Shown piece after piece: positions 1-64,000 of a DNA stretch of 64,000 bases. The position numbers were made by a program, and so were the translations under genes. The stretch is taken from the NCBI GenBank assembly GCA_051294905.1, contig CM119371.1, forward strand, positions 14,138,001 through 14,202,000, in the 5' to 3' direction. The notes beneath the pieces were generated by a model. That model was given only the letters and a program-made list of their open reading frames with translations, did not search any database and was not told the origin of the DNA. This DNA is from Botryllus schlosseri. Taxonomy: Eukaryota. Position 1 is the first letter of the stretch; each line of letters begins with the position of its first letter.

Positions 1-138
1 CTCTCGCACACTACACCAAGTTGAGGTTAAGAAGTGGTTGAAGGTTCTTTTAGACCGCGACCAAATCTTAATTTTAGTTGCACCTTACGACCCAAGCCCT
101 TCACCAAAATGCACGCATTTTCAATATTAGTATGCTAC

Positions 139-358
139 GAGTCGACTTTAATCAAAATACAGCAGCCAAGACTGTGTCAACAAAAGGAGTTCCAGTACCA
201 TCTAAAATAGTACATTGAACGCTCTCTTATTCGAAATTTCATACTGGTGACGTCATATTTTGTGATACGATTGTTAATTTTCAATGTTCTTTCCAATTCT
301 ATACTATAGTTGCTGACGATTACCCCTGAGGAGTGTCAGCCGGAAATTTTAGCGTTCA
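139..358 (+). mobile_element. Penelope-like element 3' end fragment (GIY-YIG C-terminus, 3' UTR, decayed hammerhead)
   Basis: Aligns by eye to 52600-52818 (gagtcgacttt...aaatagtacattgaacgctctc...tgctgacgattacccctga). Confidence 0.85.
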
Positions 359-957
359 CGTTAGTTTTCACTGTGTCGTAACACTTATTGACCGCGGAAA
401 TCAATTGTTTTTCAAATGGTGGAAATAGGACCGATTCAAGGTAGATGGATATAAACATCTTTAGTTGTTCGTTCGGTGAGCTCTGTTGACTTTTTTTGCG
501 TTGAATTGCGTTAATTTCCTCTCTATGTCGCGGTTGATAACGTGTTCAGGGCAACCGTTATCAATTAAGATTTTGCGGATGTTGTCAAGTTCTGAACTCA
601 GTTTGTTACCCGAACATATCATCAACGCTATGCACAAGGGGGGCCATGAGGTTGGTTTTTCTGTGTCGAGGACTAAATTTATTCCAACAAAGGTATTGGC
701 ATGTGAATGACGGTTTCCTGAAGACCCATGTTTCAAATTGGTTGATATTGTGCTTTTCGACTACAACGTCCAAGAATGATAATGAGTTATTTTATTGCGT
801 TCTTCTTCGATTGTGAATCGCAGGGCCGGGTGAAGCGAGTTTGAGCGAATGAGAAATTGATCACACTCCGACTCATTCCTCAATATGGCAAAATTATTAT
901 ATACATATCGGCGGCTCGAAAATGATTCGATGGACTCACGCTGCGAGAGAAGCTCCT
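356..957 (-). mobile_element. Degenerate Penelope-like RT/thumb fragment, inverted relative to 139-358
   Basis: ORF 461-736 (-) contains ALMICSGNKLSSELDNIRKILIDNGCPEHVINR, nearly the same as the ORF at 51286-52680. YVDD has decayed to YVYN and there are frameshifts. Confidence 0.9.
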
Positions 958-1356
958 ATCCATCGACTAATATGTTGGAATCTATTTTTTTAGAGAAGAA
1001 ACACGGCTCATCTCTGGTTTCATATCCTGGGTAAAAAACAACAATTGGCTCCTATACCATTCATGATAAGAATGAAGCTAATGCATTTTTGTAAGTATAG
1101 GCCCAACCCATATTAGGCATTTCACCGATTGCAGTATAGGTTGAATTTGATCATGCTTCTTATGATATAAGAGCAGTTCCGAAATCGACTACGAATTTCG
1201 AAATCAAATCGGGTATAATGCTGAATTACAACTGATAGCATTTTTGATACTATAATATAACTAGAATGATGACACATGGCTATTGTTCATTGTAATGCCG
1301 CACGCAATGGGCAATGTATTGAACAAGAAAAAGATCCAAGCACTGGAAAACAATGG

Positions 1357-1688
1357 TCAATTTGAAAGCTTGATATACTTGACATACGACGCGCAGCACG
1401 CCTCCATGTCGCCAGCACTGCGTTTGGTAGGTTGCGCCTCATTCGCGGGGATTTCAAGCTCGCACAGCTCAACAGTTTTAACATCAGTGCCCAACACGCC
1501 GCCAAATATATACAGCTTGTCGGAAAGGTGGACTTTGACATGTCGACATTGTATCTCAAAATTGCTTAAAATCTGCCATTGCCTCGTCTGGTCGTTAAGG
1601 ATTTCGACTGTACTGTACACGTTACACCTCCGAGAGCGTACAGAAATTTCTTGTACCAAATGCCTGCCCCGTACCAGACTTGGACAAC
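1357..1688 (-). pseudogene. Kelch-repeat protein fragment, frameshifted
   Basis: Minus strand reads KKFLYALGG in one frame, then STVEILNDQTRQW...DKLYIFGG..VKTVE in another. Both carry the kelch hydrophobic-GG...W pattern. Confidence 0.55.
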
Positions 1689-1703
1689 TATAAAATTTTC
1701 AGC

Positions 1704-1902
1704 TTTTCCAAATTAGATTAGAATTAGAATTAGTGCTACACATTTTTTTCCAAATTAGATTGGAATTAGAATTAGAGGTACACAATTTTTCCAAATTAGA
1801 TTAGAATTAGAATTATAGCTATACAATTTTTCCAAACTAGATTAGAATTAGAATTAGAGCTACACAGCCTTTTCGAAATTAGATTAGAATTAGAATTACT
1901 GA
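1704..1902. repeat. About 40-bp tandem array (ttttccaaattagattagaattagaattagagctacaca) x5, probably a MITE subterminal array
   Basis: Five imperfect copies are directly visible, built from AATTAG units. Confidence 0.85.
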
Positions 1903-2280
1903 ATTCACAAAAAACTTGGAAATATAATGAAATTGTGAATGAGAAATAAATAGGCTACTGCAAAAACCAAGTTCAGTTCATATCGAATCACAATGCGTTC
2001 CCATTGCCACGACAATGGTTAATGTCTGTACACCAAGCTTGGCTCGTTTTGCACTCACCAGGGGTCACCAAGATGCGGGCCACATGCGGCCGACGATCTA
2101 ATTAGTGATTTTGGAAGAACGAGAAGTAAAGCATTTTGAAATTATTATTATTGTTGTTGTTGTTTCAAAATAAGCTATTCGCCTGTGCGCCCAACAACAC
2201 TTTTCCGCAGTAGCTGAAACGGCGTCGGCGTTGTACTGAAGCATGACCATTATTCGTCACAATTACTACTATGAAATACG

Positions 2281-2373
2281 TCGGAGCCGGAGCTACTCCT
2301 CAAAAAACTGGCTCCAGCTCCGACTGAATTCTATGTAGAGCTCCAGCTCCGGGGCTCCGACTCCAAAGCCCTG
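2281..2373. mobile_element. hAT-type MITE end with GGAGC/GCTCC repeats
   Basis: Ends ...gctccgactccaaagccctg, a CAGGGC-type terminus with internal short repeats. Confidence 0.5.
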
Positions 2374-2498
2374 CCTACTACTACATCATCATCTACTCAC
2401 CTACTGCGAAGCCATTTTTCTTCAGCGCCCCCTATCGCCCCCCTGAGCCCAGTGCCCCACGACGATCAAGAAGCTGGACACATAATCATTGATTGCAC

Positions 2499-4165
2499 CA
2501 GTGGTTCCCAACCTTTTTCGTCTCGTGCCCCCTTGGCCGATATTTGAGCTACAATTCCCCCCTATTAAAAAGTTGCCTGTGACTACAAAAGGTGATTTTT
2601 AACGCACAACCATTTGTTGACTGAGCAGCAGTGTTGGGATGACTCGAGTCATGACTTGACTCGAGTCAGACTCGAGTCACTTTTTGCGTATGACTTGACT
2701 TGACTCGAGTCACTTTGCTAAAATGACTTGACTTGACTTAACTCGACGTATCAAAAATGTGGATTGACTCGTGACTCGGAGCAAAATTCACGAGTCAATT
2801 ACAAGTCATCAAGTAATTGGTGTCGATAAAAATCACTGTATCTTGCATATGTTCAGATTGTTCGCGAAACGCTGGTGTAACCCTTGAAAGCGATCAATCA
2901 TTCAATGATCGAGCGTTTCACTGAGCCGCGATTGTTCTCTCATAAATAAATCGACCGCAAACGAAGTGATCGAAGCTTGCAGCTTACGTTGTCGTTCATT
3001 CTAGTAGTAATAAAATAGCAAAATGCATATTTCTTTTCTCTGTTCTTTTACCTTTACCAAACCTCTTGTTTTATTTGAATTGAATTCGAATATAATTTAT
3101 ATTGTCCTCAACGCATGCTCGAATTGTATCATATCAATTTGAAAATGGGTTATGTATTGCATCTTATCAATTCGTTTGTCTATTCTCTATTTTGACTGGT
3201 AACTATAAACTAAGGCTATGCAATTACTTACGTAGTTTAATAGTTTTACGTATATGTGAGCGATGCAGCGTCTTCTTGCGTGCGTATTTAACTCTATATT
3301 CGTTCATCGGTTCAGAATCAATGACCACTCAATCTGTATTTCAGACAGCTAGCAAATTGCAATGACGTAATCATGCCTCATACTGCGAAAAGGCAACTTG
3401 ACTTGAAATGTGACTTGACTCGTGACTTGACTTGACTTGACTCGACTTGACTCGAGTCACCTCTAAAAATCGAGTGACTTGACTTGACTCGAGTCACCTT
3501 TGAAAATCGATTGACTTGACTTGACTCGAGTCAAAATGTGCAATGACTCGAAATGACTCGTGACTCGAAGGTAGTGACTTGATCCCAACACTGCTGAGCA
3601 GTTAATGACCCAAACATATCCAGATATGTCCGAACTATGTCGAATGCGGACCGCACTACACTTCGGCAAAGTACAGCTAAATTTGAACTGTGTTTTACCA
3701 GTCGGGTAGCAGCTGACGAAATATATATCACCAGGTCCGCTTGCTATGGCCTTAAGTTAAATCGATGAATTTGGTATGTTTTTCACGTTAGCTCATGTAT
3801 TGGCTTAAGAAGGTAAACAATTTCACCAGTGGCCTTGTGCTGAATTCGGCTTGGCTTTTATCTGCTTAGTAGCAATTTGATCGAGAGGCTGTCGCGGGCC
3901 AAACGAAATCGTCTCGCGAGCCTCACTTTATCAGGGGGTGTAATATCTACGGAAGTCATTTACACATAATACACATAGCTTAAAATCCGCCAAAGAAACA
4001 TATAATTGTAACGAACTAGTTTCATACTTATGAGTTCTACCAGAAAAATCTAAACACCTCGTAAACCCGGGGTATCTTCCGATACAACGACAAAGCCAGA
4101 TGCCCCCCTGAAAATTTCAAAATTCCCCCGAAGGGGGGAAATTCCCCCCACGTTGGAAACCACTG
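2499..4165. mobile_element. hAT (Buster/Charlie-like) non-autonomous element hosting 2629-3593
   Basis: TIRs cagtggttcccaac / gttggaaaccactg. No clean TSD. Confidence 0.6.
2629..3593 (+). mobile_element. hAT MITE, GACTT/CTCGAG family, copy 1
   Basis: TIR cagtgttgggat / atcccaacactg; perfect 8-bp TSD ctgagcag; subterminal TTGAC and GACTCGAGTC arrays. Confidence 0.95.
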
Positions 4166-5111
4166 GCATAAGCAATCAATGATAATTCTAAGGCAGTGGC
4201 TCTAAAACTGGGGCGCTCCTCCCCCTCCCCTGGGGGCGTGAAAGCATCTAAGGGGCCGCGAAGCTGAGCTCAAATGAAAAATTTTTCCGCGCTCCGCGCG
4301 ATTTACATCCAATCCACAGTTATAGCTCTGTGTTGAATTCGGGTATTTATATTTTATCTACACATAGTAGAAGCGTGTTTGATGCTAACATGGTTATGAT
4401 GCTGTCAGCATTGTGTGTCCTGGAACTAAACCAAAAGTGGAATTAGTAAATCTATGAGCAGTTCGCTGCTCACAGATTCAAATTTCAATATTGTTCTAAG
4501 AATCGGAACAATCGACTTTCATCTCTACAGTTTCGACACATTGGTTATTGAGTTCGACCAGCCTATGAAATCTCGCCAATGTTTCTGACGCGTGCACGAT
4601 ATCATCAAAGCAATGTTTTTTTTAAAAAGCCTATATATTATCTCCTTGTCCTCGCTATGTGATCAAATACCAATATTGGAAATATTGGATACGAATGGAT
4701 TCAGATGTTAAATGTGGCCCGCGAGCTCAAACGTTTGCCCACCCCTGCTTTAACCGTTCGCGTTACTGACCTCATTGATTATAATGAAGCATGGAACCGC
4801 AGCGAATTCGGTTCGGTGTATTGGCATTTTTATCAGTTCAATACACCACAAAAATTGCGTTCCATTGGATATAATACAATAGGAAGGTGTCGAAAGGACT
4901 TGGATTAGTCTTTAAAATCAGACACCCACCTGGCCTAGGCTATGTAAAGAGGAGGCATGCACACTGAATGAGGCACAATGTCATCTGTTGCACCTAGTGT
5001 GTTACCCTAACTCGACCAGACATTGCTTCATTGATCATTTGCTACCATCGTTTAATTTTTCTTCTATTTTCCTTTTTTAACTAAACATTTTTTACAGCCA
5101 GACTGTTCAGA

Positions 5112-5290
5112 GTCAAGTGCACCTATGTTTGATGCTGGTGTGATCAGACTAGATGACCTTCGCGGTCTTATCGATCATTACTGTCTAATATCGAATACTG
5201 TGCAGTGTGGATGCATATTTTCTGTATCACCATCACTGCCGTTTGTTAGGTATTTTGGTGGGATAAAAATAAATACTCTCTCTCTCTCTC
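5112..5290 (+). mobile_element. Retroelement 3' tail (AATAAA plus TC microsatellite); second copy about 60490-60670
   Basis: Diverged match to 60490-60670; both end aataaa...ctctc. Confidence 0.5.
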
Positions 5291-5576
5291 CCACGCAGTC
5301 ACACCCGTATTATGTCCGATAGTTGCCGAAGTCACGGTTTGACTTTTCGTACACTTAACTGAATCTCATGATCTACTTCAAATCGATAACGACGTTTCTT
5401 TCCAATATACATGTACTACCATAGCGAACTTTTATGAGGTTTAATTTTCTATCATATATTTGACTGCCAGTTATCGACTGGGGGTCGCGACCCACAGGCT
5501 GCCGTCCAAGAGTTTTCATACTTAGTCGAGGCCGGCCAAACTCCGTTCAGTTTGACACATAAGTCAGTATAGGAAT

Positions 5577-6531
5577 TAGGGATGGTGTGAACCTCTGAAA
5601 GGTTCAGGTTCGTGTGAACGGGAACCTTTTTGAACGGTTCTGTGTGAACGCGAACGTGAACCTCATGACGTCACGTGACGTCATATTGCTAATTATAACC
5701 TGCATTTCAGTGAAGTGATATATTAATGTACATGTAAACGATAGCCTACCTACGACGACTCGGGCCGTATAATGCCACAGTGCTGAAGTACATACTGACT
5801 TTTTAAACGTCGCCAAATGTATCAACTGGGTAATCAAATGATATAACAATCCCATAAAATCAATATCTTTCGTCGCTTTGACAACGATTTCGACGAGGAC
5901 TTGCAGGGGAATATAAGCTTACGGTCTAGGCCAGGCCGGGCAATGTATTCGGCGTATGATTGTTGCTATACGTTGATATTGAGCAGAGCATAAAACGGGA
6001 TTCTATACTTGCTACCGATTTTACCCCAATAACAAGTTATACAGCAGTAGCCAACAGACAAATGAAATCGAGATGGACCCCTACGCTGGCTCGATTTTGA
6101 CATTAGACAACAATATCAGATTCATTGTGAAAAATCATCATTCGCTGACCACCTACAGGTAGCGTATTTCGCTCTTGATGTTGTGTGATTGCTGGTCAAG
6201 CTCACAGCAGAGAGTCACTAAATATTCACAAACGGATAGCTGTATATTTCGAGCAAACATTTGTAACGAAGCAAGTAAAATTTTTGAGATTGTCAAGGTG
6301 CATGCTCGTTTAGTGTTGATTTTTTATGCTGCCAGTGCCATGCATAGAGTGACCCGTAGTTGAAATGCAGTAAATTTCAACCTAAGATATTATAATGACG
6401 TGAAAATTGCAATATATGAAAAAGGTTCACAGTGCAGAACCTACCAAGGTTCGTCTGTGAACGTGAACTTCTTAATTGCTGAGGTTCACACACAGAACGC
6501 GAACGTGAACCTCACGTTCACACCATCCCTA
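5577..6531 (+). mobile_element. hAT MITE, TAGGGATGG/GTGAAC family, copy 1
   Basis: TIR tagggatggtgtgaac; TSD ataggaat/ttaggaat; GTGAAC/GTTCAC subterminal repeats. Confidence 0.93.
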
Positions 6532-6669
6532 TTAGGAATGTAATTTCGTGATGGAAAATATCTATAATAATTTGATTTTGATTTAGTCACCGAGACTTAT
6601 TCCGAAACTATAGTGACAGCTACAAATGGTGGGTGGGTATTTGTGAGAAGTGTTACTTAGCTGCTAAAG

Positions 6670-6928
6670 CAGTGGTTCTCAAACTTTTTTAGACACGCCA
6701 CCCTTAATGATAGTGAAAAGTTTCGCGCCCTTTTATAGCAATCACTTCGGATAGTTTGATGGCATGGAAGGTTATGACTGTTGATGAGAAAATTCTGAAA
6801 TATGAGATCCTGGCTATACACAGAGCAATAGCTGTGAATCGAAGGTAAATCGCGCGCAAAAAATTCACTGAACCACAGCTTCGCACTCTCATTGAGATGC
6901 TCTCACGCCCCCAGTTTGAGTACCACTG
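6670..6928. mobile_element. hAT MITE inserted in a LINE 3' end remnant (about 6625-7010, minus strand)
   Basis: TIR cagtggttctcaaac / gtttgagtaccactg. Joined flanks match the LINE 3' end at 59850-59972. Confidence 0.75.
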
Positions 6929-7230
6929 AAGGCTTTGCGCGCCAGAAACGTGTTTATTGGTTGTCCCGGAAATCACGTGTCATGTGTCCCTTCCGGTCAA
7001 TATAACAAAGCTACAAAGCTGCATATGGTATCTCACTACTAAATCTTAGCAACCCTGTTGAGCATTGCGAGCGGTAACATGGATATATCATTCGTCTCTG
7101 ATGTTCAATATCGTTCATGATATGCATGAATGTTGTGTATGGAAATCGTGTATCTCCCGAAATTTACCCTGTGCTAGCGTGAAGACAGATAAACGGAAGG
7201 CTTACTCTGAACTGAGTTATTGGTTTCATA

Positions 7231-7421
7231 CAATGTTCCCTATAAGCTGCGCACGTGCGCAAATGCGCAGTGTTGAAACGGTCTCTGCGCACAGAAAATC
7301 CAAGTTGCGCACAACAAACCGAAGTGATGACCTTTTTTAGTCATTACGCACTGTTGTCCAAGGGTCTGCGCAGTGATTTGGTGAGTGTACGCAGACTCGT
7401 CAAAAATTAGAGGGAACATTG
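7231..7421 (+). mobile_element. hAT MITE, CAATGTTCCCT/TGCGCA family
   Basis: TIR caatgttccct / agggaacattg; TSD gtttcata/gtttcaca. Other copies at 25680-25874 and 61676-61800. Confidence 0.9.
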
Positions 7422-10400
7422 GTTTCACACCTTTTCCGTTGGAGAGGATGAGCCCACTACACCTATTTATATGGATGTTTTAGGTTCTGCTTTCCTGTAG
7501 CGCTTTTTGGGTGGTAATATGCCAAGCGACTTTTCTCTAACAGTGCCGTTTTCCATTTTGTTAGCACCGTTAAGATGCATCGGCGATAACTCGAGTTACA
7601 ACAAACCCTAATTGGGTTTGCAGCAGTATTTTATTGGGGCTATAATGCCGATAATTTTTGAATTGCATTTCGGCGTACAGGCTTGTTACACGATTCAAAC
7701 CGGAAGAAAATGTACCTACAGGTCTGGAAACCGTCCTAATATTGCCCGGATAAATCCGAGGATTGCCTAATCTAAGATTCATGGCGATGATCACCCTATC
7801 TGTTTTTGGAGGATTTATCAGTATTTAAAGTCAGTAAGCTTGAATATTTACTTAGAAATTCCTTTGATATCCGTTATCCGTAACGATCTTGAAAGATAGC
7901 CTTTGTATAGGTCATTTCAGCGATGTATTGCACGGATTGCAAAATAAATGCATCAAGTCTGGTATAACAACATGCCTCGATCCTGGTATTTTCATATTCT
8001 TATATGAATATGTCAGTCTGAAATATAAAAGTTGATCGATCATCAAACTAATAATTTATACGAACCAGGAGGCTTACTTAAGTTGTTCCGGGGCACCCCA
8101 TTCATGCTACATTGCAGCTCATGCTATCGCTCGGCGGAGAAATCACGCAATCAGCTGAGGTGAGTATAATGCATACAGTTTTTGACATTATAATCGAGCG
8201 GGAAATGGTATGGCTCTGGCAAGCGTTGGTGCATTTTTGTAAGTATCAAAGGGGTGTCGATACATTGTGGAGGACCTGATACGTCATAACATCTATATAC
8301 TGCGATTGTTTTTAGTAGATTTAACACACATTAGATTGACTTGAACACCACAAGATGTGAATGCCGGAAAGGTTTTGGTTCGTGTGAACACTAACTTAGA
8401 CTAACACATGGATTTACAAATTTTCTGTATTAGCTGCCGACTCGTATATAACAGCTACACTTCCATTGTTTTTATCCACATTTGAATTATACAGGATGAA
8501 ATCATTTTAAATGATTCATACATATTGAAGTATTCGTGGCTTGTCTAAGTACGAAAACGTATAATGTGCGAAACAAGGAAGGATCGGGCTCCGGAAGGAT
8601 ATTTCGAAATGAATACAGCCATGCTAATTGCACGGTGAGGATTTCGAATAGCGTCAAAATAAAACAATTTACCGTGCCATCACGATTAATATGAGTTCCT
8701 ACGATTCATGGTTGCATGGAAACCATTTAACCGTCACTGTGGCCTCTTAATTTTCGAGATAAATTTTTAGTACTGTTGGAGTCGGTGGTAAAGTTTACCG
8801 ACTCCACAGCCCTGATCAAAACGACTTATCCAAAATCTGGATAGTCTCCCTTGAGCTTGTTGATGCTCCCTCAATACATTCATATTGGTATGAATATACG
8901 GTGAGTCCGTTCAGTGAGGCCAATGTCTATGAGGTGAGTGAAGTATCGTGATAACGTCGGGAAGCGTTGGAGTAGAAAAATAATGAACACATGTGCATGA
9001 TGACAATTAGAATGTTACAATGAGTCATCTTCACTCTCAGTACCAATTCGTAGTGATAGAAGCCATAGTTACAGAATGTTTCAACAACCAAGTAACACGC
9101 ACAGTACAATATGTAGGCTATGCCTGTTACACTATGAACTACAGTTAAACAATGTCATAATTCTAAACCACTTTTGCATCTTACCTCATACGCAGTACAG
9201 CGCTTATCTTATCATTCGAGGTACTTTGAATGAATCATGCATTTTTAATTGCAGCGAGTTAGATATTCAGTCTTGGATATCGCGCATGCAATTGATAAAT
9301 GTCATTACTCTGTACGTAATGAGAATCTGGGAATGTGCTCAGCTATATCGATACAACGTAGGATCAAACACCCAGCCGCGATGCTTATATCCATATCGAA
9401 GAAGATCAACTTGAAGGGCAAGCTGATCAATTTGCGTTGATAAAACGGGAACTCGTGTAATTTTCGATTCCTATATACCTTCCATGACGGAATCCATTGT
9501 TCGTTGCATGACAGGTGAGGTCCTTGATCGTACACCGAGCTATAGGCCTATCATAGCGCAGGGTTACTCAATTATTGCAAGATAAAAAGGTTTAAACTTT
9601 GCTGAGGTACGTCATAACTCTGACGAAATGATTTACGATCATACTAATGTAATACGGTATAACTAGGCCTATATACAAAATCCGGAAGAGCGTTATTAGC
9701 AAAAGCGATAAGCGAAACATTCTTTTTGTTCTGTTAGCTACAGATAGTAGAGGATTCAGCATCTTTTGCATTTCTTGCCAGTTCTTTAGATCGCGTTTCT
9801 AAAGCGGCGAGAGCGAGTCCAAGGCAGCGGTGGAAGTTTTTACTTGTCATAGAAATGCGAGATCTATTCTTTATACACTTCATGTTTGATAACCTTGACT
9901 CGCATGCTGTACTGCACTTAGTTTTCGCAAATCAGCGACAATGTATTTGATTGCGTTAAAAATGTAAAGGAAATACTGAGACTGAAGAAGTCGTGATTAA
10001 ACACTGCAAAGGTCTGCAGTCAGATCGCGGTCCGCCAGTTGAGCATCCCTGGCATTAGGGGTGTTCGGAAATGACTTTTATTCTCAAACTGTACCGGTTA
10101 CTTGATAAAATTGTTAGGCTACCTAATTTAAGCCTGCACACAAATTTTGGTTCAATTCCAATCAGTAGGCGAATTGCTACAGGAGAAGAAGGTTTTTTAT
10201 TTCTTGAGTAAAAAAAACACAAACAGAAACGATGTTCACCAAATTTGGCTTAATTCCAACCAGTGGAAGTGGAAATATTGGCATCAAAAATGTGGATTCG
10301 AATAAAATAGTATATACGGTTGCCATACCTACAATAAATAACACAGGGCAACAAAATATATTTTTTTCAAAAATCATGATATGTGAGATCGATTTAGGGG

Positions 10401-11574
10401 TATCAGGGGCGCCGAGTCTGAAAATGGCATTACTTTTGCCAAATTGGCTCTATTTTTTGAGATATTTCCTCTTCCTACATATGCCATGGAAAGTAGTATG
10501 TTTGCAAGTAATATAGGCTCGCTTGATGAGGTGAATGTGGGCTTAGATTAGTTTATATCAGATCCCATGTAGTAGGGGAGATGTGGTAACGATGGATCAA
10601 AAATTGGAAAATGATCGCTGACCCCGAAATGTTCTGCCGAAAACAGCAGACCTTTTGCTGGCTCAGCACTTTGATACAAGCTCCACCTATCGCGCACATA
10701 AACATGAATATCCGCCTTTTCAAAAAAATATTTAGGGACGTTCAAACTTTGTTGCTCGAACTTGTCATCGGTCCCCACCCGTTGGGTCCAATGGCACACG
10801 AACCGGGGACCTATGACACATATACCTTAAAAAACTCAGATGTGACTACCTTTCTTGCTCAGTATTATAATCTAAGCTACAGCAAGCCAAAGAAGAATGT
10901 TCGGTCGCAACTGTCAAAAAATAGAATAAATATTAACTCAAATGTTGTCATAAAATCATGTGTCGATATAGGCTCGGACTTATAAATTAGACTCGCAGTG
11001 ATTCCCAACCTTTTTGGCCCGCGGACTATTCCCAAGCTTGCCTATATATCCGCGGACTCAAGCTATATATCAACGAAAATTAGGTTTTTTGATTTCTATC
11101 CAAGAGAGTTTAATACGGTATCAACGAAAAAATCAAGCACTGTTTTGCACTCAACACACACTGAATTAGAGCCTTGTCCTTGAACTTGCTTGACAAGTTT
11201 ATCGAATTCCGGAATTATGGTTGTTAATGTAGGCCTACATCTGATGTCATCTACCGGTTGAAGTCTATTGCGATACTTCTTTTGATCATCGTCAGGGTTG
11301 AAAAGTCAGATTTACTCAGGTATGTGGTTGGAAATGGCAAAAGAGCTGTTGCAGCTTGCTAGCAAAGATCTGAAAAACTATGCTCCATCGACTGCACAGT
11401 GCACATTTGTCCAAAATTGAGTCAAAGAAGCCTTTTTAAAGGTGTCTTTCCATATCTGTCGGCTTTGCAATGCAAACAACTGTTCATGTTCAGTAATGTA
11501 GTCCATATTTCGAGTTCGACTGATAAATAGACAACTATAGATTGTTTCTGTGATGAGCACATGTCCCTACGATT

Positions 11575-12400
11575 TATCAATATCCAAATAACGTCTACAA
11601 GTGGACCATAAGTCGCAATAAATACAATAACACTCAGCGTATATCGCGCCGAAAACGCGTGCATACGTGTGTATGAAGAGCTGTCATAGGAGTTTATACC
11701 TGGCATTTTCGGTATGTGAATACTCATCGTCAAATTCCGCATCCAAGCGTACCAAATTCAAGTCAATCCGACGAAAATTGTACATTTATAACCAGGATAG
11801 AATTGTTTATGACAATTTTACCAATTGGCTACCTCAGCCATAAATCCAGGGCATTTTGAAAAATTCCAGTTGCCGATAATAAGGGTTTATAGGCATCCCT
11901 GACATATTTGGTATCAAGCCAGGAAGATGCTACAGATGTCCAAAGCATACCCGTCTTGCCTGTGACACTTGCGACCAACTGGTTGCCCAAGACACAGAAC
12001 ATTTCAGGAGAACGAATATTGCTTGTAATGCTGAACAATTTGTTGCAGAGCCTTATGTTTCGTTGTCGTTGTTCTTGCGTTTGAAATATACGAGGCGAAA
12101 CATCGCTTATTGAGGTATCTCTGATATTGCATTCCAAACTACATTCATTGTAGTATAATTTATTAACTTGAAGGTATTTCGTATGACCCTCATCAAGAGT
12201 TAACGGCACAATAAGAAGCATACAGAAATAGGTTCTAACGAAAACCAAATTGGCAACATATGACGTAACAATACAATGATATAAAAGGAACGTTAGGCAA
12301 AGGCAGCTGTTCCGGTACTCCGACAATCTGAACAAAGAGAGCCCAGAAAATCGAATTATACGATACACGGAAGACGTTACACATACAATTACCGGTATAT
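11575..12400 (-). pseudogene. Possible decayed ionotropic glutamate receptor / IR-like fragment inside the hAT element
   Basis: Ordered motifs across frameshifts: SIFWALFVQ, FLLYHCIVTSYVANLV (SYTANL-like), LLSATGIFQNALDLW, then a hydrophobic segment ending RR. Confidence 0.4.
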
Positions 12401-12652
12401 ATTGTATATAAACTCTTTCTGCTTCTTATTGTGCCGTTATCTCTTGATAAGGGGCACACGATCAGTTGATAAATTGCACCGCAATGAATGTAGTTCTGAG
12501 AGCACTATTCCAGTTTAGGACCGCCGAGATATCTGTGCGTTTTATCTCAGAGCTATTAAGGTGATTAACATTTAAAAAGCGGTATTTTGCGAATCAAACA
12601 TCACGGAGGAAGCCTAATTCTCAAATCTAAATTTAAAGAATCCGGACCAGGA

Positions 12653-12734
12653 CGGGGCTCGTTCACTTTCGGACCAAAAAGATATTTTCTCCGTAAGGAT
12701 GTAGTGAGTTTGGTCCGAAAGTGAACGAGCCCCG
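12653..12734. repeat. 82-bp hairpin / mini-MITE with perfect 26-bp inverted arms
   Basis: cggggctcgttcactttcggaccaaa ... tttggtccgaaagtgaacgagccccg. Confidence 0.85.
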
Positions 12735-13897
12735 CTAGTCCGCAAATTACATATTGCGGAATCACAATGCGGAAAAGGACGAAAACATTGCAAATTTTGA
12801 CATTATCATAGATTTTCGACTTGCTGAAGCTAAAACTATGTCCGTGGTAGAAAACAGACCTCCAAATTTTGATCGATGACCCTTCTTTCTCAAGGTATTA
12901 TCAATATTAATGCTCTAAAATAACGAATGCGACATGAGACTAGCGTCTATACATTGAAAACACACACGGAATTGCCAGGTTGACAATTTGTCAACTAGTG
13001 TGCTCGCGGACTCATCCACCCCCTTCCACGGACTCATTTGAGTCCGCGGACTCGGGGTTGGGAAACACTGAATTAGAGGGTACATACATATTACCCGAAA
13101 ATCGTCAGTGTGACTTCCAAATACCTCGTTATAGCAATAAAACATCATGTGCAATTATTACATAAAGATTTGCTGTACGTAGGCATGTTTCATTTGTTTC
13201 ATGATTAGTACGCTTGATTATTTTGCTTGATTTGGCTATTGTATCATGGGTCCCCACCCTACGAATTTTATACATGAATCGAAAAAAGTCTACTCAAGCA
13301 AATTACTGAACAAAATAATAGGTTCCATTATATAGCCTGATACAATCCCTACACTTCACAATAAAAAATGATTGCTGCTTTGTTCGTGTTGAAGGTTACA
13401 AAGAAAAACGTATATGTCGATCTAAATTTAGTTTACACCCCCCAAAACAAACATCACCCGTGAGAGACCCCATAGCTCGCGCACGTCGAATTATTTTGTA
13501 TGTGAGGAAAGATTTTGCCAACATGCATTTGTAGACAAGTTCACGGAGTGTAATCATGGAATTATCATAGAGAATTTTCAAAGTATTTTCGGTCCCAGGG
13601 ACCCATCGATACCACATCTCCCCTACTAACATGTGCGTTGTAGTGCACTGATAAAGCAATAGTTAGTTTTATCCTGAAAATTATCATTTATAGACTATTT
13701 TCCGACAGATAACGTCAATTAACACCCCCCTCATTCAAGCTACAGAAAGAGTCAAATGACACTTGTCTCATCACCGATGATTAGTGAGCTTCAACACGCA
13801 TTCCAACGCTTTTTAATATTAGATGCTGTCCCTTGCGATCATTTTCAGAAATTTCAATTCATGGGAGTTTTATTAAGTAGGCTATGTTAAAAATTGA

Positions 13898-14060
13898 GTG
13901 ATAGCTAGTCAGAGAAAGTGTTGCAATGACCTAGATTTGTTTTGCTACATATGTTACGAGGACACGTTGAACATGAAGCGATTCAACATGCGAAATGTCA
14001 CCAAGTACACTTACGAGGAGTACTTTGATATGACGTTGAGAGATCAAGATAATCAATTTA
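13898..14060 (+). mobile_element. DNA-transposase N-terminal remnant (Sola-like suspected); element 5' end probably near 10343
   Basis: RKCCNDLDLFCYIC...YEEYFDMTLRDQD resembles the C.N.PD.FCYICG...YFG..LGDQDK pattern. Family assignment is from memory. Confidence 0.45.
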
Positions 14061-14906
14061 ATTTTTCATTTATTAATTAGCAATTTCATTATCTCAACTC
14101 TATCACAGCCCAGTATCAAGATGTAGACCCGTGAAAAAAGCATCACTTCCCCTTCAGGCATGCCTGGAACACGATATTTGGTCATATCGAAGTGTCGAAA
14201 TTTTTCACCGTAAATACTATAAATTCAAAAATGCTCGAAATTTCAATTTAAGATTGCACGGCCTTTACTGGTCGGAATTGACCCATATTTGGTGTGTAGC
14301 GTTTTTTAGGCCACCTGACAATTTTATCAATAAGCGAGTGAAATTTGAAAAAAAGTTGTTTATGAACAACCCTAGTGTGAATGCCTCCTCTTTACATCGC
14401 CTAGGCAAAGGTGGGTGTCTGATTCCAAAGACTGCTCCAAGTCGTTTCGACACCTTCCTATCTTTTTCATTGTATCGCATTTTTGTGGTGTATTGAACTG
14501 ATAAAAATCGGTAATAAACCGAACCGAAGTATAAAATCTATGTAGCGCATGAACGAAAACTACGGTATGAACTGACCCGGAAATGCGTTTACTTGGAAGT
14601 GTAGTTTATTTATGTACCATGACTTCGTAACCTACGTACGTCTAGTGAGTAATCCAGTTTCAAAATAATGCCAATATTGCAAAGTATGTCGTAACAATAA
14701 AAGTTACAGGTCGCTGTTGCCATATTCAAGTTCAAATCTTGTCCGTTGCCAGGTCTGTGCTTTAGGCTGTTACGTCATGCGTTTGCGAATATTAATTCAT
14801 AAAAATAATGCAATGAGTGCACGTGATTAGCGGTCGTCCTCACTCACAAGCGATGTTATGTCAAGCAATTTCATCAAGATTTGGAGCTCTAAATATTTGT
14901 CTAATG

Positions 14907-17900
14907 CATGGGTGTCAACTCAAATTGCGCCGCGGGCCGCATTCAAGCCATCTGATCGCGCGCGAGCCGGACCATTCAAATGATTGAAATTCCATACCCT
15001 TGTTTTTTGCTTGAATACTCAATTATTAAACCTTTACAATAATATACATTACATTTTACAACGGATCATAGGGTTCTACTCTAGCAACACCTTTAGTAGC
15101 GAACAATGGAATTAGCAAAATTAAGATTATGGCCGGTTAAATACGGTAATATAAACTGCTAAAAGGGTAGCTCTAACGACAATATACGTCGTGTGTATGT
15201 AGGCCGTTGTATGGTTGCATTTAAAACAAAAATAAATTTAAAACAAACATGTTTAAAACAAGTACCTTGTTTAAAACTTGATTTATATATCTATAATTTT
15301 TAAGTCATGACGTCACGAATATTCAAGTGTGACGTCATATTGGATTGTCATAGACAATTCAAAATATAAACATAGCTCCTTTGACGAAATATCTGCTCTG
15401 TTGCTGTTGAACCGACTGTGTTGAGGGTACCAATCATCCCATATCGATAAACGTCGGCTATATCGGGTGGTAGTTGTCCATAGGCTCATACAACATGTTT
15501 TTTGGAAAGTATTTGAACGATTATGGCATAATTTTGCAACTTGAAAAAAACAATTTTTTTAAAAGGCCTTTGTTTAAAACACCGTTTCTTTTAAATGCAA
15601 CCCTATGTGTATGCGTTATGAGGAATACGAGAGATATGTCAAAGCCGATTCATTACTATTATATCGCGATTCCAGTTTCTCCGTATGCAGAGCAGACATG
15701 GGGTGATTACTTCGTGAATGTAATCGATTGCGATTACGATTACTTCTGAATGACGCGATTACGATTACGATTACGATTACAGCAAAATCAGCAAGTAGTC
15801 GATTACGATTACGATTACATTGGAAAAGTAATCACGATTACTTACGATTACATTTATTTTGCATCTTCGAAGTTATATTGGAAGGCAATATATGGATTGC
15901 GCTGAAAAGGCCTAATAACTTTCTTTACCAAAGATGCGACATTTGCTTGTTACGTCATAAAGTACCAATTGCGCATTTTATATTGGACGATTTATCGCAC
16001 TCAACGATTTGCATTCTTGCCAGGTCCTGCCGCACCCCAAATTTCCTAATAGGGTGGGGAGCGAGCTCGATGGGGACTCAAAAGTATTCTGTATACCAAC
16101 ACAAATTATAGACTAAATGTCCAAATGTCTTCCTTTTTGAGATTTTGTCCTCTTTTTTTAGAATTTTAGTTAAAATTGGACTGAGATACCATAAAATTGC
16201 ACTGAATTAACGCTCAGGCGGGTAATTCGGGAGCCGAGTCGAGCGAAAGTTGACCTTGTTTTAGTCAACCGACTAGAAGTGGAACAAATTTACCATTTTT
16301 CAGGATTTTCCACCGGTATTCTAAGTTCGAAAATTTTGAAAAAGTGTCCTCCTCTCCCGATTCCAAAATGTGGTAACCCTAACATGATTATGAATTACGT
16401 GCTCCCGGCTCTTCAGGTAAATCTGACCATCGGAGGCTGAGAGAGGATTAAAAATGAATAGTAATACAATGCAATTACCAATATTATTGACGAAATTAAA
16501 TCTTCAACTTGAAAATTTACTACCCTATGGGGGCCCAAGACCAGCGTTTGGAGTGGGGGACGATTTGCTGTTTTTGACCTGATTCTAGCTGGAAGCCACG
16601 CTAACATTGCATATAAGCCGATGGCTATGGCGGCAGATCCAAATGTTGAGTAAAAAATTGTCAAATAACGATTGGCGCCCGTTTCAAGCAGAATCATATC
16701 AGAATAATAGAAAGTGAACATAAAATTCTGCCTTCAACTTAATACAGATAATGTCATGCAAACGGATATTACGAGAAACGGCTTTGTTATGATATATATC
16801 AGCAGCTGTTGATTTTGAATGCTTCGTCGTGGAAACCGTAATGTTTTATTTGACGAGTAGGCTGAAAAATTTCAAACTTTTGTCCGATGTACGTTCGTAC
16901 TACATAGGCCTACTGCTCGCCAAGCAGCAACGGTCAAACTGCGTTTAACTAAGCATAAACAAACATCAATACAAAAGTTACTATTTTAAACTAGGCAGAG
17001 TGGTGATTAATTATCCTGCTGCGAGGTAGTGGCGTCTGTAATGTATTGATAACCTGATATACAGCACGGTAAGTGTTCTTACAATCACACTAATGTACAT
17101 CGAATATCTATTCACTATGTGTGGATAGCTGGATACTTCTTACGCATTGACGAGCAAAAGCTAATAGGTCGCTTCTGACGTAATAATGAGCAGTGGCATT
17201 TGTAAATCTGACGTTTGTGCTATCACTAACTGGTATAATACCTCTTCCTTGTTCAGTTTATGTCATAGTCCTGTCCAAATATAAGGTAATCGTTCTTTCA
17301 CAAACAAATCGATTAAATATGGGAAGTAGTCGATTGCGATTACGATTACTTCGGAATTTTCTCCAATGTAATCGATTGCGATTACGATTACTTGAAAATG
17401 CTGTAATCGTCGTAATCGATTACGATTACTAATCGCGATTACCCCATGTCTGATGCAGAGGTGCTGTTAAGTCATAAGCGAAATTGGGAGTTTGTCCATA
17501 AAAATTTGAATTATGTTTTTCTGTAACAATTAGATTCTCGATGTAAACTGCATATACCGGTTTCTCACTGTGGCGGTTTCACTTCTGTGAATACCTACAT
17601 TTTGCTCCATTTTTCCGTGAAATTCGGAATTGAGTGTGTAATTTTTGCCTTCTCGGAATTGGGCGTAAATGACGACTCTTCCTTGCTGATGGTGACTAGA
17701 GTGAAACCACAACAGCGCTGATGGATGGTTATAATGTGGTGGGTGACCAATTGAATATACTCGACATTTGCTATCTTCAGGTATTATTTGATGATAATAT
17801 TTCGTACAAAAATCTAAACATTTGTTAGAAATATGCTTGATAATAGAGACATTTTTCGAAATATAGCTTCGCGGTCAGGATGAATTGATCTGGCGGGCAG

Positions 17901-17937
17901 GATGCGGCCCGTTGGACGTATGTTTGAAACCCCCTGA
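14907..17937. mobile_element. Buster-type hAT MITE with nested insertions
   Basis: Ends catgggtgtcaac / gtttgaaaccccctg; TSD gtctaatg/acctaatg. Duplicate copy at about 57414-58707. Confidence 0.75.
15693..17452. mobile_element. hAT element with GATTAC subterminal arrays
   Basis: TIR cagacatggggt / accccatgtctg; perfect TSD atgcagag. Empty site seen in the duplicate at about 58224. Confidence 0.95.
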
Positions 17938-19503
17938 CCTAATGTAATCGGCCTGAACCGGTCTTTTTACTCTATGGTGAGCATCGAACAGGTCTTCCCT
18001 GCTTTATAGTCATACGATTCGAGTAGGAATTGAACGAAATGGTGTTGAATAAGTATAATATAGTAGTGTAATACGTTCAGTAGTTTCACGTATATCAATG
18101 CCATTTGTAATGAGAATATTGCAGAAAACGTTATCCTGTCGCTACCGCCTTCGACATTTCCAGATGTAGATTCTAGGGATGGTGCCGAACCCCTGAAAGG
18201 TTCAGGTGTGAACGCGAACCTTTTTGAAAGGTTCCGTGTCAACGCGAACGTGACCCTATGACGTCACGTTGCGTCATATTGCTAATTCCAATTCCAATTC
18301 CAATTCAGTAAAGTATTATAGCGACGACTCGGGCCACATTGTGCCGAAGTACATGCTGAATTTTTCAACGTCACTAAAAGTATCTATCAAAGCAATCAAA
18401 AGCTATAATTATGCCATAAAATCAATATCTTCCGTCGCTTTTCCGACAATTTCGACGAGGACTTGCAAGGGAATATAAGCGTACGCTTTGGCGGTCTAGG
18501 CCAGAGCGGACAATGTATTCGGCGTCTGACTTTTGCTACATAGATATTGAGCAGAATGTCATACCGGTTTCTATACTTGCTATCGATATTACCTGATAAA
18601 CAAGTGATACAGTTGCCAACACCCCAATTGAACGGATTTGGATTCAGGATACAATAGACATATCAAATCAAGGTGGAGTCCGTACGCATGCTAGATTTTT
18701 AAGATTAGACTACAATGTATTCTTTATATCAATTTCATTGATTGGTTGAATTAGCACCATTCGCTGACTACACCTACATGTAGTATACTTCGTCGTTGAT
18801 GTTGGGTGGTCGCGGTTCAACCTCACAGCAGAGAGTCACTAAATATTCACAAACGTAAAGCTGAATATTTCGATCAAACTTTAGTAACAAAGCAAGTAAA
18901 GTTTTTGGGATTGGCAAGGTGCATGCTCATTAAGAGCGGAGATAATAAAGTTCGGTGATCGATAAAGTCGATTATCGCGCTCCTCAGGATTTACCAACCA
19001 AGGATTAGGAAAACCGGTTGATCGCAGCGCATAAACTTGGTCTTTAATCTCATGATTTAGCAAACCGGAACAACATACAGATTACTAGTATTCATAGACA
19101 AACTGTACAGCAGGGGTCGCCAACGCGGTGCCCGCGGGCCCCAAGGTAGCCCGCGAGCCTGTTCTAAAATAGATCTAATAACAGCACTTAAGTGAGCTTT
19201 TATTTATTTAGATTACTTGATTTAGCTATTCTTGTTTAAATGATAATAACATGTAACTTACAAATGACAATAAATACTCATAAACAAACACTTAAAATGA
19301 TGACATCAAATAACCTCAATTACAATTAGTAATATAGCAACATGTAATCGAATCACAAGACTGAGGATACGGCACACTGCTTATACAGTATACAGGCGAC
19401 ATGCCGGAATGCCATCCACGGTCTTCTTTAAATGGCGGGGTTTCCGTTATGGTAGCTCGACGTCCAGGACAATGCCAAAGGAGTAAACAACATTACTATT
19501 CGG

Positions 19504-21905
19504 CAGTGTTGGGATGACTCGAGTCATGACTTGACTCGAGTCAGACTCGAGTCAATTTTTCGTATGACTTGACTTGACTCGAGTCACTTTGCTAAAATGA
19601 CTTGACTTGACTTGACTCGGCGTATCAGAAATGTGGATTGACTCGTGACTCGGACCAAAATTCACGAGTCAATTTCAAGTCATCAAGTAATCGGTGTCGA
19701 TAAAAATCAATGCATATGTTCGGATTGCTCGCGCAACGCTGGTGTAACCCGTGAGAGCGACCAATCATTCAATGATCGTGCGTTTTACTGAGCCTACATC
19801 AGGGGTTCTCAACTTCCCTTGTATAACGGGCCGCATTTAAACAGCAAATGACGCCGCGGGCCGCAGGACATTATTACCATGTATTTTGGGGCTTCTGTAG
19901 CCCATATTCACCAGCCGTATACGGGCGTCTAGTTCATTTGTATGCATTTGAAAGCATTAATGGACATCATTAGTAAGTTTGCAATTCCTGTTTTTGTGAG
20001 AATATGTATCTTCCTGCGGCGCAAGTAAATTCCTTCACGGTGCTTGCATTGCATCCATTACCGAAGCGGATTTATGCACCTTCAAACCCTTCCACCAGAG
20101 AACGGAACTCTCTGTTTCAATGCATGAGCGAGTAAGGTTTTAATATGGTAACTTTTTCGTGACAGAGGCCATTATCACTTTGAGCTCTCAGTGATATGAG
20201 AAGAAGTCTAGCGTTTCGGGGTCATTTCTGAGCAAGTCAATTAACTCTTTTCCTCTCCGTCCATGGCTGTAGCCCTGCACCAATAGTTACAGAAGTCAGC
20301 TTTGTCACGTGGATGTTTCACACTGGTCCCCTCCCCACGTTTGCCTTACCAGCCTTTTTTCTGCAAATATGTCCACTCCAAGAAAATACACCCAGAAAAT
20401 TAGCTATGCAATGTCTGTGGAGTCGGTGGATTCGTCCAATGCTAGGCTAAAGTAGTCTACGCGGCAACGTGTTTCAGAACATGCGATAAAAGATCAACTG
20501 ACATTGCTGTCACTCTTCTGGTCTACTTTGAATCAGACAACTGTAGCTTCGAAATTTGTCAGGTGATGTTGTCGTTGCCGCTAAGTTCCGGAAACAGCGA
20601 ATATTCGCACAGAATGTTAAAGTTTTATTGAGATCACACCTTCTCTGGCAGATTTCTTGGGTATAGCGATATTCCAATGCGCCTCTTATAAGGTCATCGG
20701 CAATTTTAACAATGCCTCGAGATATGAATCGCTGGGCTTGGCACCAACCTAGCAACGTTTTTTTTCTGAGAGCAGGCGATATGTATCTCTAGAAAAAAAC
20801 TTTTGTAGTATAATTTTAGGGTTTTACGCTTCGTCACGACAGTAGTTCTTCGACAAATATGACTAATCGGTTTTCCATTCATATCTGGGAAAGCAAGTTC
20901 ATTGTACCACGCATAGTTATAAACTTAGTTTTCGCCGTTTAATTTCCCCTTCCTTGTTCTTGTTTCTGTTCAAACCATTCGCGGTGAGTGAAGCAGGATT
21001 GTCTTAAATCAGGAGTCCTGACGAATACAGGTTCAAAACAATAACAATCTAAACTCGAGCATATATCAGGAGACCTGAACACATCAAATAATGAATATTC
21101 AAACGAAACAGAGACGGTGCGATAAGAAAGCTAAGTAACTAAATTAACATGTAACTATTATGTGCCAGTAGTAAATGCGATCATAATGAAAGATGTCGCG
21201 GGCCGCAAAACAGACCTCTGCGGGCCGCGGGTTGAGAACCCCTGGCCTACATTGTTCTCTCACAAATACGTTGATCGCAAACGACGTGATCGAAGCTTAC
21301 AGCCTACGTTGTCTTAACTATAGTATAGAAAACTAATTTAATACCAAAATGTCTATTCCTGTTCTGTTCTGTTAACTTAACAACAAAACCTCTTGCTTTA
21401 TTGAAATTGAATTTAAAAATTGGCGCAGGCTCGAATTGTATCATATCAATTTGCAAAAGGGTAATGTATTACATCTTATCAATTCGTTTCTCTATTCTCT
21501 ATTTGGGCTGGTAACTATAAACCGAGGCTGTGCAATTACTTACGTAGTTTATTAGTTCTACTTTTATGTGAGCGATACAGCGCCTCACTTGCCTGTATAT
21601 TTAACTCTATATCCCTTCATCGGTTTAATATCAATGACCACTTAATCTGTATTTCAGACAGCTAGCAAAATGCAATGACGTAATCACGCCTCAATCCTCA
21701 AAAGGCAATTTGACTTGAATTGTGACTTGACTCGTGACTTGACTTGACTTGACTCGACTTGACTCGAGTCACCTCGAAAAATCGACTGACTTGACTTGAC
21801 TCGAGTCACCTTCGAAAATCGATTGACTTGACTTGACTCGAGTCAAAATGTGCAATGACTCGAAATGACTCGTGACTCGAAGGTAGTGACTTGATCCCAA
21901 CACTG
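19504..21905 (+). mobile_element. hAT MITE, GACTT/CTCGAG family, copy 2 (interrupted)
   Basis: TIR cagtgttgggat; perfect TSD ctattcgg. Confidence 0.95.
19800..21244 (-). mobile_element. Buster-type hAT deletion derivative with decayed transposase
   Basis: TIR caggggttctcaac / gttgagaacccctg; perfect TSD gcctacat. Minus strand about 20400-20460 reads YFSLALDESTD (first catalytic Asp motif). Confidence 0.93.
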
Positions 21906-21966
21906 CTATTCGGTGGCAGATAGCCGTGAAAAACTGGCATATTTTCAATGTCTGTATGCTCATTAC

Positions 21967-22375
21967 TAGGGCAAGTTTTTGTTGCAGGTAAATCCGCGGA
22001 AAGTTGCATTTATTTATTTATTTTTGACAAAAGTTGCAAAAGTTGCACTAAAAGTCCACATTTTGCTCGGTTGACTAAAAAAAGGTCAATTTACCGGCTC
22101 AGCTCCCGAAATACCCGTACTTCAGTGCTGATTTACGGTGTTTCAGTCGAATTTGGCCGTGTATTTCACCAAAACCGAAAATACTTTCATGAAAAATCGA
22201 AAAAGTTGCAAAATGTTGCAAAGAGTTGCATGAAAAAAATGGACAAAAGTTGCAAAAGTTGCACTTTAAGATTCCTTCAAACAGCTTAAAACAGCATTCT
22301 ACATATCTTACGAGTATTTAGGAAGCTGCCGGAAGCTGTAAAAAAAAGTTGCAAAAGTTGCAAAAACTTGCCCTA
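21967..22375. mobile_element. hAT MITE with AAAAGTTGCA repeats
   Basis: TIR tagggcaagtttttg / caaaaacttgcccta; perfect TSD ctcattac. Confidence 0.93.
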
Positions 22376-23234
22376 CTCATTACATATTGTATCTTTTGAC
22401 ACAGCTTGATTCTCTTACTCTCAACGCAGTTTAGTACCATGTTTTTCTAACTTTCTGTATTCGTTGCTGCTGTCTGGTATAACGAAATCTATTGAACCTG
22501 TATGTTAAACAGTTGTAGATTGAAATTATAACACTGCATTAAATAACCTCTACCTCATAGCCCACCAGGTTGCACCAAAATGTAGGCTCCTATCTGACAC
22601 AGAAAAGTACATTGGTGTATGCGCACTGCGCAGCCGCTATGGAGGGTGCAAGCAAATTTGGTTCAAGTTATCAATGTGAATCAGCCTTTTCTGACATGCA
22701 CTTAATCAAAAACAAACACAGAACACGCCTCACTGATGCACATCTAGAGTCGCTCACAGTTGCAGTGCCAAGTTACATATCAGAGTACAGCGCGCTCGTT
22801 GATAGCATGCAATGCCAGGCTCCCACGGAGTGATATAGAAACGGATAACATGATGTCCAGTCCAAAGTGTGACATGATTTATTCGAAATTTGAGTTGACC
22901 GTTGTTGCATAATTTATACAAACATGGTGCGAAGTAATTTATGGTTTCTTAGAATTGGTTGTGGCTAGCTAGTTGATGCTAGCTAGTTAGATGTTTTGAT
23001 TTTACAAGACTGTCATATAAGTTTTCCCACAATGTGATTCCTGCCCAGTGCTACAAAAGTGGAAAATTCAGTCTGGTACGGGTAAGCGGCGGGAGTGAAT
23101 GAATGGTAGCCCGCGGCTTCAATCATACACAAGAAGTAGCTCTTGGTTGCAGAAAGGTTGGTGACCCAGCTGCTGTACACTGCGTAACGTTCGTACGCGC
23201 AAATATTTCCGATATGACTGTATCGATTCTCTCC

Positions 23235-24203
23235 CAGTGTTGGGATCAAGTCACTACCTTCGAGTCACGAGTCATTTCGAGTCATTGCAGATTTTGACTC
23301 GAGTCAAGTCAAGTCAATCGATTTTCGAAGGTGACTCGAGTCAAGTCAAGTCACTCGATTTTTCGAGGTGACTCGAGTCAAGTCGAGTCAAGTCAAGTCA
23401 AGTCACGAGTCAAGTCACAATTCAAGTCATGTTGCCTTTTCCAAGTATGAGGCATTCTTACATCATTGCATTTTGCTGGCTGTCTGAAACACAGACTGAG
23501 TGGTCATTGATTCTGGACCTATGAACGAATATAGAGTTAAATATAAACTCAAGAAGGCGGTTTATCGCTCACATATATACGTAGAAATGCTAAACTACGT
23601 GAGTAATTGCATAGCCTCGGATTATAGTTACCAGCTTAAATAGAGAATAGAGAAACAAATTGATAAGATGCGATACATTACCCAGTACCGATTTACAAAC
23701 TGACATGATACAATTCTAGCCTGCGCCAATGGTTTGAGGACTATATAAACTATATTGGAATTCAATTTCAATAAAACAAGAGGTTTGGTCAAGATAAGAA
23801 CAGAGAACAGAAATTCACATTTTGCTATTAGATTACTGTACTACACTAGTTTACGACAGCGATGACTTCATTTGCGGTCAATTAATTTGTGAGATAACAA
23901 TGGAGGCTCAGTAAAACGCACGATCATTGAATGATTGGTCGTTCTCATGGGTTACACCAGCGTTTCGCGTACAATCCGAACATATGCAAGACACAATGAT
24001 TTTTATCGACATCGATTGCTTGATGACTCGAAATTGACTCGTAAATTTTGCTCCGAGTCACGAGTCAATCCACATTTTTGATACGCCGAGTCAAGTCAAG
24101 TCAAGTCATTTTAGCAAAGTGACTCGAGTCAAGTCAAGTCATACGAAAAAGGTGACTCGAGTCTGACTCGAGTCAAGTCATGACTCGAGTCATCCCAACA
24201 CTG
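23235..24203 (-). mobile_element. hAT MITE, GACTT/CTCGAG family, copy 3 (inverted)
   Basis: TIR cagtgttgggat; perfect TSD ttctctcc. Confidence 0.95.
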
Positions 24204-24325
24204 TTCTCTCCTACGTAATATGGCTCCACTCAACAATCAACCAATTATACACTCACAATTGCAGAGCGATGTAACTATATTCTGTAATCCATACCATTTC
24301 GTCGCTGCATACCGTACTGCATATA

Positions 24326-25279
24326 GGGGAGATGTGGTACCGATGGATCAAAAATTGGAAAATGATCGCTGGCCCAAAAATGTTCAGCCGAAAACAGCAG
24401 ATCTTTTGCTGGCTCAGCACTTTGATACAAGCTCTACCTATCGCGCACATATACATGAATATCCGTCTTTTCAAAAAATATTTATAGACGTTTAAAATTT
24501 GTTGCTCGAACGTGTCATCGGTCCCCACCCGGTGGGTCCAATGGCACACGACCCGGGGACCTATGACACATATACCCTAAAAAACTCAGATGTGACAACT
24601 TTTCTTGCTCAGTATTATGATCTAAGCTACAGCAAGCCAAAGAAGAATTTTCGGTCGCAACCGTCAAAAAATAGATTAAATATTGATTCAAATGTTGTCA
24701 TAAAATCACGTTTCGATTTAGGCTCGGACTTATAACTTTGAGGGTACATACATATTGCCCGAAAATCGACATTGCGACTTCCAGAGACCTCGTTATAGCG
24801 ATAAAACATCATATGCAATTATTACATAAAGATTTTCTGTACGTAGTCATGTTTCATTTGTTTTATGATTAGTAAGCTTGATTATTTTGCTTGATTTGAC
24901 TATTGTGTTATCGGTCCCCACCCTACTAATTTTGTACATGAATCGAAAAAAATTCCATTCAAGGAATGTACTGAAAAAAATAATAGGTTCCATTATATAG
25001 CCTGATACAAGCCCTAAACTTCACAATAAAAATGATTGCTGGTTTGTTCGTGTTGAAGGTTACAAAGAAAAATGTATATGTCGATCTAAATTTAGTTTAC
25101 ACCCCCCCAAACAAAAAACATTTGTGAGAGACCCCATAGTTCGCGCACGTCGAATTTTTTTGTATGTGAGGAAAGGTGTTGCCAGCATGCAATTGTTCAC
25201 GGAGTGTAATCATGGAATTATCATAGAGAATTTTCAAAGTATTTTCGGTCCCAGTGATCCATCGGTACCACATCTCCCC
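24326..25279 (+). mobile_element. TA-flanked TIR element (ggggagatgtggtaccgatggatc), uninterrupted copy
   Basis: 24-bp TIR with TA on both sides; collinear with 10575-13623 minus its insert. Confidence 0.9.
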
Positions 25280-25679
25280 TAGTGCATACACATTACACAC
25301 GACTTACATTCCACGTCACGTCAATCGCAGATAGCCGGAAATAATGGAATTTGTGGAGCTTGTTGACCTGTTGGAAAATCTTAAGGACCAACCCCCGCCA
25401 GCTCGCATTAGTAGGAAAAGATTGGTAGACGTTCAGTTCGTCATCGCGCGTAAGCTAATCAAGCTTTATGTGTTTGGATTAGCAGTTTTTATCACACGAT
25501 CGGCGTTCTTCCGGATCAGCCAACTTTAAGATCTCCGCCCAAAATACGTCATGAGTAGCGGTTTTTAATCACACGATTAGCATTCTACGGGATCAGCTAA
25601 CTTTTTTTTTTATCTCCGCCCTTAGTGTTGATTTTCACATAATGCCTGTGCCATGCATAGAGTAGTACGAGGTTGAAAT

Positions 25680-25874
25680 CAATGTTCCCTCTAATTTTTG
25701 ACGAGTCTGCGCACACTCACTAACTCACCGCGCAGACCCTTGGACAACAGTGCGTAACGACTAGAAAAAAAGGTCATCACTTCGGATATTTTGTGCGCAA
25801 CTTAGATTTTCTGTGCACAGAGACCGTGTCAGCATTGCGCATTTGCGCACGTGCGCAGCTTAGAGGGAGCATTG
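25680..25874 (-). mobile_element. hAT MITE, CAATGTTCCCT/TGCGCA family (inverted)
   Basis: Perfect TSD gttgaaat; reverse complement of 7231-7421. Confidence 0.93.
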
Positions 25875-26028
25875 GTTGAAATGCAAAGAATTTTAACTGA
25901 AGATGTTATAATAACATGGAAAATTGTAATTTATGAAAAAGGTTCACAGTGCAGAGCCTACCAAGGATCGTTTGTGAACGTGAACCTTTAAGTTTCGGAG
26001 GTTCACACACATAACGCAAACGTGAACC

Positions 26029-26178
26029 CAGTGGTGTAGGAGTATATGCTGCCGCCCCTGGCTTTCGTTGAAAATGCTGCCCAAATTTTGAAACAGTTTC
26101 AATCACATTTTGCTGCTCACTTGCAGCCTGCCGCCCACGGCGCAGAGCCGTAAGCGCCAAGTGGCGGCTACGCCACAG
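26029..26178. mobile_element. Short CAGTGG(C/T)GTAG-type MITE; longer copy at about 62973-63177
   Basis: Ends cagtggtgtag / ctacgccacag; TSD cgtgaacc/cgtgaatg. Confidence 0.7.
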
Positions 26179-27816
26179 CGTGAATGATCACACAAGCGCT
26201 AGTACATTCCTCGTTATCCCTTTAAATAAGTAGGCTAGAGACACATCCCCATACTGTGCAAAGAATGCGGCACCGAAGAAACCGCAGAGCACTAGCTGCT
26301 TTCTTTTTACTGCCATCGTGATATTAAGTTATAACGAGAGTGATATTAACGTTACATTCAAGGACTTATGGTCAATGATGTCAAGATGACCGGAACTTTT
26401 TTTCTGTCTACTGAAAGCTTCAAATGATAAAACTCTACCAGTTTTCGTTTGCGCGTAGCGAACGCGAACCGAATGTTCGTACCATTCATGGATCTATGGA
26501 ACTCTAGAAATATTTATCCCTGGGATCATCCTTACCAATGACATATCACAACCGATGATTTATTTTGCAGAGAAGAGTATAACGCTACTATAAGCTGTGT
26601 CGTTTTCGGCAATGATTTCACTTCACTTTCTTGCAGCATTGACATCTATGTTTGGTAGGTGAACTTGAAGATTTCATACTACCACAAAATAAAGTGCTAT
26701 GATCGTGCTGGGTTTCTTAAACTCCTTTTAACGCGGACCCCAAATTTTAACTCTGGTTTTCGTGATCCATCCTATCTGTCACTTATTCCAAGAAAATGTT
26801 TCTGATATGCATCACTTAAAATAAGCGTTCGAGATTTCAAGATGAGACTCCGTTCGCATGTTCAATAGAGTCTATCGACTAACTGCTATTCATATGGTGC
26901 CCTTCTTCACTTCGACATTAAAAACCCTCATTTGAATATTTGCTATTGCCATTGCCACCAAGGGCGACTCATCTGGTCCTTACGGGCGACCTGGCGCCCG
27001 CGTGCACCACGTTGGTGACCTACGGTATAAAGTGATTTTGGCACGGATTGGCCGTGCATCCATGATTTATAACCTGTACATTTTTTTTAGTTCACGAACC
27101 CCCAAAGGGTTTATGGAATCCAGATTAAGAACCCTTGGTATAATAGTTCGGGAAAGGATTTATTTAGCTGCGTTTCGATACCCTTCAAAAGGCTGGGTGC
27201 AGAGGTGCTTAGATTGATCACTCGTTTGTACTTGGCATGACCAAAAATATTCTTCGCAGTAGAAGCTTTCAAATAACTGTACATGCCCAATTGCCCATTG
27301 ACTATGTCCGATCAATGCACTTACTTCATATCTATAGCGTAACGTATTATCGTATGGCAGTTATGTAGCTATTGTGTGAGATTCGTGTGCGCCAAATATT
27401 TCAAATATATAGGCAGCGATTGCCAAAACGAGTGACCATCCAGTTTGTGGCTATCAGATTGAACTAGGTTTTTAGAAGATCAATATATTCTCTTCTGCTG
27501 TAAACATATATTTTATTTTCTGCACAGGAATTTTCGGAAAAGGTGCCACGCGATCAGATGAGGTTAGTCACATTTTGCGGGGACATCTTCTTGTTCATTG
27601 ATTTCAGAAAATGACCTGACGATTATGACACATCGGAAAACACTCGGTACTCGCAATAAGTTGAAAATACTTTCGTTTGTAACATTAATGTACGTTTAAC
27701 GTTACCTGCAGTTGAGTTAATTCGCATGGCCCTTAATTGCTGTAGTCATGTCAAACCAGAAAAATATTGCTATGAGCCTCATGTATTTATATGGAATGAT
27801 GTTGATGGGTTACGCA

Positions 27817-30060
27817 TAGGGTTGCATTTAAAACAAACGCTGTTTTAAAACACTTTGTTTAAAACATATTTTAACCAGTGTTTTAAACAAATGCCTTATA
27901 AAAAAAAGCAATTTTTTAAACCTTGTCTAATTATGCCACAATTGTGTAAATGCTTCAGAAAACCCATGTAGAACAGGGGTGGGCAATTATTTTCCTCGTG
28001 GGCCAAATGAGAAGCAGACATATGTTGGCGGGCCGAGTAAGAAATTTTAGAATATCCAACGTATTGATTTTATTTCTAAATTGGAAGCAGTGAATTGCAC
28101 GAATTGGTGCTCAGTGGATGTGTTGATATCGGGAATGACAAGGTGGCGGCTAATTACCCAAAAATATCTATTTGCCGTCATATTTTGAAACGATGTTAAA
28201 CATGATACATTTTGAACTCTCTTTAAACCCCTATCCGCGGTTTGCTATCAATAAATTAAAATGCATTAGGAATGGCCGAAACAATCCGTCGTCCTCCCCC
28301 AAACGCTGGTCGCGAGCCCCCATAGAGTTCTAAACCAAGCTCCTGGTGGCTTCCCCCCAAGACAAGCCCCCATCGAGATGCACGATGCACGAGATGTCTT
28401 GTATACACTAATTGGCAAGGTTTGTACCCTAATCGCTCGAAGCGCGGCATTTTTTCATGACTTATAATTCAATCGGTCAATAATATAGGTAAATGCAAAT
28501 ATATTGCTATATTTTTTAACCTCTCTCGGCCCACGTAGTGGCCTACTCAGTTTTACGGCTGGAGCTGAGTGAGGTGCTGTCTTGGAAATATTCGGGAGGG
28601 CCCGTTGGTATAATTACTTCGTTACATGTTGTTATTTCGTGACCTCCCGTCTGCTATGTGATGAGATATTGAAATCGCCAAGGCGAACCAAACTAAAGAG
28701 ACGCACCCGATTCCTGATTAGTATTTCTTCACTGGCAAATATTGCCTATGGACAATTGGACTTCGTGGTTTTCGGTCAACATAAGGGCAGTCCTTTTCGG
28801 CCAAGGTTTTCTCGCTGTCAAGCTTTTTTCCCCTTTACTTGGTTAATTTGATCAGCAGTTGCAATTGGAGTGCCTTCTCGGAATCCCGTGTTGGCCTAAA
28901 GTTCATTTATCTTGCTGCGTCGTAGCGCAGTAATGGCTAACGCCGAAATGCCCAATTCTAAAAAGCATCGATATCTAGATAGCGCGAAGCGCGAGAAAAA
29001 TTTGAATGAAGTTGCATAAATTTTCAAAAAAATACCCTATTATTTATTTTCATTCACGAAATAATTTTTGGCGCCTGTCGAGCTCGCCATCCAATTGGGG
29101 CGTTTGGGGTGCGGGAGTTACAGTCCTGAGGATAGCTTATTGTCTTGGTAGCTGGTTTTCGAGATGTGTGCAGCTTGCTGAAATGGCCTCGTTGTTTAGC
29201 CAAGGTTGCAGTTATTAACCATCTTTGAATTTCACCTTCCGGCTTTCTTTTTTTTTGACATCCTTTATGGTTGGTAATATATTCATAAAAATCATGGCAC
29301 TGATTCACTTGTTTCACGAATTATGGATTTTGAAAAACATCACCCTTAGAAATATTCGTAGATTTACCCAAATTATACCAGTAAATTTGTCCCGTCAGTT
29401 ATAACGGTCAAGGCTCGTTAAATTAGTATTTCAAATTTTCCGGTCTCAGAGTCGTAAGCCTAAAACTGCTGCCGGAACCAGACCAGTAATTTTGCATAAA
29501 ATATTTTTAACAGTGCATGTGAGGTACGTATATAGGCTGCGTAATCACGGTATGTTAATAAACAGGCTCAAACAACCTTTAGCGGGCCGTACAGAATCAC
29601 TCGGTGGGTCACATTTGGCCCGCGGGCCGCACTTTGCCCAGGCCTGATGTGGAATGAGCCTACGGACGATTTGCACCCAAAATAGTCGACGTATACGATG
29701 TGGGGTGGCTGGAACCCTCGAAATCGTCGTCGGTTCAACAGTTTTTCTCGTAGATATAGATCATTGGTAACGAACGGGGGTTCTGATGATGATGAACGGC
29801 GACCGTAAAAATGCTGCAGAACGATGTAGTCCTGGTAAAAGATATTTTTGGTCTGTTTATGACAGTGATCGGAAGCCCTACTCGTCGAAGGAGCCATCTT
29901 TACCCTATATTTTCAATCGCAAATGTATATCCAATGTGACGTCCCAATTGAACATTCGTGACGTCATGGTTAAAAAAATCAATGAAAACGTGTTTTAAAC
30001 AAGGGCATGGTTTTAAACATGTTTGTTTTAAATTGATTTTTGTTTTAAATGCGGCCATAG
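27817..30060. mobile_element. TAGGGTTGCATTTAAAAC-family MITE (interrupted). Other copies near 15210-15604, 34441-34988, 53100-53433, 57706-58143 and 58710-59510
   Basis: Shared termini with TTTAAAAC repeats and a shared internal core (ggtggctggaaccctcgaaatcg). Confidence 0.8.
27974..29646. mobile_element. Buster-type hAT non-autonomous element
   Basis: Ends caggggtgggcaa / ttgcccaggcctg; TSD atgtagaa/atgtggaa. Empty site at about 58735. Confidence 0.88.
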
Positions 30061-30727
30061 GTATGCAGATATGTGCTTGAAATCGTTCATACTTCTGCAT
30101 TATACGAGACGACAAACGCCATTTCACCCGCAAAAGTGATTTAATTCAAACGGAAGTGCGTTCTCCGTGAATATACGACTCGAGTCTATTGACTTTCGAT
30201 TTTCTTCCTAACTCAACCCAGCCCAAGTCACGATTATATACCGCGACAAACAGAAAGTGCCGTTTGGAATCTATGACTAATACAGTGGTTCTCAACCGGT
30301 TTGCCGCCGCACACTATAGTGTGCCACTGCCATCTAAACTTCGCAAGTGTGCCGCGAGCGATTTCTTCGAAATTTTGAAATTGTGCGCAAAATAATTCTA
30401 GTCTAGTCTATAGCAAACGACCAATAATCTAAATCGAGCTTGATGTGAAGTTTGTACATTTGACAAATCTAAATTGATGTTATGCTCGCAATCAATATCC
30501 TGCGCGAATTCGCTTTACACAACACGCTGATTGATCGCAGAGAAGAGCAGACTTGGCGACGCCTATACGGCAACGACAATGCAGTTTTCCGATACTCATT
30601 GTCTCCCAAATCACCAGCGAGAAATGACCTCCTTCGGAGGTGATATTCTCGTTTACAAATTCGAATTACAAATATAGCAATCGATATTGCAATTGTAAAG
30701 CACTTCCGGCACTTCCGACCGACCGAG

Positions 30728-31061
30728 ACCGACAAGATAGCGTAATGATTAAGCGTCCGGATCCTTGATCGGTAGATCGTGGGTTCGATTACCGGCCGGG
30801 TCAGACCAAAGACCTGATAACACTGGTATCCATGACTTCCCTGCTTGGCGCTCATGCATTATTGGGATAGCATGGAAGGGTGGTGCAGTGCATGACTTAG
30901 AAAGCCGTACAAGGCTTATCTGCACCTCCCCTGTCCAGTGGCATATGCACATCATGCACGCATGGTATGCATATGCACGAATCGTGTGTATATGTATATC
31001 ATGAGTCGGTGTATATGCCGCAAAAACATCAAGGACAAAAATAAACTACGTCCTTTCCTTT
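30728..31061 (+). mobile_element. tRNA-derived SINE family 1 with a MetaSINE-like central domain
   Basis: A box (tagcgtaatga), B box (ggttcgattacc), core ggtcagaccaaagac...ccctgcttggcgctcatgcatta, (CCTTT) tail. Inverted copy at 58781-59110. Confidence 0.85.
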
Positions 31062-31841
31062 TTCTGTAAAGTGTATGCTTGTAGTACAACTTTGTGTTAC
31101 AGGCGACGAATATGAGAATTGACAAGTAAGGTTGATCAAATTATATCAGTTAACAAACGTCCTCGCCGCTGATGTTATTATCTTGATTTGTTGGAAGTGT
31201 AATTGAACCGCGGGTGGCTGCCAGTAGAACTATCGAGGTATGACTATCCTCATTCCTCACACGCGTGCCAAACGATCTGCGAGGAAATGCATTGTATAGC
31301 CTACGCGTCTACGCCTCAGTATTCGTTAGCGGTGTTCGTGCAGAAGAGATGAGAGTGGCATTATTCAATGTGCGTCCAGATATTGGCAGGATGCGCTAGA
31401 AAGTCAAGCTCAAATTTCGCACTGACTTTGTGATGAAATTCAACAAATTGTTTTGTTTTCGCGAGAACGGTTCAATCTAATAAGAAACATTTTGTATTGG
31501 CTGCAGAGATTATCACATTAGTCAACGTGGGTGCTGCCAAGTATTCTCACGGTAGTTTGCAGGAGCCGTACGACAAAACAGTTCAGAACCACTTTGTTGG
31601 TGATGAAAAATAAAGACTGAAAATGACTCATAATTTTTTATTTTACTGCGCAACGTTTGCCTGTGGTTTGGAGTACACACCTTGTCGCCGCAATGACCAA
31701 AACCGGATAGTTGTAACTCAGCAAGAAGGGTCAATACTTTAACTTGATAAAGAAAATATTTTCTATTAGGACAGAGCAAAGTCATTCACGATGCTAGCAT
31801 AGACCATATTTTTATTTTACTAGGCAGCGACGTGTGGTAAG

Positions 31842-32761
31842 TAGGGATGGTGTGAACCTCTGAAAGGTTCAGGTTCGTGTGAACGCGAACCTTTTTGAAA
31901 GGTTCTGTGTGAACACGAACGTGAACCTCATGACGTCACGTAACGTCATATTGCCAATTTCAAACCTACATTTCAGTGAAGTGATGGCCTATATTATTGT
32001 ACACCATACCTAGCGACGACTCGGGCCACATAATGCCACAATGCTTAAGTACATATTAACGTTTTTAACGTAACCAGATGTATCAACTGGAGCAATCAAA
32101 TGATATAATTATAAGTAATCTCATAAAATCAATATCTCCCGTCGCTTCGTCATCAATTTTGACGAGGACTTGCAAGGGAACATAAGCTACGTTGATACTG
32201 AGTAGACTGTAAAACGGGTTTCTATATTTGCTACCGATAATACCCCAATAACTAGTTATACAGCAGTAGCCAACACCCCAATCGCGCGGATTTGTTTTTA
32301 TGATACAATAAACATATGTAATGAAGATTGAACCCGTTCGCCAGCTAGATCTTTTACATCAGACAACGATATCAATCTATTTGATTGGTTGAATACGCAT
32401 CATTCGCTGACTACCTTGTACTCCACTCCCGATGTTGTGTGATTGCGGGTCAAGCTCACAGCCCAGAGTCACTAAATATTTGATCAGTTTTATAACAAAG
32501 CAAGTAAAAGTTTTGAGATTGTCAAGGTGCATGCTCGTTTATTGTTGATTTTTTTATGCTGCCATCGCCATGCATAAAGTGGTCCGCAGTTGAATTGCAA
32601 TAAGTTTCAGCCAAAGTAGTTATAATGAAATGAAAATTGTAATATATGAAAAAGGTTCACAGTGCAGAACCTGCCTAGGTTCGTTTGTGAACGCGAACCT
32701 CTAAATTTCAGAGGTTCACACACAGAACGCGAACGTGAACCTCACGTTCACACCATCCCTA
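31842..32761 (+). mobile_element. hAT MITE, TAGGGATGG/GTGAAC family
   Basis: Perfect TIR and TSD gtggtaag. Empty site at about 61332. Confidence 0.95.
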
Positions 32762-34220
32762 GTGGTAAGGTTCATGATCGGGAAAGCTCATTTTCTTCCT
32801 TAACATAAAATAGAAAAGGCTACATGATTGAGTTGACGACTTGTTTCTTGTAACAATACCACTATACTCGGGCTCAGGTTACGTAGTAATGTAGTATGCT
32901 TAAACTACCAAGTCAACAAAATGGGAAGCAATCGCCCGCTGTATCATGCACATTCGATGTCAGAATGATGCTTCGACTGATAAAATTTTCGCAGTTCAGC
33001 TGCAAACCTTTATTACCGTTTATTAACTCTCTCGCTACTGCAGCTTACAACCGCTAATAACCCTATCGCTGCTTGAATCATTGTTGCGTTCTGGCAGAAC
33101 CGTATGTTGCAAGACATCACAATTTGACAATATGTTTTCATTATCGTGTTAGTTATAATAAAATCCATCACACGCATACATTCAAATTACTGGTCAAATA
33201 CAGACAGACAGTCATATAAAATGTATAAAACGACATATTGATTTCAGTCGAGTTACGGAGTGATCTTCTTCCCAGGACAAGTTTGATACAGCTATTCCTT
33301 CTCTTGAATTGAAAAGCAGACAAGATCTGTTTTATTAAACAAGTCTGTGCCTTGGCGGGGAGAATAGGATCAAGGCAACGCGGAGCTACCATCAGCAGTT
33401 AACTCACTGTGCGGCACGCTGACTTCATTCAGAGCCCAATTGTGAATGATTTCTCCCAAGTTTAAGCTTGGCATGGTCTCTGATATCTGGGTAATTCCAC
33501 TGGTCTCATATTCGTGTGATGCACTGTCAGCCAAATGTTATTAGTGGTGATAATCGGCTGATCGTGGACATTGTCGCTGCAGGCTGAACCAATGCTTACA
33601 GGACGATATTTAATGAACTGTTGCCTCCGCCAACGCTGCATTGTTTTCAATTCACCATCAGACTTGTACGAATATTTGGGCATATCGCAATCGCTTTATG
33701 GCTTAAAGGCTAAATGTAGCAACAAAATAACTCGTAGATTAACGTACCGTCTTCGATGATTAGGCAACATTCATCGTTAACATATGACACAAAAAATTGG
33801 GGTGGAATAGGTGCATCAGGGCTGTTTAAATGGATAATTTCATCCGAAAAACACATCAAAAATAGAGCATTATCTGAGACGTTGAGCAAATCCGGAAGTA
33901 TGGAAAAAGTATCAAATATGGTATGGAAAATTGTAACTACGGTATGAAACGATTGAGACGGGTATGGAGTATGGAAATTTCCCATTCCATACCATATCAT
34001 TCCTGGCGTCATTATTATTTGCATTTTAGTAATCGGTGCAACAATAGCCCGCAATTGATACCCGTTATTAAAAATTCTGAGCTCGGTTCGTGTCTAGGCT
34101 TCCATCTAAAACCAAAATCAATTTAAAACAAACTTGTTTAAAGCATGTCACTCTCGTAATATCAGGATGCATTAGATTTTGAATCAATTACGGGAAGATC
34201 TTGCAAATCGTACTTCACAG

Positions 34221-34367
34221 GGAAAAGATTATAAAATCCAGTATAGACCTGGCGATGTTCTTATTGTTGGACTGGTCGCCGTTCATAATAGTGAAAATGA
34301 GGATTGCTCAAACGTACTGGAAGAGGGGATTCAAGCTGTAGAGACGATGAACATGATTATCGACCAG
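34221..34367 (+). CDS. mGluR-like exon: GKDYKIQYRPGDVLIVGLVAVH...EGIQAVETMNMIIDQ
   Basis: Acceptor ttcacag (alternative in-frame AG before 34176); donor gtatga. Confidence 0.85.
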
Positions 34368-37300
34368 GTATGAGTTTTCACCTCACTAAAATTGATTGTC
34401 CGAATATTTACGCTGTTCTGAAGTAGACTTAGTCATAGATAAGGTTGTATTTAAAACAAAAAACGATTTAAACAAACGTGTTTAAAGCATGAACCTTGTT
34501 TAAAACATGCTTTCTAATGATTTTTTGTTTGTTTTTAACCATGACGTCACGAATCATGAATTGTAATGTCACAGTGGATTGACATTGACCATTGAAATTA
34601 TAGGGTTAATATGGCTCCTTCGACGAAAAAGGCTCCCGGCACCCGGCATATACAGACCAAAAATATCTTTAACCGGGACTACATCGTTATGCAGCATTTT
34701 TACGGTCGGCGGCCATCATCATCATCAGTGCACCCAACGTTCCAATGATCTGTAACTACGTGCCATCACCGTAGAACCGACTACGATTTCAAGGGTTCCA
34801 GCCACCCTACATCGCATACGCCGACTATATTGGGTGCAGGCTGATACTACATGCTTTTTCGAAAGTATTTACACAAATATGGCATAATTATACAACGTTT
34901 GAAATAAACCCATTTTTTAAAAAGGAACTCTTTAAAACATGTTTTAAACAAAGGGTTTTAAAACACCATTTGTTTAAATGCAACCCCAGTCGTAAACCGG
35001 GATAATGCACGCAAATATAGGTTCGTGTGATAGCAGGAACCGTAGTGAGAGGAATGGTTTCGGTTGAAGATCTTAAAAGTACTCAATTACTGTTATCAGG
35101 TAATTGAAGGTGATCGCTTTCAAAATTGTAGCGCACATCTACCTCCGCGACTATCATTTTGAAGAATACCACCGAAGTTTCCTGACAAATTTTCAAATAT
35201 GACAACCCTGGCGTACCATTCCGTCGTCGTGAATCTATTCCTCCCAAACGCACCGATAATTACAGACTCATGATACCACTGAATAGTAACATAATGTGTA
35301 TCATGCCAGATCAACGCAGATACGGACATTCTGCCTGGAATCCAGCTGGGAAGCATTATAATCGATACTTGCTATTCTGACGCCGAAGCTGCGAGAAGGG
35401 TGAGACATGGCAGTGCATGCAACAGCTGTTGTGACGACTCGTGATTTTAGGAATCAGTTTGCAATTCAAGTGTTTTTTATTTGTCTTTCGCTTTTCGAAT
35501 CTGGTATTCCTAATCTACACTTCTAATCGCCCAATTGTGTTTGATTTGATTGTTTAATTACCGTTTGCCGTGTTGTCTTGTCTTGAGCTATGTATCGTCC
35601 TCCTGAATCTCTACTCACTCTTCAAGCATCGTAAGTTCAAGGAATATTCCGAATCTCGCTCTAGCACCATCTTATTTATATCAACCAAATCCCAAGTCTA
35701 CATTTTTTTCAATTTGAATCGTTTGGTATTAATAACTCGAATACTAGACAGATACTCAACGTTTCCCTAGTCCAAAAGCAGGTTTCAGCTCAGCAGACGG
35801 GATTCGACGACTGGGAAATCGGCATTGGAGAGTCGCTTCGAAAAAATCAGCATTGGCATTAATATATCGGAAGGAATTATGGACGAGATATTTGCCCAAA
35901 TCTGCTCGAATTTAGATCCCTATACCAGTGTTTTAGATATAATTTGTGTCAATTCAGTAGAGCCCTTCTAATCGCGAATCAGATCCAATATATAATTGCT
36001 GCAGAAAGTATAATATTTCGCTACTCATCAAATTTTACGTTATTTAATATATCGTACATCGTACACATTATTGCATTTTACTATAATCGATGGGCATTAA
36101 TACCTGTGCATTATTTCTTTGTGCCCATGTCCAACCTCTTGTGATATCAACTGCGCTACCGGCTCTGATAGCTATGTAGTATATAGAGCATCTAATTAGA
36201 CATCGACTCTGTAAGCGATATCTTTACGGATTACGATTATTCGACATGGATAAAATAACGCAAAATGATATATTCCGCTAATTTCGATTCTCAGGGGACC
36301 CGGTCTTGGATTCGAAGAGCTTGGAAATTAGCTTCCTTCTGTCGATTCATAGAATTCGGCTTAGACTTCAAATCCGGAATATAATTTGAATTTGAAAAGA
36401 TCCGATATATATTCGATAATTCGAATACTTCTCGTATGCAACGTGTCAAAATATGTTAAAATACTAAAATTGAGAAATTCAGTTGCACTAAAATCGCGCG
36501 AAGTGCGGAGAAAAATTTTCAACATAAAGAGGTCTAAAAACTCTACTTGGTGTTGATTTACGAATAAGTTTGGGTCACCTACGAGCTTTTTCGATTATGA
36601 AAATTTCCGTTTCAGTTTTAGTCACCAATTATTTGGCGTGTCAAGAAAAATCATTACACGTGCCTGGGGTTGCCGACCCCGTCCTATACCACATGCATGG
36701 GCAACACAATCAGGAAATATACATTTTATGATGATCAAGTGATATGTAAACCAGTGTCACTAAGACGAAAACTAACCTATCTAAAGTTTACTATATTTGT
36801 GCATTTCCAACTAAACATATTATGTCTCTTTGATCGCAGGTAATTTTGGATATTTTACCATTATTCTCGGACTGTGGTGCACGATATCCGAATCTGCAGA
36901 CTGGTAAATTATCCCCGACCCTCGTTGCAGGTACATGATATTCACGTATTGCTGTACAATTCGGCTCAACATTTGGCTTGTGAAATACGGTGTTGATATT
37001 ATTATGTTATTACAGGACTACAGCTCGATTCCTCGAACCAGGGCTGTTAAGAGCTGTTCTTTTTACCACCAATTCCTACTTTAAGGGTGGAGATAATAAA
37101 GTTGGATTAGCAATAAAGTCGATTATCGCGTTAGTCAGGATTTATCAACCCAGGATTAAGGAAACCGGTTGATCGTAGCGCATAAAGTTATTGATAATCT
37201 CGTGATTTAACAGATCGGAACAAACTAGAGATAACTATAGATATCTATTATAACTATAGTTATAAAAACTGCGTACACTGCGCACAAATACGCACGCCTA

Positions 37301-40300
37301 CGCACAAATATTTCCAGTAATGGTTTCCCTAAACAATCAACGAATTATTTACCCGCCATTGCAGAGCGATATCAATATTCTATAATCCGTTTCTTAGCTG
37401 TACCGCGCGAATTGAACACGACTTTCATTTAGTGATGATGATAATTCTTAGCTATTGCAGTGGGAGTATCGTTATCACCAGGCTGCTGTTTCATTAAATA
37501 AATTGACAACTGACAGCCTGTAACGCGTATTCGCATTATGATGCAACAGATAACGCCCCTTGACTGAAAACTCGGGAGACCTCGACTAACCATCGCGCGT
37601 AACCTTTTCCAATTTCATACGTCGCGATTAGCATAATTTAATCACACGATTAGCATTCTTCCGGATCAGCTAACTTTATTATCTTCGCCTGAAATGCGTC
37701 CCGATTAGCAGTTTTTAATCACATGATTAGCATTCTCCCGGATAAGCTAACTTTATTATCTTCGCCCTAAAACTTTAAACACACTCACTCTCCCTGAGCG
37801 AGTCAGTTCTGGAAAACAACTCCACTCCGGTTAATATACCAAGGCCGCGATTGCAACGCCCTGAAGCTGGGTTGCAGACAAGTTCACGGATTTGTTGAAA
37901 TATTTATTCGACTGAAGTGGTCGTTGAAACGGTTCACGTTAATAAATTCCTCGCTTGTAGTTTTTGGTATCAAAGATGTATTTCCGTGAATTATTTGGAA
38001 TACCAGTGTATAGGAATGAATGCGCGATGAATGCACTCATATCTAGAGCGAACACCGACCATTTATCCACAGCTGCGAAATCAATTGGTTGCGGGTTCGA
38101 TTCTGACCGAGGTCGACTCCAGAATCCTACCTAAGTGTTGGATGTTTATATACACTCCTCCTCGCTATCTGATCCGCGCACGCGGTGTCTTAAAAAGTCA
38201 AGAAATGGGCCGTACTACAAGTCGGAAGATACGGAATCAAAATAAAGACAATCGGTCTGGTGTAAATTAACATTGTAGTCGACAAATAGCATGAATAGCA
38301 CAAACATACAAACAAACGCCCACCATTTACTCAAATAATGAACCACGGACGCGAATTCTTCACCAACATACTCAACTGTTTCAGGAGTTGTCGGTGCTGG
38401 ATCCAGTAGCGTATCAATTCAGGTGGCAAAAATACTAAACGCTGTTTCAGTTCCTCAGGTAGGTAATATTCATTTCGCTGAGTCCACGTTTTCAGATTTG
38501 ACCTTTACAAAAATCAGGCACTGGGTGGATTCGGAATATGTAACGTTAGTGGGTGTAACCGTTAAGCTTTAGGTCATGTGAAGATTTCGGATCAATTCGG
38601 ATTAATTATATAGTGTTTTAGATGCGCACAGCGCCTTCGTATCATACCAAAGAACAAATGCCTATTATGTTTTAAAAATCAGCTAAATCAACCAAATAGT
38701 GCTCCGTGCATGTCTTTTATAGTAATGCGGAATGGAGAATTCCAAATATGTCCGAATCGCTGTGGCATACGCAACAAATATTCAGTCACATTTATTGATA
38801 TCGGCTACAGGAACTGAAACAAAACGATCTGAGTGTACAATGCAATTATTAAAAGTCGTTATCTTTGTTATTACATTGTTATATATATATTTAGAAGTAA
38901 ACGATTACCCGATCGGACGCATGAAACATCGATCCCTAATATAGAGCTATTTTGATATATCTTGGATAATGAAATCTGATTTCAGATCAGTTATTGGGCA
39001 AGCAGTCCAGAATTGAGCAACAAACGTCTGTACAAGTACTTTTTCAGAGTTGTGCCTCCGGATGATAAGCAGGTGAACAATAACTGTATTTCCGAACCAA
39101 ACATGTATGTTCTAACGAAATCATTACTGCACAATTACCTCATGAATTTTACCCTTTCACGGTTGCTCATTCAGTACCTAATGCTCACACCAATGTGGGA
39201 TGCGAGTAGGGCTGGTTAAAATCAAGTACTTGAGTGACTCGATTCTGAATCACGTATTATGCTTAATACTCGATTCAGATTCGAGTACTCGAATCATTGT
39301 GCCCAGCCCTACAGACGAGGAGTTGTTGAAGTGGATAATTGCCAGCAATGGAAACGATGATGCAATCGGTTTTATTGATACAAAATTTACAGACAAATTC
39401 GTTTTCTTGATTCAGTTGACTGATTTGTAATAATAGGCAGCAATTAGATTTCTTATTATAATTTTACCTTTATGGGTGCTGTAAGATGTATGGTAACATT
39501 AATCTAGGAACAGGAACGCACCCTGATTGCTTCACGATATAATGTGAAATATTGGATTTCATCAGGTGGAAGCAATTATTGCACTCGCGCAACAACGCGG
39601 ATGGAGCTATATATCAATAGTGTACGATGACGATTCGTATGGCTTGAATGGCTTGCATGGTAAGCAATTGAGATCTGAAATCAATTAGAGCTTCCGCTAC
39701 AATAGCTATAGCCTATAGGCTACTATCGCTGGAATACATGCACCCTACAATTTGGATATAGCCTACTTATGCTCAAGACACGCATCAGTAGTGCGGATCG
39801 GATCGATAAATTCTCTGGTCCTACTTCGATCCTGTTCTTATAGCTCTGGTCCGACTCCAAGGCCGGATTCTAGAAATGACCGTGATCCGGTCCGGAAAAC
39901 TCCGATAATAATTATCTACTCACAGGAATGTATTGAATATTGATTGAAACAACGCAAACAGGACATTAAAAAACTCAATAATCAAACCCAACACTTATCT
40001 GAATTAATTATGCCAATTTGGACTTGGCATGTAGTTCATTTCCATTAATGCTTCACATGAAGTATTGATTCGAGGGTAGAAGAAGGTAAGGCTGTCATAT
40101 TCTTAGTAAAGAGTACTGATCCGACTCCCGGCAGTATCAGAAACAGAGCTGATCCGGCTCCTGAGAAAATACGGCCGGATATCCAATCCGGCTCCGGACC
40201 ATGCTCCGCCCTATCGCAGAGGCCAATTTACGCATACAAAATTATATCCTGCGAAAGGCTTTGATGTTGAAAGACGCACTATCTTTTCTGCTATTTTTAA

Positions 40301-43300
40301 CAATAATGATAATGCTATATTAAAACTGTTATTTTCTCATAAAATTCTATTAAATCAATGAATTTGAATATGATTCAATATAATAAGGTCTCCGAATAAC
40401 ATGTTCGAGTGGTGCATCATTTCCGACCCAAGCAACTGAAAAAACCGTGTATCGATACGTCTAGTAAACTATGAAGGTGGCCCTAGGCGTGCTTGTAAAT
40501 TCCCAAATCGTTTTGGCAAATCGGAGGAGCAACTGGTAAATCATTTGTTGTGCGAATTCAGAACTACAAGTACAAGCGGAAGACGAAGGAATTTGCATTG
40601 GCACGTTTCAGCCGGTTCCGCGTTCCGCATCCGATCAGGATTTCCGAAATATTGTTGAGAGTTTACTGACAGAAAAATCGAAAGGTACATGCTGCATTAA
40701 AACCGTTATAAGAGCGCTACAAGAAACATAATGTCTCTATTTTCCTTTTGCCTCTACATTTCGTTCTCTATATTCGCGATGTACAACGTAGCTCAGGACA
40801 GTTATAGTACAACTATTATTGAACTGACACCTTTTGTGAATCGGATAGCGACAAGACCTGAAACTATCTGCGGGCCGCTCAAAATCCCGACCGTGCCGTA
40901 TGCTGCCTGCCCCTGGATTAAAATGTTGTGTTTGATCTATACCGCAGTACATTTCTGATGAAGGTTTTGTTTTCGGGTATCACATTCAGGGCGTGAATAC
41001 ACATTCTATTCGCTGAGACTGCAATACGTTGCTATCTATGCCACGACAATTACAATATGCATAATTGTTCGTGTAACAGTCGTGGTGATGTTCACAAGTA
41101 GCATGTCGGCGTCCAGGCTGATGAAGGCGTCGGCAAAATACATGGACAAAGCGACAGACCTCTTGTGGGTTGGTAGCGATGCCTGGACCAATGAAATTCC
41201 TCTTTCAAACTACCATTTCGATGACAGACCTATGCATGGTATTATGCATCCTTTGAGTTTTCCGTTACACGATGGATTAGCACAATCTTGTGTTCCAGAC
41301 GCGGTGGGATTCCAACCTGCGGCGCAAGAGCTGAAGGCATTTCGACCATACTTCCTCAATTTAACCCTGGAGGAAAGTCTCAACACGTTCAGAAATCCAT
41401 GGTTTTCGGAGTATCTTGAGCACGTAAACTTTTGTACAGTAGGTGCGAAATGTAAAACCTGACTTACCAAAAGCTGTAGAGACCACCGTGTAGCCTTCCG
41501 CCATCTGCAGTATCGCTAAATTTGCTCTCTTATGTAGCCTATTTATAGACGTCATCTCGTGCCACATAATTCATCTGTATTTCTAATTAATTTGAAAGCG
41601 TTGCTTCTGAATCTGCATTGAGCATTAACGTCATCATTCATCCCCGTGGCTAAAATCTATCATCTCAAACTATTCAGGGAGCACACATCCGATATTAGTC
41701 TCCGATATTCAGAATGTAGAGTAAGATATAGATCATGCATGTTTGTTTACCTTGGTGATAGTGAATGATTCCGGTGGTGAAGCGTACGCAGTGGCATTGC
41801 TCAGGAGTTTGGCGTGTGAGGGTCTTACCCAAGCGGTACGGCACTGAGCATTATAGAGAAATTTATAAACCGCCCTGAAGTACCAATTACGCCGCATAAA
41901 CTGACGAATTGATATCCCGTTGGAGACATGCAATATAGTTTATTGAATAAACGACTACACTAATGGCATTGAAATCGCGACCCTGCTCGGGATATGAGAT
42001 TGGAATCCTAGTCCAAATCCATATCTAGAACACACACAATGTCCAAATCCGGCCGCTTAGAAATTCCACAGCGTTGGAAATTGCATGTCCAAGTCTAAAT
42101 CCAGAACAGCTTCAAAACAATAATAAATCCCGATCCAAATGTGACCAATTTTTCAAAACCGTCATTACAAGTCCAAATCCAACACCGTGCTCTTTGCTGT
42201 TCTCTCATTGATGGGGCTTACTTGTCGAAATAAAACCAGCAGTTTGACGCCTATCAACGCAATTGATGCGTAATGACGGGATATAAACTCTGCTTTCTAC
42301 ACCAGCAGGAGACGATGGTCCGGGAAGGAAGTGCGATCCCGATGAGAAATTGGATCCAAATTCATTTGAAAAGAGACCCACTTTAGAGGTATAATATATA
42401 TGATTCGATTTGGTTATTTTAGCAGAGATTGTGGCCATGAAAGACCCATGAGCAATAAACATAGTTGTCGATTCAAAGCAAGTCCCTCATCTTCGCGCAA
42501 AGGATAAATGTTTACTAAGAGAGATCGACAGGCTAATTACCCCCGAAGGGGTAATATATCAGAAATTTGGAGTGGTGCAGTGGTATTCTAATTATCACTC
42601 TGCTTTACGAACGGTAGTTCCAGTGCGGGTTCGGATCTTGGTCATTACAGCTGTGATTTTCCGCTTGCGCATTGCTTGTTGCAACTATCTTTTGCTGGTA
42701 ATTGCTCTTTCCAATGGACTGGGTTTCCCTGTTGAAACACTCCAGTCTTTTGCCTATTTAATAAAGAATTATATCACCTGTTAATCGTAACGCCTTCCGT
42801 TGCAGCATGTTGGAAATGCTATGTTGGCGATTATACACGCACTGAGAGAGTTCCATGTTTCCGAATGTAATGGGATTCCGGGATTGTGTCCAGCCATGTC
42901 GATGCATAATGGAACAAACCATCTGGCCACAAAGCTGATTCCCATATTGAAGCGGATTAACTTCACAAGTGAGCTGGTCAACGTACAGTAGGGCTGTTCA
43001 AAAATAACTTTTTTTCCCGGATTCCAGCCATTCACTGATTAAATTGTCAGGTTACCCTAAAAAACGCTGCACACCAAATTTGGTTCAATTCTAACAAGTA
43101 TAGGACTCCGCAGATCCAAATAAAAATTTTAATTTATTATGGAAAATTAAAAAAATAAATTCAAATTTTTCTGCCAACCCCATGAAATTGTTGAGCTGTC
43201 TTCAAAGACGTTGCAAAACAAATTTGAGTCAATTCCGACCAGTAGAAGCGGAGTTATGTGAGTTTTACGATGATAATCCGCGGATTATCAGATATCGGTG

Positions 43301-46300
43301 GATAATCCGTGATTTATCAACGAAAAAGTCACATGACTCCTTTTCTACTGGTCGGAATTGACTCACATTTGTTTTGCAACGTCTTTGAAGACTGCTCAAC
43401 AATTTCATGGGGTTGGCAGAAAAATTTGAAATTTTTTTTTTCAATTTTCCATAATAAATTAAAAATTTTATTTGGATCTGCGGAGTCCTTTACTTGTTAG
43501 AATTGAACCAAATTTGGTGTGCAGCGTTTTTTAGGGTAACGTGACAATTTAATCAGTGAATGGCTGGAATCCGGCAAAAAAAGTTATTTTTGAACAGCCC
43601 TAACGTACAGTCGTACAGCAATGTGTTCCGGGGCAAAGGAATTTGGAGATGGCGAAATGTCTATAATCATTTAGGACGTAACAAATGCATCGTAAATCGC
43701 TTGAAAGTTTAGCTGATTATTCAACAGATCGGGTTATCATCATGTTCGAACTATAGAAAACTAGGAGCGGGGCCCCATCCGGGGTTATTTCGAAGTATAA
43801 TGACACGTGTGTCCTTTGCGCAATAAAATAGATAGCGAATTGCAAGAAATCGTCATCAACTAATCAATTTACGCTATCTATATGGACAGATGCCAATGGA
43901 AAGCATGTGTATTTCGACTCGAACCAAAATGGATTGGCAAGCTTCTATGTATTTCGTTACGACGCCGACAAAGAAGTTACAACCGGAACACTCAGACAAA
44001 GATGGGAAATAGTAGGAGATTTCGATAACAAGGGTAGTGTTTTGTTTCATCTGGTTTTAAGGCTCATCATACCTACTACTGACCAGTGTTGGGATCAAGT
44101 CACTACCTTCGAGTCACGAGTCATCTCGAGTCATTGCACATTTTGACTCGAGTCAAGTCAAGTCAATCGATTTTCAAAGGTGACTCGAGTCAAGTCAAGT
44201 CACTCGTTTTTTGGAGGTGACTCGAGTCAAGTCAAGTCAAGTCAAGTCACGAGTCAAGTCACAATTCAAGTCAAATTGAATTTTCGAAGTATGAGTGATC
44301 ATTCAAATTCATTATATTTTACTGGCTATGTTAAAGAGATCAATTGGTCATTTATCTTGAATCAAATAACGAATATAAAGTTAAATATACATGCAAAAAT
44401 GCGTTGTATCGCTCACGCACACGTAGAACTGCTAATAAAATACGTAAGTAGCTGTATAGCTACATCAGGGGTGTCAAACGTACGACCCGCCAAATGATTT
44501 CATTCGGCCCGCGAAGAAATTCTGAGTATATGGTGAAAATTGCGTGATTTTATCCAACACATATCTCGAATTTGCAGTAAGAAATACCACTAATAAATAT
44601 TCCTTCAAGATAGCAAATTTCGAGTATGTTCATAAGCCACTATAACAACCCGACAGCGGAGTTGTGATTGTAGTTATCGTCGGGAGAAAATCGCTGACAT
44701 TAACACCCCCAATTCCGAGAATGCGAAAAAGTGCATATACTGAGTTTAGGGTTAGTAATATTTAGGAATCATTTGACTGGTGCGGCCCGCGAGTGATCTG
44801 TGCATTTGAATTCGACCCGCGACGTCAGTTGAGTTTAACAACTCTGAGCGACATCTCTTATCAGCAAAAATAGAGGATGGAATACGAAGCCTCGAGAAGA
44901 TGAAAGAAATTGATATCGTACAATACACTAGCCATCTATACACATCGGTGAGGATATAAATACATAAAATATATTTGTTAGACTTAAATCATACAAGAGG
45001 GTTGGTAAAGGTGAGCGCCGTGCAATGTAAGGACAGAGCCGTCCAATAAACAGCGATACGTTGCTATTAAATTAATCTGCTATTACGACAAGGCAAGCTG
45101 TGATCATTTCGTATGCGGTCAGTGTATATGTGATGTAACAATGCAGGATCAGCGAAACGTACAATCAGTGAACGACTGGTTGCTCTCACAAGTTAAAGTG
45201 GCGTATCGTGAATAATTCGAACATGCACAGAATACATTGATTTAGTCGACACCGTTTACTTGATGACTTGAAATTGACTCGTAAATTTTGCTCCGAGTCA
45301 CGAGTCAATCCACATTTTTGAAGCGCCGAGTCAAGTCAAGTCAAGTCATTTTTGCAAACTGACTCGAGTCAAGTCAAGTCATTCGAAAAAGTTGACTCGA
45401 GTCTGACTCGAGTCAAGTCATGACTCGAGTCATCCCAACACTGCTACTGACACACATTATTAGGGATGCTCAAAAGTGAATAATCGTACGAATTTCCACC
45501 GTACCAATCTTTGATCTCTTGGGTGCGCTGTGTTTCTGCAATTGGGAGTGTTCGGGCATGTACCACCGCTTCTAATTCTAAGAATTGTCACCATCTCATA
45601 CGACAATGTCTTGAAATGACTTCGAAACGGTACGGAACTCTAGAAGGTTCGCGATCGAATTGGCAATTCCTCGACCTGGAAACTATACCTCTGTTTTACT
45701 CTGATTGTACATATGTAGGCCTACGGTTGCGGGCTGGCCTTCCATAAGCACGTTTACCGATTATCGTGGAAGCTCTGACGTGCTGACGAAGCTAGAACTA
45801 GAAGTAGAATTAGAACTACTTGCGTTTGAAAACTAGAACTATAGAGAACTGGAACTTACGCCCTTTAAAATTCCGAAAATGGTCTTGCTAAATCACACTA
45901 GCTAATAACATACAATATGAATTACTGAGTTTCAAATGAACGAAGAAATATTGGCGATATAATCAGCATCTCAAAAGGACGGGGTTTCGTGTTTGAAATG
46001 AGAGCGGTTTCGACTATTAAAAGTTACCTCTTGACCACTGCTAGTAGTGATGACTAGGGCTGGACACAATGATTCGAGTACTCGAATCTGAATCGAGTAT
46101 TAATTTTGATGATTCGAGTCGAGTAGTAAAAGACGACTTTTTCAAGTGCTGAAATTATACGCTCCTCGCAACTGAAAGTTAATTCACTATCGAGAATCAT
46201 AGTTTTGATACCATTTTCTACTGAGGAAGCCTTGAAATCTTGATTGGCAGTGTCGCAGCATACGAGACATAGTACAAAGTTACGAACGTCACTGGAAATA

Positions 46301-49300
46301 ACACATTTCTAAAGTCATGATCATCCCACAACATTGTCAAGAAGTGCAATGAAATCGGTATGGTCGAAAAGATACCAAAGTATCTGTAATGTGACGGATA
46401 ACATACATAATGTTCTTCGTAGTGGCATAAAAGGTGCAAATTTCAACTTTGACATAAGTGATACTCGAATACTCGACTCGACACGAATCGTAATACGTGA
46501 TTCAGAATCGAATCACTCAGGTACTCGATTTTGCCCAGCCCTAGTGATGACTCTGACTTAGGAATTGCTGCAAGAACATTATGCAACAGAACAACGTTAT
46601 CACGAATTCACGATCCACCCCAAATGTCGATACGTGTTTTCTATAATTGTTCTACAACTAAATGCCTTTTTAAATGCGCAACTAGAACTACTCACTTTCA
46701 AAATCAGCATCTAGAACTAGAGCTAGAACTGATAAAAATGGTAGTTAATTGTACGTCTACTACGTAGATTGTTAGTCTGGGCAAGTTCGGTTCCATTTCA
46801 CACTTCGCTATGCTTTCCGTAAACAGCAATAAGAGTAACGACTGCGCCGAATTCGAAACTGAATACTACGGAATCGGTATGCAGTAAGCCATGCGGCTAC
46901 GGGGAGGCTACAATCCCACAAGCCAAGGTCCGGGCGTGAATATCATGCGTGAGAAAAATATTCGAAATTTTTAAACCCCGTGTTTGCATTCAGATATGCT
47001 GCTGGCATTGCGAACGATGTGCGTACGATGAATTTGTGTCGGAAAACGGCACAATGTGTACCCGCTGCACGCCTGGTGAAAAACCCAACTCCGAGAAAAC
47101 TGGCTGCGATCTGATTACGATCACGTATGCTACCGCATTAGTGTCACAAATTGTGGCCTAATGAACCGTAATGTAGAACAACATTTTCAACCAAAGATGT
47201 TATGATGACGTGAAAAAATTGTGATGTATGAAAAAGGTTTACAGTGCCGACCCACCATGGATCATTTGCTAACGCGAACCTTCGAATTTCTGAGATCCCA
47301 CACACGGAAAGCGAATGTGAACCAGACGTTCACATCATCCCTATTATCTGCTCTACGAGAATAGCCTGAGAGTCGGATGAGACTTACGTTGTGTGCTCTG
47401 CGAGATTCAACCACGAATAAAAGATTCAATATCGATTAAGCGGTGTCAACAATCTCAATGATACGTTCTCTATACTATATATAATATGAATGCATTTACG
47501 TGAAAGTAGTTTGGTTAAGTTTTCATGTCAAGTCGGAGGGGTCTGTAATGCGAAATATCGTTACTCAAGTGAAACGGGGAGTAATAGGTTGGGAGGCACT
47601 GTTTTCGAGGTACCGTACGAGCAGGGATTTAACTGAGAACATGTATTTCTGAAAACAGGTTTACTTCGAGCCATCATAACTAGCGTGACAAGTATATCAA
47701 TTCCGTGACCGAGCGGAATTGCTTGGCATGTCATTTTGTATATGGTGGTGAATTAGGTATCCCTTCTGTGCATAATCGTAATTCAATAATATTTTGCGAA
47801 CGTTATTACAGCACCGCATTAACATCTATTCGAAGTAATTTACATTCAGCATTTCTGTCTAGAGAGATATCTTATGGATCTGAATACGGCATTGCATGCG
47901 CGTGGCTGAGTTGCCTTGGACTGCTTCTAACATCAATTGTGACGGTGATATATATCGTTCATCGAAAAACGATCATGGTCAAATCTTCCGGGAATGTAAG
48001 TATAGTATTTTAGCGTATATTATACGTCGTAAATGATAATGCAATGTTATTCGCATACAATGCAATATGAAGACGAATGTAATATACTTTAATGATAAGG
48101 GCAAATTAGGACAGCTACTAAGTATCCGTTGAATCAAATAGTGAATTCGTCTCTTCAGAAAGCCCTTGTCTGAATATGTCTATGAATTATGGCTGAAATC
48201 GAACCTGACCATGGCCGCATTTAGATTACTTATGTGGCCCACGGCCGCATTCCAGGTCATAGTCCCAATGAACTAATTGGACACCAAATACCCATGTTAA
48301 ACTGTACATGTTCATTTCCTGTGAACTCCTGTCCAATCTACTTTTTCACATCGTCTTACTATACGTAGCGAAATCTCTAGTGATCATGTATTGAATAGTT
48401 ACAGCACGTTGTTATGGTCGAGCAAAGCGCGAAATTTTTTTCAGATTCACGAATGAATTTCGTCATCAATATTAGTAGTTTCACATATTACCATCAAATA
48501 TTTATAATTTCTCAACCCCTGTAATCAAATTCACCGATATAGTTGATGGAGGGATTGTTTTCGAAAATTCAGGGCGAGTTATAAATGATGATGCATATTA
48601 GAGTGGGCCAATTTCTATTAGTCACTATGCTGCACTCTTTTATTTCTTGACCTCCCATCAAGATTGTCGGTATAGTGGTAAGATATTGGAATCTCCCAAA
48701 CGTACCAGAAACAAATTTCCTTCGTGAGGAGCGCACGTTTCCAAGTTGGCGTTTCTATATCATGCATCATTTTCTCCCGCTGCTCGCATCTGTTCTGCAC
48801 TCTGGGGCTCTGATTGCAGAAAGCGGTACTATATTAAAATCGAAAAATGAAGGTGCAATGAATCGCGATGAGCGCGAAGACAATTTCAATAGCAATTAAA
48901 TTTCTAAAATATTAATTACTCATTCAAAAATTCGGGAGTCAATTCGTACATTCAATTTTCATCTCGACGGTCGCCAACGCATACTAGTTGAATTACGTGT
49001 CCACGGTAGCACAAATTTGCTTCTACGACCGCAGGTTTCCTACCTCTGGCTTAGTTCTTTTAACACTCTGTTGATTGAGAGGTCATTTTGCGCACCTGCA
49101 ATCTATAGCGATGTAGTAGATGTGTATTGTGGTGAATTTTTGTTTTTATGACTTATGGAAAATTTGGGGTTCCGCGAAGGCTTGAAGATTAGCGTAAGTG
49201 TCCGCCGGTTATTAAAGATGGAGAACCACTGTTGAAAACCTTGCCAAAAACTGCAGCCAAAACTTGAGCAGGCCCTACGTAAAAACACCTCATCAGAAAT

Positions 49301-52300
49301 ATGTCGGCGCTTACCGCGTTTGACAACATGCGGAGTCTCAATACGAATCAATATCAGTTCAGCAGTGGTCTTCATGCTCGTGTAACTCACACTTCAATAT
49401 TTTTTAATGAAAATAGTTCAAAACTCCAAACACACGACTTTATTCCAGGAGCTCAGTTTCTTCATTCTCTTCGGAATAACTGTGAGTTTCCTCAACTTCC
49501 TCGCCATGACTGCATCTCCCACTCTCGCATCGTGTGTCACGGCAAGGATCATGCTTGGCGTAGGACCAGCTTGTATATACGCCGGTTTGCTAACGAAGAC
49601 CGTGCGAGTCGTCATCATTTTCAGGTCAAGATCAGCTCTATCCATACAGGTATCGTTTTATTTATTGATCAATTCCTGCTATATTTTGAACGCAAGGCAT
49701 TGGATATCACTCAAGCAAAGTTGTAAAAAGTGGGTTGAGCATGACTTTAGCTTGAAACATGCGTCTCTTCAGCATATGACTTCCAAGAACTAACCCGAAA
49801 CACAGCCCCGAAATCAACCCTTATATATATCCTAACCCCAAGTCTAACCATACCCCAACCACAAATCCACCCATAACCCATCCATAACCCGTTATTTGAC
49901 CCAGATGTTCATGTTTCGGAAGCCCAATTGTGTAGGGTTACCATATTTTGGAATCGGTAAAGGAGGATACTATTTCAAAATTTTCAAACTTGGAATCCCG
50001 GAGGAAAATCTTTAAAAAATGGCAAATTTTTCCCACTTCATGGTCGGTTGAATGAAAAAAGGTCAAATTCCGCGCCCAGTGCCCAAAATACATTTTTTTC
50101 ACATTATCAGGTGGCTGACAAAAAAAGGTCAACTTTCCGGCTCAGCTCCCGAAATAGCCCCCGGAGCTTTACTTCAGTGTTGATTTACTGTATTTCGGTC
50201 GAATTCACCCTACATTTAACAAGAATTCTAAAAAAGAGGACAAAATCTCAAAAAGGAGGACATTAAGCGTCCTTGGAGGACATTTTCAAATATCTGAAAA
50301 AGGAGGACAAATCCTCATAAAGGAGGACGTATGGTAACCCTGAAATTGTCGCATGCTGAAGTGTCGCATGCTAAAATGTCTCATGCTCATACGTGCACAG
50401 ACCGTTCCATAGCGATGACGATCATAACATTGGACACAGTATGTATTAACGGTGTAAACACTGTTCCAAGTTTCCAAGATTGACACTTGAACATAACGGC
50501 AGTAATTCAGTCATCAAAGTCGAATATGTTGATATGTGTGCTGATCTGGCCTCTTTCAATCCCTATATTTCACGGTATGGGTCGATTTTGACGGTGTTCC
50601 ATTTCGCGACAGGTGATGAAATTTCTGATGGTATATCTCGATGATGTCTTCCAATAGTGCGCTACGTTTAACGATTGGAATGCAAATATATATTAGTTAC
50701 TTTTATATTTTCGAATGTCGTTTCGCCACTAAATTACATAATGTTATAGATCAGTATAATGGTGCTTTCAGGTGGATTAATTACATTTGCTTTATGCCTT
50801 GCTATTCTACATATACAAATTCTCCATAGATGAAGTTGTATCTGCAACCGAGCTGTCAAATCGTCGTGACGTCTGTACTTGTTTTCGTACAAGTTATCGT
50901 GGCTGCGCTGTGGCTCACCCTCAGCCCGGTCGCCATCACCATGCATTACCCAACACACGAAGTGGTGTACCGAGGCTGCGCTCATCTGGTCGACCTCCAA
51001 GTTCTTATGGCAATTACATATCCGCTTTTGTTAATCACCGTATGCACTGTGCTGGCCACTTTCAATAGAAAGATTCCAACTGAATTCAACGAAACGAAGT
51101 ACATCGGTGAGTTGGGATAATTTTTCAGCGGTCTTTGACTTTATTCAGCAATATTTCTCAATTTCTAGGATTCTCCATGTACTCGACTTGTGTTATCTGG
51201 TTGGCATTTCTGTCTATATTCATCACAAATACCGAAGATCTTAGCCAACGGGTGAGATTTACTGCGTACAGAGTTTTCCGGCATCTTGGAACCTGTTCGC
51301 GAACTGTACGGCACCGAATGTGTTCGTGATTCGTTCACTTTCGCCAGTGAGATGCGAAACCTGAACCTTCCTAATTCAGAAGTGTTCTTGAGCTCATTTG
51401 ATATCTCTAGTCTCTTTACAAACGTTCCGCTGCAAGAAACTATCGATATTTGTGCGAACGCGCTTTACGGCGGTAAGCTAGCACCACCATCAATGCCGCG
51501 TAAAGTTTTTGTTGAACTTTTACAGGCAGCTACATGTTCTGTTGAATTTAGCTTTAACGATGTTATCTATAAACAAATAGACGGCATATCGATGGGATCT
51601 CCCTTGGGACCTACTTTGGCTAACATTTTCGTAGGATTTTATGAGGTCGAGCTTCTCACCCAGCGTGTTTCCGTCAAACCGGTGTTGTACCGACGTTATG
51701 TAGACGATACTTTTGTCATTTTCAGAAATGAGATAGACTGTGATCAATTTCTCATTCACTTAAACTCGCTTCACCCGGCTCTGTTATTCACAATTGAAAA
51801 AGAACGAAATAACTCATTGTCATTTATGGACGTTTTAGTCGAAAAACATGATACCAATAAATTTGAAACATCAATCTTCCGGAAACCGACATTCACTGGC
51901 CAATACCTTCGTTGGAACTCATTTAGTCCTAGCCGCAGAAAAATCAACCTCATAGGCACCCTCGTGCATAGAGCGTTGATGATATGTTCGGGTAATAAAC
52001 TGAACTCAGAACTTGACAATATCCGGAAAATCTTACTTGATAACGGTTACCCTGAACATGTCATCAACCGTGGCATAGAGAGGAAAGTAACGCATTTCAA
52101 TGCAGAAAAGTCAACAGAGCCTACCGAACGAACAACCAAAGATGTTTACATCCATTTACCTTGGATAGGGCCTATTTCCACCCGCTTTGAAAAGCAATTG
52201 ATTTCATCGGTCAATAAGTGTTACGACACAGTGAAGACCAACGTGATTTTCACGACAACGCAACTGCTCCCCGCAACACGTAAAGACGTGCTACCCGCAC

Positions 52301-54174
52301 TTCAGCAAAGCAATGTAGTTTACGAATTTAAGTGCCACTGTGATTGTGGCTACGTGGGAAGAACGTCAAAGCGCTTGCAGGAACGCATAAATCAGCATGT
52401 CCCTAGATTCATTAGAACACGCTCGATGAAAAGCTCACCCTTAACTCACCCGCTCAAGATTGATGCGGACCAATCAAAGGCCATAAATTCTGCAATTGGC
52501 AAACACTTGTTGGATAATCCCGCCTGTGCGAAAAATTATCGAGACGACAGATTTCGCATACTCGGAAAGGGTCGCTCACACTTTCATTTGTGCGCCTTGG
52601 AGTCGACTTTTATCAAAATACACCAGCCAAGGCTGTGTCAACAAAAAGAGTTCGTGTATCATTTAAAAATAGTACATTGAACGCTCTCGTATTCGACATT
52701 TCGTGCTGGTGACGTCATATTTTGTGTTACGATTGTTGATATACGCTGTTCTTTCGAATTCTCTACTAGTTGCTGACGATTACCCCTGACGAGTGTCAGC
52801 CGAAAATATTCGGGTTCATTTTAATATGAATATACTATTCAATTGTATATTGAAGTTCTGTACCTCAAAGAAGCTGTTCAGAGTTTTCCGAATAAATCAA
52901 CCTGGTTTCGTTACGTTAAGGTTCTGACAACGTCGATTTGTGTGAGTCTCAGCGCCACTACTGTGTTGATATGTTACTTTGGACCAAAGTGCTTTAAAAT
53001 CATATTTCGCCCTTCGTTGAACAACATGAACTCAGTGCTGTCGCCGAAGTAAGTGTATTTTGAGTGTGCAACTGTGCATGTACGCAGCTCACGCTATATA
53101 GCGAATTATGGCTCCTTCGACGAAAAGGGTTTCCGACCACTGTCATAAAATGACCAAAATATCTTTAACGAGGACTACATCGTTATGCAGCATTCTACGG
53201 TCGGCCGTCATCATCATCAAAGCACCCATTCCGTATCAATAATATATATCTACTCTGCTGTAACTGTCGAACCAACGACGATTTTGGGGGTTCCAGCCAC
53301 TCCATATCGTACACGTGCAAATTGTCCGTAGGCTCATACTCCATGTTTTTCGAAAGTTCTGTACGATTATGGCATAATTAAAAGGCATTATTTTTAAACA
53401 TTTTAAAATACCGTTTGTTTTAAGTACAACCCTGTTTAGAGGAGTTACCGTAACTGCGTTAGATGTGTAATATATATTAGATTTTTGTTATGTGAATCAG
53501 CTAACATTTGGGGTTCCTCGAAGCCTTGCATATCTTCGTGGGATTTATCGGGGTCAGGCTGAAGAACCACTAGAGTGCCAGACTGTACTAACCCCACACG
53601 AGTTAGAAAAGTAATTTATTACTGACAGCTTCAGAGCATAACTATGAAAAAAGAGGAAACCAGCCAGTCGCGAATCATTTTTCTACGTCGTGTGTGTATG
53701 AGTATATAGCTATCGTGAAATGAAACATCCGTGCGATTCGTATAGCGCTTTTAGTGCTTTGCGATCATATGACCTAATTGAATAAGGACTAACCGAAATG
53801 ATTTTGTTCCGAAGAAAATGATAGGAATTGGTAAGGCTCAGATAAGTACCAGATCCACGTAAAAAAACGGCATCAGGAATCTATTACTCTGCATTCGCAA
53901 TAAACTATGGGACGAATTACTCCTCGATAGTGAATCCAAATCCCTTGGGACTGACACCACATATATGCTCACAGCGGAGTTGACGATCTTATATCTATAT
54001 ATTGTTCTTTTCAACTTGGAGAAACCATATCTTCTGTATGTAAATCTTGTTTTGCGCATTCATCATTCCAATGTTGATTACAATAATCCACCTGTCACCA
54101 TACATAATTACAGGAATAGCTCATACAATCAGTCAGCAACCGCATCAACTTCGCCGACGCAAACAGCTATGTGA
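34221..54174 (+). CDS. Metabotropic glutamate receptor-like class C GPCR (VFT + 9-Cys domain + 7TM), 20 coding exons, 837 aa without the unidentified signal-peptide exon
   Basis: Hand-spliced GT-AG exons total 2514 nt, all phases are consistent and there is no internal stop. Motifs: PGDVLIVGL, GAGSSSVS, PQISY, RVVPPD, WVGSDAW, RNPWF, CCWHC, LLTKT, FNETKYIGFSMY, FGPK. Confidence 0.95.
35310..35399 (+). CDS. mGluR-like exon: INADTDILPGIQLGSIIIDTCYSDAEAARR
   Basis: ccag / gtgaga, phase 0-0; matches IN....LP...LG..I.DTC. Confidence 0.93.
36840..36930 (+). CDS. mGluR-like exon: VILDILPLFSDCGARYPNLQTGKLSPTLVA
   Basis: gcag / gtacat, phase 0-1; bridges both neighbours and carries the loop Cys. Confidence 0.8.
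37085..37767 (+). mobile_element. PIF/Harbinger-like MITE, intronic
   Basis: TIR gggtggagataataaagtt / aactttattatcttcgccc; TAA TSD. Confidence 0.85.
38070..38317 (+). mobile_element. tRNA-derived SINE family 2, diverged intronic copy
   Basis: B box ggttcgattct; matches the reverse complement of 61046-61318; CAAA tail. Confidence 0.75.
38385..38458 (+). CDS. mGluR-like exon: GVVGAGSSSVSIQVAKILNAVSVPQ
   Basis: ttcag / gtaggt, phase 1-0. Confidence 0.95.
38986..39072 (+). CDS. mGluR-like exon: ISYWASSPELSNKRLYKYFFRVVPPDDKQ
   Basis: ttcag / gtgaac, phase 0-0. Confidence 0.95.
39207..39311. mobile_element. Short TAGGGCTGG/TCGAAT-family MITE
   Basis: Ends tagggctgg / ccagcccta; internally deleted relative of 46055-46543. 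Confidence 0.75.
39566..39659 (+). CDS. mGluR-like exon: VEAIIALAQQRGWSYISIVYDDDSYGLNGLH
   Basis: atcag / gtaagc, phase 0-1. Confidence 0.95.
40562..40684 (+). CDS. mGluR-like exon: ELQVQAEDEGICIGTFQPVPRSASDQDFRNIVESLLTEKSK
   Basis: ttcag / gtacat, phase 1-1; GICI motif. Confidence 0.92.
41080..41238 (+). CDS. mGluR-like exon: VVVMFTSS...LLWVGSDAW...RPMH
   Basis: aacag / gtatta, phase 1-1. Confidence 0.88.
41299..41442 (+). CDS. mGluR-like exon: DAVGFQP...RNPWFSEYLEHVNFCTV
   Basis: ttccag / gtgcga, phase 1-1. Confidence 0.88.
42306..42388 (+). CDS. mGluR-like exon: (A)GDDGPGRKCDPDEKLDPNSFEKRPTLE
   Basis: CAGCAG acceptor (start 42306 or 42309) / gtataa, phase 1-0. Confidence 0.85.
42806..42968 (+). 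CDS. mGluR-like exon: HVGNAMLAIIHAL...CNGIPGLCPAM...INFT
   Basis: ttgcag / gtgagc, phase 0-1. Confidence 0.93.
42989..43602. mobile_element. 614-bp near-perfect palindromic (foldback) MITE
   Basis: Arms of about 300 bp are reverse complements (tagggctgttcaaaaataac...); perfect TSD acgtacag. Confidence 0.95.
43890..44033 (+). CDS. mGluR-like exon: NANGKHVYFDSNQNGLASFYVFRY...WEIVGDFDNK
   Basis: gacag / gtagtg, phase 1-1. Confidence 0.9.
44084..45443 (-). mobile_element. hAT MITE, GACTT/CTCGAG family, copy 4, with a nested Buster MITE at 44466-44846
   Basis: Perfect TSD ctactgac; nested element TSD agctacat/agcgacat. Confidence 0.93.
46055..46543. mobile_element. hAT MITE, TAGGGCTGG/TCGAAT family, inside a CTAGAA-repeat element
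   Basis: Ends tagggctgg / ccagcccta; perfect TSD gtgatgac. Confidence 0.92.
46827..46927 (+). CDS. mGluR-like exon: AIRVTTAPNSKLNTTESVCSKPCGYGEATIPQAK
   Basis: aaacag / gtccgg, phase 1-0; start of the Cys-rich domain. Confidence 0.9.
46994..47124 (+). CDS. mGluR-like exon: ICCWHCERCAYDEFVSENGTMCTRCTPGEKPNSEKTGCDLITIT
   Basis: ttcag / gtatgc, phase 0-2; completes the nine cysteines. Confidence 0.95.
47863..47995 (+). CDS. mGluR-like exon (TM1): EISYGSEYGIACAWLSCLGLLL...KTIMVKSSGN
   Basis: tctag / gtaagt, phase 2-0. Confidence 0.93.
49449..49649 (+). CDS. mGluR-like exon (TM2-TM3): ELSFFILFG...LLTKTVRVVIIFRSRSALSIQ
   Basis: ttccag / gtatcg, phase 0-0. Confidence 0.95.
49933..50342. mobile_element. 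TAGGGTTACCA/GAGGAC-family MITE; relatives at about 55967-56189 and ending at 16381
   Basis: Ends tagggttaccata / tatggtaaccctg; TSD caattgtg/aaattgtc. Confidence 0.8.
50830..51106 (+). CDS. mGluR-like exon (TM4-TM5, ICL3): MKLYLQPSCQ...NRKIPTEFNETKYI
   Basis: catag / gtgagt, phase 0-1. Confidence 0.95.
51169..51251 (+). CDS. mGluR-like exon (TM6): GFSMYSTCVIWLAFLSIFITNTEDLSQR
   Basis: tctag / gtgaga, phase 1-0. Confidence 0.95.
51286..52680 (+). CDS. Penelope-like reverse transcriptase + GIY-YIG endonuclease (N-terminally truncated, uninterrupted 464 aa)
   Basis: Motifs SFDISSLFTNVP, QIDGISMGSPLGP, RYVDD and VVYEFKCHCDCGYVGRT...LES. Confidence 0.95.
   Translation: MEPVRELYGTECVRDSFTFASEMRNLNLPNSEVFLSSFDISSLFTNVPLQETIDICANALYGGKLAPPSMPRKVFVELLQAATCSVEFSFNDVIYKQIDGISMGSPLGPTLANIFVGFYEVELLTQRVSVKPVLYRRYVDDTFVIFRNEIDCDQFLIHLNSLHPALLFTIEKERNNSLSFMDVLVEKHDTNKFETSIFRKPTFTGQYLRWNSFSPSRRKINLIGTLVHRALMICSGNKLNSELDNIRKILLDNGYPEHVINRGIERKVTHFNAEKSTEPTERTTKDVYIHLPWIGPISTRFEKQLISSVNKCYDTVKTNVIFTTTQLLPATRKDVLPALQQSNVVYEFKCHCDCGYVGRTSKRLQERINQHVPRFIRTRSMKSSPLTHPLKIDADQSKAINSAIGKHLLDNPACAKNYRDDRFRILGKGRSHFHLCALESTFIKIHQPRLCQQKEFVYHLKIVH
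52772..52815 (+). ncRNA. Minimal type I hammerhead ribozyme of the Penelope-like element
   Basis: accc-CTGACGA-g[tgtcagc]c-GAAA-atat-TC-gggt: intact core, 4-bp stem I, palindromic AATATT stem III, predicted cleavage after C52811. Confidence 0.85.
52921..53048 (+). CDS. mGluR-like exon (TM7): VLTTSICVSLSATTVLICYFGPKCFKIIFRPSLNNMNSVLSP
   Basis: ttaag / gtaagt, phase 0-2. Confidence 0.95.
54114..54174 (+). CDS. mGluR-like last coding exon: KNSSYNQSATASTSPTQTAM*
   Basis: ttacag acceptor fits phase 2; Ser/Thr-rich tail; donor gtgagt at 54185. Confidence 0.7.
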
Positions 54175-54610
54175 GGAACTGCAGGTGAGTATTTTCCTGC
54201 GTTTCAGTATCATCAGTCACTTTAGTTTAGTTTTAATCTTCTCATCATTGCAATAAACTACTACCAGCACTTCACTCGCCGAGTCGCCACGACTAATGTA
54301 ACAAACTTTCTACCTCATTACTTGCATTGGAAGTAGCCTACAGTTCACCAATGAAGCTAAATATATACTAAATGAAGTTTGAAAAGTCAACTCATTCTCA
54401 TTGCAACTGTTATCCCACCATTCAGACCCATCACCGGAACATTTTCTGTTGAAGGTTCGGCCTTGTTCATTCCGAAGATACTAAATCAAGTCTGACACAA
54501 GCAAAGATTGAAGGACTTTTTGTCATGCCATCACGTATTTTAAGCTGTGCTTGAATTTGTGTGCGTAGTCTATACATACACTGCTACTAACTCGCATTCA
54601 AATAGGTATT

Positions 54611-54616
54611 AATAAA
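54611..54616 (+). terminator. Candidate polyadenylation signal of the receptor gene
   Basis: AATAAA about 185 nt into the putative last exon (acceptor before 54426). Confidence 0.45.
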
Positions 54617-54632
54617 ATAGCAAGGTATTTGA

Positions 54633-55484
54633 TAGGGATGGTGTGAACGTGAGGTTCACGTTCGCGTTCTGTGTGTGACCCTCGGAAATTCAGAGGTTCA
54701 CGTTCACAAACGAACCTTGGTAGGTTCTGAACTGTGAACCGTTTTTATATATTACAATTTTCACGTCATTACAACATCTTTGATTGAAATTTATTGCATT
54801 TCAACTGTGGAAATATCCAGCTTTCTGTTTGTGAATATTTAGTGACTCGCTCTGCTATGAGCTTGACCCGAAATCACACAACATCAAGAGCGAATACGCT
54901 ACATGTAGGTAATCAGCGAATGATGCTTATTCAAACAATCAATGAAATTGATATCGTTGACTGATGTAAAATATCTAGCAAGCGCACAGGGCCAAGCTCG
55001 ATTTCATAAGTTTATTGCACCATTCATCAAAAACCAAATCCGTGCGATTGGGGTGTTGGCTGCTGCTGCATAACTTGTTAATGGGGTAAACCCCATTTTA
55101 CACTATGCTCAATATCAACGTAGCAACACTCAGACGTCGTAGCATTGTCCGGTCTGGCCTAGACCATTAGGGCGTAAGCATTATATTCCCTTGCAAGTCC
55201 TCGTATAAATTGTTGGCAAAGCGTCGGAAGATATTGAGTTTTATCGGATAATTATATCATTTTGATTGCTCCAGTTGATGCATTTGGCGACGTTTAAAAA
55301 GTCACTCTGTGCTTCAGCATTATGGCATTTTGTGGCCCGAGTCGTCGCGAAGTATCGTGTACATTAATATATATCACTTCACTGAAATGTAAGGTTGGAA
55401 TTAGCAATATGACGTCAAATGACGTCATGAGCTTCACGCTCGCGTTCACACAGAACACACACGTTCGCGTTCACGCCACCCCTA
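54633..55484 (-). mobile_element. hAT MITE, TAGGGATGG/GTGAAC family (inverted)
   Basis: Reverse complement of 5577-6531 and 31842-32761. Confidence 0.9.
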
Positions 55485-58400
55485 GACTATTTATTATAGC
55501 TATAGTCCCATATCTGTGAAAATGATGATTTTCGTGATTGATACATTACCAAACTGTTCTATGTATCGTACGGTGCATGCCTCGTGTTCGATGACGACTC
55601 ATTTTGGTGTGTTCAATTTGGTTAAGTAAATAAACGGTGATGGGCAAACGACGTATTTGAGTCTCATGTATACTTTCGCCTTAAGAGGGGACGATTTTGC
55701 AAATCCCTCCATGGCGCAGGATAACCTATTTATGAATGACATTGACGAGAATGTGGCAAAAGGTCAATCAGTTGTTGCTCGCTATATGCAACGCAGCCTG
55801 CCGTGGACTCCTCTTAGAGACTTTGTCACGTGAAATTATTTATTGAATAATGGAATCACCATAGAGCATCCCATGCCGGGTGTTATTTTTCGTTCCTAAA
55901 AGACCATGGCTAAAATATCTAGGCATAGGGCCATAGGCCATGTTTAAACATAATTGACTGTAACTTGGGTTACCATATATTGGAAACCGGAGAGGAGGAG
56001 ACTTATTCAAAATCCTCAAAGTTTGTTAACAAAAAAAATTCAAAACGGCTGATGTTGAACATCTTGTGGTGTTGCCCAGATCTGCTGTAAAGGCATGTAC
56101 AGGAGTACGGATTGTCAAAAAGGAAGACATTTTTGATTTCCTGAAAAAAGAGGACAAATCCTCCTATATGAGGACGTACGATAACCCTAGATAAATGTTT
56201 ATTGCTGTACTGTATTGAAAACTATGTCGGTGCATGGCATAGCCTACTTGTTGATCGCGTTGACGTGGTTAGCTGATTATATACACTCTCGAATTGATCG
56301 TCAGACATGCTTACATTGTGACGCAAGTTGCTTTCGTGGGTGTAATTTCTCTTTTTGTATTGAAACAGGAAAAATATAAAGATAAGTGTCGGTTAGTTCA
56401 TAAAGTGGAGGAATTATGCGAACCATGAATAATGACACTTCACACTGCAAATATAGGAGCAATTTTTACCATTATATATTCAGTGCCGTGATGTAAGACT
56501 GTTTCAACAAGTTGTCATGATAACATTACTAATTAAAAATATGCAAACCTCTTCAAAATTATACTTTCTACTTTACAAAGAGATGTACAAGTAAGTAGTC
56601 ATGTCTAAAAATGTGTTAAATGAAGAAGTCTAAAAGATAACCACATGAGAGAGTTAGCAAAACGTACTTGAGTACTCAGAAAAAGTAGAAGTACTTCGTT
56701 ACGTACCAGAGACCAATTTTGATGTATGTTAATCTTCCAATACTCACAGCAACTCTATGTGCTATATCTTTCTTGGAACTGCTTCTTGTAGAAGTTTCAC
56801 AATTCTCTCATCTTGCGATATCATCATTTTCGAAACATGAACACACCGTGCATACTTCGCATTTTTTTAAAATTAAAAATAACAAGTAAATGCTTGAACG
56901 TAAACGTAAACTGATTAGGAAGAAAATCTTATGCGGTTGTTTTAAATGCTTCCTTTATAGTAGACCTGGGCGTTGTGCAGGCCGTGACGCGATTCTGAGC
57001 GGCCCGAGCAAAGTTCCTCGTAATTTAGACTATAAAATCTATGTAATGCGTGAACAAAGACCACTGTATAAAATGACCCGGAATGCATTTACTTTTAACT
57101 ATAGTGTATTTATGTACCGTGACTACGTAACCTACATACGTCGTGTGAGCAATCCATTCTCAACATAAAGCCAATACAGCAAATTATATCGTAGCAATAA
57201 AAGTTACAAGGCACTGTTTCCATGTTCGTTTCTAGGTCTGTGCTTTAAGTTGTTACGTCCTGCGTTTCCGAATCCTGATTCGTAAAATAACGCAATGAGT
57301 GCACGTGATTAGCGGTCGTCCTCACTCACAAGCGATGTTATGTCAAGCAATGAAAGATACGCTTGAAGCCCTACATTTCAGCAAGATATGGAGCACTAAA
57401 TATCTGTCTAATGTAGGGGTGTCAAACTCAAATTGAGCCGCGAGCCGCATTCAAACCATCTGATCGCTCTCAGGCCGGACCATTCAAATGATTGAAATTC
57501 CATTCCCTTGTTTTTTTGCTTGAATACTCAATTATTAAACCTACACAATAATATATTACATTATAACGGATCATAGGGTTCTACTCTAGCAACACCTTTA
57601 GTAGCGACAATGGAGTTAGCAAAATTAGGATTATGGCCGGTTAAATACGGTAAAATAAACTGCTAAAAGGGTAGCTCTAACGACGATTTATATGTCATGT
57701 GTATGTAGGGTTGCATTTAAAAAAAATCAATTGAAATCATATATGTTTAAAACAAGGCCCTTGTTTAAAATATGATTTTTAGTGTTTTTTTAAAGCCACG
57801 ACGTCACGAACATTGAAGTGTGACGTCATAGTGGATTGTCAATGACAATTGAAAATATAACGTAAATATAGCTCCTTGACGAAATATCTGCACTATTGCC
57901 GTTGAACCGACTATGTTGCGGGTACCAATCATCCCATATCGATATACGTCGGCTATCGGCTAGTTTGTCCGTAGGCTCATATAACATGTTTTTTGAAAAG
58001 TATTTAAACGATTATGGCATAGTTTCGCAACTTAAAAAAATCTCGTTTTTTAAAAAAGGCCTTTGTTTAAAACGCTGTTTGAAACAAAGGCTTTTTTAAA
58101 AAAACGAGAGTGTTTTAAAACAGCGTTTGTTTTAAATGCAACCATGTGTATGGGTTATGAGGAATACGAGAGATATGTTAAAGCTGATTCATTACTATTG
58201 TATCGCGATTCGGGTTTCTCCGTATGCAGAGGTGCTGTAAAGTCATAAGCGAAATTGAGAGTTTGTCCACAAAAATTTGAATTATCTTTTTCTGTAACAA
58301 TTATATTCTCCATATTACCTGCATATACCGGTTTCTCACTATGGCGATTTCACTTCTGTGAATAACTACATTTTGGTCCATAATTCGGTAAAACTCGGAT

Positions 58401-58780
58401 TTGAGTGTGTATTTTTTGCCTTCTCATAATTGGGCGTAAATGACGGCTCTTCCTTGCTGACAGTGACTAGAGTGAAACCACAACTGCACTGTCGGATGGT
58501 TATGATGTGATCTGTTGCCAATTGAACATACTCGACATTTGCTATCTTGAGGGATTATCTGATCATAATATTTCCTACAAAAAATATCAACATTTGCAAG
58601 AAATGTGCTTGATAATACAGACATTTTTCAAAATAGTTTCACGGGCATAGGATGAATTGGTCTGACGAGCCGGATGCGGCCCGTGGGCCGTATGTCTGAC
58701 ACTCCAGATTTGTGTGAATACGTCCAAAAAACATGTAGTATGAGCCTACGGACGACTTGCACCCACAATAGTCGATGTAT

Positions 58781-59110
58781 AAAGGAAAGGACGTAGTTTA
58801 TTTTTGTCCTTGATGTTTTTGCGGCATATACACCGACTCATGATACACATACACACGATCTGTGCATAAGCATACCATGAGTGCATGATGTGCATATGCC
58901 GCTGGACAAGGAAGTGCAGATATAGCCTTTACGGCTTTCTAAGTCATGCACCACCACTCCATGCTATCCCAGTAATGCATGAGCGCCAAGCAGGGAAGTC
59001 ATGGATACCAGTGTTACTAATCAGATCTTCGGTCAGATCCGGCCGGGAATAGAACCCACGACCTACCGATCAAGAAGCCGGACGCTTCACCATTACGCTA
59101 TCTTGTCGGT
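58781..59110 (-). mobile_element. tRNA-derived SINE family 1 (inverted)
   Basis: Reverse complement of 30728-31061; flanked by cgatgtat duplicates; empty site at about 29690. Confidence 0.9.
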
Positions 59111-59849
59111 ATACGATGTATACGATGTGGGGTGGCTGTAACGCGTAACCCTCGAAATCGTCGTCGGTTCAATAATAATTTTTGCACGTAGAAATATATC
59201 ATTGGTTTGGTACGAAGTGGGTGTTCTGATAATGATGACCGACGACCGTACAAATGCTGCATAACGATGTAGTCTTGGTTATAGGTATTTTTCGTCTGTT
59301 TATGACAGTAATCGGAAGCCGTTTTCGCCGAAAGAGCCATATTTGCCCTATATTCTTCATTGTCATGCCAATTCACTGAGACGTCCACAATTCGTGATGT
59401 CATGGCTAAAACCAAAACAAAAAACAAAACAATGAACAGCGTGTTTTAAACAAGGGCCTTGTTTTAAGCATGTCTGTTTTAAATTGATTTTTGTTTCTAA
59501 TACAACCCTAGGTAGGCAGATATGTGCTTGAAATCATTCATACATCCGCATTATACGAGACGATAAACGCCATTTCACCCGCAAAAGTGATTTAATCTTA
59601 ACAGACGGGCCTTCGATGTAAATATACGACTCGAGTCTATTGACTTTCGATTTTCTTCGCCACTCAACCCAACCCCAGTCACGATTATATACCGCGACAA
59701 ACAGAAAGTGTCGTTTGGAATCTTGGACTAATGTGTACTGTTTATGATTTTACACCTGATTCATAGCTCTATATTCCTTCTTACTTGCACTTGTTGTATA
59801 GCCCAGTCCATACTTGTCCACGCGTAATTCGCTTTCAGCTAAAAGAGTG

Positions 59850-60455
59850 TGTGGTGGGTGGGTATTTGTGATGAGTGGTGCTTATAGCTGCTAAGGCTGT
59901 GCGCACCAGAACCGTGTTTACTGCTTATTCCTTAAATCCCTTGTTATATGTCTCTTCCGGTCAATATAACATAGTCGATTGACGGTTGAATCGTTCTCTG
60001 ATTAACTATGAGAGAAAATACTGTGTAAGGTGTTCGATACTTTTGTGCGGCTCTGCTCAGATGGGTCCGTTCTATGGAATGTTTATTACAGAAGAGCACG
60101 AAATGGTCCACCGTTTCCGGCACACCACATTCCGCACACAGTCCACTTTCGTGTAAGCCGAGTTTGTGCAGGTGTTTGTTTAGCCTGCGATGACCGGTGT
60201 ACAATCGGGTCAAGATCGAATTCTCTCTTCGGCTCCGATGGGTTTGCTTATGAAAAGTTACTTGGAGCGACTCCATCTCCTGATTGCCGAGTTCGTTCAT
60301 TTGTTGAGTGGCATTACGTCGTATGTCCCTGTAATATTCTGCTACGATGGCTTGACATTCTTTTACTGTATGTGGATCCATGTTTGGATGAGCGACGGGT
60401 TTTCTGAATGCTTCCTTTGCTAATTTATCGGCGGTTTCGTTATATTCACACCGTA
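59850..60455 (-). mobile_element. 3' part of an RNase H-containing non-LTR retrotransposon (I-group-like)
   Basis: NETADKLAKEA (RNase H end), then RLYTGH...C..C...ETVDHFVLFC zinc knuckle (ORF 59944-60381). Related remnants near 26220-26305 and 63220-63305. Confidence 0.88.
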
Positions 60456-60458
60456 AAT

Positions 60459-60479
60459 GGGGGGGGGGGGGGGGGGGGG
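60459..60479 (+). repeat. Poly-G tract (21 nt)
   Basis: Directly visible. Confidence 0.9.
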
Positions 60480-61045
60480 TTGTGTAGCGCCAAGTGTACC
60501 TGTTTGATGCAGGTATGATCAGACTAGTTGACCTGCACGGTCGTATCGATCAATACTACCTGATACCGAATACTGTGCAATGTGCATGCATAGTTTCTGT
60601 ACCCCGACTATTGCTGTCTATTTGTTATGTATTTCGGTTCGATGAAAAATAAAAACTTTCTCTCCCTTTCTTAATCGAAGATATATCTGGACTTGCTAGC
60701 GACTGAACAACATTTCTTTATTGGTGAGTTTTGTTTCAATTTCGATGGTTGTGATCTATTCATGGTTTAAAACAGTTTTCGGTAACCTTAACTTATATTG
60801 GAGTCGCCATAACTCATCATATTTAATTTATTACCATTCCAATTTAATACTGAAAATGACTGATCAATTTTTATTTTATTCGCACCTTCTCCTGTGTCGT
60901 CGCAATGACCAAAACCGGATAGCTGTAACTGGGCTGGAAAGGTCGATACTTTACCTTGGTAAAGAAAATCTTTTGTATTAGGACAGAGCAAAATCATTCA
61001 CCATGCTATCATAGACCAAATTTTTATTTTACTAGGCAGCGACGT

Positions 61046-61318
61046 TTGGTTGTTTGGGGTATTCATGGTGTTTGTCGACTACTATGGTCATTTACACCAG
61101 GCCGATATTCTTGTTATTTTCCGTAACTGCCGACTTATAGCACGGCCCACCTCTAGGCTTTTGTAAGACACCGCTGACGCGGATGAGGTGGCGAGGAGGA
61201 GCCTAGGTAAACCTCCAAAACGTAGGCATCGGAATTCGGAAGTCGACCTCGGTCGGACTCGAACCCGTACCCATTGGTGTTGCAGCCGCGGATTATACCA
61301 CTGCGCTATCTCGTCACT
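61046..61318 (-). mobile_element. tRNA-derived SINE family 2, full length
   Basis: On the minus strand: A box tagcgcagtgg, B box ggttcgagtcc, CAAA tail. TSD taggcagcgacgt; empty site at about 31821. Confidence 0.92.
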
Positions 61319-64000
61319 TAGGCAGCGACGTGTGGTGAGGTTCATGATCGGGAAGACACATTTTCATTCTTAACATAAAATAAAAAAGGCTACGTGATTG
61401 AGCTGACGATTTGATTCTTGTAACATTACCACTACTCACGTTCAGGTTACTTAGTAATGTAGTATGCTTAAACTACCCAGTCAACAAAATGGGAAGCGAT
61501 CGCCCGGCGTATCATGCGCATTCATACAATTTTCGCACTACAGTTGCAGACCCATTAACCCTTTATTGCCGTTCATTAACCCTCTCGCTACTGCAGCTTA
61601 CAACCGCTAGTGACCCTATCGCTATACCTGAATCATTGTTGCGTTCTGGCAGATATATTAACGTTATGATGCAAGCAATCTTCCCTCTAAGCTGCGCACG
61701 TGTGCAAATGCGCAGTGCTGACACGGTCTCTGCGCTCAAAAAATCCGAAGTGATGACCTTTTTTTAGTCGTTACGCACTGTCGTCCAAGGGTCTGCGCAC
61801 GATCATACATTCACCCTATCCGTTTTTGGAGGATTCATCAGTATTTCCAGTCTCTAAGCTTGAATATTTACTTAGAAATTCCTTTGATATCCGTTATCCG
61901 TAACGATCTTAAAAGATAGCCTCTGTAGAGGTCATTTCAGCGATGTGTTGCACTAATTGCAAAATAAATAAATCAAGTCCGGTATAACAACATGCCTCGA
62001 TCCAGGCATTTTCATATTCTTATACTAATGTGTCAGTCTGAAATATGGAAGTTGGTAGATCATCAAACTCATAATTTAGACGAACAGGAGGCTTACTTAG
62101 GTTGTTACGAGGCACCCCATACAATAAACATATTACATTGCAGCTCATGCTATCGCTCGGCGGAGAAATCACGCAATCAGGGGAGATAAGTAGGCCTATA
62201 ATGCATAAAGTTTGTGAAATAATAATCGAGCGGGAAATGACTAGGCTCTGGCAAGCGGTGGTGCATTTTTGTAAGTATCAAAGGGCTGTCGATACATTGT
62301 GGAGGACCTGATACGGCATAATATCTATATACTGCGATCGTTTTTACCAGATTTAAAACACATTTGATTGACTTGAACACCAGATGATGTGAATGCCTGA
62401 AAAGTTCTGGTTCGTGTGAACACAAACTTAAACTAATACATAGCTTTGCATATTAGCTGCCTACACGCACATAACTGCTACACTTCTATTGTTTTTATCC
62501 ACATTTGAATTATACAGGATGTGATTATTTTAAATGATTCATACATATTGAAGTATTCGTGGCTTGTCTACGTTACGAAAACGTTATGTACGAAACAAGG
62601 AAGGATCGGGCTCCGGAAGGATATTTCGAAATGAATACAGCCATGCTAATTGCACAGTGAGGATTTCGAGTAGCGATATAATAAAACAATTTACCCAGCC
62701 ATCACGATTGATATGTGTTCCTACGATTCATGGTTACATGGAAACCATTTAACCCTTACTGTGGCCTATGATTTTCGAAGTCAATTTGTAGTACTGTTGG
62801 AGTCGGTGGTAAAGTGTACCGACTCAGCAGCCGTGATCAAAACGGCTTAATCCAAAATCTGGATAATTTCCATTGAGCTTGCCAACGCTCCCTCACTACA
62901 TTCATATCTGTTCGTTTGTGAACGTGAACCTCTAAGTTTCGGAGGCTCACGCACAGAACGCGAACGTGAACCCAGTGGTGTAGGAGTATATGGTGCCGCT
63001 CGTGGCTATCGTTGAAAATGCTGCCCAAATTTTTAAATAGTTTCAATCTTTTCAATTATATTTACTGGAAATATTGTTGTGCTCACTAAATAAGGTCATC
63101 ACCCCACATTTCGCTGCCCCGAGCAGCCTGCCGCCTTGGCGCAGAGCCATAAGTGCCAAGTGGTTGATACGCCACTGCGTGAATGATCACACAATCGCTA
63201 GTAAGTTCCTCGTTGTCGCTTTAAATAGGTAGGCTAGAGACACATCCTCATTCTATGCAAAGAATGCGGCACCGAAGAAACCGCAGAGCACTATCTGCTT
63301 TCTTTTCACGGCAATCGTGATAATAAGTTCTTACGATAGTGATATTAACTTTACATTCAAGGACTTATGGTCAATGATGACGAGATTACCGGAACTTCAT
63401 TTCAGTCTACTGAAAGCTTCAAATTATAAAACTCTACCAATTTTCGTTTGCGCATAGCGAACGCGAACCGAATGTTCGCACCATCCTTGGATATATGGAA
63501 CTCTATGGAACTCTATGGAACTCCTTACCAATGGCATATCACAACCAATGATTTATTTTACAGAGAATAGAATAACGCTACTATAGTATGTGTAGTTTTC
63601 AGCGATGATTGCACTTCACGTTCTTGCAGCATTGGCATCTATGTTTGGTAGGTGAACTTGAAGATTTCATACTACCACAAAATAAAGTGTTATAACAGCG
63701 TTTGTATAGTTCTAGGTTTCTTAAACTCTTTTTACCGCGGACCACACATTTTAGGTCTGGTTTCCGTGAACCCTCCTATCTGTCACCTATTCCGAGAAAA
63801 TGTTTCTGATTGTGCATCACTAAGCGTTCGAGGTTCCAAGATGAGACTTCGTTCGCATTTTCAATAGGGCCTACCGACCAACTGCTGTTCATATGGTGCC
63901 CTTCTCCACTTCGACATTAAAAACCCTCATATGGATATTTGCTATTGCCATCGCCAACAAGGGCGACTCATCTGGCCCTTACGAGCGAGCTGGCGCACGC

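Follow-up and report, generated by a model that had tools for sequence, protein, structure and literature searches.

The 64,000-nucleotide stretch of Botryllus schlosseri DNA that was analysed (the window) contains an intact gene for a class C GPCR that belongs to the ascidian GRM clade. The receptor is probably a fast-evolving member of class IV (mXR-type), and its likely ligand is an L-alpha-amino acid, though not glutamate. The gene occupies positions 26612-54174 of the forward strand and its 22 exons, all on that strand, encode 862 amino acids. No internal stop or frameshift was found across the 2589 coding bases, and all introns of the model are GT-AG with a single open frame. The predicted protein has, in order, a signal-peptide-like start, a Venus flytrap (VFT), a cysteine-rich domain (CRD) with nine cysteines spread over exons 15 and 16, and a 7TM domain. 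The class C combination ANF_receptor, NCD3G and 7tm_3 is thus present in one frame. Of 18 exons of the gene that were scanned, 11 match these profiles (E < 0.05) and do so in profile order, an arrangement that is not expected by chance. An Atlas search of the gene confirmed 7tm_3 and nothing beyond it, while word-index searches with single exons and a PDB sequence search with exon 3 gave no match. The initial annotation had placed an mGluR-like receptor at 34221..42968; the exons in that interval are real, but they are only 11 of the 22.

The start codon and a hydrophobic signal-peptide-like segment (residues 1-14) lie in exon 1 (26612..26654), which was assigned by eye and has a GT donor and a phase that fits exon 2. 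Exon 2 (27528..27562; residues 15-26) was inferred from AG/GT borders and compatible phase, and exon 22 (54114..54174), a short Ser/Thr-rich tail with the stop codon, from phase and an AG; these two are the least certain. Exon 4 (35310..35399; residues 76-105) matches PF01094 positions 13-40 (E 0.004), exon 5 (36840..36930; residues 106-135), placed by AG/GT borders and phase, encodes a variable loop with Cys117, and exon 9 (40562..40684; residues 221-261) includes Cys232. The VFT ends in exon 14 (43890..44033). The CRD starts in exon 15 (46827..46927; PF07562 2-19) and continues in exon 16 (46994..47124; PF07562 24-54, E 1e-5). The membrane domain follows in exon 17 (47863..47995; TM1, PF00003 2-42), exon 18 (49449..49649; TM2-TM3, PF00003 44-106, E 1.5e-10), exon 19 (50830..51106; TM4-TM5 and the third inner loop, PF00003 113-200, E 1e-13), exon 20 (51169..51251; TM6, PF00003 202-223) and exon 21 (52921..53048; TM7).

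The best BLAST scores were obtained with ascidian "GRM4/7-like" proteins (38-40% identity). A lineage-specific clade had been proposed earlier, and this was borne out in three trees, all of which united the window protein with GRM-like proteins of Styela, Ciona and Clavelina at 100/100. The Styela group was nearest (95/89, 89/88 and 90/86), and the "mGluR4-like" proteins of Ciona (XP_078484401.1) and Clavelina (XP_076817387.1) formed a separate sub-branch (100/99-100). The clade of mGluR classes I-III excluded the window protein in each tree (88/87, 100/100 and 100/100). AU tests of single groups, which covered groups II and III, rejected both (group III, p 9e-6; group II, p 1e-5). The protein was accordingly rejected as an orthologue of mGlu4/7 or mGlu2/3. 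An identity as CaSR, V2R or T1R was also rejected, given 25-27% identity and a 100/100 split from the mGluR-type rows in trees whose rows were without GPRC6A and true mammalian CaSR/T1R.

Class IV in these trees consists of the mXR clade and the clade holding Capitella 168165, which is named class IV in the literature. Membership of class IV received 71/94 in one tree and an AU p of 0.21, a second tree placed the ascidian clade as sister to all other mGluR rows (95/92), and a position as sister to classes I-III was not rejected (AU p 0.07). The counts of shared site patterns were mixed (mXR only, 2; second class IV clade only, 7; both, 7; I-III only, 4; I-III plus one class IV clade, 8 and 10) and did not separate class IV from classes I-III. 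A fast-evolving class IV receptor is the placement favoured, though not proven.

The vertebrate mGlu1-8 receptors share the fold and the proximal pocket and are the best solved-structure matches (mGlu7/mGlu3 in the PDB sequence search with exon 19), but they are only about 30-32% identical to the window protein. An AlphaFold model of a Styela relative (pLDDT 83) has the mGlu fold, with a TM-score of up to 0.80, although it does not represent the pocket of the window protein itself. The mGlu1 numbering of pocket residues was carried over through the mGlu3 and mGlu5a rows, mGlu1 itself being absent; these rows have R, S, T, D, Y, D and K at the seven columns, in agreement with a figure legend in PMC9138782. 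All seven residue calls of the initial annotation are present and in register, including the five alpha-amino-acid contacts. These are Ser143 at the S165 site (codon 38405-38407; exon 6, 38385..38458, PF01094 54-77), Ser166 at the T188 site (39001-39003) and Asp186 at the D208 site (39061-39063), both in exon 7 (38986..39072; PF01094 78-106, E 4e-6), Tyr214 at the Y236 site (39638-39640; exon 8, 39566..39659, PF01094 107-137, E 6e-5) and Asp295 at the D318 site (41178-41180; exon 10, 41080..41238, PF01094 182-224). With Arg181 and Gln189 in exon 7 and Gly215 in exon 8, they complete eight of eight positions of the amino-acid-binding class C signature (S, S/T, R, D, Q, Y, G, D/E) given in PMC1764893.

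The hallmark of classes I-III, Arg78 and usually Lys409, is absent. The R78 site is Ala65 (codon 34335-34337) in exon 3 (34221..34367), which encodes part of VFT lobe 1. When exon 3 alone was aligned with ten class I-III receptors by profile-profile comparison (probability 92%, E 6e-7), Ala65 stood opposite Arg83 of guinea-pig mGlu3, as the earlier call required. The K409 site is Thr387 (codon 42380-42382) in exon 12 (42309..42388), and its register depends on joining this exon to exon 13 (42806..42968; residues 390-443). The joined model aligned with mGlu3 without gaps over 18 residues around the site, and exon 13 was anchored independently as a single exon (hhalign, E 5e-5). Exon 12 alone gave no profile match with hhalign, and no read spanning the junction was seen in the partly read RNA runs.

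Besides the window protein, all five other distinct named ascidian proteins of the pocket table retain the five proximal contacts. Arg78 was absent from 5/5 ascidian proteins covering the site and present in 8/8 class I-III rows covering it. The combination is not a one-off rewiring, since five contacts kept and two lost have already been published for the Styela clava GRMs (PMC9138782) and for class IV mGluRs (PMC6307864); the pattern is known for sea-squirt and insect relatives. The parallel drawn earlier with the insect receptor mXR/Mangetout agrees with both the pocket table and PMC6307864. Class IV receptors, Drosophila DmXR/Mangetout among them, have Ala at 78, a residue other than Lys at 409, an aromatic residue at 186 and intact backbone contacts (PMC6307864, PMC2695807). 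The window protein likewise has both Arg78 and Lys409 replaced and the backbone contacts kept. Class IV was defined by non-polar or acidic replacements (PMC6307864); both Thr387 and the Gln found in mXR rows are polar. Trp164 at position 186 (codon 38995-38997; exon 7) was correctly identified, but as a private change it was rejected: W or F occupies this position in 5/6 distinct ascidian proteins, F in 7/7 mXR-clade rows and W in the urchin row, so that an aromatic 186 is a clade trait.

The closest known systems are the Styela GRMs (Sc-GRM3/4/7a/7b; PMC9138782), which have the same domain layout and the same kept and missing contacts; the Styela database proteins XP_077973472.1 and XP_039261395.2 ("mGluR7-like") also have Trp at 186. 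Differences from Styela, at only 38-40% identity, include Ala rather than Leu/Thr at 78, Thr rather than Ile/Tyr at 409 and Ser rather than Thr at 188. The Ciona and Clavelina proteins also lack Arg78 and have an aromatic 186, yet Lys409 is retained in the Ciona protein. No two ascidian receptors have the same distal pocket, whereas that of mXR hardly changes between bee, scorpion and flatworm. The ascidian variety could be neutral, because overall identity among these proteins is only about 40%.

The acidic tail of glutamate is held by two basic residues that this receptor lacks, so another amino acid is likely to be sensed. Both had been credited with glutamate selectivity. For R78 this is supported by the rat mGlu1 R78L mutant, in which glutamate potency fell 1000-fold, as cited in PMC9750798. 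K409 is a weak marker: it is kept in only 5/9 class I-III rows and is the single contact whose mutation leaves binding without severe loss (PMC9750798). The possibility was considered that the protein is still a receptor for glutamate (or aspartate or a sulfonate) of low affinity, with Arg385 or Lys384, which precede the 409 site in exon 12 by two to three residues, supplying the base for the distal anion. Arg385, which was overlooked earlier, lies in the 407 column, where 9/9 class I-III rows have Glu/Asp and 7/7 mXR-clade rows have Glu, and might compensate. Such a receptor would have a precedent in schistosome SjGRM7, which has R78L and has lost six of seven contacts yet reportedly answers glutamate only (PMC9750798); moreover, Lys409 persists in Ciona, and for the Styela receptors low-affinity binding of glutamate is left open (PMC9138782). 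However, the other ascidian rows have Phe, Leu, Leu, Ile or a gap at 407 and none has Arg, Glu61 at the 74 site (exon 3) brings an extra negative charge, and the R78L result (PMC9750798) and the DmXR responses (PMC2695807) point the other way. Literature searches on the role of residue 407 yielded nothing usable. Glutamate sensing is considered rather unlikely, and the earlier suggestion that this is probably not a glutamate receptor is supported by the trees and the pocket table.

A non-glutamate L-alpha-amino acid is the ligand we would expect, with somewhat better than even confidence, from the residues of the pocket. Ser143 and Ser166 would hold its alpha-carboxylate and Asp186, Tyr214 and Asp295 its alpha-amine. 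On ligand binding the flytrap would close, and in the dimer the CRD would pass this on to the 7TM domain, which would probably couple to Gi/o, by analogy with DmXR only. The pocket would favour a side chain that is neutral or polar, because no base is available for a distal carboxylate and Trp164 would narrow the side-chain pocket. Literature searches turned up no ascidian GRM with a reported ligand. According to PMC2695807, DmXR, with the same pocket pattern, requires the T188-equivalent and is activated by L-canavanine but not by glutamate or any other classical amino acid, so the ligand here may also be non-standard. It could be a canavanine-type amino acid, or an amine-like cue such as taurine at larval settlement. 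Taurine attracts Ciona larvae, and a neurotransmitter receptor whose pocket has been altered is proposed as its candidate receptor in that study (PMC12922724); in Styela larvae, expression of grm7a/7b/4 is found at the anterior trunk (PMC9138782). Against such a ligand, the window protein retains the full alpha-amino-acid signature. Taurine has no alpha-carboxylate, which counts against it. The mXR distal set (Gly74, Asp293, Arg323, Glu407 and Gln409) is not retained, and canavanine selectivity therefore need not carry over. A non-protein cue is thus distinctly improbable compared with a conventional amino acid.

With a pocket pattern that has been described before, the gene is unremarkable on its own; its value is that it adds a testable member to a family of orphan receptors. 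The present analysis adds the rejection, from sequence comparison, of database names that imply group III, the distal-pocket variety as against the near-fixed mXR pocket, and the tandem paralogue described below. Should the clade prove to be class IV, names of the type "mGluR4/7-like" are misleading, and true metabotropic glutamate receptors may be absent from the sister group of vertebrates, with consequences for the reading of glutamate signalling in tunicate larvae; the mGluR table of the class IV paper (PMC6307864) includes no tunicate. With no two ascidian paralogues alike in their distal pockets, several amino-acid ligands are likely to be divided among the family, whose members would act as peripheral nutrient or cue sensors; the chemosensory role is inferred only. 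We tentatively suggest, as a possibility short of even likelihood, that ascidians lost classes I-III, the reverse of vertebrates, kept only class IV and, by tandem expansion, derived from it a small family of amino-acid chemoreceptors, each copy with its own side-chain pocket, the window gene being a candidate sensor of feeding or larval settlement cues. This would be convergent with T1R and with fish OlfC; the fish OlfC/CaSR-like/T1R sensors (PMC1764893) likewise combine a conserved proximal signature, a variable distal pocket and an expanded family. T1R and V2R receptors are reportedly absent from ascidians.

Expression was evaluated in two RNA runs, of which about 3% and 6% were read. Eight bins that carry exons had zero depth, and none of the 15 joints listed, out of 847, was GT-AG; read mapping at the locus was swamped by repeats. 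The X1 contigs run through intron-exon borders and must derive from DNA or unspliced RNA. At the first base of exon 11 (41299..41442; residues 315-362; donor picked to hold the exon 12 frame), the window encodes Asp315, where Gly is invariant in ten class I-III receptors. Zero depth and Asp315, together with an isolated exon relic and a retroelement ORF in an intron, would suit a member of a tandem array that is silent, decaying or an obligate partner, with no ligand of its own. However, the uninterrupted coding sequence and canonical splice sites, the nine CRD cysteines and the whole signature argue against decay, and two contig sets both have Gly at 315. A functional receptor is preferred, and a silent copy appears highly improbable.

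Tandem arrangement, reported for the Styela GRMs (PMC9138782), is likely at this locus too. Positions 25968-27001 match 62912-64000 (83% over 1102 columns), and a likely tandem paralogue starts at 63605, where a putative exon 1 (63605..63647, +; 79% identical to exon 1, with 11/14 amino acids identical) is followed by sequence that runs off the window. An exon-13-like relic stands alone at 9255-9416; a second full gene around 9255 was rejected, as exon-wise tblastn found no partner exons. A retroelement ORF lies inside an intron of the gene.

The predicted gene, modelled from the sequence, comprises 22 exons on the plus strand (26612-54174), and its 2589 coding bases specify 862 residues. All introns are GT-AG and the frame is intact, with no internal stops. 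The stretch flagged in the initial annotation (34221-42968) is the middle part of this single gene. When 18 of the 22 exons were scanned with Pfam, 11 matched the ligand-binding flytrap (ANF_receptor), the cysteine-rich domain (NCD3G) or the 7TM domain (7tm_3) at E <0.05 with the profile order kept; the cysteine-rich domain has nine cysteines. Exons 1, 2 and 22 were assigned from phase and splice signals and, for exon 1, also from a conserved copy at 63605. Window base 41299 makes residue 315 Asp, whereas ten class I-III receptors all have glycine there. Both read-contig sets have G at this base, giving Gly315; Asp315 is a rare allele or an assembly error. Two RNA runs, of which about 3% and 6% were read, had zero depth in eight exon-bearing bins and confirmed no predicted junction, as a silent copy would have it. 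For a low-abundance receptor and runs read to this extent, zero depth is weak evidence, and a silent gene is considered very improbable.

The seven pocket residues and the Trp at site 186 named in the initial annotation were all present and in register in a 34-row table and in alignments, with profile alignments of exons 3 and 13 taken singly in agreement. Sites follow mGlu1 numbering, transferred via guinea-pig mGlu3 and fish mGlu5a rows, not mGlu1 itself. The five proximal, alpha-amino-acid contacts are Ser143 (site 165), Ser166 (188), Asp186 (208), Tyr214 (236) and Asp295 (318). The distal and side-chain sites carry Glu61 (74), Ala65 (78), Trp164 (186), Arg385 (407) and Thr387 (409); the reported loss of R78 and K409 was thus borne out. 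All eight positions of the published amino-acid signature were matched, including Ser166, as Ser or Thr is permitted at site 188 (PMC1764893). Arg78 is found in 8/8 class I-III rows covering the site, and Lys409 in only five of nine, the exceptions being the hemichordate row and two crab rows (Leu) and a nematode row (Tyr). Site 186 is Ala or Ser in all nine class I-III rows, Trp or Phe in five of six distinct ascidian proteins, Phe in 7/7 rows of the mXR clade (class IV receptors including Drosophila DmXR) and Trp in the urchin row; judged from these rows, Trp164 is a family trait.

The five ascidian proteins covering both sites 74 and 409 retain the five proximal contacts but differ from one another at site 74 (Glu, Gln, Ile, Val, Asp) and at site 409 (Thr, Tyr, Ile, Phe, Lys, the Ile in a gapped stretch). 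The mXR clade has one common distal set in six of seven rows. The ascidian variety fits ligand diversification, and fast neutral change is possible; the pattern is that described for fish OlfC amino-acid receptors, with proximal contacts kept and distal ones variable (PMC1764893).

The interpretation in the initial annotation is reasonable but not new. In the close relative Styela, four tandem mGluR-type proteins (GRMs), grouping with those of Ciona and not with the vertebrate ones, are reported to keep the five alpha-amino-acid contacts and lack the two distal ones, the same pattern as in the window protein, and may, like DmXR, bind other amino-acid-like molecules (PMC9138782).

A phmmer search of 1.84 billion representatives, with exon 19 as the query, yielded 255 matches at E <=0.001. 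Among the best 150 of the 255, which were used, the full model scored highest with a Clavelina protein (614 bits) and a Styela protein (584), the next score being 468. A search with the Clavelina protein gained a second Styela and one Ciona protein among 33 matches. Identity of the window protein is 38-40% to the Clavelina, Styela and Ciona relatives, 32% to mGlu3, 30% to mGlu5a, 27% to a fish CaSR-like protein and 25% to a T1R1-like protein. On this basis the source genome is most probably ascidian.

Of 56 near-full-length rows, 48 remained for FastTree after removal of eight outgroup rows. Removal of 20 redundant, long or unnamed rows from the 48 left 28 for IQ-TREE; exchange of six for one urchin and one crab protein gave 24 rows, or 22 without the outgroup. 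The proposed lineage-specific clade was recovered, the window protein lying within an ascidian clade in every tree (100/100) and grouping with two Styela proteins at 95/89, 89/88 and 90/86 in the 28-, 24- and 22-row trees. In the same trees classes I-III formed a clade excluding ascidians (88/87, 100/100 and 100/100). Two other clades lack R78, namely the mXR clade and one with Capitella 168165, listed as class IV in the supplement of PMC6307864; the 28-row tree joined ascidians to both at 71/94. In the 24-row tree they adjoined the outgroup (95/92), a position suggestive of long-branch attraction. When alternative placements were compared by AU test with the 24 rows, ascidians with group II (p 1e-5) or group III (p 9e-6) were rejected, group I being a single row; the names 'mGluR4/7-like' therefore carry no orthology. 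Grouping with mXR or with all class IV (p 0.21) and a position sister to classes I-III (p 0.07) were retained. Class IV is the preferred placement and, from the sequences compared, a likely one. The sea urchin 'mGluR8' (P0224; Ser78, Trp186, Gln409) fell with the mXR clade at 94/94 and is probably a misnamed class IV receptor. An unnamed transcript protein (P0123), on a long branch within the ascidian clade in FastTree, also lacks proximal contacts, with Trp at 236 and Asn at 318.

Class IV is defined by replacement of Arg78 and Lys409, and tunicates count 0 in the mGluR table of PMC6307864; three metabotropic glutamate receptors were counted in Ciona (PMC2396169). Ascidians may, tentatively, have kept only class IV and reworked it into an amino-acid chemoreceptor family. 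This reading is limited by protein searches all seeded from the window gene, which R78-bearing ascidian receptors could have escaped, but only four GRMs appear in the Styela survey (PMC9138782).

The window protein is probably a dimeric receptor in which the flytrap would shut on an L-alpha-amino acid whose side chain is non-acidic. The signal would pass through Gi/o, the coupling reported for DmXR (PMC3646046), and the site of action, by analogy with the Styela genes, would be peripheral or anterior sensory tissue. Retained glutamate sensing is unlikely, the main structural ground for keeping it in view being Arg385 at site 407, a residue specific to the window protein; the structure model is of the Styela relative, not the window protein. 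A schistosome receptor with R78L is reported to answer glutamate only (PMC9750798), which weakens a simple non-glutamate reading of R78 loss. A non-standard ligand is a still less probable alternative. DmXR is activated by L-canavanine (EC50 0.5 mM), dependent on Thr176, with no classical amino acid reported active (PMC2695807), and taurine is a larval cue whose receptor is described as not known (PMC12922724).

A near copy of exon 1 and its upstream kilobase lies at the window end (25968-27001 against 62912-64000, 83% over 1102 columns), with a duplicate signal-peptide exon at 63605-63647 on the plus strand. The copy likely marks the adjacent member of a tandem gene array, as in Styela (PMC9138782), with the gene running past the window end. 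A lone plus-strand segment resembling exon 13 (9255-9416; 38% identity, E 7e-7), with AG before it and a GC-type end, had no partner exons in the 64-kb window and is probably what remains of an older paralogue. A mosaic of blocks at 57031-62907, also found at 7791-8885, 14530-15692, 17453-17933 and 29687-33098 (80-88% identity), may represent repeats or traces of local duplication. Within it, a minus-strand 201-codon frame (59947-60549) weakly matches zf-RVT (E 0.005) and represents the terminal part of a non-LTR retroelement. A plus-strand Penelope-like open frame of 474 codons (51256-52677; reverse transcriptase E 9e-8, GIY-YIG E 0.007) lies in the intron that separates exons 20 and 21. A long inverted repeat directly 3' of exon 13 (43000-43600) is probably a MITE. 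A strongly transcribed repeat occupies 30730-31060, where RNA reads are numerous and a loose poly(A) end falls at 31061; it resembles a SINE-type family of elements.
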